From Caldisericota bacterium (GTDB lineage: Bacteria > Caldisericota > Caldisericia > UBA6126 > JAGPKI01): DNA of 64,000 nt. The stretch covers positions 76 through 64,075 of the forward strand of contig JBPOJC010000005.1 of NCBI GenBank assembly GCA_052034135.1, read 5' to 3'. The translations under genes and the position numbers were made by a program. Positions within the stretch are counted from its first letter, which is position 1. Every line of letters starts with the position of its first letter. Below, piece by piece: positions 1 to 64,000 of the stretch. The notes below the pieces were generated by a model. The model ran no database searches and was not told the origin of the DNA. It worked only from the letters and a program-made list of their open reading frames with translations.

Positions 1-1
1 T

Positions 2-1030
2 ATTGATTCAATTGAAGGGTATGTTGGCAACTATAAAACAACCCTTAGCACAGGTGAAGCAATAGAACATGGTGTCGTTATTGTATCAACTGGTGCAATT
101 GAAAGCGAAATAAAATCTTTTATGTATGGAAAATCTGAAAGAATTATAACTCAAAGAGAATTCGAAGAAAAACTTTACAGAAATGAATTCACTGAACCTA
201 TGAATGTAGTAATGGTTCAGTGTGTGGAATCTCGAAACAAAGAACATCCATACTGTTCAAGAATATGCTGCCAGGAAGCTATTAAAAATGCTATAAAAAT
301 TAAGGAGAATTCTCCTCAAAGTGAGGTTTATATACTTTATAGAGACATAAGAACTTACGGTTTGAATGAACTTTATTACAAAAAAGCCCGTGAATTAGGC
401 ATTTTATTTATTAATTATGATGAAGATTGTTTACCAGAAGTTACTTTAGAAGGAGAAAATGTTTTTGTTTGTGTTAGAGATGTTCTTCTAAGAAGAGATT
501 TAGTGTTGAATCCTGATATTTTGGTCTTAAGTGCTGGAATTACTGCAGAACCAGGGAATGAAAGTTTATCAAAGTTTCTTAAAGTTCCACTAAATGAGGA
601 TAAATTCTTCTTAGAAGCTCATGTTAAACTTAGACCTGTTGAATTTGCAACTGATGGAGTATTCCTTTGCGGGCTTGCACATTCCCCTCTTACAATAGAA
701 GAAGCAATCGTTCAGGCAAGAGCTGCTGCTGGCAAAGCTTCAATAATTCTTTCAAAAGAAGGAATTGAAGCAGGAGGGAAAGTTGCAGAAGTGAACGAGA
801 GAAATTGTGTAGGGTGCGGAGTATGTGAGTCTGTATGTGCTTATGGGGCAGTTAAATTAGAAGAGAAAAAGATTTTTGGTGAAGTGAAAAGAGTATCATC
901 CGTGAACCCTTCGCTTTGTAAAGGTTGTGGAGCATGTGCAGGTGGATGTAGGTCTAATGCTATTGATATATCTGGATTCTCAAGTGAAGAGATAGTAGAT
1001 GCAATTGATGCTATTCTTGAACCAATCTAA
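2..1030 (+). CDS. hdrA: HdrA-like FAD-dependent oxidoreductase with C-terminal 2x[4Fe-4S] ferredoxin domain (5' end outside window)
   Basis: The frame of ORF 122..1030 stays open back to nt 2 (IDSIEGYVGNYKTTL..VIVSTGA). HdrA-type motifs CSRICC and VFLCGLAHSP are present, plus two CxxCxxCxxxC clusters (CVGCGVCESVC, CKGCGACAGGC). Confidence 0.75.
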   Translation: MDSIEGYVGNYKTTLSTGEAIEHGVVIVSTGAIESEIKSFMYGKSERIITQREFEEKLYRNEFTEPMNVVMVQCVESRNKEHPYCSRICCQEAIKNAIKIKENSPQSEVYILYRDIRTYGLNELYYKKARELGILFINYDEDCLPEVTLEGENVFVCVRDVLLRRDLVLNPDILVLSAGITAEPGNESLSKFLKVPLNEDKFFLEAHVKLRPVEFATDGVFLCGLAHSPLTIEEAIVQARAAAGKASIILSKEGIEAGGKVAEVNERNCVGCGVCESVCAYGAVKLEEKKIFGEVKRVSSVNPSLCKGCGACAGGCRSNAIDISGFSSEEIVDAIDAILEPI

Positions 1031-1052
1031 GTGTGATGGATGGTGATGATTT

Positions 1053-1502
1053 ATGAATGAGTTTGAACCAAAGATTGTTAGTTTTTTATGTAACTGGTGC
1101 TCTTATGCAGGAGCGGACCTTGCAGGAGTTTCAAGGTTTCAATATCCGTCAACTATAAGAATTATAAGAATCCCTTGCTCTGGAAGAGTTAATCATCTTT
1201 TTATTATGAGAGCTCTTTATGACGGAGCAGATGGAGTTTTAATTTCTGGTTGTCACCCTGGAGATTGTCACTATCAGACGGGGAACTATTATGCTCGCAG
1301 AAGATTAGAAATATTTAAGAATTTGCTCTTCCTAACTGGAATACCCCAAAATCGATTAAAGCTTGCATGGGTTTCTGCAAGTGAAGGAGCTCAATTTTCT
1401 AAGCTTGTTACTGAAATTACTGATAATGTTAAAGAATTAGGGAAAAATAGGGAATTTAGAGCATTTAGAGAAGATATTGAGGAGTTCTGTAATGAACAAT
1501 GA
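1053..1502 (+). CDS. mvhD: MvhD/FlpD-like hydrogenase iron-sulfur (delta) subunit
   Basis: FLCNWCSYAGADLAG, IRIPCSGRV and GCHPGDCHY are the hallmark Cys motifs of the MvhD family. It lies directly downstream of hdrA. Confidence 0.85.
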   Translation: MNEFEPKIVSFLCNWCSYAGADLAGVSRFQYPSTIRIIRIPCSGRVNHLFIMRALYDGADGVLISGCHPGDCHYQTGNYYARRRLEIFKNLLFLTGIPQNRLKLAWVSASEGAQFSKLVTEITDNVKELGKNREFRAFREDIEEFCNEQ

Positions 1503-2358
1503 TGAATTAATTACTGGAGAGATCAGAGAATTTGGTAGAAAAGCCTTTATTGAGGAAAATGTAGAAATTATTATTGGTTATGAAGCTTTGAGCGACAATA
1601 CTGTAAAGCCAGCAGTAATTTATGGTGAAAATGAAATTGATAAACTTACCTGGAATCAAACTGCATCGTTTAATCTTGCAACTCTTTTAAGGAAATTTAA
1701 AGGTAAAAAAACTGGAATAATTGCTAATGGTTGCATTGGAAGGTCATTAGTGGTCTTAATCAATGAAGGGCAAATAGAAAGAGAAAATTTAGTTATTATA
1801 GGTGTTCCCTGTCAGGGAATCCTTGACAAAAATAATGGAGAACTTTATGAAAATTGTATGAGCTGCAATCATCCTTCTCCTCCTGTTTTTGATTATATTG
1901 TACAAGTTGAGCCATTAAAAGCACAGGGGGATACATTGGGAGAAAGAATAAAAAAAATCGAAGCAATGAGTGAGAGCGAAAAACTCTCATATTTTAAAGA
2001 GCAGATGAATAAGTGTATTAGATGTTATGCTTGCAGGCAGGCATGCCCCATGTGTTATTGCGAGACCTGTTTTGTCGATATTAACTCTCCAAAATGGTTA
2101 TCTAAAGAAACAACGAACGAGGATAATACAATATGGAATATTACTCGAATTTATCATCTTGCTGGAAGATGTGTTGAATGTGGTGCATGCAGCATAGCTT
2201 GCCCGGAAGGGTTAGATCTTATGTACTTAATAGGGAAAATGAATAGAGATACAAAGAGATTATTTGGTTTTGAAGCAGGACTTAAAATTGGATTAAAGGG
2301 AAGTCTTGAGACATTTAACCCGAATGATCCTGATTTCTTCTGGAAAGGAGAATCATAA
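1477..2358 (+). CDS. 4Fe-4S dicluster protein of the Hdr/Mvh-associated module
   Basis: CIRCYACRQACPMCYC and CVECGACSIACPEG cluster motifs. It overlaps the mvhD 3' end. The start could instead be the ATG at 1492. Confidence 0.5.
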   Translation: MRSSVMNNDELITGEIREFGRKAFIEENVEIIIGYEALSDNTVKPAVIYGENEIDKLTWNQTASFNLATLLRKFKGKKTGIIANGCIGRSLVVLINEGQIERENLVIIGVPCQGILDKNNGELYENCMSCNHPSPPVFDYIVQVEPLKAQGDTLGERIKKIEAMSESEKLSYFKEQMNKCIRCYACRQACPMCYCETCFVDINSPKWLSKETTNEDNTIWNITRIYHLAGRCVECGACSIACPEGLDLMYLIGKMNRDTKRLFGFEAGLKIGLKGSLETFNPNDPDFFWKGES

Positions 2359-2364
2359 AAATAT

Positions 2365-3381
2365 ATGAAGCTCTTAAAGATAAAAAAAGATAGTTTTATT
2401 GAGGCTTTAAGAAATTTACAAAGTGAGTTTAAAATATATGTTCCAAAAAAAGAGGATGAAAATGTAGTTTTTGGTGAGATTGGCGATATCAAAGATATTG
2501 ATTTCAGGTTTGAGAGAGTCTCTCGTCCCATAAAGGAATTTGTCTTACCTCAAAATGAAACTTTATTCTACTTTTTAAAGGATGGGTCAAAAGAGAAAGA
2601 ATCTTTTGATACATCAAAAAGAATTCTTTTGGGTGTAAAGCCATGTGATGCAAAAACTTTGAAGTTATTGGATTTTAATTTTTTAGATTGCTCTTATATT
2701 GATCCATATTATGAAAAAAGGAGAAAAAATACTTTTGTTATATCCATAGCTTGCAGTGAATTTGGAGAAAATTGCTTTTGTGACGCATTAGGGGATAATC
2801 CTTATAAGCTTAATGGAGCTGATGCTATTATTTATACTATTTCTAATGAGGAGCTGAATTTATTGATAGATAACGATGTGATTTTCTCTTTCTTTAAAGA
2901 TTATTGTAACAGAATGGAAGAAGTGAATAACGAAGAAGAAGTTAGTGAAAAAGGTAAAGTAGCAGAAAGAGCCACTAAAGCTCTACCTGTAAAAGAACTT
3001 AAAGAAAAACTTCCAAGTGTAATAGGGAGTACTGATTTGTGGAAGAAAATATCAGCTACCTGCATAGAGTGTGGGGTTTGCACTTATCTATGCCCTGCAT
3101 GCTATTGTTTTGATATAAATGATATTACTTTTGGTAAAGGTGGTAAAAGATTCAGAAGCTACGATAGTTGCATGTTTAAAGAGTACACTTTGGAAGCAAG
3201 TGGGCATAACCCAAGACCAACAGGTGCTGAAAGATGGAGGCAGAGATTATTACACAAATTTCTTTACTATCCAGATCTTTACAATGAATTAGGATGTAGC
3301 GGATGCGGACGATGCATAGATAAATGTCCTTCAAAAATAGATATAAGGGAGGTTATTAATTATGCCTTCAATTATAAATGA
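2365..3381 (+). CDS. AsrA/HydB-like 4Fe-4S protein (anaerobic sulfite reductase subunit A / sulfhydrogenase beta family)
   Basis: CIECGVCTYLCPACYCFD and CSGCGRCIDKCP motifs. Its size and its pairing with the downstream AsrB/HydG-like flavoprotein fit this family. Confidence 0.55.
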   Translation: MKLLKIKKDSFIEALRNLQSEFKIYVPKKEDENVVFGEIGDIKDIDFRFERVSRPIKEFVLPQNETLFYFLKDGSKEKESFDTSKRILLGVKPCDAKTLKLLDFNFLDCSYIDPYYEKRRKNTFVISIACSEFGENCFCDALGDNPYKLNGADAIIYTISNEELNLLIDNDVIFSFFKDYCNRMEEVNNEEEVSEKGKVAERATKALPVKELKEKLPSVIGSTDLWKKISATCIECGVCTYLCPACYCFDINDITFGKGGKRFRSYDSCMFKEYTLEASGHNPRPTGAERWRQRLLHKFLYYPDLYNELGCSGCGRCIDKCPSKIDIREVINYAFNYK

Positions 3382-4210
3382 TAATCCTTACTTACCGGTT
3401 CCAGCAAAAGTCGAATCTACCTATTTTGAGAGCGATGATAGAACTCTCAAGACATTGACTTTTTCTTTTCTTGATACATCTTTGAGAGAAAAGTTTAACT
3501 TTCTCCCAGGCCAATTTATTGAACTTTCTATACTCGGCAAAGGAGAAAGTCCATTTGGAATTGCATCAAATCCAAATGAGGAGCTGATAAAAATAACAGT
3601 AAATCGAACTGGCTACGTGACAAAAGCTATTCACAATCTTTCTAAAGGGGATATAGTTGGAATTAGGGGACCGCTTGGAAATTGGTTCCCTATTTCTAAA
3701 TTTGTTGGATCAAACTTGGCTATAATATCTGGTGGTTTTGCATTTACTACGCTTGCATCTTTAACAGATTATCTCCTCGAAAATTATTCAGACAAATTAG
3801 GTAAAATTTATCTAATATATGGAGCAAGGAATCCTGGTATGCTTCTTTACAGGGATAAACTTAAAGAGTGGAGCAATAATCCGAGACTCGAAACATATAT
3901 AACTATTGATAATAAAGTTAATGGTTGGGATGGACTTACTGGATTTGTTCCAGATATTGTTGAAAAGACTGATATTGATATTCAGAATACTTACACTGTG
4001 ATATGTGGTCCGCCAATTATGATTAAGTTAACTATTCCTAAACTTCTTAATAAAGGCATAAGAAAAGACTATATTTATACTTCTTTAGAGCGCAGGATGA
4101 AGTGTGGAATAGGAAAATGCGGGAGATGCAATATAGGAAAAAATTTTGTCTGTAAAGATGGACCAGTTTTTAACTATGCAGACTTAGAAGGCTTACCTGA
4201 GGAGTATTAA
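3362..4210 (+). CDS. FAD/NAD(P)-binding oxidoreductase with C-terminal 2Fe-2S site (AsrB/HydG/PyrK family)
   Basis: Ferredoxin-reductase-type fold motifs (PGQFIELS, GPLG, IISGGFAFT) and a C-terminal CGIGKCGRCNIG..CKDGPVF cluster. Confidence 0.7.
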   Translation: MPSIINDNPYLPVPAKVESTYFESDDRTLKTLTFSFLDTSLREKFNFLPGQFIELSILGKGESPFGIASNPNEELIKITVNRTGYVTKAIHNLSKGDIVGIRGPLGNWFPISKFVGSNLAIISGGFAFTTLASLTDYLLENYSDKLGKIYLIYGARNPGMLLYRDKLKEWSNNPRLETYITIDNKVNGWDGLTGFVPDIVEKTDIDIQNTYTVICGPPIMIKLTIPKLLNKGIRKDYIYTSLERRMKCGIGKCGRCNIGKNFVCKDGPVFNYADLEGLPEEY

Positions 4211-4222
4211 AGGAGTTAAAAA

Positions 4223-4951
4223 ATGTTAAAGATTGAAAATTTATCAGTGAGTGTAGAAGATAAACTAATTCTTAAAAATGTTAACTTGGAAATTGGTGAG
4301 GGTGAAACTCATATTCTATTAGGTCCTAACGGTGGGGGGAAAACAACTTTACTTCTTACAATTATGGGACTTCCTAAATATAAGGTTTTAAACGGAAGAA
4401 TAATTTTTAGAGGTACTGATATAACAAATATGTCAATTGATAATCGGTCTAAATTAGGAATTGGATTAATGTTTCAGAAACCTCCGAGAGTAACAGGAGT
4501 TAAACTTTTACAAATTTGCGAATTGGCAAGCAATAAAAAATTAAAACCTCTTGAAATAGAAAAATTCTCAGAAAAACTTAATCTTAGAGAACATCTAAAT
4601 AGAGATATAAATGATGGTTTTTCAGGTGGGGAAATGAAACGATCTGAGCTTTTGCAGATATTATGTCAGAATCCAAGTCTTGTACTTCTTGATGAACCAG
4701 AATCTGGTGTTGACCTTGATAATCTTTCTATTGTTGGCGAATTAATAAATGAGCTTCTTGAAAAGGATAAAGTAAAAGGGAGAATACGCTCTGGGCTTAT
4801 TGTAACACATCTGGGGTATATACTTAACTTTGTCAATTCAGATAAGGGACACGTACTAATGGATGGTGAAATTATCTGTAGTGGAAATCCAAGAGACCTA
4901 TTTGAAGAAATTAAAAAGCATGGGTTTGAAAGGTGTAAAGAATGCAACTAA
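4223..4951 (+). CDS. sufC: Fe-S cluster assembly ATPase SufC
   Basis: Walker A GPNGGGKTT, the FSGGEMKRSELLQIL signature, Walker B LVLLDEPESGVD, and a downstream sufB. Confidence 0.9.
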   Translation: MLKIENLSVSVEDKLILKNVNLEIGEGETHILLGPNGGGKTTLLLTIMGLPKYKVLNGRIIFRGTDITNMSIDNRSKLGIGLMFQKPPRVTGVKLLQICELASNKKLKPLEIEKFSEKLNLREHLNRDINDGFSGGEMKRSELLQILCQNPSLVLLDEPESGVDLDNLSIVGELINELLEKDKVKGRIRSGLIVTHLGYILNFVNSDKGHVLMDGEIICSGNPRDLFEEIKKHGFERCKECN

Positions 4952-6189
4952 AAGAGATTATGGAAGAATTTAAAGAAAAGGCAAAAAGAGCAGAAAATAA
5001 AGCTGCCCTATATGGAGAAGATATAGATTTAAAAAAATATTCATTACCCCCAGAAGAAGAAAATATTTCTTCTCTATCCTCTCTTCCCGATGATCTACAG
5101 GAAATTGCAAAATCATCAGGAATAGATATTGGGGAAAAAGAAAGATCCGGAAGTTACATCCAGCTTGATCAATCTGCAATTTATAGCAGAGTTAATGAAA
5201 TTTACAAAGGACAACTCGAAATAACAAGTATAAATGATGCGCTTTTAAAGTATCCTGAGATTGCTAATGAATATCTATGGAAAACTATTCCCGTTGATCA
5301 GGATAAATATACAGCATTTTCTGAGCTTTATTCAAAGAACGGTTACTTTATAAGGGTATTTAAAGGGCAACATGTTGAAATACCTATTCAGGCGTGTCTT
5401 TTACTTAAAGAAAATTCTTCTGTTCAGAATGTTCACAATATAATAATAATGGAAGAGGGATCAAGTGCACAGATAATTACTGGATGTGCTGTTCACCCAA
5501 AAGTTGATGATGGTATTCACATAGGCATATCTGAATTTTTTATTAAAGATGGAGCAATGCTTACTTTTACAATGATACATAATTGGAGTGAAAATTTTCA
5601 TGTAAGACCAAGATCAGGAGCAATTATAGAAGATAATGGCAAGTTTATAAATAATTATGTACTATTAAAACCCGTTAAAAGCGTCCAAATGTTCCCAGTT
5701 GCCACACTTAAGGGTAATGATTCTCATGCAAAGTTTAATTCATTGATGTATGGACTTAAAAATTCAAAGATTGATGTTGGATCAAAGATAGTTCTTTCTG
5801 GAAACAATTCTTCTGGGGAAGCTATTTCAAGAGCAATAGCTAAGGATTCATCTATTATTAACGCAAGAGGAACTCTCGTTTCAGTTAATAATAGTACACG
5901 AGCTCATCTTGACTGCAGGGGAATACTTCTTTCGGAGAATGCAAAAATTTATGCAGTGCCAGAGCTTTTAGCAGATGGTACACCAAAAGCTGATCTTTCA
6001 CATGAAGCAGCAATAGGACCAATTTCAGATGAAGTGGTTGAATACCTTATGAGCAGAGGTATATCTAAAGATGATGCAGTATCACTTATAACCTCTGGTT
6101 TTATGGATGTAAAAATATTAGGCTTACCAGAACAACTTGAGAATTATATAAATGAACTGGTTAAACTAACAGCAAAAGAGTCTTTATAA
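4942..6189 (+). CDS. sufB: Fe-S cluster assembly scaffold SufB/SufD family protein
   Basis: C-terminal ADLSHEAAIGPISDEVVEYLMSRGISKDDAVSLITSGF matches the conserved SufB tail. It overlaps sufC by 10 nt. Confidence 0.85.
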   Translation: MQLKEIMEEFKEKAKRAENKAALYGEDIDLKKYSLPPEEENISSLSSLPDDLQEIAKSSGIDIGEKERSGSYIQLDQSAIYSRVNEIYKGQLEITSINDALLKYPEIANEYLWKTIPVDQDKYTAFSELYSKNGYFIRVFKGQHVEIPIQACLLLKENSSVQNVHNIIIMEEGSSAQIITGCAVHPKVDDGIHIGISEFFIKDGAMLTFTMIHNWSENFHVRPRSGAIIEDNGKFINNYVLLKPVKSVQMFPVATLKGNDSHAKFNSLMYGLKNSKIDVGSKIVLSGNNSSGEAISRAIAKDSSIINARGTLVSVNNSTRAHLDCRGILLSENAKIYAVPELLADGTPKADLSHEAAIGPISDEVVEYLMSRGISKDDAVSLITSGFMDVKILGLPEQLENYINELVKLTAKESL

Positions 6190-6888
6190 AAGAGAATTTT
6201 ATTATATTGGTTTACTAATAGTTAGTCTTTTTCGTTAATCAAGAAATGTTACTCTATCAACTTATTATCTAAATGAAGAAGTATTCTTCCATAATAATTT
6301 CAGATTATACAAGCTAAAAAGTAGCGAGAATTAAATTTAGAGTTCATAGTGCCAGCTATAACCTTATTATACAATTTCTGAAATATTACTTATTTGAATT
6401 GATGATGGAATCAATAAGGATATTAATCCTTTCAACGTCAAGATATTTATGAAAATACTTTAATTTTTAAAATGCTTCAGTAAGCGATAGAGGCTCTTTC
6501 TAAAGATAATGTAATGTGTTTGGTAATTATATTAAGAAATTTGGTACAAGCATAAAGCTAAAAAAGCTGAAAAGTGTGACCTTTTTCTAACGCCATCAGG
6601 AATTGTCACTTATATTGATTACTAATTAAGCAGAAAAACATTTAATGTAGCGCAGACACATTCCTGTCTGTTCCTTTTAATGCAACTGGCTTAATGCTAT
6701 TAAACGCAAATAAGGAGATCCTTCAGTCGCTGAGATGATGCTTCTTCAGGAAGACGGTGAGTTGTTAGAGATCATTCGGTCGTTGTGAAGACACTTCCTC
6801 TATTTTTTTCTTTCTGAGCGTAAGCGAAGAATCTCCTCATTTAATCTTTTCGTTATTCTTGTAGCGGTGGACATACCTTTATGCCACT

Positions 6889-6920
6889 GTCATCCCCGAA
6901 ATCTTTTATCGGGGATCCAG
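6889..6920 (+). repeat. Hairpin repeat copy 1 (stem ATCCCCGA / TCGGGGAT)
   Basis: gtcatccccgaaatcttttatcggggatccag contains a perfect 8-bp inverted repeat. Confidence 0.9.
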
Positions 6921-6930
6921 TAGAGAAGCC

Positions 6931-6972
6931 GTCATCCCCGAATGTATTTATCGTGGATCCAGACCAATTTTT
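6931..6972 (+). repeat. Hairpin repeat copy 2 (one stem mismatch) with AGACCAATTTTT tail
   Basis: gtcatccccgaatgtatttatcgtggatccagaccaattttt. Confidence 0.85.
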
Positions 6973-7092
6973 AACATTTTTTGTATTTAGGAGTGACAAA
7001 ATTGTCATTTTTACCTCACTTATATATATGGAGAGTTTATTTTTACACATTTTGCATGAGGTAGAAATATGGAACCATCCTTGGTATCCTGG

Positions 7093-7112
7093 ATTCCCGC
7101 TTCCGCGGGAAT
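7093..7112. repeat. Perfect 8-bp stem hairpin ATTCCCGC-TTCC-GCGGGAAT
   Basis: Read directly from the sequence. It abuts the 42-bp tandem repeat. Confidence 0.9.
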
Positions 7113-7200
7113 GACAAGAAGAAAATGCGGGAATGACAAGAAAATCATAGGAATGACAAGAAGAAAATGCGGGAATGACAAGAAAATCATAGGAATGACA
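7109..7200. repeat. 42-bp tandem repeat, about 2.2 copies (GAATGACAAGAAGAAAATGCGG + GAATGACAAGAAAATCATAG)
   Basis: Exact repetition at 7109-7150 and 7151-7192, plus a partial third copy. It is mirrored as the repeated peptide CHSYDFLVIPAFSS in the spurious minus-strand ORF. Confidence 0.9.
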
Positions 7201-7280
7201 CATTAGGAGACCCTTCGTCGCTTTTAGAGATGCTCCTCAGGGTGATGGGGGGGGGCAGCCATCCCTTGCTCCTCCCGTCC

Positions 7281-7319
7281 TTCCGAAGTGCGGTATTTTC
7301 GCACAAGTCCTTAGGAATC
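7281..7319 (+). repeat. 39-nt repeat, copy 1 (contains hairpin GTGCG-GTATTTT-CGCAC)
   Basis: ttccgaagtgcggtattttcgcacaagtccttaggaatc is identical to 7569..7607. Confidence 0.95.
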
Positions 7320-7399
7320 TCAACACCCCCACACCGTCATTCTGAGCGAAGCGAAGAATCTCCTCTTTGTCTTTTGTCATCCTCGAATTACATACAATT

Positions 7400-7441
7400 G
7401 TCATCCCCGAACTCATTTATCGGGGATCCAGACCAATTTTT
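7400..7441 (+). repeat. Hairpin repeat copy 3 with AGACCAATTTTT tail
   Basis: gtcatccccgaactcatttatcggggatccagaccaattttt. The termini are near-identical to the copy at 6931. Confidence 0.9.
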
Positions 7442-7568
7442 CTTATATTACAAACATTCTTGTCTGTTTATTGTAATTTCCGAATATATCTGTAAGGATA
7501 CAGAGAAGCGGAGACCCTTACGAAGCTAAATACAGATATGCCTCCTCAGGATGACTCCCAACAATACA

Positions 7569-7607
7569 TTCCGAAGTGCGGTATTTTCGCACAAGTCCTT
7601 AGGAATC
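7569..7607 (+). repeat. 39-nt repeat, copy 2
   Basis: Identical 39-mer located 288 bp downstream of copy 1. Confidence 0.95.
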
Positions 7608-8370
7608 GTCTTATTTTTTTTCTGTTAATCAGAAGTCGCATCTTTTAGTGGTTGCAACAAGGTATCTATATATCTATTTTCGATATGGAGTAAAAGAAAT
7701 CTTACACACTTAACTAATTCTTTATAGAATTTTAGGATTTTCTGATGAAGATAACAAAAACATTAGAGGAAAGCAAAAGAAGCAAAACCTTTTAATTAAA
7801 TAAAGTAATTATTAAAGGCATTATAATGTCTGTAAAGCATCCTTTATAGACATACATAAATTATTATAATTTTCGAGATAAATTAAGGAGTTATTTTAGA
7901 ATAAGGCTCATAGAAAGCCTCTACTCTTTCACCTTTCCTTGTTAGAAAAGAGAGCATTCTTGTAATAATATAAGCTCTAATCATTGCTTTAATATCAGAT
8001 ATAATAAAATCCTTCTTTCTTATATTTTATTAAGCAAAGAAATAACTCTTAATTGTTATCTTTCTATTTGAGACTCATTACTATTTCTATTTTTTATCTC
8101 ATATGGTTTAATTATTTTATGAGTTTATAAAATTGAATATGTTTTTGATAAATAAATTAAAGCCTGTTGATATTCTTTTGATTAGCAGGAATATTTATGT
8201 TTAGGCAAAGGTTTATTCTTGCATATTTGAAGCTTTTATTGAAATCTTCATTCTTATATATCTTTTGATTGTTTTGAGTAAAAAATTATGAAGTAACTCA
8301 TAGAAATATGGGAGGTTTTTATAAATTATTTTTTATATTGTTAAAATTTTAATATAGGAGGAATAAGTTT

Positions 8371-8604
8371 ATGAAGATAGGAAAAACAATCAAGTTTTTT
8401 GGCATTCTTTATTTTATTAGTGGTATTATATTAGGTATTGCCTTTGGTCTTTTTCTATCAATAAATATAAAATTATCGTATAGCCCTTTATTTTTTGTTG
8501 TTTTCTGTAGTTTCTTAATTGCATCATCATTTCTCAATGCTATTAATGGTATTTTTTTTGGAAATGAAATACAGAAATTCTTAAATTCATTAAAAAATGA
8601 TTGA
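8371..8604 (+). CDS. Small hypothetical membrane protein (2 predicted TM helices)
   Basis: A strong SD (ATAGGAGGAATAAGTTT) precedes the ATG and the sequence is hydrophobic. It is isolated within an AT-rich non-coding stretch. Confidence 0.45.
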   Translation: MKIGKTIKFFGILYFISGIILGIAFGLFLSINIKLSYSPLFFVVFCSFLIASSFLNAINGIFFGNEIQKFLNSLKND

Positions 8605-9248
8605 AGCTATCAAATTTGATGATAGTGGTTCCTGATAATCCTACCAACAAAGTTCCAGGAACTCTAATAATTTCTTCAGAAGGCATAAAATTGTAACTGA
8701 AAAACTTCTTTTAACTGGATTCTCCTTTATAATCCTTTACGTATTCCTTACTATGTTACTTTCTGAATATAAATTTGCTATTAAAACTAAACCAATCAAT
8801 ATCACTAATTAATGGCAGTTAGCTATAAATGTTAAAAATTTCAGTAATTTGGCAAAACTGATTTAAATGAAAGAGCTATTGCAAAAGTCAAGCCATAAGC
8901 CAATTAATTCTTTTTAGTAAAACCATCCGTAAATTATGCCTAAATTTATAAATACTTTATATTAATAAGGTTTAATCTTAACGTTGGACTTTAGCCATTC
9001 AGAATTTTATAGTATATAGATAAAAAACAAAATTTGTTTATTCCGACGAATAGGTGTTAATCCTTAAGTTTTTTTCAGAGCAGTAAGTTTTTATGAAAAA
9101 CTTTTTAGAGGGTCAGATTTTGACACTCAAAAGAATATAATTTATAAAATCTTTTAGAAAAAAGGAGGTATTTTAAATCTCTGAGAAAGTAAAGATTTAC
9201 AAATCGATTTATCCTGTAGAAGAGGTATCAGACAAAGAAAGAGAAGAG

Positions 9249-9473
9249 ATGGTTGACTATTTAATAAAGAAAATTCCACGAGATATATTCGAGAAAGTTT
9301 ATGAAGCAATCAAGAAGGATGGAGAACATTGGTATATAGCGCATCATTTCGGCTTTGGAATGAGTGTAAGAAACCTTTTGAGGGGGAAATTTGACTGGAG
9401 AGATGATACTACGCTTGATAATAGCTGGCAAATTCTTGTTAAAGAAGCAGTAAATAAACTTTTTGAATCGTAA
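9249..9473 (+). CDS. Hypothetical protein (74 aa)
   Basis: ORF only. The same frame is open back to 9177, where a GGAGG (9164-9168) sits 8 nt upstream of a non-canonical ATC codon, so the true start and gene integrity are uncertain. Confidence 0.3.
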   Translation: MVDYLIKKIPRDIFEKVYEAIKKDGEHWYIAHHFGFGMSVRNLLRGKFDWRDDTTLDNSWQILVKEAVNKLFES

Positions 9474-9554
9474 ATGCATAAACTAATCGAAAATGTGAGA
9501 ATTGATTTGACAAAATATATCTTAGAGTTACAACATTATACGGAGATGTAAAAT

Positions 9555-9761
9555 ATGGCTGAAAGTAACAAGTATGAGAACAGTAAATTTGTAGAGATAT
9601 TTTGGCATCAGAAATACGATAGAATAGAATTGGATGAAAAGATGCCCATCGAAAAGCTAAATCTTCCATTTCAGACCATTGAGACAATAAACAAGCCCAC
9701 AATAAAAGACCTTGAAGTCAGACTCCACCTAAAGAAAAACTCGATAGCAGATTATAAATAA
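9555..9761 (+). pseudogene. Probable N-terminal remnant of a site-specific (N6/N4) DNA methyltransferase
   Basis: FWHQKYDRIELDE..LNLPFQTIETINKP resembles the conserved N-terminus (W.GKYD...LPFQ.vEtI.E) that I recall from adenine-specific methylases of R-M/defence loci. The ORF stops after 68 aa without any catalytic domain. Confidence 0.4.
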
Positions 9762-9791
9762 AATTACTTATAGTTAAAATTACTTATAGTT
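9760..9791 (+). repeat. Perfect 16-bp tandem direct repeat (AAAATTACTTATAGTT x2) upstream of the cas operon
   Basis: Read directly from the sequence, 89 bp upstream of the cmr1 ATG. A possible operator. Confidence 0.9.
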
Positions 9792-9792
9792 A

Positions 9793-9819
9793 TTGAAGTG
9801 CATAAGAGAGTGAAATAAT
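9793..9819 (+). promoter_or_regulatory. Candidate sigma70-type promoter of the cas/abiE operon
   Basis: TTGAAG (9793-9798), 15-nt spacer, then TGaAATAAT extended -10-like motif (9811-9819). It lies immediately after the 16-bp direct repeats. The spacing is suboptimal. Confidence 0.25.
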
Positions 9820-9879
9820 GGTAAATGTGGTGGATTTATTTGGTAAGGACGCAAAAAAAGTTTTGAAGGTGAAAATAAA

Positions 9880-11001
9880 ATGAAAGAATTTGCAGTAAAA
9901 ATTAAACTTTTAACTCCAATTTGGACGGGGGACGCAAATAGACACAATACTACTTTAAGAGAGACTGGTATAATTGGAAGTTTGAGATGGTGGTATGAAG
10001 CATTAATCAGGGGGCTTGGTGGAACCGCTTGTGACCCAACAAATGAGAGTCTCCGATGTAAATTAGATCATGATAAATTTTATAAGGCAATAAAGAACGG
10101 AAATTCAATTAAAGATGCATTAGATGCGCAAATATGCCAGGTTTGTCAGCTTTTTGGCTGTACAGGTTGGGCAAGAAAATTTAGATTGGAAATAGTAGGC
10201 AACGGTATTACTCCTATTCAAGGAGTATGGATAGGAACAAGAGAAAAGAGAGGGAATAAATATTTAAAGCGAAATATATCAGGCTTGATGTCTAATGATT
10301 TAATAACTTTGAAATTTATCCCATTAAGAGATATTTCTCAACAAGAATGGAGTTTATTGAATATAAGTTTGGGAATAATAGAAAATTATGGAGCTTTAGG
10401 GGCACACATCTCTCAAGGAAATGGTGTAATTGAAGTTGTTGAAAATAATTTGCCTCGTAGTAATAAGCTTTGGACATTTGATTTAAAGAAAAATAAAGAT
10501 AATAGCGAGTTACCTAATTTGAATAATTTTTTCTTTTACAAGTTTCATATCAAATTTAAAGAAAGCTTAGTAAACCTAATTAATAACAATGTTTTTTGGA
10601 CTCATACTTTAGATCATAGTGAATTTAAAAATGACCTAAACTCATGGCGAGTACTTTGGACTAAATATCATTTTCTTCCAATATCATTTCATATAAGGGA
10701 TACTATAAGGTGTTTAGAGAGTGATAGAAATAAAAGGCATGAAATATTTGGCATAGGCGGGGGAAATGCTAAAGGCTCAAAAGTGTTTGCCTCTCATGGA
10801 TATAAAATTGATGAAAAAACCATAGAAGTTCGAGTTTGTGGATATAATGTGGACCAATGTATTAAAAATAGGATAAAGAATGAAATAGGCAGTATGCTGG
10901 AAGAAAAGTTATTTTCGTCAGATGAAAATAGGAAAAACTTAGAAGAATGTATTTTGACAGAAGAAAAAGAGGGTAGCGAATTACTGGAGGGGTTAAAATG
11001 A
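9880..11001 (+). CDS. cmr1: Type III RAMP protein, Cmr1-like (Cas7 group)
   Basis: LTPIWTGD..TLRETGIIGSLRWWYEALIRG parallels the Cmr1 motif (SIKGAMRWWFRAL in P. furiosus Cmr1). CQVCQLFG and the C-terminal glycine loop FGIGGGNAKG are also present. Confidence 0.75.
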   Translation: MKEFAVKIKLLTPIWTGDANRHNTTLRETGIIGSLRWWYEALIRGLGGTACDPTNESLRCKLDHDKFYKAIKNGNSIKDALDAQICQVCQLFGCTGWARKFRLEIVGNGITPIQGVWIGTREKRGNKYLKRNISGLMSNDLITLKFIPLRDISQQEWSLLNISLGIIENYGALGAHISQGNGVIEVVENNLPRSNKLWTFDLKKNKDNSELPNLNNFFFYKFHIKFKESLVNLINNNVFWTHTLDHSEFKNDLNSWRVLWTKYHFLPISFHIRDTIRCLESDRNKRHEIFGIGGGNAKGSKVFASHGYKIDEKTIEVRVCGYNVDQCIKNRIKNEIGSMLEEKLFSSDENRKNLEECILTEEKEGSELLEGLK

Positions 11002-11843
11002 TGCATGACTATTACCTTTCAAAGGCGGAAGAATATGCGGATATTGAGGATATTGAATTAGCTAAAAATAAGAAAGATATTCAGGATAAGTTGAAAAAAG
11101 ATGTAGATGATGAACTTATCCATACCTTTTACCCTTCAAAAGATGATCTCAAAAATCTTCCTCAAAACTCCACTCTTTTAAAAATCTCCTTCACTCTAAA
11201 AAAGTCTTATACAAGCAAAGATGAAGGGGAATTTCATATTTACAATAGTAAAGATAAAAGGGATAAAATCTTTGAAAATCCGATTGTTAGGGATAAATTC
11301 ACAGGGCTTCCTGCAGTAAAGCCTTCAACATGGAAAGGACACTTGCGTTTTGCTGCAAATAAAGCTGAATGGGAAAATGAGCAAGAAAAAAAGGAAATTA
11401 TCAGAAGGCTTTTTGGTTCAGAATCAGAGGAAAAAGAAAATCCATTAAAGGGGAGGCTTTATTTTTTCCCTACATTTTTCAGAGAAGACACAGATATGGA
11501 TGTAATTACCCCCTTGAAAAGAGCCACCAGAATTCCAGCAAGAGGCCCAATAAGCTTAGAAGTTATGAAACCAGGCAAGAATGCTGATTTTTATCTATTA
11601 TACGTTCCCTATCCAAAGGGAGCGGATTTCAAGGAGGAAGATGTCAATAAAGATTTAAGATTTTTAGCTGAGGCTTTAAAACTGATGTTTTATACTTATG
11701 GCTTTTCTGCAAAAAAGACAAGCGGATTTGGGGTAATTGAGAATTTAGAAGCAGGGAATATTGATGTTTATCCTGAAGATAAAAAAGAAATTTTCTCAAT
11801 ACTATACACTAAAGTAAGCGATAGTGTTAACCATGGTGTATAA
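10998..11843 (+). CDS. cmr6: Type III RAMP protein, Cmr6-like (Cas7 group)
   Basis: STWKGHLRFAA, RRLFGSE..KGRLYFFPTFF and the glycine loop KTSGFGVIE. ATGA overlap with cmr1. Confidence 0.7.
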   Translation: MMHDYYLSKAEEYADIEDIELAKNKKDIQDKLKKDVDDELIHTFYPSKDDLKNLPQNSTLLKISFTLKKSYTSKDEGEFHIYNSKDKRDKIFENPIVRDKFTGLPAVKPSTWKGHLRFAANKAEWENEQEKKEIIRRLFGSESEEKENPLKGRLYFFPTFFREDTDMDVITPLKRATRIPARGPISLEVMKPGKNADFYLLYVPYPKGADFKEEDVNKDLRFLAEALKLMFYTYGFSAKKTSGFGVIENLEAGNIDVYPEDKKEIFSILYTKVSDSVNHGV

Positions 11844-11845
11844 AA

Positions 11846-12604
11846 ATGAGAATTAATTTAATAGACCAATTAGCATCTAAAGGAAATACTTTTACCTTTG
11901 AGGAAGCGCAAAAATTAATAGGGTCTGACTATTCTGTGACAAAAGTAATTATTTCTCGTCTTGAGAAAAAGGGATGGATTGAAAGAATTGAGAAGGGTAA
12001 ATATATGATTATTCCTCTGGGAGCTGAGAAAGGTAAGTATACTCTTAATGAGTTTGTTATTGGTTCTATGCTTATTAAGCCTTATGCAATTGCTTACTGG
12101 AGTGCTCTTCATTTTTATGGCCTCACTGAACAAATACCAAATACGGTATTTATTCAAACAACTGCAAGAAAGAAAAATCAAAATATTAAAGTTTTTGGCA
12201 TTAATTATAAAATTGTGAGAATAAAAGAGGCAAAATTCTTTGGTATTCGTAGGGAATGGATAGAAGAAACGCAGATAAATATCACAGATAAAGAAAAAAC
12301 AATAGTGGATTGCTTAGATAAACCTCAGTACTGTGGTGGAATAATAGAAGTAGCAAAAGCATTAAAAAATGGAAGCTTTGATAAGGATAGATTGGAAGTT
12401 TATGCAAATAAAATTGGAAATTCAGGTGTTATTAGGAGACTTGGTTTTCTGTGTGATTTTCTTGGAATCAAGATAAATTTACCTCAAATTAAGACAAAAA
12501 ATTATCTTTATCTTGATCCAACAATGCCACTGGAAGGGCAAAGAAATGCTAAGTGGCGATTAATTATAAATCTTGATGAGAAGATTCTGGGGGCACTTGA
12601 GTGA
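11846..12604 (+). CDS. abiEi: AbiEi-family antitoxin / transcriptional regulator (type IV TA, COG5340-like)
   Basis: N-terminal wHTH (FTFEEAQKLIGSDYSVTKVIISRLEKKGWIERIEKGKYMIIP). AYWSALHFYGLTEQIP and a C-terminal domain are typical of AbiEi. There is a 2-nt gap after cmr6 and a GTGA overlap with the next ORF. Confidence 0.75.
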   Translation: MRINLIDQLASKGNTFTFEEAQKLIGSDYSVTKVIISRLEKKGWIERIEKGKYMIIPLGAEKGKYTLNEFVIGSMLIKPYAIAYWSALHFYGLTEQIPNTVFIQTTARKKNQNIKVFGINYKIVRIKEAKFFGIRREWIEETQINITDKEKTIVDCLDKPQYCGGIIEVAKALKNGSFDKDRLEVYANKIGNSGVIRRLGFLCDFLGIKINLPQIKTKNYLYLDPTMPLEGQRNAKWRLIINLDEKILGALE

Positions 12605-13365
12605 TTTCAAAAAATGAAATACCACAGAAAGCAAGGGAAAAAGAAGTACCTGAATCTACTATTGAGAGAGACTATGTTCAGAACTGGTTACTTATGGCAT
12701 TATCATCTCTTCCTCTTGTACTAAAAGGAGGAACAGGTATAAGAAAGGTGTATGTTGAAGATTATAGATTTTCTGATGATTTAGATTTTACATTACTTAA
12801 TAGGATTGATGAAGATGAATTAAGAGAAATAATAGAAAAATCAGTGGAAAAAGCAAGAGAAGAAAGTGGAATAAATTTTAGTAGGGATATAGGGTTTTGT
12901 AAAAATGATAATGGTTTTGAAGCAGATGTCTATTTTCAGCTTATGCAAACGGGAAGCAATAGAACATCAGTAAAGATAGATATAACAAACTGTGAGAATG
13001 AGAGGATACTTTTACCAGTAGATATAAAGAAGATAATTCATCCATATTCTGATGATTTAAATGCTGAAGTAAAAGTATATGCTCTTGAAGAGATGATTAC
13101 AGAAAAGATAAGGAGTCTTTTTCAGAGAACAAGACCGAGAGATCTATATGATGTATGGTATATGTGGGATAAGGTGGATAGAAGAAAAATTTTTAAAATT
13201 CTTCCTGAAAAATTTAAATCAAAAAATGTTGAGATGGATATAAAAGATTTTGAGCAAAGGAAAAATGACTTTGAAGGTGCTTGGAAAAATTCTCTTGGTC
13301 ATCAACTTAAAGAGTTACCTGAATTTGAAAATGTGTTTTTGACCGTGTTTGAGGAGGTAAAAAAG
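12601..13365 (+). other. abiEii: Domain: AbiEii-type Pol-beta nucleotidyltransferase (toxin) module
   Basis: The GGTG..RFSDDLDF motif lies at 12724-12792 and the module has the full length expected of a stand-alone AbiEii (about 255 aa). Confidence 0.75.
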
Positions 13366-16284
13366 ATGCTTATTGATATAATTAGTAATAATAAAGAAAA
13401 TATCTTAATTGGTGAAATTGGGGCTTTGCTTCATGATATTGGAAAATGCCACCCAGATTTTATAAGGGTACAGTCTTTAGAGCATGAAACTAATTTTGTT
13501 CACGAAAATATTGATAAATTTTTGAAACCTGAGCTTATTGATACCCTTAAAAAGGTAAAAATAAAATTCGATAATGAAGAAAAATCAGTCTATGATCTTA
13601 TTCGTTATCACCATGATGCTAAGGGAACTCTTTTAAAATATTTAGAAAAATGTGATCGCTTAGATTCAGCTGATGATAAAGGAGTTGTGAGAAAAAAACA
13701 GTCAAAAGATGATACTATTATATGTTCACCATTTGGTTTTTCTAAAGAAAAGATTGATCTTCAGTGTTTGCAAAAAAGACTAAACGATTTAGAAAGTAAT
13801 TTGATAGGATTATTCCAAAATTATGTATCTGGTAGTTTAGATATAGTCTGTTTTAGAAAATGTTTGATGAATAACCTAAACACAACATTTTCCTGTGCTC
13901 TTGGAGAGACAAGGATCCCAGCAAATGATGTAACCCTCTGGGATCATTCACATTCTACGGCATCGCTCTTTAAGTCTGCATTGTGTGCGATGGTCCTTGG
14001 TGAAAAACCTGATAAAGACAAATTGCAATGGAGGATCTTTGGATTTTGCTGGGATGGTATTGGTTTTATAAATAAAGGTAAGGAAGTTGCTGACATTCTT
14101 CAGAGAAAAAAAATTATTGATGAGATGAAGAGAAAATTAAAAGATAAATTTGAAGAAGAGATCCCAATTGGTAATGTAATTTATGAGGATAATAATGGGA
14201 TTTATTTTACATTTCCAGCATTGAATAACAATTCAGAAGCACTTGCAAAAGAATGTGCAAAGATAGGACTTGATATTATTAGAAAAGATAGTAATGATGA
14301 GATATGGCCATTTTTCACATTGAGTAAGCCACATAGAACCCTTACAATCCTTACTGAAGAATTAAAATTTGCTTCTAAGGAAAGAGCTATACCTAAAATG
14401 ACACCAACTTTATTTATTGAAGGAAATGGAGAGATAACGTTAGATAATCCTGAAATAGATACTCCAAAAGATGGTTGGGATATTTGTCCTATCTGTAGAT
14501 TAAGAGCAAAGCTTGAGGATGATGATAGATGTGATGTTTGTAAAGAAAGAAAAAAAGGGAGATTAGATAGTTGGCTTAGTAGTAGAGAGAATACAATCTG
14601 GATAGATGAAGTTGCGGATGATAATAATCGCATTGCATTACTTACCCTAAGCTTTGACCTTGATAAATGGCTTGATGGTACGATGATTGGAACCATTTTT
14701 TCTCAAACTCTTGAGGACTGGAAAAATAGCAAAGATGCGATTAAGTTTTTCAGTAATAAACAAAACGAACAAAAGCTAAAAAGTAAAGGCATAAATATTA
14801 ATGATGCTCCTATTAATTTATCAAAAAATTGTTTGAAAATTATTACAGATGAGGATCCCTTAAAAAAGGATCCCTCAAAAGACCCTGCATTTAAAAGTGA
14901 ACTGATAAATACATTTTACGAGGATGTTAAATCTACTCAAAATGAAAAAGATGAGAATTATATTGAAAAATTTATTGATAATCTTAAAGTACGTGTAGGT
15001 CCTGAACCATTTAATTCATCTAATCTGCAAAAAGTAATTTTCACTCAAAATCCATCTCCTGCTCGTTTGTATAGAATTTGGAAAGAGACAGATGAATTTT
15101 TTGGTTTAGTTACTAAAGATATAAAAGGAGGAATCTATTCTCGTAAACGGAAAAGGCTACATTTCTCAGCAGATAATAACGCTTTAAAAGTTAAGATAGA
15201 TCTTGAGAGTATAGAAAATACTCCTTTAGAAAATACTCCTTTAATAATAAAAATAAATGGTTTAAAGCCTGAAAGTATTTTAGTCATTCATACATCAGGT
15301 GGTGAATTTTATACCATTGAATCACTTGAAAAATTTAAATACGGAGATAAATCAGGCCCTGATGTCGTTAAAGACGCTTTAAGTAAAGGGTTATATTGGA
15401 TTTCAGAGGAAGATAAACCTGATATTAATCTACTAAAGAATGGTCAAAATATAAAGATTAATGGCATTCTTTCAGAAGAAGATTATTATCCCATTATTGA
15501 AATTACAAAGTCTCCATTGTCAATGCGACTAATTGTACCAGCATCTGACTCTATATCAATTTTGAAGTCAATAGTAAAGCTATATAATCAAAGATTTGAA
15601 AAGGTTTTAGGGAAATTACCTTTTAATATTGGTTTACTCGTTTCAAAGAGGAAGTTTCCACTCTATGTTTTATTAGATACTGGAGAAAGATTATTTCATG
15701 CTAAAGAGTTTAAGAAGCCTGAAATGATGGATGCATGGTGGGATATAAATGATCTTAGGAATGACGAATTTTACAGTTTTTATCCAGTAACAAAATTTGA
15801 AGATCAAAAATACAATCTTGATGATTTAGTTCCATTATCTAAAGGCAAAATCTATTCTTTATATCCTGGATATTTTGACTTTGACTTAATCCTTGGTACA
15901 CAAGATAGATACAATATTACCTACAATGAGAAAAGAAGAGCTAATAACGATTACATGCTATTTTCTAAAAGACCTTGTTATTTTTATCAATTTCCACAGA
16001 TGATTGACTTATGGGAAATTCTTAATAATAATCTCTCAAGCTCTCAAATTAACTTTATTGAAGAATCATTAACAAATAAACTGCGAGAATGGCGCAATGT
16101 TAATGAACCTATAAAAAATGATGTATTCAGAAAGTTTGTAGAGGCAACAATAAAAGATGCATTTAGCAGTAACTGGGATAAATTAGAAAAGGAGACCAAA
16201 GATTTTATTTTAAACTCTGCTTACAATGGGTTTTTACTTGATACCATAGTTTTATTTAATCATACTATAAAGAAGGGAGAATAA
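12601..16284 (+). CDS. cas10: AbiEii/DUF1814 nucleotidyltransferase fused in frame to a Cas10 large subunit (HD domain present, cyclase GGDD motif absent)
   Basis: aa 1-255 carry IERDYVQNWLL..LKGGTGIRKVYVEDYRFSDDLDF (the AbiEii NTase signature). aa 256-1227 carry HD (LLHDIGK, RYHHD), WDGIGFI, the Zn finger CPICR..CDVCK, and a palm-2 region MRLIVPASDSISILKSIVKLYNQRF..KLPFNIGLLVSKRKFPLY. That palm-2 region aligns with IFAVGAWDD..KLTLSAGIGIFSDKYPV of Csm1, but TKSPLS stands in place of YSGGDD. No stop codon occurs between the two parts. Confidence 0.8.
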   Translation: MISKNEIPQKAREKEVPESTIERDYVQNWLLMALSSLPLVLKGGTGIRKVYVEDYRFSDDLDFTLLNRIDEDELREIIEKSVEKAREESGINFSRDIGFCKNDNGFEADVYFQLMQTGSNRTSVKIDITNCENERILLPVDIKKIIHPYSDDLNAEVKVYALEEMITEKIRSLFQRTRPRDLYDVWYMWDKVDRRKIFKILPEKFKSKNVEMDIKDFEQRKNDFEGAWKNSLGHQLKELPEFENVFLTVFEEVKKMLIDIISNNKENILIGEIGALLHDIGKCHPDFIRVQSLEHETNFVHENIDKFLKPELIDTLKKVKIKFDNEEKSVYDLIRYHHDAKGTLLKYLEKCDRLDSADDKGVVRKKQSKDDTIICSPFGFSKEKIDLQCLQKRLNDLESNLIGLFQNYVSGSLDIVCFRKCLMNNLNTTFSCALGETRIPANDVTLWDHSHSTASLFKSALCAMVLGEKPDKDKLQWRIFGFCWDGIGFINKGKEVADILQRKKIIDEMKRKLKDKFEEEIPIGNVIYEDNNGIYFTFPALNNNSEALAKECAKIGLDIIRKDSNDEIWPFFTLSKPHRTLTILTEELKFASKERAIPKMTPTLFIEGNGEITLDNPEIDTPKDGWDICPICRLRAKLEDDDRCDVCKERKKGRLDSWLSSRENTIWIDEVADDNNRIALLTLSFDLDKWLDGTMIGTIFSQTLEDWKNSKDAIKFFSNKQNEQKLKSKGININDAPINLSKNCLKIITDEDPLKKDPSKDPAFKSELINTFYEDVKSTQNEKDENYIEKFIDNLKVRVGPEPFNSSNLQKVIFTQNPSPARLYRIWKETDEFFGLVTKDIKGGIYSRKRKRLHFSADNNALKVKIDLESIENTPLENTPLIIKINGLKPESILVIHTSGGEFYTIESLEKFKYGDKSGPDVVKDALSKGLYWISEEDKPDINLLKNGQNIKINGILSEEDYYPIIEITKSPLSMRLIVPASDSISILKSIVKLYNQRFEKVLGKLPFNIGLLVSKRKFPLYVLLDTGERLFHAKEFKKPEMMDAWWDINDLRNDEFYSFYPVTKFEDQKYNLDDLVPLSKGKIYSLYPGYFDFDLILGTQDRYNITYNEKRRANNDYMLFSKRPCYFYQFPQMIDLWEILNNNLSSSQINFIEESLTNKLREWRNVNEPIKNDVFRKFVEATIKDAFSSNWDKLEKETKDFILNSAYNGFLLDTIVLFNHTIKKGE
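13351..13368 (+). promoter_or_regulatory. Internal Shine-Dalgarno (GAGGAGG) plus in-frame ATG exactly at the NTase/Cas10 boundary
   Basis: gaggaggtaaaaaagATG has an 8-nt spacer. This is consistent with an ancestral or still-used independent cas10 start. Confidence 0.45.
13366..16284 (+). other. cas10: Domain: Cas10 (HD + palm1 + Zn finger + degenerate palm2 + C-terminal helical domain)
   Basis: The HD dyad lies at 13432-13437, the Zn finger at 14485-14541, and the expected GGDD position at about 15502-15522. Confidence 0.8.
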
Positions 16285-16289
16285 TTAAA

Positions 16290-17195
16290 ATGGATGTACC
16301 TAAAAAATATTTTGCAATAACTCTTGATCCTGTACATATCGGGGCTGGCGGATATAGACTTGGTTTTGTAGATAATACTATAGTAAGGGAACCAGCTACT
16401 GATATACCTAAAATTCCTGGGACATCACTGGCAGGTGTAATAAGAGCGTTTGCAGAGTTAGTTAAAACAGAGGATGATAAGATAGCTGATACAGAGAAGA
16501 AATTCAAGAATATAAATATTGAAACAGCATTCGGTGATGAAAATAAACAGGGAATGTTAAGGTTCTATGATGGACAGATAATCTTTTTCCCAGTATCTTC
16601 AATTGAGGGGACAGTCTGGATAACTACAAAAGAATTACTTGAATACTGGCTTGGAGACATGAAGGATGAACAAGGCAAGAAAATTACAATTCCATATGAA
16701 GTGCAAGATAAAGCATATGCAGTAAAAGGAGTTAATCCTGAAGCATTAAAGCTTGGATTAAATCTTGGATGGCTATTGCTGGAGATTCAGAATATTACTG
16801 GAGGGAAAGAAGTTGTACTGCCATCAGAATTAGAGAATTTCTTAAAAAGGATTGTAGTCGTTTCAGATAAGCTATTTTCTCATCTGGTAAATGACAATTT
16901 AGAAGTGAGAACATCTGTAAAAATCGATCCAAAGACAGGGACAGCATCTGAAGGAGCATTGTTTACATACGAAGCCATACCAAGAGGAACTATATTAGGA
17001 TTTGAAATGGTTATAGATACAAGAAGGGAAAATGTAGATGATATTGAAACATTAATTAAAGCCACGTTTCCTTATTTAAAGCTTCTTGGTGTAGGTGGAC
17101 TGGGAACACGAGGTTTTGGAAGGATTAATATGTTTGGAATAAATGAAAATAATGCTCAATCCTCAAAAGGAGGAAAAGTAAATGATAAATCTTGA
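16290..17195 (+). CDS. cmr4: Type III backbone RAMP, Cmr4-like (Cas7)
   Basis: HIGAGGYRLGFVDNTIVREPATDIPKIPGTSLAGVIR parallels P. furiosus Cmr4 GSGTELGVVDQPIQRE..GQSLKGVLR, and the catalytic Asp is retained at 16371-16373. AFGDE..GMLRFYDGQIIFFPVSSIEGTVWITT and the glycine loop GVGGLGTRGFG are also present. Confidence 0.8.
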   Translation: MDVPKKYFAITLDPVHIGAGGYRLGFVDNTIVREPATDIPKIPGTSLAGVIRAFAELVKTEDDKIADTEKKFKNINIETAFGDENKQGMLRFYDGQIIFFPVSSIEGTVWITTKELLEYWLGDMKDEQGKKITIPYEVQDKAYAVKGVNPEALKLGLNLGWLLLEIQNITGGKEVVLPSELENFLKRIVVVSDKLFSHLVNDNLEVRTSVKIDPKTGTASEGALFTYEAIPRGTILGFEMVIDTRRENVDDIETLIKATFPYLKLLGVGGLGTRGFGRINMFGINENNAQSSKGGKVNDKS

Positions 17196-17577
17196 TTATT
17201 TATGCACAAAAATTGGTCAGGAAATAGGAGAAATGAAAAAGGAAAGAAATGAATCTACTCTTAGTACTCTTAGGAAGGCTCTTGGTATTTTACAAGAAGA
17301 TGGAGTTTATGCAATGTTTCTTTGGCTTGAAAAAGAAAATAGTGGGATAAGAAAAAAATTAACTACCGAGCTAAATGGTAGTGATATAGTTAAAAAATAT
17401 CTTTTACAAAATTCAGAGGGTTTTCGTGACGATTTTAAAGAATTTTGTAAAGACCTTAGCGAGCTTTCTCAGGATATTGATAAACTATTCTTTCTTAAAA
17501 AGATACTTGAACGTTCATTAACTTATGCTTTGTATCACGCAAAGATAAAAGGTGTCGAAAATGTGGCAGAGACTTGA
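17182..17577 (+). CDS. cmr5: Type III small subunit, Cmr5-like (Cas11)
   Basis: A 131-aa all-helical protein sitting between cmr4 and cmr3. ILQEDGVYAMFLWLEKE resembles the Cmr5 core helix. A strong SD AAGGAGG precedes it. Confidence 0.6.
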   Translation: MINLDYLCTKIGQEIGEMKKERNESTLSTLRKALGILQEDGVYAMFLWLEKENSGIRKKLTTELNGSDIVKKYLLQNSEGFRDDFKEFCKDLSELSQDIDKLFFLKKILERSLTYALYHAKIKGVENVAET

Positions 17578-18499
17578 TATTGTTTTTGTTTTAAAGAGTC
17601 CATTACATATTGGTTATCTCCCATTTAGAGGTTTGGTAATATCTCCTACAAGATATTATGTCCCTGGTAGGAATTTCTGGGGTGCGATAACAAAAAGATT
17701 GAAAGAAAACTTGTATGAAAATCCTGTAGAGGAATATAAAAAAATAGGTGAACAGATTAAAGAAAACTTTAGATTTTCATATTTTTATTTATACGATGGA
17801 GAAACTATTTTTATCCCTAAATATAACGAGGAGGGATTAACTTTTGGAGATAAAAAGCAAATAGATAAATTTCAATTTGAATATAGATTTATAGGTAGTA
17901 GAGTTTTAACTGCTATAAATAGTGATTCAGGGACGGCAAAAGACGAAAGTCTTCATGAAATAGAGTTTATAAAAGATAAGTTTAGTGATGATGGAGACCG
18001 TATTAAAGATACAAAAATCATTGGTTGTATCTGGGTAAAAGAAAATTCTAAGATTCAGGATTACGAAGTTAAAATTGAAAATAATGGGATTTTTGTAAAT
18101 GAATTTAACCTTATTGAAGAATTAACTCTTGGTGGAGAGCAAGGGTATGGTTTTGGTTTAGTGGGGGTAGAGGCTATCTTAAACAAGAAATTATTTCCAA
18201 TAGACAGTTTAGACAATGAAGACGTTAAAATAAGTTTAGAAAAAGATAAACCGATTCTATCCCATCTTAAATATGATAAGAAAATTCCTTTTAAAGGTGA
18301 CTTAGAACTCTTAACTGGTAGAGGTTATTTTGATGTTGAGAGAGAAAACAGTTTAGAAAGAGGATATAAAGAAAATCCTGGTAATGTGCTTTCTAATATA
18401 AATTATTACTTCTCTCCTGGTACAATTATTAATTTTGAAAATGATAGAAAATATAGTATTGGCTGGAATGGAATTTTATTAATGAATGATAATCAATGA
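17552..18499 (+). CDS. cmr3: Type III RAMP, Cmr3-like (Cas5)
   Basis: LKSPLHIGY..YYVPGRNFWGAITKRL and the glycine loop LTLGGEQGYGFGLV. It is the last gene of the operon. The ATG at 17561 (SD AAGGTG) may be the true start. Confidence 0.6.
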   Translation: MSKMWQRLDIVFVLKSPLHIGYLPFRGLVISPTRYYVPGRNFWGAITKRLKENLYENPVEEYKKIGEQIKENFRFSYFYLYDGETIFIPKYNEEGLTFGDKKQIDKFQFEYRFIGSRVLTAINSDSGTAKDESLHEIEFIKDKFSDDGDRIKDTKIIGCIWVKENSKIQDYEVKIENNGIFVNEFNLIEELTLGGEQGYGFGLVGVEAILNKKLFPIDSLDNEDVKISLEKDKPILSHLKYDKKIPFKGDLELLTGRGYFDVERENSLERGYKENPGNVLSNINYYFSPGTIINFENDRKYSIGWNGILLMNDNQ

Positions 18500-18859
18500 A
18501 ACCTACAGAACTTTTGCTTTCAAAGCAAAGCATATTTAGTTGATTAGCATTGAAGAGTAGAACATACCTTGCGGGAACAGGGTTATCCTAATAATACTTC
18601 TACAACAAAATTTTAAGGAATTTTTTTCAATCTTTAAAGACTAATAATATGAGTGAAGCAATAATAATAGCTTTAATTGAATAGTATCAGTAAATATTTT
18701 ATTATTTAATGTTTTTCACTCATATCTGATGTTTTATTTAAAAATTACGTTTAAATAATTTCAATTTTAAAATATAAAAATAAAAATTGATTTATAATAT
18801 TTAAGCATTAAACGAACAAGCTTCAAGAATTATAAATTTTAGCATAGGAGGAGATTAAA

Positions 18860-19186
18860 ATGGAGAAAACTACTTTAGGTTTAAGTGAAAATTTAGAAAG
18901 TCTTTTTTGTTACATTTTAGGTTGGATAACAGGAATAATATTCTTGATTCTTGAAAAGAACAGCAAGTTTGTAAAATTTCATGCTCTACAATCAATTTTT
19001 ACATTTCTACCCATATCGATAATAGGTGTAATATTTATGTGGATCCCAATAGTAGGAGTGGTTATTAACTGGATATTGTCGATTATCTCCTTTATATTGT
19101 GGATATTACTAATGTACAAAGCATATCAAGGTGAAAAATATAAACTTCCAATTGTTGGAGATTTTGCAGAAAAAGAAATAAAATAA
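18860..19186 (+). CDS. Small integral membrane protein (DUF4870-like)
   Basis: Three hydrophobic helices, YILGWITGIIFLILEK..KFVKFHALQS, and an SD AGGAGG upstream. Confidence 0.5.
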   Translation: MEKTTLGLSENLESLFCYILGWITGIIFLILEKNSKFVKFHALQSIFTFLPISIIGVIFMWIPIVGVVINWILSIISFILWILLMYKAYQGEKYKLPIVGDFAEKEIK

Positions 19187-19247
19187 TTTATATCTTTATA
19201 ATAGCAAAAAGCATGTTAAAATAAGCTTTAATCAGTGAAAAAGTATA

Positions 19248-20105
19248 TTATTTTATTTCAATTACGTTTGAGTCTTCATCAAAGGGTGGAGTCTGGTCTA
19301 CTATAAAGCCATATTTGAACTTTTCAAATCCCTCTACTTCTCTGATTTGCTCTCTTCCAGTAAGCAATGCAAGAAGTACAATTCCCATTGGCACGATCAG
19401 AAAAGTTGAATATTGGTTTAGTGATAAATTAAAAGGAGGAAATCTTGGAACTGCTCTTAAGAATTCAATAAAAAATGTTAATATGCCATAAAATATAAGT
19501 GCCCATGAGAAAGTTTTACCATAGAACTTCTTGTTAGAATCAATCCTCAGAAGTATAAAGAAAATAATAAATGCACCAATAGAAGTGAACAATTGGGTTG
19601 GGTAGCGTGGATAGTCAAAAGGACTAAATCTAAAACCAATCAATGAATTTGTAGGTAACCCAACACAGCAACCATTTAGGAAGCAACCAATTCTGCCAAT
19701 TGCATAGCCTAAAGTTGTTCCTATTGATAATACATCAAGCAATGCCCAGTAATTTACTTTTCTTCTTTTTGCAAACCAGTATGTTATAAGTACTCCAGCA
19801 ACAACTATCCCAATAAAAGATAATCCTTCACCGCCATTCCTTATTATCTCAATTGGATTACTTAAAAAATAGAAAAAGCCATTTGTCAATATATAAAAAA
19901 GCTTTGCTCCAATCAATCCTCCTATTATTAAATAGAGCAAGAGGTCGAGGAGATCGTCTTCACTTAAGCCTATTTTTTTTGCTCTTTTTATTATAGAAAG
20001 GAAACCAACAATTATACCTATGGCAATAAGTAAACCATAACTTCTTAAAACAAAAGGTCCAAAATGAGCTATTTCTGGATACACTTTTTTGTCCTCCTTA
20101 TGCAA
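19248..20105 (-). CDS. lgt: Prolipoprotein diacylglyceryl transferase
   Basis: A polytopic membrane protein with the GRIGCFLNGCCVG motif and the YGLLIAIG N-terminus typical of Lgt. Confidence 0.8.
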   Translation of the reverse strand: MHKEDKKVYPEIAHFGPFVLRSYGLLIAIGIIVGFLSIIKRAKKIGLSEDDLLDLLLYLIIGGLIGAKLFYILTNGFFYFLSNPIEIIRNGGEGLSFIGIVVAGVLITYWFAKRRKVNYWALLDVLSIGTTLGYAIGRIGCFLNGCCVGLPTNSLIGFRFSPFDYPRYPTQLFTSIGAFIIFFILLRIDSNKKFYGKTFSWALIFYGILTFFIEFLRAVPRFPPFNLSLNQYSTFLIVPMGIVLLALLTGREQIREVEGFEKFKYGFIVDQTPPFDEDSNVIEIK

Positions 20106-21285
20106 TTTTAAATAGTTTATCTGCTTCTTTTAATGTATCAACCACAAAATCAATCTGCTCCTTATCCATAGATGCGGTTACATTCATTCGAAGACGAGAA
20201 GTATTTATTGGTACAGCAGGATGCAGAACAGGAAGAACGAATATATCTCTATCCTGCACAAAACGAGTAACTTTTAAGGTTTTTTCTTCTTCACCTATTA
20301 TTAGTGGGACGATAGCTGTTTGAGAATTAAGGGTATTGAATCCCGCTTTTTTAAGTTCATCAAGGAAATAATTAATATTATTAGATAATTTTTCAATGCG
20401 CCACTTTTCCTCTTCAATTACTTTAAATGAAGCTATTGCTGCTCCGCAAGCTGCTGGAGGCAAAGCCGCAGAGAAAACAAAAGCTCTTGCATTATGTTTT
20501 AGGTAATTTATAAGAATTTTGCTTCCTGCGATGTAACCACCCACCGAAGGAATAGCTTTACTGAGCGTACCCATGAGTATATCAATGTCATTATTTAAAC
20601 CAAAGTATTCTTCAACACCTTTTCCATTCTTTCCTAAGACGCCGAGTGAGTGAGCTTCATCAACCATGAGCAAAGCATTGTATTTACGTACTAAATCAAG
20701 TATTTCTGGAATGGGAGAAATATCTCCATCCATACTATATACAGCATCCACTATAACAACTCTTGTTCTATTATTAGATGTATTTTGAAGTTTCCTTTCA
20801 AGATCATTCAAGTCATTATGATTAAATCGTAAAAATGCTGCCCCAGAGAGAAGACAACCATCAACTATACTTGCGTGATCAAGTTTATCACAAATAACCA
20901 CGTCCCCTCTTCCAAAAAGCGTAGAAATTGATGTTAGATTTGTTACATATCCACTTGAAAAAACTACACAAGCCTCTCTGTTTTTGAATGAAGCAATAGT
21001 TTCTTCAAGCTCTTCATGTATTTTTTCTGTACCAGCTAATATTCTTACTCCGTGTGTCCCTGTGCCATATTTTTTAATTGCGTCGATTGCATACTTATTT
21101 ATTAATGGATGCCCTATTAGACTTAAATAGCTATAGCTTGCAAGCATAAGCATTTTTCTACCATCTACGATTACATAAGGATCCTCAATACTTTCTATGC
21201 TTCTAAGATAAAAATATAAATTCGCATTTTTAGTATTTTCATATCTTTGATTAAATTCAGTTAATTTTTTCAGAAAGTTTTCCAC
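20098..21285 (-). CDS. PLP-dependent alpha-oxoamine synthase family acyltransferase (8-amino-7-oxononanoate synthase / Kbl / SPT-like)
   Basis: DEAHSLGVLG and GTLSKAIPSVGGYIAG (PLP lysine). The size is typical of the family. The exact substrate cannot be decided from sequence. Confidence 0.75.
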   Translation of the reverse strand: MENFLKKLTEFNQRYENTKNANLYFYLRSIESIEDPYVIVDGRKMLMLASYSYLSLIGHPLINKYAIDAIKKYGTGTHGVRILAGTEKIHEELEETIASFKNREACVVFSSGYVTNLTSISTLFGRGDVVICDKLDHASIVDGCLLSGAAFLRFNHNDLNDLERKLQNTSNNRTRVVIVDAVYSMDGDISPIPEILDLVRKYNALLMVDEAHSLGVLGKNGKGVEEYFGLNNDIDILMGTLSKAIPSVGGYIAGSKILINYLKHNARAFVFSAALPPAACGAAIASFKVIEEEKWRIEKLSNNINYFLDELKKAGFNTLNSQTAIVPLIIGEEEKTLKVTRFVQDRDIFVLPVLHPAVPINTSRLRMNVTASMDKEQIDFVVDTLKEADKLFKIA

Positions 21286-21290
21286 CTAAA

Positions 21291-22949
21291 TTACTCTCCC
21301 ATCATTGGTAGTTTTAAATTTTTTTCTTTTGCAGTTTTTATAGCGATTTCATAATTTGCATCGGCATGCCTTGCAACTCCGATTCCAGGATCAGTTGTTA
21401 GAACTTTTCTCAAGTGTTCTGCTTGCCTTGAGGAACCATCTGCTACAACAACCATTCCTGCATGTATTGAATTTCCAATTCCTACACCTCCTCCATGATG
21501 AACTGAAACCCATGTTGCCCCACTTATTGCGTTAAGTAGTGCATTAAGTATAGGCCAATCTGCTATAGCATCAGAACCATCTTTCATTGCTTCAGTCTCC
21601 CTGTAGGGAGATGCTACGGATCCAGAATCAAGATGGTCTCTTCCTATAACGATAGGGCAACTAATCTCTCCCTTTTTTACTAAATCATTTATTCTGAGTC
21701 CAAACTCTGCTCGTTCTCCTAAGCCTAACCAGCAGATTCTCGCAGGGAGACCTTGAAAGTTGACCATTTTTTCAGCTTTTTCAATCCAACTTTTTAGATG
21801 AACATTGTCTGGAAATAATTCAAGTAAAGTCTTATCGGTAGTGTAAATATCATTAGGATCACCAGATAGAGCAACCCATCTAAAAGGTCCTTTCCCTTCA
21901 CAAAATAAAGGTCTAATAAACTCCGGCACAAAACCTGGTATATCAAATGCATTACTAACACCATTTGATTTTGCCTGTGCTCTTATATTATTTCCATATT
22001 CAAAAACAATGCTACCTGCTTTTTTTAGTTCAAGCATAGCTTTAACATGTATTGCAATAGAATCTAATGCTCTTTTAATATATTCTTTTGGGTTTTCTAC
22101 TCTTAATTTTAGTGCTTCCTCTAATGAAATACCATTAGGCACATATCCATTAAGTGTGTCATGAGCTGAGGTTTGATCAGTTACAACATCCGGAACAATT
22201 CCTCGCCTCACAATTTCTGGAATAATATCGGAAGCATTACCAATTAAACCAACCGAAAGTGGCAATTTATCCTTTTTCGCCCGTTCTATTTTTATGAGTG
22301 AACTATCGAGATCTGTTGAAAGTTCGTCAACATACCCCATGTCAAGTCTCCTTTTTGCTCTTTTTGGATCAACTTCTACAACTAAGCATACTCCGTCATT
22401 CATTGTAACAGCGAGAGGTTGAGCTCCCCCCATTCCTCCTAGTCCTGCAGTTAAAACAAATTTACCCTTCAAGCTTCCATTAAAATGTTTTTCAGATAAA
22501 GATGCAAGTGTTTCAAATGTACCTTGAAGTATGCCCTGCGTACCTATGTATATCCAACTTCCAGCAGTCATCTGTCCATACATTGTAAGTCCTAAGCTTT
22601 CGAGTCTTCGGAATTCATCCCAATTTGCCCATGCCGGAACAAGCATGGAGTTACTAATCAAAACTCTTGGAGCATCTAAACTCGTTTCAAAAATAGCTAC
22701 TGGTTTACCTGATTGTATGAGTAACGTTTCATCATTTTCAAGATTTTTTAAGCTTTCTACAATTTTATAAAAACAATCCCAGTTTCTCACAGCTTTACCA
22801 GTTCCACCATATACAATTAAGTTTTCAGGGTCTTCAGCAACTTCAGGATCCAAATTGTTCATAAGCATTCTTAATGCCGCCTCTTGCAACCAACTCTTAC
22901 AACTTAGAGCATTGCCTCTATCGGCTTTAATATTATGCATCATTTTCAT
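21291..22949 (-). CDS. hutU: Urocanate hydratase
   Basis: 552 aa with [32 protein letters not shown] and [11 protein letters not shown], the conserved urocanase motifs. Confidence 0.9.
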
Positions 22950-23230
22950 ATCTCCTTTAAGTGCATATTTACTAATAATATTAAAATTTTGACACTCTTA
23001 ATGTCTTGTTTGTAACTGTATTGTACTTTTTTAAATTTTTGCTTCATTTCTTCTTTTGTTAAAAGCTCAAAGGTTTATATTTACTTATATTTACTTTTTC
23101 CATTTTACTTGTTCATAATCTCTTATATTTTTAATATTATACCATTTCCTATTAACTTAACTTTATATTTCTATAAACTATGATAATACATTTATATTAA
23201 AACTCTTTTCTATTAATTCTTTGAGTATAT

Positions 23231-24055
23231 TTAACTTGCAAGACGTGGATAAAGCATAGTCGCTATAATTATTGCTATTAATATCATTCCTATTAGCAGC
23301 CCAATATGCAGAAGCATATTTGTATATACACCAGTTATCAAAATAGCTCTTAATATCTCCACTACATAGCTTAAAGGATTCGCAACCGCGACAACTTGAA
23401 GCCATTTAGGCATTATAGAAATAGGATAGATTGCACTTGAAGCAAAGAAAAGAGGCATTGTTAAAACTTGTCCTATACCCATAAATCTCTCTCTTGTTCT
23501 CATTAATGAAGCAAGAATCATTGAAAAACAGCTAAAAAATGCAGATTCCAGAATAACAATAAATATTGTTCCAACTATGCCAAGCACGCTCCATCTTATA
23601 TCCACTTTTAAAATGAGTGCTAATATTAAGATTATTACAGCCTGGCTCAAACCTCTCACAGCTGCGCCCATTGTTCTTCCAACAACAAATGCACTTCGCG
23701 GAACCGGGAGAGCTAAAAATTTCTGAATTATCCCCTGATCTCTATCCCAAATAAGCGCTAAACCATAGAAAATTGAAATAAACAAAACTGATTGTGAAAG
23801 TATACCAGGTGTCATAAAAGCAATGTATGGAACACCACCAGTAGGAATTGCTTTAATTCTTGTAAATGTTTCTCCAAAAACAAGCAACCATAAAACTGGC
23901 TGAACTGCTCTTGTAAATAACTCAGTTGGGTCATGGCGTAGCCTTCTCGCTTCCATTTCACCAAGGGTTAATGAATCATTAATCCATTTCTTTATTTTTG
24001 AAGACAGGCTTTTATTGTAACCTTCTTGCTGTTTTTCGGATTCTCCTAAGCTCAT
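23231..24055 (-). CDS. ABC-2 type transporter permease
   Basis: Six hydrophobic segments downstream of the ATPase. It overlaps the ATPase by 44 nt, and the alternative ATG at 23959 would remove this overlap. Confidence 0.75.
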   Translation of the reverse strand: MSLGESEKQQEGYNKSLSSKIKKWINDSLTLGEMEARRLRHDPTELFTRAVQPVLWLLVFGETFTRIKAIPTGGVPYIAFMTPGILSQSVLFISIFYGLALIWDRDQGIIQKFLALPVPRSAFVVGRTMGAAVRGLSQAVIILILALILKVDIRWSVLGIVGTIFIVILESAFFSCFSMILASLMRTRERFMGIGQVLTMPLFFASSAIYPISIMPKWLQVVAVANPLSYVVEILRAILITGVYTNMLLHIGLLIGMILIAIIIATMLYPRLAS

Positions 24056-24797
24056 TAAAATTACCTCCTTCTTCTACGCTATGTCCTGTGAGAATAATAA
24101 ATGCATTTTCGAGACTTTCTGTGCCTGTTTGCTTCAATATTTCCTGCGGTGTGCCAATGGTAACTATTTTACCATGATCCATTATGGCAAGTCTATCGCA
24201 AAGAGCTTCCGCTTCTTCCATATAGTGGGTTGTCAATAAAATAGTTGTTTCATATTGTTCCTGCAGAGTTAACAATACATTCCATACAGAACGCCTTGAA
24301 ATTGGGTCAAGACCCACTGTTGGTTCATCAAGTAAAAGAATTTCAGGATTATGCAAAAGTGACTGTGCTATTTCTAATTTTCTTACCATTCCTCCGGAGT
24401 ACTCTCTTACGAGTCTATGGGAAAAATCACCTAATTCCATTAAATCAATGAGTTCATTAATTCTTTTTTCTCTGCCTCTTTTATTTAATCCGACAAGTTT
24501 AGCAAAGATTAAGAGGTTTTCATATCCTGTTAGTGATCCATCACTTGATAACGCTTGTGGGACATATCCAATAAAATTCCTAACTATTGCAGCATTTTTG
24601 GGAAGCTCATAACCATTTACTTCTACTCTTCCTTTGGTCGGAGTTATTAAAGTGGAAATAATTCTAACTGTGGTTGTTTTGCCTGCTCCATTTGGACCAA
24701 GAAGCCCAAATAATTCACCCCTTTTTACATTGAATGATATACCGTCAAGAGCTTTTGTTTGTCCGAAATGTTTGAAGAGATTATCTATTTTAATCAT
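24012..24797 (-). CDS. ABC transporter ATP-binding protein (DrrA/CcmA-like)
   Basis: Walker A GPNGAGKTT, signature YSGGMVRKLEIA and Walker B ILLLDEPTVGLD. Confidence 0.9.
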   Translation of the reverse strand: MIKIDNLFKHFGQTKALDGISFNVKRGELFGLLGPNGAGKTTTVRIISTLITPTKGRVEVNGYELPKNAAIVRNFIGYVPQALSSDGSLTGYENLLIFAKLVGLNKRGREKRINELIDLMELGDFSHRLVREYSGGMVRKLEIAQSLLHNPEILLLDEPTVGLDPISRRSVWNVLLTLQEQYETTILLTTHYMEEAEALCDRLAIMDHGKIVTIGTPQEILKQTGTESLENAFIILTGHSVEEGGNFNELRRIRKTARRLQ

Positions 24798-24934
24798 ATT
24801 AGTCCTTTCTAAATTGATTATAGCACAAAATTAATATTAAATATTCTTAAACATTGATACGTAATGATTGATTTATTATAATTAACCCTTAATTAAAAGG
24901 TTTTCAATTTAAAAAAGGAAAATGAAATAAATTT

Positions 24935-26134
24935 ATGAAAAAAAAAGAGGAGATATTAGATAAACTCAAAACAAATACCGTAGACTTTATTACTGAGGAG
25001 GAATTATTAAAAAAATTATCTTCTAAAAAAAGCTTAAAAATAAAATTAGGAGCCGATCCTACAGCTCCAGATTTACATTTAGGACATGCCGTTGTTCTTG
25101 AAAAACTAAGAGAGTTTCAAGAACTTGGTCACGAGATAATCTTTGTAATTGGTGATTTCACAGCTTTAATAGGAGATCCATCTGGTAGATCAAAGGTAAG
25201 AAAAGCATTGAGCAAGGAAGAAATAGAACAAAATGCCAAAACTTATGTAGCACAGGTATCAAAAATTCTTGATATAAGTAAAATTCAAATAAGGTATAAT
25301 AGCGAATGGCTTTCTAAGATAAATCTTTCGGATCTAATTAAAATAATGTCTCATTTCACCATTGCAAGAATCATTGAAAGGGACGATTTTTCCAAACGAT
25401 TTAAACAAAACACACCGATATTTATGCATGAATTCTTGTATCCTATTCTGCAGGCTTATGATTCAGTTGCAATAAAAGCAGATGTTGAACTTGGGGGAAC
25501 TGATCAAAAATTTAATTTATTGCTTGGGAGAGAAATGCAAACAATTTTTGGTCAGGAGGAGCAAGTAATAATTACTTTGCCTCTCCTTATTGGGACCGAT
25601 GGTTCTTTAAAAATGAGTAAATCTTTTGGTAATTACATCGGTATTACGGAAGATCCTTTTACAATGTATGGTAAGGTTATGTCAATTCCAGATAGTTTAA
25701 TTCTCGACTATTTTAAATTAGTTTTAAGTTATAACGATACTGAACTTACAGAAATTTCTAAAAGTTTAGAAACTGAAAATCCTATGAAATTAAAAATGAA
25801 ATTAGCAAAAGAAATTGTATCCAAGTATCATTCCGAAGAAGATTCTAAAAAAGCAGAGAAAATGTTCACTAAAATACACAGAGAGCGTAGTTTACCCTCG
25901 GACATAGTTGAATATATTTACGAGGGGCCATTACAGATAAAAGCCTTTGAATTTATTAATAGTCTCAATCTGTTACCAAGCAAGTCTGAAGCAAAAAGAG
26001 TAATCTCGCAAGGTGGATTAGAAGTTGATGGAGAAAATATTACTGATCCATTTTTTACATTAAATGTAAAAAATAATATGATAATTAAAATAGGTAAGAG
26101 GAAATTTGTTAAAATAAGGATTCAGAATCCCTAA
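24935..26134 (+). CDS. tyrS: Tyrosyl-tRNA synthetase
   Basis: HIGH-type motif LHLGH, KMSKS motif (LKMSKSFGN) and a C-terminal S4 domain. Confidence 0.95.
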   Translation: MKKKEEILDKLKTNTVDFITEEELLKKLSSKKSLKIKLGADPTAPDLHLGHAVVLEKLREFQELGHEIIFVIGDFTALIGDPSGRSKVRKALSKEEIEQNAKTYVAQVSKILDISKIQIRYNSEWLSKINLSDLIKIMSHFTIARIIERDDFSKRFKQNTPIFMHEFLYPILQAYDSVAIKADVELGGTDQKFNLLLGREMQTIFGQEEQVIITLPLLIGTDGSLKMSKSFGNYIGITEDPFTMYGKVMSIPDSLILDYFKLVLSYNDTELTEISKSLETENPMKLKMKLAKEIVSKYHSEEDSKKAEKMFTKIHRERSLPSDIVEYIYEGPLQIKAFEFINSLNLLPSKSEAKRVISQGGLEVDGENITDPFFTLNVKNNMIIKIGKRKFVKIRIQNP

Positions 26135-27026
26135 ATTCTTTGTCGCTTTTACGTTTCTTTCTGAGAAGATAAAAATTTCTTATCTCGTCATATTCCTCAA
26201 GTTGAAAGAATTCAGAGATATAATAATCTAACTCATTTATATATCTAACGAAGATTTCTCTCGTTTTTAGGCGCCAATCTCTTGCCAGAAAAGGAACTTC
26301 TTTACGCATTTCGTAATAATCATAAGGAATTTCCACTGCAATAGTTTCTCCCTTCAAGTCAAGATTAATATTTGATATCTCTCTAAAAAGTAAAGCTTGT
26401 TTTATTCCTCTTGTTGTTATTGAATAAAGGATTCTAATAGTTTCGTTTGCTTTCTGAAAATATAATCTTTCTCTTAGCTTTATCTGAGGTATTTTTAAAT
26501 CTTCAATTCTTTTTCTTACCCTTTTAGTTTTGATTTTCCACTCTAAATAAAATCTATCAGCAGGGATAGAAACTCCTGTACTTATTGGCAATTCGCTATA
26601 TGCTTCAATGCAATATTTACGAATGATTCCGCCCAATTTTCTTATATTTAGATTCGCATTGATGCCAAGAAGGGGATCATAGGTCCATACAATTTTTTTA
26701 ATTCCTCTTTCGAGAGCAATTTTATATTGTTCTTGTTTTAGGCGGAAACCCAAAGACTTTTTTTGATAGGCTGTATAAATACCTGCAGTGTCACTGATAA
26801 GATAATAACCATCTTTAGGGTTATATGCTGGTAGCGCAAAATTGAATCCAATAAGTTTATTGTCAACGTAGATTCCAAGTGTTAAGCCACCATTTTCTGC
26901 GATAAGCTCCATTAAATAAGCTGGAACTATCCCCACTTCATTAAGTGGGGATAGTTCCTTTTGTATTTCTTCGCAAGCAAAATAATCTTCTTTGCTACTT
27001 ACAGGTTTTATTACAATATTATTCAA
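26109..27026 (-). CDS. Hypothetical protein, possibly a GNAT-fold acyltransferase
   Basis: The N-terminal half (GIYVDNKLIGFNFALP..YQKKSLGFRLKQEQ) looks GNAT-like, but this assignment is weak. Confidence 0.35.
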   Translation of the reverse strand: MNNIVIKPVSSKEDYFACEEIQKELSPLNEVGIVPAYLMELIAENGGLTLGIYVDNKLIGFNFALPAYNPKDGYYLISDTAGIYTAYQKKSLGFRLKQEQYKIALERGIKKIVWTYDPLLGINANLNIRKLGGIIRKYCIEAYSELPISTGVSIPADRFYLEWKIKTKRVRKRIEDLKIPQIKLRERLYFQKANETIRILYSITTRGIKQALLFREISNINLDLKGETIAVEIPYDYYEMRKEVPFLARDWRLKTREIFVRYINELDYYISEFFQLEEYDEIRNFYLLRKKRKSDKEFRDSESLF

Positions 27027-27029
27027 TTA

Positions 27030-28223
27030 TCACCTTTTAAGCTCACCAAGTTGTACTTGTACATCCATTCTTTTGCCAAGTCTATCGATTGTTAGGGTAA
27101 CAATATCACCTACCTTTTTACTTCTTATGTAAGCAATTAAATCTTCCGATTTTATTATTTCTTTTCCGTCAACTGATATTATAACATCATTTTTCTTAAT
27201 TCCAGCTTTTCTTGCAGCTCCTTCTGGGACTTCAACTACAACAACGCCTTTATCAGTTTTTAGGTTAAGTTCTTTAGCTACTGTTTCGCTATTTTCTGTA
27301 ATAACAACTCCCAATGATGGCCAAGAAACTGTACCATATTCTATTAATTCATTCATAACTTTCTTAGCAACATTAGAAGAAACTGCAAAGCCGAGTCCCT
27401 GTGCGTCCGACTCAATCATAAAATTTATACCAATTACTTCACCTTTTAAATTTATGAGTGGTCCACCACTGTTGCCAGGGTTAATGGGAGCGTCAGTTTG
27501 AATTACTCCGACCATCGGAGTAGTAGCAGTTTGTTTGGTTTCTTGATAAGGGAAAAAGAACGGGAAAGGTAATTCAGGTGTTTGGCTACTTGAAGGTGGA
27601 GTTATCTCTCTTTGAATTCCACTAATAACTCCAACTGTTACAGTATAATCATAACCTAACGGATTACCAATTGCTATAACAGTTTCTCCTACTCTTGCTT
27701 TATCTGAATCACCTAAGGAAAGAGTTGGTAAATTTCTTGCGTTAATGGCGACAACTGCAATATCTGATAAAGTGTCTGTTCCGACAATTTTACCATCATA
27801 CTTTTTTCCATCTTTAAGAGTAACTTTTATGGTATCAGCATTCTCTACAACATGGTTATTTGTGAGAATATAACCATCTTCCCTTACAATAAAACCTGAT
27901 CCAAATCCACTACTTACTATTATTCCACGGGATGATTTACTTATGTCTATTTTTACAACTGAATTACTTGCCTGTTCAGCTATAATTGGAATAATTTCAT
28001 AAGTTTCTATATTAGAACTAATTGATATGGGTGCGCTCGTTGTTGTTGATGTTTGAGGTTGTGCCTCCAGATTAATAGGTGGCGCCGGTAAAAACGATGG
28101 TTTTGAAACAAGCCAATAGGTGGAAAAAGCTCCGCCTGCAAATCCACCAATTATGAATATAATTAGCGCAACTATAATGCTTACAAACGAATTACCTTTT
28201 TTTCTCACTTTTAAATCTTCCAT
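27030..28223 (-). CDS. HtrA/DegP-family serine protease with PDZ domain
   Basis: An N-terminal TM anchor, catalytic motifs TNNHV, DIAVV and GNSGGPL, and a C-terminal PDZ domain (GIKKNDVIISVDG). Confidence 0.85.
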   Translation of the reverse strand: MEDLKVRKKGNSFVSIIVALIIFIIGGFAGGAFSTYWLVSKPSFLPAPPINLEAQPQTSTTTSAPISISSNIETYEIIPIIAEQASNSVVKIDISKSSRGIIVSSGFGSGFIVREDGYILTNNHVVENADTIKVTLKDGKKYDGKIVGTDTLSDIAVVAINARNLPTLSLGDSDKARVGETVIAIGNPLGYDYTVTVGVISGIQREITPPSSSQTPELPFPFFFPYQETKQTATTPMVGVIQTDAPINPGNSGGPLINLKGEVIGINFMIESDAQGLGFAVSSNVAKKVMNELIEYGTVSWPSLGVVITENSETVAKELNLKTDKGVVVVEVPEGAARKAGIKKNDVIISVDGKEIIKSEDLIAYIRSKKVGDIVTLTIDRLGKRMDVQVQLGELKR

Positions 28224-28263
28224 AAATTTCCTCCATTAATTATCAAAATTATCTAAAAGTAAA

Positions 28264-30102
28264 TTACACTAATTCTTTTCTAAAAGTTACATTTTTTAAT
28301 AATGACCTTATAAATTCAGCTCCAAACATTAAATATATTGAAATACTGTAAGGTCTGTCATTTAAGTAAAACAACCCATTTGCAACGCTAAGAAGCCTTT
28401 GTTTGTAGAAATTAACAAATAACTCCAATTCAAATCTCAATATTTGCACTCTTTGCCTCTCCTCAGCAGAAGCATTACTCTTTTTTATACTTAATGTAGC
28501 GGTTCTTTCATCTAATTCAACTAAAAGTTTTTTTGCAAGATTTAATAATTTTGTATCTATAAACTTATTCTTTTCTAAGATAAACTTTGCAGCTTTTACC
28601 TCTTGTCCTTCTTTAAATTCATTAAGTTCTTCCAAAAATTTAAAAATTTCAGTTGCAGTAGCTCTCCACTTTAAAGAGAACTCATTACAATCTATAATAT
28701 TCCCAAAAAAAGGTCTTAATATTTCAGGAAGAACAATTTTTAAATTTCCATTAAGGCTTAAGTTGTCGAGAAAGTTTAAGCCTATTCTTATTGTTCTGCA
28801 TATTGGTATATCAATTTTCGATTTACGGAGATTTCTTATTAATGCATCAGCTGCTGGTAAATATTTTGAACCTTGCTCGGGTAATCCAATTGCATTAGGA
28901 TATAGACGCAATTCATTAATGAAGGGAACTGCTTTACCAATTATAAATCCATTTATGTTTTCATCTAATTGTTTATAACTCTCACCTGATATTTTGTAGA
29001 ATAAGATTTTATTATTTTTATCCAAAAACAATTGCACTCTCTCTATTTTATTGTTGGCATCTAAAATATTTAAATAAAATGGTATGTTGTATAAATCATT
29101 TATTAATCTAATTCTCTGAATGTCAATTTTTGCTTCATTAAGTGATTGATTATATGCCTCTATAAATGTAGAAGTTTCTTTCATAAGGATATTAAAGAAA
29201 AAATTATCTAATCCAAAATCCTTTGGAGAAGAAAATATTGTACTTGATTTTGATAGATTAAAATTAAATCTCTCTCCTAAATCTTTAGTTATAAATTTGA
29301 AAGCAAGAGTCTCAAGGTCTGTTATAGTTGTTAAAGGATTGATATTGCTTTTTATGTAATTTATTAAATGATTACTTCTACTTATTATTTCTTCTTTACT
29401 TTCTGGTAGATAAGCCTGTTCTAATAACCCTTTAAGTAAATAATCAAAATATAATGATTTTAAAACATCTTTTATGTTTGCATCACCAAGCTGGATAGAA
29501 GAGAAAAGATAGTTCTGCTCTTTTTTTGGAGCTATGCCAAATTTTCCAAAAGACTTAGTTAATAAGTAAAAAAGCTCTTGTTCATTATGATCATTAAAAA
29601 ATAATTTAAGATCATTACTTATATCATATGCACAATTATCTCCATATTCATTACTAATGCCTGATTGATTTGAAAAACTAGCAGCCGAAAGTTTTTTCAG
29701 AAAGTCTTTATCAAGTTTTTCTGCATAATCCGTATATTTTTTTGAAATTGTCCTAACATTTATTCCATAATCCTTTAGTTGTGCTAATTCGAGAGCAGGA
29801 AGATAAAATATACCATAAGAAGTATCAATATTTGTGTATGTTGCTTCTCCAAATGAATTTGAGTAATCCTCAGTTATAATATAATTATTGTCTTCTAAAT
29901 TAGTGTAATAAAAAAGGTTTTGGTCAGGAGTGCCAATTTTTTCATCATGAATAAATGGGGTAAATGATATTTGATAGTTCTTCTCTGTGAGAGCATTAAA
30001 TAATGCAACATCGGTAATAAGCGCATCCCAAAGTATGTTTTGGTCGCCCTTAAATATGATACTAATTTTTTCGTTATCTAATAATTTCATAAATAAACTC
30101 AT
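28264..30102 (-). CDS. Large hypothetical protein (612 aa), no recognisable motif
   Basis: A long uninterrupted ORF with genome-typical composition. I recognise no family. Confidence 0.5.
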   Translation of the reverse strand: MSLFMKLLDNEKISIIFKGDQNILWDALITDVALFNALTEKNYQISFTPFIHDEKIGTPDQNLFYYTNLEDNNYIITEDYSNSFGEATYTNIDTSYGIFYLPALELAQLKDYGINVRTISKKYTDYAEKLDKDFLKKLSAASFSNQSGISNEYGDNCAYDISNDLKLFFNDHNEQELFYLLTKSFGKFGIAPKKEQNYLFSSIQLGDANIKDVLKSLYFDYLLKGLLEQAYLPESKEEIISRSNHLINYIKSNINPLTTITDLETLAFKFITKDLGERFNFNLSKSSTIFSSPKDFGLDNFFFNILMKETSTFIEAYNQSLNEAKIDIQRIRLINDLYNIPFYLNILDANNKIERVQLFLDKNNKILFYKISGESYKQLDENINGFIIGKAVPFINELRLYPNAIGLPEQGSKYLPAADALIRNLRKSKIDIPICRTIRIGLNFLDNLSLNGNLKIVLPEILRPFFGNIIDCNEFSLKWRATATEIFKFLEELNEFKEGQEVKAAKFILEKNKFIDTKLLNLAKKLLVELDERTATLSIKKSNASAEERQRVQILRFELELFVNFYKQRLLSVANGLFYLNDRPYSISIYLMFGAEFIRSLLKNVTFRKELV

Positions 30103-30268
30103 TCATTATAGCTATAAATTTCAGTTTTATAAAATAAATAAAAACAATCGAATAAATCTTATTCAGGAGATTTTTTAAACATAACAATTATTATTTATGT
30201 CTGTTTATTAATAAATTAAATTAATTTTTGTTAAGTAAAAATGATTTTAAGCTATAATATTTTAAAAG

Positions 30269-31270
30269 GTGAACTTGAAAGTGAAAACTGTTATTTGGGA
30301 ATTGTTTGATAAAGAGGATAAAAATATTAATTTTACTCCTTTCTTAGAAAGAGCTTTAAATGTTCTTGATCTGTCTATTGAAAGAGAAGAAATTCTCTTT
30401 ACCGTAGATACGACCAATTTGGAAACTGTTGTTCAAAAAAGAGAAGTAATTAATTTAATAAGAGGCTTATCAGATATATTAAATAAAAACAAAATAATCA
30501 TCCTTACTTCTCAAAGTGATGAAGTAATAAATTCTAATACTTTAGGCAGTGAATTTGAGGTTAAGTCTATCTTTGAAGACGGGTTTTGCTTAGTGGAACA
30601 TAAAAGGAAAATTGAAAAATTCAGTGATTATAAAACTCAAAAACCTTTTTTTCTCTCAAAGTTCTATTTTCCAAAAAGTATTGTGGATGCCAAATTTATA
30701 GTTCCAATTAATATGTTTGATACTTCTCCGATATTTGGCATTAAAGGTGTTGTATCATCATTTTTTTGGTTCCTGCCTACTTATACAAGAAGCGAAATCC
30801 TCATTCTTGAAAATATAATAAATCGTTCAACTGCTCTTTTAGAGGCTTTTTCTGAAATTAGCAAAAGAATTATTTTTGCAGTAAATTTGCTATTAAATGA
30901 AGTTAATATGGCTACAATTTCGGAGGATAGTGTAGCGACAGATGCTTTTACTTCAGCGCTTGTAGGGATAAAGGCTTTATCTATTCCTATAACAAAAATA
31001 GCGAATAAAAAAAAGTTAGGTACAGGAGATATAATGAGGCTGATTATTTCTGGAGAAAAGTTTAGTAAACCCGTTACATTTCTTGAAAGAAAAGAAGTTG
31101 ATAAATCTGTTACAATTAATTCAGCAAAATGTAATTTATGTATGAAATGTTTAGACTTTTGTCCCTTAGGAGCGATAATTATTGACGAGGAAAATTTATG
31201 TATAAATAATGATAAATGTAACAAATGCGCTTATTGTATCGAGATTTGCCCTTTGAAAGCAATAAATTAA
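30269..31270 (+). CDS. Hypothetical protein with C-terminal 2x[4Fe-4S] ferredoxin domain
   Basis: CNLCMKCLDFCP and CNKCAYCIEICP lie at the C-terminus. The N-terminal 270 aa are unassigned. The start codon is GTG. Confidence 0.55.
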   Translation: MNLKVKTVIWELFDKEDKNINFTPFLERALNVLDLSIEREEILFTVDTTNLETVVQKREVINLIRGLSDILNKNKIIILTSQSDEVINSNTLGSEFEVKSIFEDGFCLVEHKRKIEKFSDYKTQKPFFLSKFYFPKSIVDAKFIVPINMFDTSPIFGIKGVVSSFFWFLPTYTRSEILILENIINRSTALLEAFSEISKRIIFAVNLLLNEVNMATISEDSVATDAFTSALVGIKALSIPITKIANKKKLGTGDIMRLIISGEKFSKPVTFLERKEVDKSVTINSAKCNLCMKCLDFCPLGAIIIDEENLCINNDKCNKCAYCIEICPLKAIN

Positions 31271-31365
31271 TAGTTTAACAAATTTTATAGAAATAATGCT
31301 GAATTTGCGGTTATACGGATATTTGCTTTAAATTGCGAGAATGAGATAAAAGGAGATATTTGTAA

Positions 31366-32427
31366 ATGGAAAAGATATTAGTTATAAATCCAGGCTCAAC
31401 ATCAACTAAAATAGCAATTTATAATGATAAATCTAAAGTTTTTGAAACAAACTTAGCACACGAAGCTACTGAATTAAATAAATTTGAAAGAATAGTTGAT
31501 CAATGTGATTTCAGAAAAGAGCGTATTTTAGATATCTTAGAAAAAGAAAATTACAGAATTTCTGATTTTACTGCTATTGTTGCAAGAGGAGGACTTTTAA
31601 AGCCACTTTCCGCAGGTTCCTACAGAATTGATGATAATATGGTTTCTGATTTGAAGGCTTGCAAATATGGAGAGCATGCTTCGAATCTTGGTGCAATAAT
31701 AGCTTACGATCTATCTAAAGTGTATAACATTCCAGCTTTTATTGCTGATCCAGTGTCAGTTGATGAATTTACTGAACTTGCAAGACTTACGGGATTGAAA
31801 GATATTCAAAGAGTTTCTTTAGATCATCCTTTAAATATTAGAGCAATACTTAAAAAATACTGTGAAGAAGAGAAGAAAAACTTTACAGATTTATGTGCGG
31901 TTTGTGCTCATTTAGGTGGAGGAATTTCTGTTACTGCTTTTAAAGAAGGTAAATTGATTGATGTTAGTAACCCTAATGAAGGAGGACCATTTTCAACAAC
32001 AAGGGCAGGCAGCCTGCCTTCAATTGATATTGTTGAAATGTGTTACTCAGATAATTATGATATGAATAGTTTTAAAAAGCTTCTTCTGACTCAGGCCGGA
32101 CTGGTCTCGTATTTAGGGACAAATGATTTAAAGGTTGCCATTAAAATGATGGATGAAGGAAATTCATATGCTAAAGACGTGATAGATGCTCTTTGTTATC
32201 AGGTTAGCAAAGAAATAGGAGCAATGTCTTTAGTACTAAAGAAAAGACCGGAAGTTATTATATTGACTGGAGGAATGAGTAATTCGACTTATGTTGTTGA
32301 CGCCATTAAAGAACGAGTTTCTTTTATAGCTCCTGTTAAAGTTTATTCAGGGAGCGACGAAATGGAAGCACTTGCATATGCTGCATTAAATGCAAAAAGC
32401 GGTAAAGAAGAAATCAAAGTATACTAA
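31366..32427 (+). CDS. buk: Butyrate kinase (paralog 1)
   Basis: ILVINPGSTSTKIAIY, ARGGLLKP and HLGGGISV are ASKHA-family butyrate kinase motifs. Confidence 0.9.
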   Translation: MEKILVINPGSTSTKIAIYNDKSKVFETNLAHEATELNKFERIVDQCDFRKERILDILEKENYRISDFTAIVARGGLLKPLSAGSYRIDDNMVSDLKACKYGEHASNLGAIIAYDLSKVYNIPAFIADPVSVDEFTELARLTGLKDIQRVSLDHPLNIRAILKKYCEEEKKNFTDLCAVCAHLGGGISVTAFKEGKLIDVSNPNEGGPFSTTRAGSLPSIDIVEMCYSDNYDMNSFKKLLLTQAGLVSYLGTNDLKVAIKMMDEGNSYAKDVIDALCYQVSKEIGAMSLVLKKRPEVIILTGGMSNSTYVVDAIKERVSFIAPVKVYSGSDEMEALAYAALNAKSGKEEIKVY

Positions 32428-32451
32428 ATTTATTAAGGAGGTAAATATTAA

Positions 32452-33363
32452 GTGATACAAAATTTTATAGAAGCAAAAGCAAAAGCCAAAAGTTTTCCTA
32501 AAAGAAGAGTTGCTGTGGTTGGAGCAGGGGACATAGATGTATTAGAAGCTGTTTTTGATGCTAAAAACGAGGGATTAATAGAACCAATTTTTATTGATTC
32601 TAAAGAGAAAATATTAAAGGCAAATTCAGATAAATTCGACTTAAGTGGTATAGAAATAATTGATGAGGGAGAAAAAATTCCTCAATGTCAGGCAGGCATA
32701 AAATTAGTTAAAGAAAATAGAGCAGATATTTTAATGAAAGGTTTAATACCAACGCCAATTCTCTTTAAAGAAGTTTTAAATAAAGAAACTGGTCTAAGAT
32801 TTGGTAAACTTCTTACCCATATAGGAGTCATAAAAACACCTTACTATCACAAAATGTTAATAATGACAGATGGTGGCATAGTAATTGCTCCAACGCTTGA
32901 TGATAAGATAGCAATACTTGAAAATGCATCTATTGTGGCAAAAGCTCTTGAAATAGAGAAGCCTAAAGTTGCTGCAATATCCGCAGTTGAGACAATTTCA
33001 ACAAATATGCAATCAACCGTTGATGCTGCAATACTGACAAAAATGTATGAAAGAGGACAACTTCCTGGTTTTATTGTGGATGGTCCTTTGGCTATGGACA
33101 ATGCAGTTTCTAAGGAAGCTGCTCTACATAAGGGTATAAAAAGTGAAGTTTCTGGAGATCCCGACATACTCCTTATGCCCAACATAGAATCAGGAAATAT
33201 ATTTTATAAAGCACTTGTTTATCTTGGCGGTGGCGCTGATACGGCTGGCATAGTAATAGGAGCAAAAGTTCCACTCGTTGTTCCTTCAAGGTCAGATTCT
33301 CCTCAAAACAAACTTAATTCTATAATAATGGCAAACTTGATTTCTTATTCGATTTCAAATTAA
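32452..33363 (+). CDS. ptb: Phosphate butyryltransferase
   Basis: About 300 aa of the phosphate acyltransferase family (ILMKGLI, DGPLAMDNA, PDILLMPNIESGNIFYK), positioned between two buk genes. Confidence 0.85.
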   Translation: MIQNFIEAKAKAKSFPKRRVAVVGAGDIDVLEAVFDAKNEGLIEPIFIDSKEKILKANSDKFDLSGIEIIDEGEKIPQCQAGIKLVKENRADILMKGLIPTPILFKEVLNKETGLRFGKLLTHIGVIKTPYYHKMLIMTDGGIVIAPTLDDKIAILENASIVAKALEIEKPKVAAISAVETISTNMQSTVDAAILTKMYERGQLPGFIVDGPLAMDNAVSKEAALHKGIKSEVSGDPDILLMPNIESGNIFYKALVYLGGGADTAGIVIGAKVPLVVPSRSDSPQNKLNSIIMANLISYSISN

Positions 33364-33380
33364 AGATAGGGGTATAAAAA

Positions 33381-34454
33381 ATGAGCGAAGAATTGGCTCT
33401 TGTCATAAATCCAGGTTCCACATCCACAAAAGTAGCTATATTTGACGAAAATAAAGAAATCTTTAAAATAAATATTTCTCATAGTGTTGAGAAACTTAAA
33501 GAATTTAAATCCATAGTGGATCAATATATTTTTCGTAAAGATGCAATAATTAAAACAGTCAATGAGAATAATGTTAATTTTGAGAGTATAAAGTGTATCG
33601 CCGCAAGAGGCGGACTTCTTAAGCCTGGACCTTCAGGTGTTTATGCTGTTAATGAAAAGATGGTTTCTGATTTGAAGGCTTGCAAATATGGGGAGCATGC
33701 TTCAAATCTTGGTGCAATAATAGCTTATGATCTATCTAAGGAGTATAACATCCCAGCCTTTATTGCTGATCCAGTCACAGTTGACGAAATGGATAAATTA
33801 GCAAAATTTACCGGGCTAAAAGGCTTAGAAAGAAGAAGCATTTTTCATGCACTAAACCAAAAATATATTGCGAGGAAATTTTCCAAGGAACATGGTAAAA
33901 AATATGAAGACCTAAATCTTATTGTAGTTCATATGGGTGGCGGTATTTCAATAGGAGTCCATAAAAATGGTAGAGTGATTGATGTGAACAATGCTCTAAA
34001 TGGAGATGGTCCTTATTCTCCGGAAAGAGCTGGCACTCTACCCACTTTGAGTTTAGCAGGACTCTGTTTTTCTAACAAATATTCAAAAATGGAAATGCTC
34101 AAGAATCTTGCTGGCAAAGGTGGTTTTGTGTCTCATCTTGGAACAAATAATGCTTTAGAAGCAGAGAAAAGAGCATTAAATGGAGACAGCAAAGCAAAAC
34201 TTATTATCGATGGCATGATTTACCAAATTTCAAAAGGTATTGGTGAGGCAAGCAGTGTACTTAAAGGTAAAGTTAATGCGATAATCTTCACAGGCGGCAT
34301 TGCAAAATCAGAATTTATTACTTCTGAAATAAAGAATTATATAGATTATATTGCACCAGTGTTTATTTATCCTGGAGAAAATGAGATGGAAGCTCTATCA
34401 GAGAATGTCTTTAGGGTATTAAAGGGAGAGATTAAACCATCAGTCTATGAATAA
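33381..34454 (+). CDS. buk: Butyrate kinase (paralog 2)
   Basis: LVINPGSTSTKVAIF, ARGGLLKP and HMGGGISI. Confidence 0.9.
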   Translation: MSEELALVINPGSTSTKVAIFDENKEIFKINISHSVEKLKEFKSIVDQYIFRKDAIIKTVNENNVNFESIKCIAARGGLLKPGPSGVYAVNEKMVSDLKACKYGEHASNLGAIIAYDLSKEYNIPAFIADPVTVDEMDKLAKFTGLKGLERRSIFHALNQKYIARKFSKEHGKKYEDLNLIVVHMGGGISIGVHKNGRVIDVNNALNGDGPYSPERAGTLPTLSLAGLCFSNKYSKMEMLKNLAGKGGFVSHLGTNNALEAEKRALNGDSKAKLIIDGMIYQISKGIGEASSVLKGKVNAIIFTGGIAKSEFITSEIKNYIDYIAPVFIYPGENEMEALSENVFRVLKGEIKPSVYE

Positions 34455-35154
34455 AAATATATTCTTATTTATTGGAAATATGGGTTCAGGAAAAAGCGAA
34501 GTTGCTATTAATTTCACTTTGAGGCTTACAAAAGAAGGGAAAAAACCTGTAAAGTTACTCGATCTTGATCTAATTAAACCTTACATCAGAATCAGGGATG
34601 TTTCCGAGAAACTTTTAAAAGCTGGAATTGATCTTATTGAGCCTTATGGTAAATTGAAAAACGCTGATATGCCTATAGTTCCAGCCAAGATGATGGATTA
34701 TATTATGGATGATAGATTTGATCTTGTGATAGATGTGGGCGGAGAGGAAAGAGGAGTCATAACTATTGCTCAATTTGCTAAACCGTTAAAAGAAAAAAAT
34801 CTTGAAGTAAATTTAACAATTAATACTTTAAGGCCATTCTCCAGATCCATTGATCAAATTATTTCTATAATTAATTCCCTCGAGCATAATTCGAAACTCA
34901 AGATCACAGGCCTTGTCAGTAATACTCATCTTAGATTTGAATCAACAATCGAAGAAGCTTATAAAGGCTACGAAATACTTTCTTCTGTGAGCAGAGAACT
35001 AAATATCCCTATAAAATTTGTTTGTATTTGGGAGAAATTATTAAACTCAAATTCAAGCAATGAAATTCTTGAGAAATTTAAAGGTCAGGATATTTTGCCA
35101 CTGAAGCTATTTTTGACTTTTCCATGGGAATTGGATTCGGATTCTTCAATTTGA
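34447..35154 (+). CDS. P-loop NTPase (MinD/ParA/CooC-like), function unknown
   Basis: A deviant Walker A at the N-terminus (GNMGSGKSEVAI). It overlaps buk2 by 8 nt. Confidence 0.4.
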   Translation: MNKNIFLFIGNMGSGKSEVAINFTLRLTKEGKKPVKLLDLDLIKPYIRIRDVSEKLLKAGIDLIEPYGKLKNADMPIVPAKMMDYIMDDRFDLVIDVGGEERGVITIAQFAKPLKEKNLEVNLTINTLRPFSRSIDQIISIINSLEHNSKLKITGLVSNTHLRFESTIEEAYKGYEILSSVSRELNIPIKFVCIWEKLLNSNSSNEILEKFKGQDILPLKLFLTFPWELDSDSSI

Positions 35155-37239
35155 AGGAATATAAAAGAGAAATTCAACTCCTTCATCTAAATTTCTTGCC
35201 AATATTTCTCCACCGTGGAGTTTTACAATTTCCTCAACAATGCTTAAACCAATTCCAAATCCTGGGATAGAACGTTGTTTGTTAGTAGAGGATGCATATG
35301 GAGAAAATATATATTTAAGAGAGCCTTCGGGAATTTGAGGACCATTATTTTTGACCGAGAAATAATATTTGTTTTCTGATTTATAATATGATATTTCGAT
35401 AACGCCATCGTTCTTTAAATAATTTATTGAATTTATTAACAGATTGTCAAATACTTCCTTTAACCTGAGGGGATCTGCATAAATTGATGAACTATCATCT
35501 TCAATTTTTAAATTTATTTTAATGTTCTTATCGTTTACTCTTACTAAATTGGCTTCTATAACTTCCTCTAATAATGTTTCAATATTAATAAGTCTTCTTT
35601 CGAGAGTGATTCCTTTGAATTCGATGCGAGATAGTTCCATCAAATTATTTAAAAGTAATACTAATTCGTTGGATTGTCGCAATATTAGTTCTGGTAAATT
35701 TTTCTTATCACTATTTAAAATTCCATCAGAGAAAACCAACTTTGTTGCTTCTGTTATTACTGTTATATAATTTCTTATATCATGAAGAATCTTTGCGAAA
35801 AATAGATCTCTTTTTTCCTTAATTTCGGCTATTTCTTTGTTTGCCTGAGAAAGATTTTCTAAAAGCATTAAATTTTTTAGTATTACATTAATATTTAAAG
35901 TTAATTCATTGATATAATCTAAAATTTCAGGATCTTCAATAAAAGATTCCTCTTTCACCCTTAAAAATGCTAAACAGAGTATTTCATCTTTGTGAAAAAG
36001 AGGAATAATTAGACCAATTTTTTCATTTTCTATAAATTCTTGTTCTTCACGTGTTATTCCGGTAAATTCTGGAAATATATTTATATAGGAGCTAAATATT
36101 GGTTTATTGTTTCTTTTGAAATATTCGATTAACATACTTTTTGGAGAAACTTGAAAACTTGAGTTTTTGATATCTGGACTAATATAAAGGTTTTTAGTTT
36201 TATCAAAGAGAAATAAGTAAAGGTAATCACAATTAGTTATGAATTTGAGGTCGTTAGTGAAAAGTTCTGCAAAAGAATTAATGCTATCACAGGTTAAATA
36301 TCTTTCAATTGAGGATTTTATTGAATTTTCTATTGAGAAATGTTTTTTAAATAAATTTTTTTCTAAAGTTTTTTTAATTTGTTCATAAATTAAAGTTGTA
36401 ATTATTACAAGCAAGGGGATAAATATGATTATATGGAATAAATTATTGTTATTTGTACTTAATTTAGCTGTATTGGTAATAGCTGGTATTAATACGCATA
36501 TTGAGAGGTATGTAATTAATACTGTAATTAAAACTGTTAGAAGAATTGATAGAATGTAGGTTGTTAGCTTTCTGGCAAGTCTTCTTGTTTTAATAAACTT
36601 AAATCTGAAAATAGCATATAGGATTAATAAAGAATTTATTAAATTGGAAAGTATGTCTATTGGATAAGCTCCTAAAACAGGGCTTAAATTTGCAAGCGTT
36701 CCAACCATAAGTATAAAAGAACCTATAATCACATACCTTAATCCAGTTTTTCTAAACAAGTCTTCTTCTTTTCTGTATGAAAGAAGAAGTGTTACGGTAG
36801 ATAGAATCATAATTGCGTAATCTAATCCGTATGCTACTAAGATTAATTTACCAGGCTCATAGATAAAAGAAGTTCCCTCAAACTTAGCTTGCGATACAAT
36901 TAAGCCTGAAAGATTTAAAATCTCTAAAAAGATGTATGCTAATATATTAAATATTTTTAATTTATTTTGCTTAAGAGCGTATTTACAGGCAAAATCATAA
37001 TAAAGCATCGGTATTAAGAGAAGTGCAGAAACCATGAATCTATTCCAGAAAAGTGGAGTAAGAATTGTAGAATTAAGGTGCATCATAAAGGAGCCAAAGC
37101 TCCAGATGATGTTTGCAAGGATATAATAACTTAAAGCTCTGTTTGTCCTATTTTTTTCAGTTCTAAAGAGAATAATAAAAATTACAGAGAAGCAAATAAA
37201 TGTAAGGAAGGGAACCATGCTTGTTATATTAGTAATCAT
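35146..37239 (-). CDS. Sensor histidine kinase with polytopic N-terminal membrane domain
   Basis: About 8 TM helices, H-box FFAKILHDIRNY, N-box LLINSINY and G-box GFGIGLSIV. No response regulator is adjacent. Confidence 0.8.
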   Translation of the reverse strand: MITNITSMVPFLTFICFSVIFIILFRTEKNRTNRALSYYILANIIWSFGSFMMHLNSTILTPLFWNRFMVSALLLIPMLYYDFACKYALKQNKLKIFNILAYIFLEILNLSGLIVSQAKFEGTSFIYEPGKLILVAYGLDYAIMILSTVTLLLSYRKEEDLFRKTGLRYVIIGSFILMVGTLANLSPVLGAYPIDILSNLINSLLILYAIFRFKFIKTRRLARKLTTYILSILLTVLITVLITYLSICVLIPAITNTAKLSTNNNNLFHIIIFIPLLVIITTLIYEQIKKTLEKNLFKKHFSIENSIKSSIERYLTCDSINSFAELFTNDLKFITNCDYLYLFLFDKTKNLYISPDIKNSSFQVSPKSMLIEYFKRNNKPIFSSYINIFPEFTGITREEQEFIENEKIGLIIPLFHKDEILCLAFLRVKEESFIEDPEILDYINELTLNINVILKNLMLLENLSQANKEIAEIKEKRDLFFAKILHDIRNYITVITEATKLVFSDGILNSDKKNLPELILRQSNELVLLLNNLMELSRIEFKGITLERRLINIETLLEEVIEANLVRVNDKNIKINLKIEDDSSSIYADPLRLKEVFDNLLINSINYLKNDGVIEISYYKSENKYYFSVKNNGPQIPEGSLKYIFSPYASSTNKQRSIPGFGIGLSIVEEIVKLHGGEILARNLDEGVEFLFYIPSN

Positions 37240-38858
37240 TTTTTATCATTTTCTCTAATAATTTCTAAAAATTTATTCATTATAGCTATAGGTGGATTCA
37301 TATGAGGTATAGATATTGGTTCGTTTTCGCTTAATTTAATTGTTTGGATAAATTTTTTGAGTTTAGAAAATGTTCCAGCAGGTACGAGAGTGAGCTTAAG
37401 AGGCTTTATGCCAATCATCTGTTCATAGTCGTTGTAGTCATGGTCTAATTCTTTTAATGCGTTGTGAACAAATTCTTCAATTTTTGATTCAGAAAGGGAA
37501 CTATCTAACATTTCAATATAAATATGAAGAAAAGCTTCACCATCTTTTTTGCTAATTTCTTTCACTGCTAACCAATCTTTAAATTGTATTTTTGTATTTA
37601 TTAGGCTTTGTAAAATTGTTCTTTCTGTTAGCCTAGTAAAGCCAGCAATATCTATTACATCTTCAGTTCTATTTTCAAATCTGATTTGCGGAAGGTTTAT
37701 TTTAACTTCATTATCACTATTTCCTAAAACTCTTATTATGTCACCAATTCTGTAGCGAACAAAGGCTCCACCGTTTAGAGATGTAATAACAATTTCATAA
37801 AGTTTATTTGGTTCGAGCTCATTTATTAAGATAGTTTTAGGTGAATAATTTGGGTTTACTAAATTTTTTTCGTGTTCTTCCCAGGGAATAAATTCAAGGA
37901 AATTTGTGTAAGGCACAAAAGTCATTCCTTTTCTGTTCCATGCCTGAAAAGCAGTTATACCTATTTCAGTACCACCGTAAATCTCTAAAGGCTTTTTACC
38001 CCAGAAATACTCAATTTTGTCAGCATATAGTGAGGAATCTATTCCTCCACAGATTATTCCTGTTAAATTCCAGATATCACGGGGCAAAATATTTCGCCTG
38101 AGTATCTTACTCTTTAGAAAAGCCTTGCTAAGAAGGAAAAATTTCTTTGGTTGGTTTAAAATAGTAGAAGGTTTTAATGTTTTAAGATAATTCGGAAAAA
38201 TACTTCCTACTTTAACAAGAACACTTGCAACTCCAAAAAAATAATCAATTCCCTTTTGAAAACCAAGCTCAAAGCCATATAAGTTTCTTTCTTCAAAAGA
38301 CAAATTTTGGGCAATTTCATAATGTGGCATATAGTCAAATTCATACTCATACTTTAATCCATATGGAATAGTACCTGTTATATATGGAAGAGGAGCCATA
38401 CCATAAAGAAATTGTTTTCCATATCCAAACTTAAATTTTCCTCTACCGTAAGCAGTAGACATTATCACTGCGCCGAGAAATGCTCTTGCATTATTAAGAA
38501 CCATTCTATATGGGTAAGGTGCCCATTTTTCATCATATTCTCCAGGTTTACCTGTGGTCATAGACCAAAAAAGTGGTTTTTCTGGTAATGCAGCTTCATC
38601 TTTTATATCCAAAATTCCTAAATAATCAGGATAAGTAGTTAAAGGAACTTTGTTTCTGAATTCTGAAACAGATTCTGGAATATAACTACCTAAAAATATT
38701 TTACCAAGTTTTGATGAATTAAGTAATTTTAATTGTTCAAGAAGAAGCACTTCCTGTAGTTTCATAAACATAGAAATATCTAAGTCAATAAATCCGCAAT
38801 ACCTATTCCATAAATCTACGAACCTATCCTGCCTTAATAACTCGGTAGCATTTAACAT
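37236..38858 (-). CDS. GH3-family / acyl-adenylate-forming enzyme-like protein
   Basis: The N-terminal pattern (EFRNKVPLTTYPDY..LFWSMTTGKPGE..KWAPY) resembles bacterial GH3 auxin-responsive-promoter family proteins. It overlaps the kinase start by 4 nt. Confidence 0.5.
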   Translation of the reverse strand: MLNATELLRQDRFVDLWNRYCGFIDLDISMFMKLQEVLLLEQLKLLNSSKLGKIFLGSYIPESVSEFRNKVPLTTYPDYLGILDIKDEAALPEKPLFWSMTTGKPGEYDEKWAPYPYRMVLNNARAFLGAVIMSTAYGRGKFKFGYGKQFLYGMAPLPYITGTIPYGLKYEYEFDYMPHYEIAQNLSFEERNLYGFELGFQKGIDYFFGVASVLVKVGSIFPNYLKTLKPSTILNQPKKFFLLSKAFLKSKILRRNILPRDIWNLTGIICGGIDSSLYADKIEYFWGKKPLEIYGGTEIGITAFQAWNRKGMTFVPYTNFLEFIPWEEHEKNLVNPNYSPKTILINELEPNKLYEIVITSLNGGAFVRYRIGDIIRVLGNSDNEVKINLPQIRFENRTEDVIDIAGFTRLTERTILQSLINTKIQFKDWLAVKEISKKDGEAFLHIYIEMLDSSLSESKIEEFVHNALKELDHDYNDYEQMIGIKPLKLTLVPAGTFSKLKKFIQTIKLSENEPISIPHMNPPIAIMNKFLEIIRENDKK

Positions 38859-38999
38859 ATATGATAACCATTATAATAATTTTTTAACATTATGACCATT
38901 ATAATAATTTTTGACTTATGAGAAAGTTTATGATTTGTATCGAGCAAAATCTTAAATATGATATACTTCTGTGGATTAAACTATGGGAGTCATGAAGGT

Positions 39000-39230
39000 A
39001 ACTACGAATGAATATCATCCCTTCATTCCGAAAGTGTGTATCAACAAGCTTGAACTGAGGAGATTCTTCGCTACTGGGAATAGTGCTCATTAGGATGACG
39101 GCGATGGTGTGATAACTTTCGTCGTTAAAATTAAACTCCTCAGAATCACGGAAGGTTGAATCCCCAATGCCACTTACGGAATACATCTCCTAAGGATTAC
39201 TGTGTGATAAGAGTACATTCGTTACATACA
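39000..39230. repeat. Cluster of degenerate copies of the 6.7-7.6 kb repeat modules
   Basis: 39057-39100 is the reverse complement of the CCGTCAT(T/C)CT..GCGAAGAATCTCCTC module. 39111-39151 (gataactttcgtcgtt..ctcctcagaatcacgg) matches the GGAGACCCTTCGTCGC..CTCCTCAGGGTGA module. 39023-39065 resembles the 39-nt CATTCCGAAGTG.. module. Confidence 0.75.
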
Positions 39231-39496
39231 TTTCTTAAGGCAACAAAAAAGAGGTATAAAAGAGGAGAGGTTCCATCGGGTGGAAAATTGTAAGCAATTT
39301 AAAATAAATAAAAATAATTGAAATAAAAAATTTCAGTATCTAAAGAATCTGATAAAATGGAAGTATTAGCAGCTCATGTTTAGTTTTTTGATGAAGCAAA
39401 GATAATCAAAGATAATAATTTTATTAAGAAAATTAAACAAAGTAACATATTTTAAATTGTTTTTATAAGGGATATGGCATATATTAATTAGTTATT

Positions 39497-39569
39497 GTGC
39501 CCGTAGCTTAATGGAAAAAGCATCGGCCTCCGGAGCCGAGGAGTGGAGGTTCAATTCCTCTCGGGCACG
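39497..39569 (+). tRNA. tRNA-Arg (anticodon CCG)
   Basis: Hand-folded cloverleaf. The acceptor stem is GTGCCCG/CGGGCAC, the D arm GCTT..AAGC, the anticodon stem TCGGC/GCCGA with loop CTCCGGA, and the T arm GGAGG-TTCAATT-CCTCT. The discriminator is G and no CCA is encoded. Confidence 0.9.
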
Positions 39570-39579
39570 GAGAAAATTT

Positions 39580-40284
39580 ATGAAAAGGTTTAAGTTTATT
39601 ATATTATTGGTTCTGATTGTAGTTGTAGTTTTTTTTATAAACAAAGAATTAGTTTATCTACCTTTACTTAAAATTAATGCGTCTGATAGCGTGGCTATGA
39701 AAGTTAAAGAAGAACTTGGTAAAGCTTCATTTATGGGTTTTACTTTTAAACGGAACATTCAAAATAAAGAATTTAAAAAAACAATTAATAACTGTGAAAG
39801 TATTACTCTTACAAAAAAAGGCTTTTTGAAATGGGAGATAAACACTGTTCAGGAAGTTTATAATTATATTGTCAAACTTAATGGTTATCCTATGAGTATT
39901 AATAAAGAAGGATCTTTAATTGATGAAAACGTAAATATGAACATTAATGATAATTCTTTAGCCGTTTTTATTGTAAACGTAAAAGCCAAAAACGATGCAA
40001 AAGTTGTTTATAATGATTACATAAAACCGTTTTTACTCTATGTTAATTCAACAAAAAGTAAACTTTATCCAATGATTTCTGAAATAAATTTTGATGATTC
40101 CCTTGGACTTAGCTTTACTTGTTTTGACAAAAAAAGAATAATAATAGGTAAAAGAAAAGATTTTGAAATAATTGAAGATGAATTTTTTAAAGCTAAAAGT
40201 CTATTAACTGAAAAAAAAGAATATACTAATTATAGTGAATTGGATTTCAGATTTAAAAATAGGATAATATGTAGAAAAAAATGA
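39580..40284 (+). CDS. Membrane-anchored protein upstream of ftsZ, possibly FtsQ/DivIB-like
   Basis: The start was moved to the ATG at 39580 (MKRFKFIILLVL, N-terminal TM helix) because the ORF-track start at 39511 lies inside the tRNA. The functional call rests on position only. Confidence 0.35.
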   Translation: MKRFKFIILLVLIVVVVFFINKELVYLPLLKINASDSVAMKVKEELGKASFMGFTFKRNIQNKEFKKTINNCESITLTKKGFLKWEINTVQEVYNYIVKLNGYPMSINKEGSLIDENVNMNINDNSLAVFIVNVKAKNDAKVVYNDYIKPFLLYVNSTKSKLYPMISEINFDDSLGLSFTCFDKKRIIIGKRKDFEIIEDEFFKAKSLLTEKKEYTNYSELDFRFKNRIICRKK

Positions 40285-40365
40285 TTTATTTCTTGATTTT
40301 ATGTTTTTAATTGTTATTATTTATGAAATTACCCATCATGTTTGGATTTAGAAAGGAGAGAAAAA

Positions 40366-41433
40366 ATGTTTAATGAGTTGGACCCTTGGACTCATACAAA
40401 AGCAACTCTAAAGGTTATAGGTGTAGGTGGTGGTGGAACAAATGCTGTGAACAGGATGATACAATGTGGAATTAGCGGTGTTGAATTTATAGCAGTTAAC
40501 ACCGACGTTCAAGCATTGAGTGTTTCACTTGCTCCTACAAAAATCCAAATAGGACCAAAAATTACTAAAGGATTGGGTGCTGGCTCAATCGCAGATCTTG
40601 GAGAAAAAGCTGCTTTAGAAAGCGAAGAAACAATAAGAGATGTTCTTAACGGAACTGATTTGCTGTTTTTAACTACAGGTATGGGTGGAGGTACTGGTAC
40701 GGGTGCAAGTCCTGTAATTGCCAAAATAGCTAAAGAAATGGGAATTCTCACTATTGCCATAGTTACAAAGCCTTTTTATTTTGAAGGTGAAAGAAGAATG
40801 AAGGTTGCAGAGGAAGGTATCGCGAAAATTAAAAATTACGTTGATACTCTTATTACTTTATGCAATGATAGGCTTCTTCAGATATCGACTAAATCCACTT
40901 CATTAACTGAAGCTTTTCTTTTAGCCGACGATATTCTTAGGCAAGGGGTTCAGGGCATATCTGATATTATAAATGTTCCTGGATTAATAAACGTTGATTT
41001 TGCAGACGTTAAAACTATTGTTAAAGATGCAGGAAGCGCGTGGATGGGTATAGGTTCAGCAAAAGGGGAAAATAAAGCAATTGAAGCAGCAAAAAGGGCA
41101 ATCAATAGTAAATTACTCGAAACAAATATTCAAGGAGCAAAAGGACTTCTCTTTAATATGACGGGAGGCAAAGGGCTCACCATAACTGATGTTAATGAAG
41201 CAGCAAAAGTAATAACAAATTCAGTCCATAAGGATGCTTTAAAAATATGGGGAGCTGTAATACAGGAAGATATGGATGATGAAATCAAAATAACAGTTAT
41301 AGCAACTGGTTTTGACTCTCATAAACAAATCTTTCCAGATGATGAATTTAGAGTAAGCTATAAAGAAGAAGAGAAAGAAGGAGAAAGCTTTATCGATATT
41401 CCTTTTTATCTAAAAAAGAGGATGGAACAATAA
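40366..41433 (+). CDS. ftsZ: Cell division protein FtsZ
   Basis: [10 protein letters not shown], the tubulin signature [13 protein letters not shown] and NVDFADV. The ATG at 40366 is preceded by the SD AAAGGAGAG; the track start at 40342 is a TTG. Confidence 0.97.
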
Positions 41434-41443
41434 AATTGAAACA

Positions 41444-42382
41444 ATGAAAAAAAGATTTTCAATATATAACTTAATTTTTGCATTATTTATAATTGTAATT
41501 GGTGCAGGGATTTTATTTTATGTGTTTAATGATTTTTCGCTTAGTAGAACACCAGAAACTATTTATGCAGAACTTCAGAGGATAGAAGTATCATTTCCAG
41601 CCGCAGGTTTTATAGCGAAAGATGAAAATATCTACTATGCAGAGGCAGATGGCAAAGTAAAGAGAATAATAGAACCAGGGGAAATAGTAAAAAAAGGAAC
41701 AGAAATAGCTCAAATTGTTCAAAATGATGGCAAAATTATTTCAGTAAAAGCACAAAATAACGGCCTTGTCACTTATATAATCGATAATTGTGAAGATAAG
41801 TACAATATTAATAATATTGATAAATTATTGACAACTGAAATAATAGATCCGCCTGTCAAACAAGAAAGGGTTGCAGACGGAGATACGATTAAAAAAGGCA
41901 ATTTTTTATTTAAAATTGTTGGAAATGATAAAATTAGCTATATTTTGGTATTTGATAAGGATGAGAAACAAAAGATTAGTGAAAATAAAGAATTAGTTTT
42001 CGCGGTTGAATACCCAGTAAATATGCTAATAGATGGGAAAATTGAGAGATTAGAAGACAGAGAAGATAATAAATGTTTAGCCGTTTTTTCTACTGAATAC
42101 TATATCGATACTTTGCTAAATTGGAGAAAAATTTCTGGTAGGTTTGTTTTTGGCACTGTTACAGCTTCATATTTACCAATTAGCTCATTAACTAAAAATG
42201 AAAAAGGAGAAGATGTCGTTTACATTAAGAACTCTTCTGGTTTACCTGAGGCTTACAAGGTAACTGTTCTTGGAAAAGATTATTCACGAAAGAATTATAT
42301 AGTTCAGGGGCTTAAGAAATTTGAAGAAGTGTATTTTGATGCTAACCTTGCGAAAGAGAAGATAAGCAAAGTAAGTGAATGA
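41444..42382 (+). CDS. Membrane-anchored hypothetical protein with HlyD/biotinyl-lipoyl-like beta-sandwich segment
   Basis: An N-terminal TM helix and DGKVKRIIEPGEIVKKGTEIAQI. It sits between ftsZ and yggS. Confidence 0.3.
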   Translation: MKKRFSIYNLIFALFIIVIGAGILFYVFNDFSLSRTPETIYAELQRIEVSFPAAGFIAKDENIYYAEADGKVKRIIEPGEIVKKGTEIAQIVQNDGKIISVKAQNNGLVTYIIDNCEDKYNINNIDKLLTTEIIDPPVKQERVADGDTIKKGNFLFKIVGNDKISYILVFDKDEKQKISENKELVFAVEYPVNMLIDGKIERLEDREDNKCLAVFSTEYYIDTLLNWRKISGRFVFGTVTASYLPISSLTKNEKGEDVVYIKNSSGLPEAYKVTVLGKDYSRKNYIVQGLKKFEEVYFDANLAKEKISKVSE

Positions 42383-43089
42383 TTAATATTGAAAGCAATT
42401 TTATTAAAAAAAGAATAGAATTATTAAGGAGTGACATTGTAGAAACAGCTCAAAAATGTAGAAGAAACTATCAAGATATAGAAATTGTTGCAGTGACAAA
42501 AGGAGTTGATACTTCACTGATATTGGAAGCTTTTAGTGAAGGTATCGATTTATTTGGCGAAAGTTACCTTCAAGAAGCATCTAAAAAATTAGATTATCTC
42601 TTTAATAATTCGTCATTAACTAAAGAAAACTTCCACTTTATAGGTCATCTTCAAAAAAATAAAGCAGTCAAAGCGATAAATTATTTTTCAAGCATTGATT
42701 CTATCGATTCAATTGAATTGTGTGAGTTAATTTCCAATAAAGCTTCTAAAATTGGCACCAAAGTGAATGTTATGATTGAGGTTAAGACTTCTTACGAAGA
42801 TACAAAATATGGTTTATTGCCTGAAGAAACTATTGATTTTGTTGAGAATTTAATAGAACTACCCTTTATTAATTTAATTGGTGTTATGACAATGGCTCCT
42901 CTTGATGCCTCTGAAAATGTAACAAGAAATTGTTTTAGAAAGCTTTATAATGTTTGGGAAGAAATTGATAAATTATACAATTTAAAACTTCCATATATAT
43001 CAATGGGAATGAGCGATGATTATAAAATTGCTATAGAAGAGGGTTCTACAATGCTGCGAATTGGAAGGGCAATATTTGGAAGGAGTTAA
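42379..43089 (+). CDS. yggS: YggS/YlmE-family pyridoxal-phosphate homeostasis protein
   Basis: VAVTKGV (PLP lysine), HFIGHLQKNK and MGMSDDY..A.EEGSTMLRIGRAIFG. Confidence 0.8.
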   Translation: MINIESNFIKKRIELLRSDIVETAQKCRRNYQDIEIVAVTKGVDTSLILEAFSEGIDLFGESYLQEASKKLDYLFNNSSLTKENFHFIGHLQKNKAVKAINYFSSIDSIDSIELCELISNKASKIGTKVNVMIEVKTSYEDTKYGLLPEETIDFVENLIELPFINLIGVMTMAPLDASENVTRNCFRKLYNVWEEIDKLYNLKLPYISMGMSDDYKIAIEEGSTMLRIGRAIFGRS

Positions 43090-43092
43090 AAT

Positions 43093-43536
43093 ATGAAAAA
43101 ACTTTTAGATTGGTTTTATAAATTATTGGGTGTTGAACAAGACGAAGAAGAAGAGGGTATAGAGGAAGAAATAAAGGTTGAGCCAGTTAGCAAGAAGCAA
43201 CAAGGAAGATTTGCTAAACAAGCACCAGATTTTAAGGCTGTTATAGTTGTATCTTTAACTCCTAAAGTTAAGGAAGACGCAAGAAGAGCTGTGAATTTTT
43301 TAAAAGAAAATAAATTGATAATTGTAGATTTTGAGAATGGCGACGCAGACAGATCGATTTTATCATATTTTGTTGCCTATCTATCCGGAGCAGTTGATGC
43401 ATTGGGTGGAGTAGCTGACAAATTTGGCGAATATGTGTATCTTTTTACCCCACCTGGCGTTAATATTTCAAGGGAACAAAAGAAGGATATTTTAAGTAGT
43501 TCCAACAACAACGAAAATCCTCCTTTCATCGAATAG
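43093..43536 (+). CDS. sepF: Cell division protein SepF
   Basis: The C-terminal core (VIVVSLTPKV..DARRAVNFLKENKLIIVDFEN..FVAYLSGAVDALGG..LFTPPGVNI) and its position after yggS. Confidence 0.8.
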   Translation: MKKLLDWFYKLLGVEQDEEEEGIEEEIKVEPVSKKQQGRFAKQAPDFKAVIVVSLTPKVKEDARRAVNFLKENKLIIVDFENGDADRSILSYFVAYLSGAVDALGGVADKFGEYVYLFTPPGVNISREQKKDILSSSNNNENPPFIE

Positions 43537-43600
43537 AATCTAAATTGATAAAATTTTCATCAAAAATTTTTTTAAACTTTTTTTATAAAGATGTATTAAT

Positions 43601-44110
43601 ATGAGTGAAGACAAAGAATTATTTGAAGATTATTTTAGAAAATATAAAGATGATGTATATAGAGTTGCGTATTATTATACGAAAAATAGAGATGATGCAG
43701 AAGATCTTGTGCAAGATACTTTTATTAGGGCTTATAAGTTCTTTTCAAAGTTTAAAAGAAATACTAACTTCAAATCCTGGATACTCAAAATTATGCGTAA
43801 TATTTACATAACTAAAAGTAAAAAGAAGAGTAAAGAAAAAAGTATCAAGAATCATGAATTAGATTTTTCTAAGGATTATTCATTAGAAGATGATTATCTT
43901 GATAATGTTACTATTTCTGAGGTTAGAGATGCAATACTTATGCTTCCAAGAGAGTTTAGAGAAGTAATAATGCTTTCAGACATCTCTGGTCTTATGTATG
44001 AAGAAATTGCAAAGATAATTAAAGTTCCTGTTGGAACAGTCAGATCTCGCTTACATAGAGGGAGGTTGATCCTTAAGGAAAGGCTAAAAGAGAAATATGA
44101 TGCTGAGTAA
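43601..44110 (+). CDS. ECF-type RNA polymerase sigma-70 factor
   Basis: Region 2 (DAEDLVQDTFIRAY..FKSWILKIMRN) and region 4 (YEEIAKIIKVPVGTVRSRLHRGR). Confidence 0.85.
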   Translation: MSEDKELFEDYFRKYKDDVYRVAYYYTKNRDDAEDLVQDTFIRAYKFFSKFKRNTNFKSWILKIMRNIYITKSKKKSKEKSIKNHELDFSKDYSLEDDYLDNVTISEVRDAILMLPREFREVIMLSDISGLMYEEIAKIIKVPVGTVRSRLHRGRLILKERLKEKYDAE

Positions 44111-44360
44111 ATTTTTTAGTAATAAAAATTGTAAGTATTGTGAGTGTTTCGTAAATGACTATGTTGACAACAGATTATCAGGGATAAAAGAGGAAGAATT
44201 CCTTGCTTATATTGAGAATTGCTTAAAGGTTAAAGGTTGTAAAAAGTGTACTGAACTTATCAAACAATTTAAGATTATTAAAAGTTACTGTGCAAGTTTA
44301 CGTGAAAGTTTGACTATGCCAGAAGACTTAAGCATGAAGCTTTTAAAAATGATAAGATAG
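44097..44360 (+). CDS. Putative Cys-rich anti-sigma factor (zf-HC2-like, no TM segment)
   Basis: It overlaps the sigma gene by 14 nt and has the Cys pattern CKYCEC..C..C..C. The canonical His is not obvious. Confidence 0.45.
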   Translation: MMLSKFFSNKNCKYCECFVNDYVDNRLSGIKEEEFLAYIENCLKVKGCKKCTELIKQFKIIKSYCASLRESLTMPEDLSMKLLKMIR

Positions 44361-44407
44361 ATTAGTGCATCTCATTATAAACTTTACTAACATTTACTGA
44401 TAAAAAA

Positions 44408-45874
44408 TTATTTTATCCAGTAATTAGGCGCTTCTCTCACAATAGAAACATCATGCGGATGTGATTCTTTAACTCCAGTAGGAGTTATTTGTATGAATTT
44501 AGTATTTTTTCTAAGTTCTTCTATATTATGAGCACCAGCATAACCCATACCAGATCTTAATCCACCAACTAATTGATAAATAAAATCTTGAAGCTTTCCT
44601 CTATAAGGAACTCTTCCAACAATACCTTCAGGTACTAATTTGGCAGCAGAAACGCCCTCTTGAAAATATCTTTCCCCACCACCTTCTTTCATTGCTTCAA
44701 TTGACCCCATAGCTCTATATTCTTTGTATTGCCTTCCGCCATAAAATATAAGTTCTCCTGGGCTTTCATCGAGACCAGCTAAAAGATTGCCAAGCATAAC
44801 AGTGCTTGCACCAGCAGCAATTGCTTTTGTTATATCACCAGAATATCTAACACCACCGTCAGCAATAATAGGTATGTCATATTGATCAGCGATTTCCGAG
44901 CACATCATAATTGCTGTTAATTGTGGTACACCACAACCTGCTATTATTCTTGTTGTACAAATGGAGCCCGGTCCTATGCCTACTTTAACAGCTGATGCCC
45001 CTTCTTTTATTAATGCATAAGTTCCTTCAGGAGTTGCAACATTTCCAGCTACAACCTCGAGGTCTGGATATTTATATTTTATATTCTTTAATAGATTGAT
45101 TACCCCTTCTGAATGGCCATGAGCTGAGTCAATAACAATTACATCGACTCCGGATTTGTATAATAACTCTACTCGAGTAAGAGCATCTTTTGAGACTGAA
45201 ATAGCTGCTCCTACTCTCAATCTGCCACTATTGTCTTTGCATGAATTAGGATATTCAATCATTTTGTTAATGTCTTTTATTGTTATTAGGCCTTTAAGGT
45301 TATAATCATCATCAACTATTAATAATTTCTCAACTTTATGCTGCTTAAGTATCTCTTTTGCTTCATTGATTGAAGTTCCTTCTTTTGCAGTAATGAGGTT
45401 TTCTTTTGTCATAACATCTGATACTTTTTCAGTATAGTCTGTAATAAACCTTATATCTCTATTTGTTATTATTCCTATCAATTTTTCGTTTCTTGTTATT
45501 GGAACTCCAGAGATGTGATATTTTTCTGTGACATTTAAAACATCTTGAATTGTAGCATCTTCAGTAAGCGTAATTGGGTTTGTTATGAGGCCACTTTCTG
45601 ACCTTTTTACCTTGTCTACTTCTTCTGCTTGCATTGCTGGAGGTAGATTTTTGTGAATTATGCCAATACCTCCCTGTCGAGCGAGAGCGATGGCTAATCG
45701 TGCTTCAGTAACTCTATCCATAGCAGCGCTCACAATTGGAATATTTAAAGGTATATTTTTTGTAAATCTTGTATGCAAGTCTACATCTCTTGGAAGAATA
45801 TTTGAATAGGCTGGTATTATTAATACATCATCATATGTTAATGCTATTCCGTTTATTTTTTTATTATAATTCAT
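44408..45874 (-). CDS. guaB: IMP dehydrogenase
   Basis: [10 protein letters not shown], a CBS pair, [11 protein letters not shown] and GGVRYSGD. The ATG at 45874 follows the SD GGAG; the track start at 45892 is a TTG. Confidence 0.95.
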
Positions 45875-45943
45875 AGAGCTTTCTCCATTCAAAAGTTAAA
45901 GTGTGTTAATAAGTCTAAAATAAAAACATTAATTTTCAAATAT

Positions 45944-46447
45944 TTACATTATTTTCAGAGGTATATTTTTCTTTTGTATAACTTCCGTTAGTTTGCAATA
46001 TGTCTCTTCTAATGCTTCAGATATGACTCTTGTTTCCCCAATAACTGTAATAAAATTTGAATCTCCAATCCAGCGAGGAACTATATGAGCATGAATATGA
46101 TCTTCCACTCCAGCACCAGCAACCTTTCCGATATTCATTCCCACATTAAATCCTTGAGGCTCAAAAGCAGCTTTAATCAATCTAATTGAATAATCAATAA
46201 GATTAATAAATTCCAATGATGCATCATCTCGTAAATCAGATAATTGACTTATATGCGAATAAGGAACAACCATCAAATGTCCTGGGGAATATGGATATTT
46301 ATTTAGAACGATAAAATTAAATTTACCTCTATAAATTATAAAATTTTCACTATCTTTATTTTCTTTTATCATTTTACAAAAGAAACATTCTTTATCTTTA
46401 TTTCCTCTTATATACACATATCTCCATGGTGCCCACAATGTCTTCAT
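45944..46447 (-). CDS. HIT-family nucleotide hydrolase/transferase
   Basis: The histidine triad HIHAHIVPR lies near the C-terminus. Confidence 0.8.
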   Translation of the reverse strand: MKTLWAPWRYVYIRGNKDKECFFCKMIKENKDSENFIIYRGKFNFIVLNKYPYSPGHLMVVPYSHISQLSDLRDDASLEFINLIDYSIRLIKAAFEPQGFNVGMNIGKVAGAGVEDHIHAHIVPRWIGDSNFITVIGETRVISEALEETYCKLTEVIQKKNIPLKIM

Positions 46448-46565
46448 AAAAATCTACCTTTCTAAAGTTGTTTTCATTATAAACCTTAATACAATTGAGA
46501 TTGTCTATATAAATATTATTCTATTTTTAGTAATAAATACAATTATTTTAGTGAGGTGGAAAAAT

Positions 46566-47234
46566 ATGAGAAGAATGGTGAAAAGAATAGCTAATAAAAG
46601 AATATGGCTTGTTATAAGCATTGTCTTAATTATTACATTTAGTAATTCCTGTTCTAATAATATAAAACAGGTTCCACAAGAATCTAATGGAGGAATTACT
46701 TCTGAAGCTCCTTCTCAACCAGTTGATAATTCAAAAGAAAATTCTGCTAAACCTGAAGAGACCACCTCTGAAACCATGTCTCTGCCAACAGGCTTGATAC
46801 CTTCTGAGATGAGAATCTCTGCCAAAGACTTTACACTTGAAAAAATTGATGGGGGTACATTGAGTCTATCTTCGTATAAAGGAAAAATCGTATTACTTGA
46901 CTTTACAACAACCTGGTGTTACTGGTGCGATGTTCAGGCTCCACAGGTAGAAGAATTGTATAAGAATTACGCAAACAAGAATTTTACTGTTATAAGCATT
47001 GATTGCAAAGAAGAACTTCAGACTGTGAAAAGTAAATACCCTGGTGGAAAGCATATATTTCCAGTAGTACTTGATAAAGATGGCTCTGTGTCATATTCAT
47101 ATGGTATTAATGGATATCCAACATTCTTGCTAATTGATAAGGAAGGTAGAATTGCATATAAACAAGAGGGATATAAAGAGAACATGAAGGAAGTTGTATC
47201 AAAGATAATTGATTATTTACTTGAAAATGAGTAG
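46566..47234 (+). CDS. TlpA/redoxin-family thiol-disulfide oxidoreductase lipoprotein
   Basis: A signal peptide with lipobox (FSNSC) and a thioredoxin fold with WCYWC. The ATG at 46566 follows the SD GAGGTGG. Confidence 0.7.
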   Translation: MRRMVKRIANKRIWLVISIVLIITFSNSCSNNIKQVPQESNGGITSEAPSQPVDNSKENSAKPEETTSETMSLPTGLIPSEMRISAKDFTLEKIDGGTLSLSSYKGKIVLLDFTTTWCYWCDVQAPQVEELYKNYANKNFTVISIDCKEELQTVKSKYPGGKHIFPVVLDKDGSVSYSYGINGYPTFLLIDKEGRIAYKQEGYKENMKEVVSKIIDYLLENE

Positions 47235-47243
47235 CTTATTGTT

Positions 47244-48425
47244 ATGAATATATTTGAACTAATTAACTTTTCTTTTAAAAATCTTAAACGAAATAGAAGT
47301 AGAATTTTCTTAACTATTCTTTCTGTGGTTATTTCTATAACTTTTTTGATAAGTTTTCTTGGGCTTATTGAGGGCTACAATAAGGCGATTATGAAAGATA
47401 TTAATAACCTTGGAGTTCACTTATTGGCAATACCTAAAGGGTGTCCTTACGAAGCAACGGCTTTGATAATGCATGGAGGCATTATTCCCAATTATTTAGA
47501 TGAATCAGTTATACAAGAAATATCAAGTCTACCAAATATTTATGATTATTATGCAATGGTGATGGGTATTTTGCCCTCTAAGGAATCACCAGAGAGTACA
47601 GATATCATTTATGGTGTAACGGATGGAGTATTCAACCTTAAGAAAAACTGGGGAGTATCCAAAAATTTATTTTTAAATGAATCTGGGGCTGTGATTGGTA
47701 AAAGAAAAGCCTTGTCCTTAGGAGTTAAGGAGGGCGACTATATTAAGTTGGGAAATAATGGAAATAAATATAAGGTTTTGTATGTTATTCCAGAAACAGG
47801 CACAGAAGACGATAATATTATATTTCTGCCTTTAAAGAATGCTCAGGATGTACTAAATGTTTCAGGTAAAATAACGGGCGTAGCAATCTCACTAAAAGAT
47901 ATAACTAAACTAAAAGAAACATCAGATGAGATAGAGAAAATAAAAGATGTTCAGGTAGTTACTATGAATAATGTTCTTTCTGTAGTTATGGGATATATTC
48001 GTATTGTAAAAGCTCTTTTGCTCGGAATTGTAATTATAACTGTTTTAGTTAGTGGTATTCAAATTTTAAACAGTACATTAATAGCAGTTTTTGAACAGAT
48101 AAGAGAAATTGGAGTTTTTAAAGCAATAGGGGCAACAGGCAGGCAAATTGCAAGTTTTATTTTTATTCAGTCTTTTTTAGTCTCTCTGATAGGTAGTTTA
48201 TTTGCTATTCTTGTATCTTATATTATTGCTCCAATACTTAATATAATTACTAAAAGTTTTATTCCTTCGCCACCTGCTGGAAGCATTATTTCTTTTACTC
48301 CATCGATATTGCTTTATGGAGTATTGTTTTCCATAGTAGTAGGATTTATCGCAGGAATATACCCTGCATACAAGGCGAGCACTCTAAGTCCTTCAGAAGT
48401 AATTAGAATGGATGTGTTAGTATGA
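47244..48425 (+). CDS. ABC transporter permease, FtsX/MacB family
   Basis: An N-terminal TM helix, a large periplasmic domain, and three C-terminal TM helices with the GVFKAIGAT motif. Confidence 0.8.
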   Translation: MNIFELINFSFKNLKRNRSRIFLTILSVVISITFLISFLGLIEGYNKAIMKDINNLGVHLLAIPKGCPYEATALIMHGGIIPNYLDESVIQEISSLPNIYDYYAMVMGILPSKESPESTDIIYGVTDGVFNLKKNWGVSKNLFLNESGAVIGKRKALSLGVKEGDYIKLGNNGNKYKVLYVIPETGTEDDNIIFLPLKNAQDVLNVSGKITGVAISLKDITKLKETSDEIEKIKDVQVVTMNNVLSVVMGYIRIVKALLLGIVIITVLVSGIQILNSTLIAVFEQIREIGVFKAIGATGRQIASFIFIQSFLVSLIGSLFAILVSYIIAPILNIITKSFIPSPPAGSIISFTPSILLYGVLFSIVVGFIAGIYPAYKASTLSPSEVIRMDVLV

Positions 48426-49588
48426 ACTTCTTTAAACTTGCTTTTAAGAATTTATTAAGAAGAAAGATAAGAACAATTCTAACAATAATTGGTATCGGAG
48501 TAGTGATAGCAATATTTTTTAGTTTAATTTCATTTAATGAAGGGTATAGTCGTTCGTTAGGAAATGAATTTTTAAGTTTCGGAATTCATATTTTAGCTGT
48601 CCCTAAAGGGTGTCCTTACGAAGCAACTTCTCTTCTTCTTCATGGTGGAGAGATGGATAAAACTTTAACATATGCTCAATTTGAAGAAATTGCTAAAAAT
48701 GAATCAGTGGATATAGCTTCTCCATTACTTCTTATTAACACAACAATTAATTCTCATGAGTATAAAACTGCACTATACGGAATTTCCGATACTCTTTTTG
48801 ATTTAAAGCCATACTGGAAACTTAATGGTAATAAATTTTCTTCTTTAACTGCAAACGAGGCAATAATTGGTGATAATCTCGCTAAAGAACTAAATTTAAA
48901 GATTGGCGATAGGGTTTATCTAACCAACGATAAAATAGAAACAAAAGTTATTGGAATTCTCTCTCCCACTGGAACTTCGGATGATAACTTTATATATGTA
49001 CCATTACGGTTTTCAGAAAAATTGGCAGGTAAGAGCGATGCTTTAACCGCAGTAGCAATAAAAGTTAAACAAGGTGAAAAAATCGGAATGGTAGCAAACA
49101 CGCTTGCTCAAATACCTGATGTTCAAATGGTTACTTTTACGCAAGTTCAATCCACATTAAATGGTCTTGTTTCAACAACTCAGCAATTATTGCAGGTTGC
49201 AACAATTTTTACATTATTAATTGGATTAGTGAGTCTTGTTAATACTTTATATATGAGTATAACAGAAAGAAAAAAGGAATTAGGAATGCTAAAGGCAATT
49301 GGCGCAAGGAATAGCCAAATATTTTTCCTAATAATAACTGAAACAATTATTATTGTGCTTATATCTGCATTCCTTGGTATTATCTTGGCTGTTGGTTTCT
49401 CAGGCACAATTGAGTATATTATTAGAAAATTAATAGAGAGCGCTCCTCCGGGCAGATTAGCTTATTTTACATTTTCATCTTTGATATTGACTGTTTTAAT
49501 TTCTCTCTTAATTGGCGTGCTTTCAAGCTTATTTCCGGCTTATTTTGCTTCTAAAATTCCCCCTATGGAGGTCATAAGAAATGAATAA
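48422..49588 (+). CDS. ABC transporter permease, FtsX/MacB family (paralog)
   Basis: The same architecture (GMLKAIGAR), including the shared motif AVPKGCPYEAT. ATGA overlap with the previous gene. Confidence 0.8.
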   Translation: MNFFKLAFKNLLRRKIRTILTIIGIGVVIAIFFSLISFNEGYSRSLGNEFLSFGIHILAVPKGCPYEATSLLLHGGEMDKTLTYAQFEEIAKNESVDIASPLLLINTTINSHEYKTALYGISDTLFDLKPYWKLNGNKFSSLTANEAIIGDNLAKELNLKIGDRVYLTNDKIETKVIGILSPTGTSDDNFIYVPLRFSEKLAGKSDALTAVAIKVKQGEKIGMVANTLAQIPDVQMVTFTQVQSTLNGLVSTTQQLLQVATIFTLLIGLVSLVNTLYMSITERKKELGMLKAIGARNSQIFFLIITETIIIVLISAFLGIILAVGFSGTIEYIIRKLIESAPPGRLAYFTFSSLILTVLISLLIGVLSSLFPAYFASKIPPMEVIRNE

Positions 49589-50261
49589 TAATCAGACAAT
49601 TATTAACGCAATAGATTTAAAGAAATATTATAAAATAGGCAAAGCTGAAATTGCAGCATTAGCTGGAGTAAGTCTTGATATTAAGAAGGGGGAATTTTTA
49701 GCAATTCTCGGTTCATCTGGTTCCGGAAAGACAACTTTGCTTAACATAATCGGCTGTCTCGATAAACCAAGCAGTGGGAAGTTATTTGTAGCCGATAATG
49801 ATGTTACTGATCTTCCTGAAAAGAAATTAGTAGAAATAAGAAGAAAACATTTTGGTTTTATTTTTCAGCAATTCTTTTTAATCCCTACTTTAACTGTTCG
49901 AGAAAATGTTATGCTACCCATATTCTTTAGTGGGAAAAAAGTTTCAGACAAGTTTATTGATGAGGTATTGGAGCGAGTAGGACTCTTAAATAGAAAAAAA
50001 CACCTTCCGAGTGAGTTATCAGGTGGAGAAATGCAAAGAGTTGCTATTGCAAGAGCGCTTGTGAATAACTCAGAGATTATTATTGCTGATGAACCTACAG
50101 GTAATCTTGATTCTCAAAATGCGAAAAATATTTTCGGGCTATTTTCTAACTTGAATGACGATTTTGGAGTTACAATCATATGTGCCACACATAATCTTGA
50201 ACTTGCAAAAAAGGCAAAGGGTATAATTGAGTTAAAAGATGGTATAATAAAGAGTGAATGA
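49581..50261 (+). CDS. ABC transporter ATP-binding protein (MacB/LolD-like)
   Basis: GSSGSGKTTLLN, LSGGEMQRVAIARAL and IIADEPTGNLD. Confidence 0.9.
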   Translation: MNNNQTIINAIDLKKYYKIGKAEIAALAGVSLDIKKGEFLAILGSSGSGKTTLLNIIGCLDKPSSGKLFVADNDVTDLPEKKLVEIRRKHFGFIFQQFFLIPTLTVRENVMLPIFFSGKKVSDKFIDEVLERVGLLNRKKHLPSELSGGEMQRVAIARALVNNSEIIIADEPTGNLDSQNAKNIFGLFSNLNDDFGVTIICATHNLELAKKAKGIIELKDGIIKSE

Positions 50262-50327
50262 AAATTAAGTGCTAATTTGGGAAATTTTAATATTAGAACA
50301 ATAATTTAAATTAAGAGGTTTTGAATA

Positions 50328-52832
50328 GTGAATTGGGATAATTTAACAGAGAGAGCTCAAAGGGCGATAATGTTATCGCAAGAAGAGGCTCAAAGACTTG
50401 GCAATGACTATTTGGGTACTGAGCACATTCTTTTAGGCCTTATAAGAGAAGGTCAAGGTGTTGCTTACAGAGCACTTTCCCTTTTAGGCGTGAACTTTCA
50501 ATACATTTATCAAAGGATTGAAAGCATTGTTAAAGAGAACAAGCGAATGAGATTTTACGATTTTTCATCTACAGAAGTAACTCTCACCCCCAGGGCGAAA
50601 AGAGTTTTTGAAATTGCTTCACTGGAAGCTCAGGAATTAGGACATAATTATATTGGAACTGAACATATACTTTTAGGATTAATCAGGGAGGGCGAAGGTA
50701 TAGCAGCCAAAGTCCTTGAAGAATCAGGAGTTGATCTTGCAAAAGTTAGAGAAGTTGTTTTAGCATTAATTGGTGAAAAGGAAAGTTTTGAACCAAGGAA
50801 GGGAGTAAAAGGAGGAGAAAAAAATACTCCTAAAGTTAAAACTTCTACTCTTGACCAATTTAGTAGGGATTTAACACAACTTGCCAAACAAGAAAAATTA
50901 GATCCTGTAATAGGCAGAGAGAAAGAAATTCAACGTTTAATCCAGATTTTAACAAGACGAACAAAAAATAATCCAGTTTTGATAGGAGATCCTGGAGTTG
51001 GTAAAACAGTAATTGTAGAAGGTTTAGCCCAAAAAATAGTTAATAATGAAATTCCAGATATTTTAAAAGGTAAAAGAGTAATCTCTCTTGACCTCTCAGG
51101 TATTGTAGCTGGAACTAAGTATAGAGGCGAATTCGAAGAGAGAATGAAAAAGATTATGGACGAAATAAAAAAAGCAAGCGGAGAAATAATACTATTTATA
51201 GATGAACTTCATACTGTAATTGGAGCAGGTGCAGCAGAGGGTTCAATTGATGCCTCAAATATTTTGAAGCCAGCTCTCGCTCGAGGTGAGCTTCGTTGTA
51301 TTGGCGCAACTACTATTGATGAGTATAGAAAACATATTGAAAGAGACCCTGCTCTTGAGAGAAGATTTCAGGCAATATATGTGTCCGAGCCAACTGTTTC
51401 AGAAACAATTGATATTCTTAAAGGTTTAAAGGATAAGTACGAAGCACACCATAAAGTAAAGATTTCTGAAGAAGCTATAAGTTCTGCTGCTAAGCTATCT
51501 GCTCGCTACATTACTCAAAGATTTCTTCCAGATAAAGCAATAGACCTAATTGATGAAGCATGTTCAAGTGTTAGACTTAAAGCTTCTATTCCTCCTGCCT
51601 CACTTAAAGAGCTCGAGGAAAAGGCAAAACAGATGAGCATAGAGAAGGAGTCTGCTATAAGAGGGCAAGAATTTGAAAAAGCTGCTCACTTTAGGGATGA
51701 GGAAAAAAAGATGAAAACTGAATATGAAAGATTAAAAGCTAAATGGGAAGAAGAAAGTACATTTAATGAACCAATAGTGACAGACGATGATGTAGCAGAT
51801 GTTGTCTCTCAGTGGACAAATATTCCTGTAGGGAAACTACTCAAAGAAGAGAAAGAAAAACTCCTACGCATGGAAGAAAGTTTAGCACAAAAGATTATAG
51901 GACAGGATGAAGTTATAAATATTGTTTCAAATGTGATAAGAAGAGCAAAAACTGGTTTAAAAGATTCCAGAAAGCCTGTTGGTGCTTTTCTATTCCTTGG
52001 TCCAACAGGTGTAGGAAAAACAGAATTTGCACGAGTTTTAGCTGAATATCTTTTTGGGACACCCGATGCGTTGATCAGGTTCGATATGAGTGAGTATATG
52101 GAAAAATTTTCAGTCTCTCGTCTCATAGGTGCTCCTCCAGGTTATGTAGGGTATGATGAAGGCGGGCAGCTAACTGAATCTGTAAGAAGGCAACCTTATT
52201 CTGTAGTTTTATTTGATGAAATTGAAAAAGCTCACCCAGACATTTACAACATTTTGCTTCAAATTTTTGATAACGGTAAACTTACTGATTCACAAGGAAG
52301 GGTTGTAAATTTCTCTAATACTATAATAATACTCACATCAAATTTATGGGGTGGACAAAAGAGTAGCAAGGCACTTGGCTTTACAACTGATAAAAATTCA
52401 AGCGAAGAAGATAAAGTTTTAAAGAAAGAAAATTTAATGAATGAGCTTAAAAAATATTTTAAACCTGAATTTCTGAACAGGTTGGATGATGAAATAGTTT
52501 TCAATTCATTAACACAGGATGACATTTTGAAAATGGTAGATTTGTTATTTAAGAAAATTCAAGGAGAATTAAGCGATAACAATATAAAACTTACTCTTTC
52601 GAATGAAGCAAAGAAACAACTTGCAATTTTAGGATTTGATGAGAAATTCGGAGCAAGACCACTTTGGAGAGTAATGGAGAAAAATATTTCCAATGCCATA
52701 TCTGAAAAGATACTCCAGGACGAAATAAAAGACGAAGACTCCATTTATATAGATTATGAAGATGGTAATTTTAAATTTGTAAAAGTTAAGTCTAATGATT
52801 TAGAAGAAGCTCCTGCTCAATTATCTTCTTAG
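50328..52832 (+). CDS. clpC: ATP-dependent Clp protease ATP-binding subunit ClpC
   Basis: A duplicated Clp_N repeat ([13 protein letters not shown] x2), two AAA+ modules ([17 protein letters not shown]) and a UVR motif ([14 protein letters not shown]). The start codon is GTG. Confidence 0.9.
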
Positions 52833-53183
52833 TTCTTCCTCAGTAAAACCAAAATGGTGCGCTATCTCGTGATAAAGGACTTCTTTGATTAATTTGCTTA
52901 TTTCAATATTTCTAATTGCTGCAACTTTTTTAATGTTTTCAGAAAATAGTGTAATCTTGTCAGGGAGTGTAAAGGAATAACCTAAAGAGCCTTTTAAGGG
53001 GTTAGGGATTCCCTCATAAAGCCCTAAAAGGAGACTATCCTTGGAGGAAAACTCTTTTTGGGGATAATCTTTAATAAAAATTGCTACATTTTTAAGTTTT
53101 TCTTTAAACTCATTTGGAAGAGAATTGACAGCATCCTCAACATAATCGCGAAAAGTTTTTTCTTTTTCTTCTTCTTCAGACAT
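52821..53183 (-). CDS. Small zincin-like metallopeptidase family protein
   Basis: C-terminal HEIAHHFG (HExxH). Its 3' end overlaps the clpC 3' end by 12 nt in convergent orientation. Confidence 0.6.
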   Translation of the reverse strand: MSEEEEKEKTFRDYVEDAVNSLPNEFKEKLKNVAIFIKDYPQKEFSSKDSLLLGLYEGIPNPLKGSLGYSFTLPDKITLFSENIKKVAAIRNIEISKLIKEVLYHEIAHHFGFTEEELRR

Positions 53184-53237
53184 TTACTAAAATTATAGTT
53201 AGTTTAGTATTTTTATGTAATATAAAGAAGTAAAAAG

Positions 53238-53450
53238 AGGAGACCCTTCGTCGCTTTCAGATACGCTCCTCAGGGTGACTGGTGGCTTGAGATCCTTCGG
53301 TCGTTGAGAAGACACTCCCTCAGGAAGACGGGAGGGAGTGTGAGATCCCTTCGTCGCTTTCAGATATGCTCCTCAGGGTGACGAGGGTGGTGAGCGGAGA
53401 CCCTTACGAAGTAAAATACGTTCCTTCAGGGTAACGGAGGTATTCCAATC
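53238..53450. repeat. Four head-to-tail 51-55 bp units of the GAGA(C/T)CCTT..CAGGGTGAC repeat family
   Basis: The units start at about 53238, 53289, 53342 and 53397. Units 1 and 3 are almost identical (gagacccttcgtcgctttcagatacgctcctcagggtgac versus gagatcccttcgtcgctttcagatatgctcctcagggtgac). Confidence 0.85.
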
Positions 53451-53523
53451 TCAAAAGAATCTAATAAAATGAAAATGTTAGTAGATCAAATTTATTAAAT
53501 AAAACAACATAACGGAGGGTCAA

Positions 53524-53958
53524 ATGCTAAAAGAATTCAAAGAGTTTATAATGCGAGGAAATGTTCTTGATATGGCAATTGGAATTATAATTGGTGCAGC
53601 TTTTGGAAAAATTGTAACTTCTCTCGTCAATGATATCTTGATGCCGCCGATTGGATTATTGCTTGGTAGAGTAGATTTTTCAAACTTGTTCATAAATCTA
53701 TCAGGACATCCCTATAAAACACTTGCAGAAGCAAAAGCAGCAGGTGCAGCAACTATAAACTACGGCGTATTTCTCAATAATGTAATTGACTTTATAATAG
53801 TATCTTTCGCTATCTTCTTGCTCGTTCGCCAAATAAATAGATTGAAACGTCAGGAAGAAAAGCAAGTAACAACTAAAGAGTGTCCATATTGTCATTCTAA
53901 TATTCCAATCAAAGCAATTCGTTGTCCCTACTGTACTTCAGAACTAACAGCACCATAA
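53524..53958 (+). CDS. mscL: Large-conductance mechanosensitive channel MscL with C-terminal zinc-ribbon
   Basis: [34 protein letters not shown] is the canonical MscL N-terminus. The C-terminus is [18 protein letters not shown]. Confidence 0.9.
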
Positions 53959-54023
53959 AATGATAAAAATTTACTAAAAAGTTTTAAATAAAATAATAAA
54001 TAATAGGTTTTTGAATTCTTTTA

Positions 54024-54057
54024 TCAAAAATGGTAATATTTCAAAAATGGTAATATT
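54024..54057 (+). promoter_or_regulatory. Perfect 17-bp tandem direct repeat (CAAAAATGGTAATATTT x2), each copy carrying an extended -10-like TGgTAATAT
   Basis: Read directly from the sequence. It ends 45 bp upstream of the peroxiredoxin ATG. Confidence 0.4.
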
Positions 54058-54102
54058 TATTTATAAGGAATCATAAAACTTAAAAAGAGGAGGAAGAAAA
54101 TT

Positions 54103-54768
54103 ATGGAATCTACACAAGAGAAGAGAATGCCACTTTTAGGAGATACCTTTCCGGAAATGAGAGTGCAGACTACACACGGAATAATGGAGTTGCCTAAAGC
54201 TTTTGCGGGAAAATGGTTTGTTCTGTTTAGTCATCCCGCAGATTTCACGCCTGTTTGCACTACAGAATTTGTTGCTTTTCAAAATAGATACGATAAATTT
54301 AGAGCAATGAACTGTGAACTCATAGGATTAAGCGTTGATCAAGTTTTTGCTCACATAAAGTGGGAGGAGTGGATAAAAGAGAATTTAAATGTTGAAATAC
54401 AATTTCCAATAATTGCTGATACGGGATCTGTTGCACAAACTCTCGGTTTAATTCATCCTGGTAAAGGAACAAATACAGTAAGAGCGGTTTTTGTTGTTGA
54501 TGATAATGCAAAAATAAGAGTTATACTTTACTATCCTCAGGAATTAGGCAGAAACATGGAAGAGATTTTAAGAATTGTTGAAGCAATACAGATTTCCGAT
54601 AAAAATAAGGTTTCTATGCCGGCTAATTGGCCAAACAATGAGCTCATAAAAGACCGTGTAATAATTCCAGCTCCTACTGATGTGAAAGGAGCTAATGAAA
54701 GAAAAGAAAAAGCAAAAATGGGTGAAATTGAGTGTTTTGATTGGTGGCTATGCCATAGAAAATTATAA
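54103..54768 (+). CDS. Peroxiredoxin (Prx6/1-Cys-like)
   Basis: [12 protein letters not shown] active-site motif, 221 aa, and a strong SD (AGAGGAGG). Confidence 0.9.
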
Positions 54769-54784
54769 AGAGTAGGAGAAAAAC

Positions 54785-55066
54785 ATGTTATCACAAATAC
54801 CTATTAACCTTGAAAAGGTAGGAAAAGATTTAGATAAGGAGATTTTAAGGGCAGGAATAATAGCTGAATTAGATGCCATAAACCTATATGAGCAAATGGC
54901 AGCTATGACCAAAAATGATCTTATTAGGAAAATGCTTTTGGATATAGCCAAAGAAGAAAAGACCCACATGGGCGAATTTCAAACACTACTATTAAAGGAA
55001 GACGAAGAGCAATTAAAGGAGTTAGAAGCAGGAAAAAAGGAAGTCATTGAATTGATGGAGGAATAA
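54785..55066 (+). CDS. EncFtn-like (encapsulated-ferritin family) ferritin-like protein
   Basis: AELDAINLYEQM..LLDIAKEEKTHMGEFQTLL parallels EELEAVDWYDQR..NRDEEKEHAAMTLEWL of R. rubrum EncFtn as I recall it. Confidence 0.5.
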   Translation: MLSQIPINLEKVGKDLDKEILRAGIIAELDAINLYEQMAAMTKNDLIRKMLLDIAKEEKTHMGEFQTLLLKEDEEQLKELEAGKKEVIELMEE

Positions 55067-55138
55067 CACTGGTGTAAAGATTCCACTTTTGAATTAATTT
55101 ATTAGCAAAACTTAAATCATAAGAGATTTAGGTGAAAT

Positions 55139-55888
55139 ATGGTTAAAAAACAAAAAAATTTGGATTTAATCAATATTCGTAAAAATTTAGTTATAGTTAC
55201 TATATTTGGTATAGCTATGGGTTTTCTTGAAACAGTGGTAGTTGTTTACCTTAGGCAGTTATATTATCCAGAAGGATTTATGTTTCCTCTAAAATTAATG
55301 TCCTTAGATGTTACTATTATTGAATATATAAGAGAAATCTCTACTTTAGTAATGCTTTGCTGCATAGGGGCAATTGCTGGAACGAATTTTCTTGAAAAAT
55401 TCTCTTATTTCCTTTACTGCTTTGGTATATGGGATATTTTCTATTATATATGGCTGAAAGTTTTAATTAATTGGCCATCATCTTTATTGACGTGGGATAT
55501 TTTATTTCTTATTCCTGTTGTATGGGTTGGTCCTGTTTTAGCACCTGTAATTTGTTCTATAACAATGATATTTTTAGCTGGATGTGTATTATATTTTAAA
55601 GGTAAAGGGCATTCCGTGAGTATGACTTTGCGCGAATGGTTATTAATGATAGTAGGTGCATTTATTATTTTCTGTACATTTATTTGGGATTATACTAAGT
55701 TAATAATCAAAGGAGGCTTTCTTTCAAACATATGGACAATAGGGACTAATGAGGATTTTCAGCAGCTAATTTCTCAATATGTTCCTACTCATTATAATTG
55801 GTATCTATTCATTATAGGAGAAATATTTATACTTTGTTCTATAGGGTTATTTTGTAGAAGATTTAAAAAATCAACCTCTAATAACTGA
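55139..55888 (+). CDS. Polytopic membrane protein, unknown function
   Basis: About 6-7 hydrophobic helices and no recognisable motif. Confidence 0.5.
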   Translation: MVKKQKNLDLINIRKNLVIVTIFGIAMGFLETVVVVYLRQLYYPEGFMFPLKLMSLDVTIIEYIREISTLVMLCCIGAIAGTNFLEKFSYFLYCFGIWDIFYYIWLKVLINWPSSLLTWDILFLIPVVWVGPVLAPVICSITMIFLAGCVLYFKGKGHSVSMTLREWLLMIVGAFIIFCTFIWDYTKLIIKGGFLSNIWTIGTNEDFQQLISQYVPTHYNWYLFIIGEIFILCSIGLFCRRFKKSTSNN

Positions 55889-55957
55889 ATTGATTTTTAT
55901 TTGTGGAAAGTAGAAAATATAATTAATATGTTTTAGAATAAGAGGCGATAAATAAAG

Positions 55958-56506
55958 ATGGAAAAAAGAAAAGATAATTTAAAAGGCAAAATTATATTTG
56001 TATCTATTTTTTTGATTGTAATTTTTATTAGTTCTTGCAGTAAGCCTTCATCGAACAAAGTATTCTCTAATAAGTATTTTACTTTTGAATATCCAAAGGA
56101 TTGGTCTGTGAGCGCTAAAGAAAATAATGTTACAGTTACAGGACCTATTGAAGATGCTTATTTTGTCAATGTAAAATTTGATTTTAGTCCCGAAGTTAAT
56201 AGTAATCTCATTGAATTTAAAAAAACCGTTGAAACTCAAAATAGATTAGAGCTTCTTCCTGGTTTTGTAGATGGAGGAGAGAAAGAATTAACAATTTCAG
56301 GTATTCCTGCTATTAAGCATTCTTTGAAAACAGTCGTAAAGCCTACTGAATCTGCCCCATATATAACTCTCTTTGTTAATCTTATATATGTTGTATCTGA
56401 AGATCAAAAGGTTGGCGTTGTCATAACTACGGAGGTTCCTGAAAGATATAACCTTAAATATGAAGATATTCTTAATAATATAATTAATTCCTTTAAGTTT
56501 AGATAA
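55958..56506 (+). CDS. Putative lipoprotein, unknown function
   Basis: A signal peptide with lipobox (ISSC). Confidence 0.5.
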   Translation: MEKRKDNLKGKIIFVSIFLIVIFISSCSKPSSNKVFSNKYFTFEYPKDWSVSAKENNVTVTGPIEDAYFVNVKFDFSPEVNSNLIEFKKTVETQNRLELLPGFVDGGEKELTISGIPAIKHSLKTVVKPTESAPYITLFVNLIYVVSEDQKVGVVITTEVPERYNLKYEDILNNIINSFKFR

Positions 56507-57741
56507 TGAAGAAATATGTATTAATTTTTTTACTCGTTTTATTTGTGTTAAACAGTTTTTCTGCATTTAATTTAGCTGCAGAAGATAGCTCCATACATAT
56601 TTCAATAAATGAAAGCCAATTCTTATATGTTGGAAATAACTATACAAAAAGGATTATTGCTTTGGAAAAGTATGGATATTGTATAAAAAATATTTCCACT
56701 GAAACTAAAATAAAGTATTTAGAAGATATATGCTCTTGTCCCTGCGGAGGCTATTTGTTAATTTCCGATCCATTAAATAATAAGGTGGTTTCTATTGATG
56801 ATATAGATGGTAAAACTAATTATACTATATCGGTTGAAAAGCCTGGAAGTTTAGCAATTTCTAAAAATAAAATAAGATATGAGGGAATTATCAGCGAAAA
56901 GAGAAATTCCATTCTATTATATACTGACAGTGGCAAAATTATTAGAGAGATACCTCAAAAAGGTAAATTCGATGAAGCCTCGGCAATTCTCATTGATAAA
57001 GATAACAATATTTGGGTATCTGATTCTAAAGACGGCAAGTTACTAAAGTTAGACTTAAAAGGTAATATTTTAAAGAACATAAAAAATGCTGATTTGTATG
57101 GGGCAACAGATATTGATTCAGATAAATTTGGTTACGTTTACACAATATCGAGAAATAAAGTTTTGCTTAAGTTTGGAAGTGATGGAAAATTTTTAGGGAA
57201 GTTTAATCTCAGTAATATTCTTACTTCTTCGCCTGTAAGTTTAGCGATCGATTCTGTTGATTCTTTTATTTGGATTGCTTGTAGCGATGATAATATCTTT
57301 AAGTTTGATTCAAACTTAAAACTAATTGATAAAATTACAGATATTACAAAGAAAGAAAAGAAAAAGGTTATATATCTAAAGATAGGCAGCAGAATACTCG
57401 ATTATGTTGGATTTAACCCCACTATTTTGGATGCACCACCTTTTATAGATAAGAGTTCAAATAGGACTCTTGTCCCGGTGAGAGCAATATCTGAAATTTA
57501 TGGTGCAGAAGTCGCATGGGCTGATAAGGAAAGAAAAGTAACTATAAAACTTGGTTCCAAAGTAATCAATCTTTTTATAGGTAAGAAAGAAGCCACCATT
57601 AACGGTAAGACTTTTATTTTGGATTGTCCACCAATGATTGTATCAGGCAGGACATTTGTTCCTTTAAGGTTTATTTCAGAGGCTTTAGGCGCAGAGGTTA
57701 AGTGGATTCCTTCGGAAGAAAGAATAGTTATAGCTCTGTAA
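56506..57741 (+). CDS. Secreted beta-propeller (NHL-like) protein with C-terminal copper-amine-oxidase-N-like domain
   Basis: A signal peptide, repeated DS.DGKLLK/GSDGKFLGKF blades, and C-terminal RTLVPVRAISEIYGAEV..GRTFVPLRFISEALGAEV repeats. Confidence 0.6.
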   Translation: MKKYVLIFLLVLFVLNSFSAFNLAAEDSSIHISINESQFLYVGNNYTKRIIALEKYGYCIKNISTETKIKYLEDICSCPCGGYLLISDPLNNKVVSIDDIDGKTNYTISVEKPGSLAISKNKIRYEGIISEKRNSILLYTDSGKIIREIPQKGKFDEASAILIDKDNNIWVSDSKDGKLLKLDLKGNILKNIKNADLYGATDIDSDKFGYVYTISRNKVLLKFGSDGKFLGKFNLSNILTSSPVSLAIDSVDSFIWIACSDDNIFKFDSNLKLIDKITDITKKEKKKVIYLKIGSRILDYVGFNPTILDAPPFIDKSSNRTLVPVRAISEIYGAEVAWADKERKVTIKLGSKVINLFIGKKEATINGKTFILDCPPMIVSGRTFVPLRFISEALGAEVKWIPSEERIVIAL

Positions 57742-58354
57742 TTTTTATTGCCCCTGCTCTTAAGACATTTATACCTTCTTTTGTTACTGATATAACAGTA
57801 GAGCTCTCACGTTCAGGCAGGTTTCCATAGTCAATTGTTAACGAAACTCGTGGTTCTTGATTATTTAGAGTTTCTTCTATTTCAAAGCCATTTTTAAAGG
57901 GTGGACTACCACTAATATTTGCGCTTGTAGTCATTAGAGGTATTTTGCAATATGCAAGCAAATCAAGGATTAGAGGAAAATTTGGTATTCTAATTCCAAT
58001 TGTATCCGATTCTTCTACGGAACAAAAAAGAGAAAGGTTTTTCTTTTTCTCAAACACAGCAGTAAGTGGTCCTGGCCAGTATTTATGAAGGATTCTATTT
58101 TTTAGTAACTCTGGTTCTTCTATATATTCACTTGCTTCTTCGATTGAAGCGAGGAAAAGAATCAATGGTTTTTCTTTATCTCTTTTCTTTATTTCATAAA
58201 TTTTTTCAACAGAGTTTTTAGAAAGCCCATTTGCCCCAAGCCCATAAACAGTATCAGTAGGAAATGCTATAATTTCTGATGAGTTAAGCGCTGTTTTTAT
58301 AATTTCTTTCTCTAAGAGAGATAGTTTAGCCTTATCCCTTGCATTTATGACCAT
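57728..58354 (-). CDS. tsaC: L-threonylcarbamoyladenylate synthase (YrdC/Sua5 family)
   Basis: AFPTDTVYGLGAN, KKRDKEKPL and TSANISG. Confidence 0.8.
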   Translation of the reverse strand: MVINARDKAKLSLLEKEIIKTALNSSEIIAFPTDTVYGLGANGLSKNSVEKIYEIKKRDKEKPLILFLASIEEASEYIEEPELLKNRILHKYWPGPLTAVFEKKKNLSLFCSVEESDTIGIRIPNFPLILDLLAYCKIPLMTTSANISGSPPFKNGFEIEETLNNQEPRVSLTIDYGNLPERESSTVISVTKEGINVLRAGAIKITEL

Positions 58355-58908
58355 TATTTCTTTTTGAGGTTAAGCATTTTATTTTCTGTATGGTTTAAAA
58401 GTCTTTTTATGTTTGATGAGTGTCTTATAATTCCAAGAGCGCAAGCGATAAAACCAAAAAGAATATTCTGTGGTGATTGAGCAAATATTCCTATAAATAT
58501 AGGAACAGATATATAACCTGCAATAGAAGCTAATGAAACATACCCAGAGAAAACTAAAACAATTAACCAGACTGAAAAAACAAGTAAAGCAATTTTAAAA
58601 TTAAAAGCTGTTATTACACCTATTGTTGTTGCAACACCTTTGCCACCTTTAAATTTTAAGAAAGGTGAAAAATCATGCCCTAATATTGCAAAAGATGAAA
58701 GCAATAGTAGGTTAGTGTCGTTTATGTTAAATAACTTAAGTCCAATATAATAAGGAATAAAACCTTTAAAGAAATCAAGAATAAACGATATTATGCCTAC
58801 TACTGGCCCAGCTACCCTGAATACATTTGTTGCGCCAATATTTCCACTTCCGTGGGATCTTATATCTATTCCTTTATACAGTTTGGCTAAAATGTATCCA
58901 AACGGCAT
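58354..58908 (-). CDS. plsY: Glycerol-3-phosphate acyltransferase PlsY (N-terminus probably longer than the ATG-defined ORF)
   Basis: HGSGNIGATN motif. The frame stays open upstream and encodes (I)INKEILFCVVSFLIGS, the expected first TM helix, up to ATT/ATA codons at 58954-58959. Confidence 0.85.
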   Translation of the reverse strand: MPFGYILAKLYKGIDIRSHGSGNIGATNVFRVAGPVVGIISFILDFFKGFIPYYIGLKLFNINDTNLLLLSSFAILGHDFSPFLKFKGGKGVATTIGVITAFNFKIALLVFSVWLIVLVFSGYVSLASIAGYISVPIFIGIFAQSPQNILFGFIACALGIIRHSSNIKRLLNHTENKMLNLKKK

Positions 58909-58955
58909 TGAACCAATAAGAAAAGAAACGACACAAAAGAGAATTTCTTTATTAA

Positions 58956-59810
58956 TTATAGGAAATAGCCTCCAATCACTCTTGGAATGCCAGCTAAATC
59001 TTTTCTTACAAATATATTTCTTAAACCTTGAAGATAGAATAACTCTTTAACTTTGTTCTCCTGTAAGCCTCCATCTATTTCAATAAGAAGCAAGCCATTC
59101 TTCTTTAAAAATTTATTAGCAGAGGATAAAATTTTATTTATTAATTCTAAACCTTCTTTTCCTCCGTTAAGTGCGATTAACGGCTCTGCTTTAACTTCTT
59201 TTGAAAGTTTTTTAATTCTTTCTGAAGGTATGTAAGGAGGATTAGAAATTATTAAGTCATATTTTTTACCAGTTGGTATAGGAGAGAAAAGATCTCCAAT
59301 ATATAAAGTAATCTTATCGCTTAAAGAGTATTTTTCGATATTTACTTTAGCTATACAAATTGCTTCTTCAGAAATATCAGTTGCGTCAATTTTTACATTT
59401 GGACAATTTAAGCATAGCGCAATTGACACTGCTCCACACCCAACACCTATTTCTAATACATTATTCTCGGTTGAAATATTGTTTTTGAGGAATTTTAATC
59501 CCTCTTCAACTAATATTTCTGTTTCCTGTCTTGGAATAAGCGCTCCATTTGCTACACTTAATTGTATGCCATAAAACTCTCTTTTCCCTGTTATGTAGTA
59601 TAATGGTTCACCAGAAATTCTTTTTCTAAGTAATTCTTTGTATTTAATATATGAAGAAGTGTCTATGTTATCAAAAATATTCTTGTAAAGTTCGGTTTTA
59701 CTCTTTTTTAAAACATAAGAAAGAAGCACTTCAGCTTCAGTTCTATTGGAAGAAAATTTCTTTAAGTACTTACTTCCGAAAGCTAAAGCCTCGTTTACAG
59801 TTTTTGCCAT
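58956..59810 (-). CDS. prmC: Release-factor glutamine N5-methyltransferase
   Basis: NPPY motif (ISNPPYIP) and the SAM-binding segment LEIGVGCGAVS. It lies downstream of prfA. Confidence 0.9.
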   Translation of the reverse strand: MAKTVNEALAFGSKYLKKFSSNRTEAEVLLSYVLKKSKTELYKNIFDNIDTSSYIKYKELLRKRISGEPLYYITGKREFYGIQLSVANGALIPRQETEILVEEGLKFLKNNISTENNVLEIGVGCGAVSIALCLNCPNVKIDATDISEEAICIAKVNIEKYSLSDKITLYIGDLFSPIPTGKKYDLIISNPPYIPSERIKKLSKEVKAEPLIALNGGKEGLELINKILSSANKFLKKNGLLLIEIDGGLQENKVKELFYLQGLRNIFVRKDLAGIPRVIGGYFL

Positions 59811-59811
59811 T

Positions 59812-60882
59812 TTAAATGACTAACTCCTTTTTTCGTTCTTCATCATATTTAACTCTTAAATTAGAAATTAGTTCATCTAATTCACCATTCATAATATCTG
59901 TTAAATTATAAAGAGTCAAGCCTATTCGATGATCTGTAACTCTATTTTGTGGAAAATTATAAGTTCTTATCTTTTCACTTCTTTCCCCCCAACCTATCTG
60001 GGATCTTCTCTTTTTTGCTTCTTCTTCATTACTTTTTTTAATTTCTATGTCGAGAAGTCTTGCCATCAAAACCTTTAGAGCTCTTTCTTTGTTTTGTAAT
60101 TGAGACCTTTCATCCTGACAGGAAACAGTTATGCCAGTAGGCATATGCGTTATTCTTACAGCTGTTTCATTCTTCTGAACGTTTTGACCACCATGACCAC
60201 CTGCTTTAAAAGTTTCTATTTTTAAATCCTCTTGCTTAATTTCTATTGAGGCTTCTTTAGCTTCAGGCATAACGGCAACTGTAACTGTTGAAGTATGAAT
60301 TCTACCACTTGATTCGGTTTCAGGAACTCTCTGAACTCTATGAACTCCACTCTCAAGCATTAAATATTTGTATACATTATTGCCTATAACTTCAAAAATA
60401 ATTTCTTTAAATCCACCAAGACCTGTAGGGTGAGAAGATATGATATCTATTTTCCAGCCTTTAGAAATAGCATAACCTGAATACATTCTAAACAACTCTG
60501 CTGCAAATAACGCTGCTTCTTCTCCTCCTGCGGCAGCTCTTATTTCCATTATAACATTGTTTTCCTCGAAAGGCTCTTCTGGAAGCGTCTTTTCCTCATA
60601 TTTTTTTAAAAGTTCTTCCTTCTTCTTTTGCAACAATGATAATTCACTTTCAATTTCTTCAACAAACTCTGGGTCATTTGATTCTTTTTTGAGAAGCATT
60701 AAATCTGTTTCTTCTTTTATTAATTTTTCATAATCTTGCACTATATCTATTAATTCTTTTAGTTTAGCTTCTTCCTTACTATATTTTATTAAAAGATCCT
60801 GATTTGATAATATTTCGTTGGAGGAGAGCTTCTCAAGTATTTCTTTATATTTATTTTTGAGTTCAATTGAATCTACGAGCAT
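59812..60882 (-). CDS. prfA: Peptide chain release factor 1
   Basis: GGQ motif (GGHGGQNVQK) and the RF1-type tripeptide region VQRVPETESSGRIHTS. Confidence 0.95.
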   Translation of the reverse strand: MLVDSIELKNKYKEILEKLSSNEILSNQDLLIKYSKEEAKLKELIDIVQDYEKLIKEETDLMLLKKESNDPEFVEEIESELSLLQKKKEELLKKYEEKTLPEEPFEENNVIMEIRAAAGGEEAALFAAELFRMYSGYAISKGWKIDIISSHPTGLGGFKEIIFEVIGNNVYKYLMLESGVHRVQRVPETESSGRIHTSTVTVAVMPEAKEASIEIKQEDLKIETFKAGGHGGQNVQKNETAVRITHMPTGITVSCQDERSQLQNKERALKVLMARLLDIEIKKSNEEEAKKRRSQIGWGERSEKIRTYNFPQNRVTDHRIGLTLYNLTDIMNGELDELISNLRVKYDEERKKELVI

Positions 60883-60885
60883 ATT

Positions 60886-62364
60886 TTAAACTTTTACACT
60901 GTCAACAGCTATACTTTCAAGAAATTTTTCATTTGAAGGGGTTTCACTTGCCCATTTGATTAATCTTTCTAAAGCCTCTGCAGAATCTAAGTTCGATAGG
61001 AATCTCCTTAAAGTCCAGATACGTTTAAGTTCATCATCGGAATAGAGAAGTTCTTCTCTACGAGTTCCGGATCTCTTAATATCAACTGCTGGGTAAAGCC
61101 TTCTTTCGGCTAACTTTCTGTCAAGCACTAACTCCATATTTCCTGTTCCTTTAAATTCTTCATAGATAATTTCATCCATTTTTGAACCCGTTTCAATTAA
61201 AGCTGTTGCTATAATCGTTAAACTACCACCACCATCTATATTTCTTGCAGCTCCAAGAACTTTTTTAGGTCCATGGATTGCAGCAGTATCAAGTCCTCCA
61301 GTTAATGTTCTACCTGTTGGAGTGACAGAAAGGTTATAGGCTCTTGTAAGCCTTGTAATGCCATCCAGTAGTATAACAACATCTTTTTTCAATTCCACCA
61401 GTCTTTTTGCTCTTTCGACAGCAAGTTCAACCACTCTTATATGGTTTTCTGGCAATTGGTCAAAAGTGGATGATAAAACTTCAGCTTTTACTGATCTTTG
61501 CATATCGGTAACTTCTTCTGGTCGTTCATCAATAAGAAGAATCATTAATGTGACTTCAGGATGGTTAATTGAAATACTTTGCGCTAACCTTTTAATTATG
61601 GTTGTTTTTCCAGCCTTAGGTGGAGAAACTATTAATCCTCTTTGTCCTTTACCCAAAGGTGTAATTAAATCGATAATTCTTATTGTTAAATTAGAAACAA
61701 ATTCAGATTCAAGCCTGAATCGTGAAAGCGGAAATATTGGAGTAAGGTTTTCAAATTTAGGGCGGGATTTTATCTCCTCAAGGCTTAAATTGTTAACCTT
61801 TTCAATTTTAAGTAAAGCAGGGTATTTCTCGTTACTTTGCGTTGGCAACCTGACTATACCATCAATTTCATCTCCCTCTCTTAAGCCAAATTTCTTTATC
61901 TGTGAAGGTGCTACGTAAATATCGGATGAGGTTGGTACATATTTACTAGACCTTAAAAAACCATATCCATCTGGATGAATATCTAAAATGCCATGACCTC
62001 TTGCAGTAGGAAATTTTGATAAAATTTCCTCTTTCGTAAATTTTGTTTCTTCATGATTTTTCTCTGTTTCAACTTTTGTTGATATTTCCTGGGTTTTTGC
62101 TGCTTCCTGGATTGGTTTAGTCTCATAAATTTCCTCTTTTACTTTTTTTGTCCTACCTCTTTTTTTAGGAGTTTTAACAGTTTCCTCTTTCGTGGGAGTT
62201 TCTTCTTTTGACTTGTTTTCGTAAGATTTAAGAATGAGTTCTATTAATTCATTCTTTTTATAGATCGTATATCGCTTAATTTTTTGTTTTTTTGCGACAT
62301 CGTAAAGATCTCTTGCACGGAACTTTTCTAATTCTTCCCTTGTATATTTTTTTTGATTTTCCAA
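60886..62364 (-). CDS. rho: Transcription termination factor Rho (with K/E/T-rich N-terminal insertion)
   Basis: Rho_N helix, a CSD-like RNA-binding domain (GILDIHPDGYGFLR), Walker A PPKAGKTT, and Q/R loops. Confidence 0.95.
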   Translation of the reverse strand: MENQKKYTREELEKFRARDLYDVAKKQKIKRYTIYKKNELIELILKSYENKSKEETPTKEETVKTPKKRGRTKKVKEEIYETKPIQEAAKTQEISTKVETEKNHEETKFTKEEILSKFPTARGHGILDIHPDGYGFLRSSKYVPTSSDIYVAPSQIKKFGLREGDEIDGIVRLPTQSNEKYPALLKIEKVNNLSLEEIKSRPKFENLTPIFPLSRFRLESEFVSNLTIRIIDLITPLGKGQRGLIVSPPKAGKTTIIKRLAQSISINHPEVTLMILLIDERPEEVTDMQRSVKAEVLSSTFDQLPENHIRVVELAVERAKRLVELKKDVVILLDGITRLTRAYNLSVTPTGRTLTGGLDTAAIHGPKKVLGAARNIDGGGSLTIIATALIETGSKMDEIIYEEFKGTGNMELVLDRKLAERRLYPAVDIKRSGTRREELLYSDDELKRIWTLRRFLSNLDSAEALERLIKWASETPSNEKFLESIAVDSVKV

Positions 62365-62403
62365 AATCCATTCCTCCTTAATTTTTAATGTTACTATTTA
62401 AAT

Positions 62404-62799
62404 TTATTTTTTAAAAGAAAGGTTGCATAATTCATCTGCTCTTTTATTCTCTTCTCTTGGGATATGAATCACTATTAAAGATGAAAAATTTTTACTAATT
62501 TCTTGTATTCTATCATAAAGAGCTTTAATTTTAGCATCTTTAACTTTATAAATGCCATTTAATTGTTTTACAAGTAGCTCACTATCGCTATATATAATCA
62601 CCTCTTTTTTGTCCGAAAAGTTTTTAACAATATCTTCTAAAGCGTTAATAAGTGCTGTGTATTCAGCAACATTATTTGTAGTCCTTCCAATGAGAGAATA
62701 CTTTTCTACTATTGTTTTGTTCCCTTCTTTTATTATGTATGCGTAACTTGCTTCCCCTGGGTTACCACGAGAGGCACCATCTATGTAAACTTCAAGCAT
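62404..62799 (-). CDS. RNase H family protein
   Basis: YIDGASRGNPG, NNVAEY and the DSE catalytic residues of the RNase HI fold. Confidence 0.75.
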   Translation of the reverse strand: MLEVYIDGASRGNPGEASYAYIIKEGNKTIVEKYSLIGRTTNNVAEYTALINALEDIVKNFSDKKEVIIYSDSELLVKQLNGIYKVKDAKIKALYDRIQEISKNFSSLIVIHIPREENKRADELCNLSFKK

Positions 62800-63512
62800 T
62801 ATTCAGACAGAAAAAGTATTCTACCACAATTTTCACAACATATAAGCATATTTGGATCTTTTTTAAGTTTTTGAATAATACTCAACGGTATACTCGACTT
62901 ACATACTCCACAAACATTACCTGAAACCACAGAGACAGATTTCCCCTGTCCAAGCAGCAATGATCTATCAAAAGCTTCAAGGTATTCAGGATTTATATCA
63001 TCTCTTAACATTTTACGACGAAGGTCAATTTCTTCAAGTATCTTTTTTGTTTCATTTTGTTCTTTATTAAATTCATCTTCCTTTTTCTTTAAATCTAACT
63101 CAACGTTTTTAAAGATTTCATCAAAACTATCTAACTTTTTTTTGAGTTCTTCCACTTCATCCATATAGATTAATACTGTTTCTTCGGATTTATCTTTTTT
63201 ATTTTTTAGCTCTTTGATTTTATTTTCAAGCTCTGCTAAAAATTTAGGGTTGGTAGATTTATTAGAGAAAAGCTCATTCTCGTATTTTTTAATATTATCT
63301 TCTAAAGTGCTAAGGTTAAGTTCTTCATCTTGGAGATATTTTTTCTTCTCAGTGAGCTCTTTTACTAATTCGCCTCTTTCTGATTGTAGATAATCGAATT
63401 TAGTTTTAATCTCTGAGAAATTTTTAAAGCTTTCTTTGGAAGCTTTTTTAATTTCTACTTCTTTATCTTGAAGCAACTGCAAATCATACAACAACTTTAT
63501 GTCATCGCTCAT
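62799..63512 (-). CDS. Coiled-coil protein with C-terminal C4 zinc ribbon (COG1579-like)
   Basis: A long heptad-rich body and CGVCKSSIP..CCENCGRILF. I recall this family as commonly paired with an RNase H gene. Confidence 0.6.
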   Translation of the reverse strand: MSDDIKLLYDLQLLQDKEVEIKKASKESFKNFSEIKTKFDYLQSERGELVKELTEKKKYLQDEELNLSTLEDNIKKYENELFSNKSTNPKFLAELENKIKELKNKKDKSEETVLIYMDEVEELKKKLDSFDEIFKNVELDLKKKEDEFNKEQNETKKILEEIDLRRKMLRDDINPEYLEAFDRSLLLGQGKSVSVVSGNVCGVCKSSIPLSIIQKLKKDPNMLICCENCGRILFLSE

Positions 63513-63562
63513 TTTTTCATTTTAACACTGTATTATTGGGTTCCAAAACTTAAAGGTCAAAC

Positions 63563-63635
63563 TGGGCCCTGAAGGACTCGAACCTCCGACTTGCTGGTTA
63601 TGAGCCAGCCGCTCTACCGACTGAGCTAAGGGCCC
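63563..63635 (-). tRNA. tRNA with CAT anticodon (elongator Met, or Ile2 if lysidine-modified)
   Basis: The reverse complement GGGCCCTTAGCTCAGTCGGTAGAGCGGCTGGCTCATAACCAGCAAGTCGGAGGTTCGAGTCCTTCAGGGCCCA folds as a cloverleaf. G1-C72 is paired, so it is not an initiator. Confidence 0.9.
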
Positions 63636-63889
63636 CTGCTAATAAAGCCTCCTAAATAATTTGTATAAAGTAATAAAGTGTAAATTAATCGATTAATCAG
63701 GAAAATATTAAACACAAATAAAAAAAAGTCAAGCTTGCGGTTTAGTCTAAATTATTTCACTCTAAATCGTTTTATTTTATCTCGAAAATATTATTCTTTT
63801 TATAACTATTGCTTCTCTTGCTTTTCCAAGCAATTACAGTTATAAAAATACAATATGTTTTTTCATGAAAATAAGAATTCAGAATACAG

Positions 63890-64000
63890 AATGTATGAAA
63901 AAATATGGATCCCCGATAAAAGATTTCGGGGATGACAGTATGGTGGAGTTCGAGGATGACATTTTGGTGCCTTTGAATGACCCCTCTCTCTGTCACCCTG
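63890..64000. repeat. Repeat cluster running off the window end
   Basis: 63907-63936 (ggatccccgataaaagatttcggggatgac) is the reverse complement of the 6889/7400 hairpin module. It is followed by GAGGATGAC and TGTCACCCTG module fragments. Confidence 0.8.

Follow-up and report, generated by a model that had tools for sequence, protein, structure and literature searches.

A probable NIME-like array of Ssn-related hairpin repeats at a synteny break in a Caldisericota genome

The window analysed here is a 64,000-nucleotide stretch of a contig from an uncultivated Caldisericota bacterium of the class Caldisericia (JBPOJC010000005.1), and at 6650-7610 it carries an intergenic cluster of short repeated modules. 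Directly left of the cluster lies a decayed glnA remnant (6188-6625, + strand) in which, by tblastn with the intact GlnA of the relative L480, residues ~7-39 are joined to residues 326-441 and in-frame stops occur. A terminator-like hairpin with a T-rich tail (6652-6681, +) follows 3' of the remnant and is not a unit of the repeat family. On the right, the first RAMP gene follows only after ~2.3 kb of AT-rich sequence with little coding content. The preliminary description of this DNA had placed the cluster at the left border of a defence region, which is loosely right, but this gap intervenes and no matching cluster stands on the opposite side. ORFs inside the cluster and in 7610-9880 had no Pfam match, and Pfam searches of the flanking genes agreed with the earlier statement that no transposase lies nearby. 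Four independent metagenome contigs carry the cluster with 0-2 differences; it is therefore not an assembly artefact.

Every module that had been listed for the cluster was found in place, at an occurrence far above chance, and the modules are shuffled, multi-copy and intergenic as described. What had been counted as at least four modules, however, proved to be variants (A to E) of a single directional unit, 5'-GTC followed by a palindrome (AT...AT) and C, mostly 25-45 nt long and present in both orientations, with half-units and short spacer modules interspersed among the full units. Module A, GTCATCCCCGAA-loop-TTATCGGGGATCCAG, has three copies, starting at 6889, 6931 and 7400. The first unit (6888-6920, +) reads TGTC-ATCCCCGA...TCGGGGAT-CCAG with an 8-bp stem, and the second (6930-6972, +) and third (7399-7441, +) end in the tail AGACCAATTTTT (6961-6972 and 7430-7441). 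The stem of the 6931 copy has one mismatch, at 6954, which is polymorphic between samples: another assembly has G at this position, restoring the stem. A half A unit, GTCATCCTCGAA, lies at 7376-7387 (+), and an RS-like spacer module (6980-7033) stands between A and B. The B unit, TGTCATTCCCGCGGAAGCGGGAATCCAG (7089-7116, -), contains ATTCCCGC-TTCC-GCGGGAAT at 7093-7112 and leads into a 42-bp tandem repeat of half-units (GGAATGACA x5) at 7108-7200 (-), with 2.2 copies that are 100% identical. C unit copy 1 (7277-7321, +), GTCC-TTCC-GAA-GTGCG-loop-CGCAC-...-GGAAT-CTC, has an inner GTGCG/CGCAC hairpin within a frame common to the other units, and a variant past the window end reads GAGATTCC...GGAATGAC; in copy 2 (7568-7607, +), the 39 nt at 7569-7607 duplicate 7281-7319 exactly. 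D units, of the form GGAGAYCCTT...CTCAGGRTGA on the + strand with GTC...C reading on the - strand, lie at 6714-6757 (GGAGATCCTTCA...CTTCAGGAAGACGG), 7206-7246 (GGAGACCCTTCG...CTCAGGGTGAT) and 7510-7555 (GGAGACCCTTACG...CCTCAGGATGAC), together with a truncated unit at 6768-6800 (-), GAGATCATTCGGTCGTTGTGAAGACACTTCCTC, which has lost the AGGAAGAC end present in its full counterpart at 53288. A pattern scan for D gave 6 matches compared with 0.00 in shuffles (n=100). The E unit, CGTCATTCTGAGCGAAGCGAAGAATCTCCTC (7335-7365, +), includes the cross-phylum 27-nt T1 form GTC-ATTCT-GA-GCGAAGC-GA-AGAAT-C, and the repeat search returned a degenerate copy, TTCTTTCTGAGCGTAAGCGAAGAATCTCCTC, at 6808-6838 (+).

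We folded the units as ssDNA using nearest-neighbour rules. The A copies at 6889 and 7400 and the B unit formed strong hairpins (z -2.9 to -4.9; -4.9 for A unit 1 and -3.75 for B), whereas the mismatched A copy (6931) and C, D and E were not significantly stable. Since A and B alone fold significantly, the term hairpin is thermodynamically valid only for these two, and the view of all modules as stable hairpins is ruled out for C, D and E. Covariation across copies, a check that had been proposed earlier, was examined on the wider sets of units. For T1, 104 of 108 unique units were Watson-Crick at two free outer-stem positions, compared with 50.7 expected, and for T2 the free inner pairs were Watson-Crick in 22-27 of 26-27 units, with several pair types. 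From these aligned units, we conclude that the T1 outer stem and the T2 inner pairs covary.

The modules are not unique to 6650-7610, as three further clusters lie in the window. The second (38992-39150), upstream of tRNA-Arg, comprises a frame-type hairpin (38992-39026) and D-like units (39059-39100 and 39104-39150). The third (53239-53437, -) consists of four tandem D units between a Zincin_1 gene and mscL, and the fourth (63905-64000, -), by tRNA-Met, holds one full and one half A unit together with the beginning of a D unit, and runs ~240 nt past the window (to ~64240) with D, C-like and T1 units. There are thus four clusters in the 64 kb. Short-read assemblies fragment at the hairpin-repeat clusters: 7 of 10 independent contigs terminate exactly at 6838, and Logan contigs terminate at the third cluster and begin at the fourth.

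Hairpins of the dRS3/NTS type were first seen in Neisseria and were shown in 2025 to be cut as ssDNA by Ssn, a small GIY-YIG nuclease (PMC11893778); the Ssn family is cd10448. The Ssn-target examples of Chenal et al. 2025 were mostly from Pseudomonadati; loop identity was not essential for SsnA cleavage, a palindrome of altered sequence but unchanged structure no longer supported SsnA activity, and the RNA form was not bound (PMC11893778). The modules match this published family of Ssn targets, which makes the earlier statement that their function is unknown outdated. B departs from the 28-nt NTS consensus CGTCATTCCCGCGMAVGCGGGAATCYRG at 2 positions, one being the first C and the other the loop M. 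The published search allows at most 1 mismatch to CGTCATTCCCGCGMAVGCGGGAATCYRG (PMC11893778), and no sequence in the window falls within that limit, B being the closest. The N. gonorrhoeae copies read tcctggATTCCCACTTTCGCGGGAATGACaatt and the window reads tcctggATTCCCGCTTCCGCGGGAATGACaaga. The 20-bp dRS3 inverted repeat ATTCCC-N8-GGGAAT is present at 7093-7112 as ATTCCCGCTTCCGCGGGAAT; B alone fits this strict form, and A has ATCCCC and a longer loop. The SRM pattern as published, HGTCWYN(0-2)YYVSBRHN(0-5)WNVSBRGN(0-2)RNCYNB, had 0 matches in the window. Relaxing the loop from 5 to 8 and freeing one loop letter gave 5 matches (A x4, B x1), compared with 0.07 in shuffles; the SRM mismatch is confined to the loop terms. 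In structure, A and B, which have 8-bp stems, both fit the definition of an SRM as a hairpin-forming inverted repeat of 20-50 nt that is preceded by GTC and has a C directly behind the palindrome, and C, D and E retain the GTC...C frame. Judged by sequence, B is a dRS3/NTS-type unit and A an SRM-type unit with a longer loop.

The likeness to NTS/SRM repeats includes the directional GTC-palindrome-C layout, a dRS3 core with near-identical flanks in B, multi-copy, intergenic and clustered occurrence, half-units beside full units, and small GIY-YIG genes flanked by units in relatives. The differences are the host phylum, Caldisericota, the A loop exceeding the published pattern, and the position of C, D and E (T1) outside it, as these combine a short outer stem and GA/GA internal loops with an inner stem that varies or has decayed; in addition, the window has no ssn gene. 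NIME, which combine dRS3 and RS elements, have been described as Neisseria-specific (Parkhill 2000; Bentley 2007, PMC1797815). Their defining features of dRS3 arrays, reusable RS spacers and strain variation are found here, as the spacer at 6980-7033 recurs in the Caldisericia island L466 and relatives differ. Like NIME, the array has 20-bp inverted repeats of the ATTCCC-N8-GGGAAT type in both orientations with short reusable spacers between them, adjoins variable genes, and places G+C-richer units in AT-richer spacers; in contrast to NIME, it mixes A, B, C, D and E, with B alone as strict dRS3. Because NIME are defined in Neisseria, the window array would be an element that works in the same way, not a member of that taxon.

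Similar units are widespread, as had been stated, with at least 120 matches in each of the scans for three unit types. They are not, however, particular to uncultivated anaerobes, since they also occur in Neisseria, Photobacterium, Azospirillum, cyanobacteria, Acidobacteriota and Bacteroidota. BLAST with B matched Neisseria (at least 40 places per record), Photobacterium, Azospirillum, Cupriavidus, Legionella and Ca. Manganitrophus. The lineage-specific D pattern had 0 matches in the scanned collection of genome contigs; a SufBD scan of the same collection found no close relative (best 64% identity), and 66 SufBD loci (1.18 Mb) used as a negative control contained 0 units. That units are called as small proteins was confirmed by L002, with a call of 77 aa, and L455, with one of 118 aa; the ORFs had no match in Pfam. 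The orientation of the units is uniform within many contigs irrespective of gene strand. Pooled relative to flanking genes, with ORF calling that is crude in high-GC contigs, it showed no consistent bias, since a contig may carry its units either all sense or all antisense. In full-text literature, the repeat strings themselves matched unrelated primer sequences only.

We also examined small single-domain GIY-YIG (Ssn-like) genes near the units. Among the fetched loci, all 11 small GIY-YIG ORFs have units within ~100 nt, mostly on both sides, and no other family recurs as often as this one at distances of up to 150 nt from units (238 loci). The small protein matches PF01541 (Pfam), and its Caldisericia representative shares 51% identity with an NTS-flanked 94-aa gonococcal protein. 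The link of T1 to Ssn comes from two annotated examples, a Planktothrix plasmid in which T1 units flank an Ssn-like gene and a Spirosoma plasmid with T1-like units in the same position. No GIY-YIG gene adjoins the solitary T1 copies on plasmids of Granulicella, Calothrix, Oscillatoria and Hymenobacter; none of 117 T1 viral loci has the small gene, and the neighbours of T1 units in viral contigs are phage structural genes only. In the 64-kb window, no GIY-YIG ORF was found by motif, tblastn or an HMM built from the matches, and a nuclease partner in this genome is thus only presumed. In the Caldisericia island L466 there are ~60 hairpins of this kind, and ssn is present in at least 2 copies that have the same unit types on their flanks. 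Composite repeats of 43-56 nt are common to the window and L466 and 95-97% identical (95% for the 43-nt composite of A unit 3), and the spacer 6980-7033 (c1 331-384) is found in L466 at 17141-17194 and 16399-16447 with 87-88% identity. No ssn gene could be linked to the window genome itself more closely than by these shared composite repeats and by co-occurrence in one run series (SRR297829xx). The layout of a full unit with downstream half-units (7108-7200) also occurs beside ssn in N. gonorrhoeae, Planktothrix and L466. In L466, hairpins stand between small toxin-antitoxin cassettes, and entire cassettes distinguish one strain from another; where two island strains were compared, the replacement of a cassette stops exactly at a hairpin's GTC edge in both.

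The window array lies at a synteny break. By blastn, relatives are collinear with the window up to 6200 and different beyond, and a relative at ~89% nucleotide identity loses synteny exactly at the cluster, beside the decayed glnA. The synteny comparison suggested in the preliminary description therefore bears out its REP-like, recombination-associated reading in that the elements mark a synteny break. Taken together, we consider it probable (roughly 70%), from sequence comparison, that Ssn-related hairpin repeats form a NIME/BIME-like array in this region. This would be a known kind of element, with the D/E type as a modest extension. As modelled on SsnA biochemistry (PMC11893778), a unit would fold into a hairpin when its strand turns single-stranded during replication, repair or entry of DNA. 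An Ssn nuclease presumably encoded elsewhere in the genome would bind the unit, with the C after the palindrome as the key for binding, and would cut a few nucleotides upstream, with the GTC side as the key for cutting. The outcome may be local trimming of ssDNA, altered recombination, and spread or turnover of the repeats, and arrays may thereby become hot spots of rearrangement and cassette exchange. Since a change of palindrome sequence abolishes SsnA activity, cutting of the variant units is uncertain.

Other ssDNA systems offer comparable architectures. The units could be REP/BIME elements mobilised by a RAYT (an IS200/IS605-type Y1 transposase), with hairpins and conserved flanks as recognition and cleavage sites. 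REP/BIME-RAYT systems and REPINs of Enterobacteria and Pseudomonas are alike in their short extragenic palindromes, conserved flanks, bidirectional mosaic clusters, intergenic spread and presumed ssDNA-enzyme partner whose gene is flanked by repeats, and uniform orientation within many contigs is expected of elements moving via ssDNA. However, the gene recurring beside units is GIY-YIG, not HUH/Y1, the conserved flank is GTC/C compared with the GTAG-type tetranucleotide of REPs, and tblastn with IS200 TnpA, an approximate query of limited sensitivity, had no match, either in the window or across the 4.8 Mb of loci that were fetched; we regard this explanation as very unlikely. Integron attC sites share ssDNA hairpins, conserved outer boxes and variable terminal structure, and the cassettes of L466 are likewise separated by hairpins. 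This candidate was rejected: the units start GTCAT and end ATC(C), not RYYYAAC/GTTRRRY, no IntI integrase gene was seen among the flanking genes scanned, and the window units are bidirectional and multiple between genes. The chance that the cluster is a degenerate array or leader of the neighbouring type III-like cas operon is minimal. The array is ~2.3 kb upstream of the RAMP genes, and the shape of B, a CCCGC stem followed by AT, resembles type I-E CRISPR repeats, but the repeat search (TRF) found no regular repeat-spacer period, and the same units occur at three loci far from cas genes and beside unrelated genes in many phyla.

It is just as improbable as mobilisation by a RAYT that the units act as RNA, that is, as intergenic structured RNAs, terminators or elements of mRNA stability or processing. 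A and B are stable hairpins, the units are intergenic with some in likely untranslated regions, such as upstream of mscL, and E. coli REP elements affect mRNA stability (PMC3184786). Against this, Rfam searches of the window and five viral loci at gathering and permissive thresholds identified no family, the sole match being a weak one to the Neisseria sRNA IR_84 (E 7.8, 6823-6979); a single cluster contains units of both orientations, terminator-like T-tails are missing, and whether the units are sense or antisense differs from contig to contig. The structured-RNA suggestion made earlier is thus unsupported. The T1 core GA-GCGAAGC-GA also reads as a mini-hairpin between tandem G.A pairs, a form typical of ssDNA, and SsnA does not bind the RNA form (PMC11893778). 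Somewhat less improbable, though still unlikely, is that the units are decayed remains, inert in the present genome, from an earlier expansion of the repeats or from illegitimate recombination where a deletion took place. Truncated or degenerate units (6768, 6808, 7206 ending GAT, 7376), the position beside the glnA remnant and 2.3 kb of AT-rich sequence that does not code, and a window without a nuclease gene are consistent with this. On the other hand, A and B copies have perfect 8-bp stems with a single mismatch that is polymorphic between samples, there are four clusters in 64 kb, and the exact 39-nt and 42-nt duplications indicate recent events.

The reading as an Ssn-related, NIME-like array gives a concrete identity to the "filler" repeats of MAGs that break short-read assemblies and are miscalled as small proteins. 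With it, units of the dRS3/NTS type and NIME-like arrays, once thought to be Neisseria-specific, are placed in Caldisericota, and membership in the same system is indicated for the GAGATTCTTCG...CTCAGAATGACA repeats that are so common in cyanobacteria, Bacteroidota and Acidobacteriota. A more far-reaching proposal, speculative and rather unlikely, is that Ssn-type arrays are boundaries of exchangeable cassettes in Caldisericia and perhaps more widely, that the window cluster is a scar or entry point, and that D/E are a second class of Ssn substrate. If so, cassettes including toxin-antitoxin pairs and defence genes would be exchanged in an integron-like manner through an ssDNA hairpin nuclease rather than a tyrosine recombinase, and a type III CRISPR/AbiE island would have replaced the glnA and tRNA region at the window cluster. 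D/E (T1) units, GTC-ATYCT-GA-[mini-hairpin]-GA-AGRAT-C, would then be cross-phylum substrates beyond the published motif. If the cassette-boundary behaviour of the Caldisericia island is general, such arrays would help to explain where defence and toxin-antitoxin genes enter genomes.

The array at 6650-7610 is placed inside a long non-coding gap, between sufBD (4942-6189) and the RAMP/AbiE operon that starts at 9880. It is a hairpin-repeat array of the NIME/BIME-like kind, NIMEs being neisserial mosaic arrays, and its repeats are related to those of Ssn, a small GIY-YIG single-stranded-DNA nuclease; the names of SufD cluster members assign the genome to Caldisericia. Each module listed in the preliminary description was found at its position. 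The three A units begin at 6889, 6931 and 7400, the AGACCAATTTTT tail following in two cases, and the B hairpin (7093-7112) runs into a perfect 42-bp tandem repeat (7108-7200). The C unit occurs as an exact 39-mer at 7281 and 7569, D units lie at 6714, 7206, 7510 and, truncated, at 6768, and the E unit at 7335-7365 has a degenerate copy at 6808-6838. The D pattern gave six matches compared to 0.00 in shuffles, showing that the modules are not produced by chance. The modules had been described as at least four separate kinds; their presence stands, but all of them read as versions of one frame, namely 5'-GTC, a palindrome beginning with AT and ending with AT, and C, on the appropriate strand. 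On the + strand of the array, A reads GTC-ATCCCCGA...TCGGGGAT-C, E reads GTC-ATTCT-GA-GCGAAGC-GA-AGAAT-C and C reads GTC(C)-TTCC-GAA-GTGCG...CGCAC-...-GGAAT-C, with a variant C copy past the window end (GAGATTCC...GGAATGAC). On the - strand, B reads GTC-ATTCCCGC-GGAA-GCGGGAAT-C and D reads GTC-ACCCT-GA-...-GA-AGGGT-C; the 42-bp tandem repeat consists of half-units (GGAATGACA, five times) on this strand, downstream of the full B unit. We refer to the E/D type as T1 and to the B/A type as T2.

When folded as single-stranded DNA, the A units at 6889 and 7400 and the B unit formed strong hairpins (z -2.9 to -4.9); stability was not significant for the C, D and E units or for the 6931 A copy with its mismatch. 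We read the 27-nt T1 core, GA-GC-NNA-GC-GA, as tandem G.A pairs around a GNA-type mini-hairpin, presumably a single-stranded-DNA motif that nearest-neighbour folding underrates. Four independent metagenome assemblies reproduced the array with 0-2 differences. Position 6954 is polymorphic (T/G) between samples; with the G, carried by an ENA contig (L008), the stem of the second A hairpin again pairs perfectly. Some units in the window may be decaying copies, which is compatible with an Ssn-related array.

B matched N. gonorrhoeae chromosome-size records at 40 or more places each, and gonococcal copies such as tcctggATTCCCACTTTCGCGGGAATGACaatt share core and flanks with tcctggATTCCCGCTTCCGCGGGAATGACaaga of the window. 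The gonococcal copies alternate in orientation within their arrays and are dRS3 elements (ATTCCC-N8-GGGAAT), which punctuate NIMEs; in 2007 NIMEs were described as not seen outside Neisseria (PMC1797815). Chenal et al. (2025) extended dRS3 to a 28-nt NTS, which is bound by SsnA, a 94-aa single-domain GIY-YIG protein that cuts a few nucleotides upstream, on single-stranded DNA only and on one strand only (PMC11893778). The key base for binding is the C after the palindrome and those for cutting are the three before it; neither the identity nor the length of the loop is essential for cleavage (PMC11893778). In N. meningitidis the system reduces integration of NTS-bearing transforming DNA, and across phyla related motifs, the SRM, flank ssnA homologues in an IS-like NTS-ssnA-NTS layout (PMC11893778). 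Two positions set B apart from the NTS consensus, its first base and a base in the loop, so that it fails the one-mismatch NTS search of that study (PMC11893778). The published SRM pattern as written had 0 matches in the window, owing to its loop terms only. When the allowed loop was lengthened from 5 to 8 and one loop letter freed, it had five matches (four A, one B) compared to 0.07 in shuffles. The published pattern does not cover C, D and E, which keep the GTC...C frame.

No GIY-YIG ORF was found in the 64-kb window. In fetched loci, all 11 small GIY-YIG ORFs had T2 units within ~100 nt, mostly on both sides, and unbiased clustering of 238 loci ranked the same GIY-YIG family top among ORFs within 150 nt of units. 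These small proteins match PF01541 only. The gene for the gonococcal 94-aa GIY-YIG protein is flanked by NTS units and a half-unit, and a Spirosoma plasmid has an Ssn-like gene flanked by T1-like units. On Planktothrix agardhii plasmid p1 (L483, NZ_LR882964.1 14685-22714), an Ssn-like gene has T1 unit arrays and tandem half-units on both sides and sits in a defence island, between DISARM drmA and an MmeI type IIL enzyme. Within Caldisericia, the island L466 (positions 23131-43418 of JGI contig Ga0255347_1000526, which has a G+C of 0.34) encodes a GIY-YIG protein with many near-identical variants, one of them annotated Caldisericia, and with 51% identity to the gonococcal protein. An Ssn partner accompanies the unit types and occurs in the Caldisericia lineage; the window's genome is predicted to have one as well.

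The 20-kb island, also present in L465-L474 and L486-L487, contains roughly 60 Ssn-type hairpins. These include the A type and GTCATTCCCGCGAAAGCGGGAATC, which matches the NTS consensus core (positions 2-25), and they separate small toxin-antitoxin cassettes (HicAB, ParE/RHH, PemK, PIN/DUF433). The 95-aa GIY-YIG (ssn) gene is present in at least 2 copies (2-3). Island and window have A-plus-tail (43 nt), A-plus-half-A (56 nt) and the spacer 6980-7033 in common, at 87-97% identity. Island strains differ by whole cassette blocks, and where a block is replaced between two strains, the right-hand breakpoint in both coincides exactly with a hairpin's GTC edge. The layout is similar to that of an integron cassette array, although attC and IntI are lacking.

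The modules are not unique to the array: they occur in other genomes and form three further clusters in the window, at about 38990-39150 upstream of tRNA-Arg, at 53239-53437 (four tandem D units, between a Zincin_1 gene and mscL) and at 63905-64000 adjoining tRNA-Met. On a longer ENA contig the last cluster runs on for ~240 nt outside the window and includes D, C-like and T1 units there. Two of the four clusters directly adjoin tRNA genes (tRNA-Arg CCG, 39496-39570; tRNA-Met, 63563-63635), and tRNA genes are classical integration hot spots. Among labelled records, B also matched Photobacterium, Azospirillum, Cupriavidus, Ralstonia, Legionella and Ca. Manganitrophus, and T1 matched Granulicella, Planktothrix, Calothrix, Oscillatoria, Hymenobacter and Phocaeicola. 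Scans of viral contigs gave at least 120 matches each for T1 (GAGAYYCTTC...YTCAGRRTGAC) and T2 (GGATYCCC...GGGRATGACA), and an exact A-type scan of JGI metagenomes also gave at least 120; a control set of 66 unrelated genome loci (1.18 Mb) contained 0 units. Among the matches listed, host contigs had a G+C of 0.31-0.70. The stems covary across copies, as the preliminary description had proposed to check: among the matches listed, two pattern-free T1 positions were Watson-Crick in 104/108 unique units compared to 50.7 expected if independent, and 22-27 of 26-27 T2 units showed Watson-Crick pairing at the free inner stem pairs, where several pair types occurred. In longer T1 units there is an inner hairpin that is G+C-rich and variable.

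Collinearity between the window and relatives at 88-89% nucleotide identity extends to 6200. Past this point the relatives carry no units; their glnA (441 aa) is intact and is accompanied by four tRNA genes and lonC. The window instead continues from sufBD into a decayed glnA (6188-6625; residues ~7-39 fused to ~326-441, several in-frame stops), the array, ~2.3 kb of AT-rich DNA (7610-9880; G+C 0.24 over 8001-9000) and the RAMP/AbiE island. The array therefore coincides with a synteny break, which the preliminary description had proposed to check for such copies. The AT-rich gap has no convincing genes: its only ORFs are short (77, 74 and 68 aa) and match no Pfam family, and it did not align to the relatives' post-glnA tRNA region. 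The type III-like operon beyond it (9880-18499) encodes three RAMP proteins, an AbiEi-like protein (11846-12604) and a protein of 1227 aa (12601-16284) that combines an HD domain with an AbiEii nucleotidyltransferase domain at its N terminus. Assemblies break at the repeats: 7 of 10 contigs with an identical SufBD protein stop exactly at 6838, within the degenerate E unit, and Logan contigs have their exact ends at the 53.3-kb and 63.9-kb clusters. The statement that such repeats are often mis-called as small proteins was supported by ORFs of 77 aa (L002) and 118 aa (L455) placed on repeats, neither with a Pfam match.

A REP system driven by RAYT, the Y1 transposase partner of REP repeats, was not supported, as a search with a weak query found 0 Y1 transposase matches. 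The suggestion that the units work as structured RNA was not supported either, since they have no Rfam family and no T-tails, occur in both orientations within one cluster, and differ between contigs in orientation relative to genes. The sole Rfam signal in the window, a sub-threshold match to the Neisseria sRNA IR_84 (6823-6979, - strand; 18.4 bits, E 7.8), may reflect dRS3-type hairpins inside that transcript. A CRISPR remnant was excluded by absent periodicity and dispersed copies; a tandem-repeat scan of the window found no CRISPR array. On single viral contigs (e.g. L085, L104, L107, L224, L259, L292 and L308), units of one type all point one way (e.g. 6/6), and between contigs this direction is sense or antisense to genes. 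Such a pattern suggests that strand follows a rule unrelated to transcription and linked, for example, to replication or the packaged strand.

Collectively, the Ssn-related array is a known kind of element, and what is new is the lineage. How it would act in the window's organism we infer from relatives and from biochemical work on Neisseria. T1 repeats, which are very common, appear to be part of this Ssn system as well, which would be a modest extension of it.
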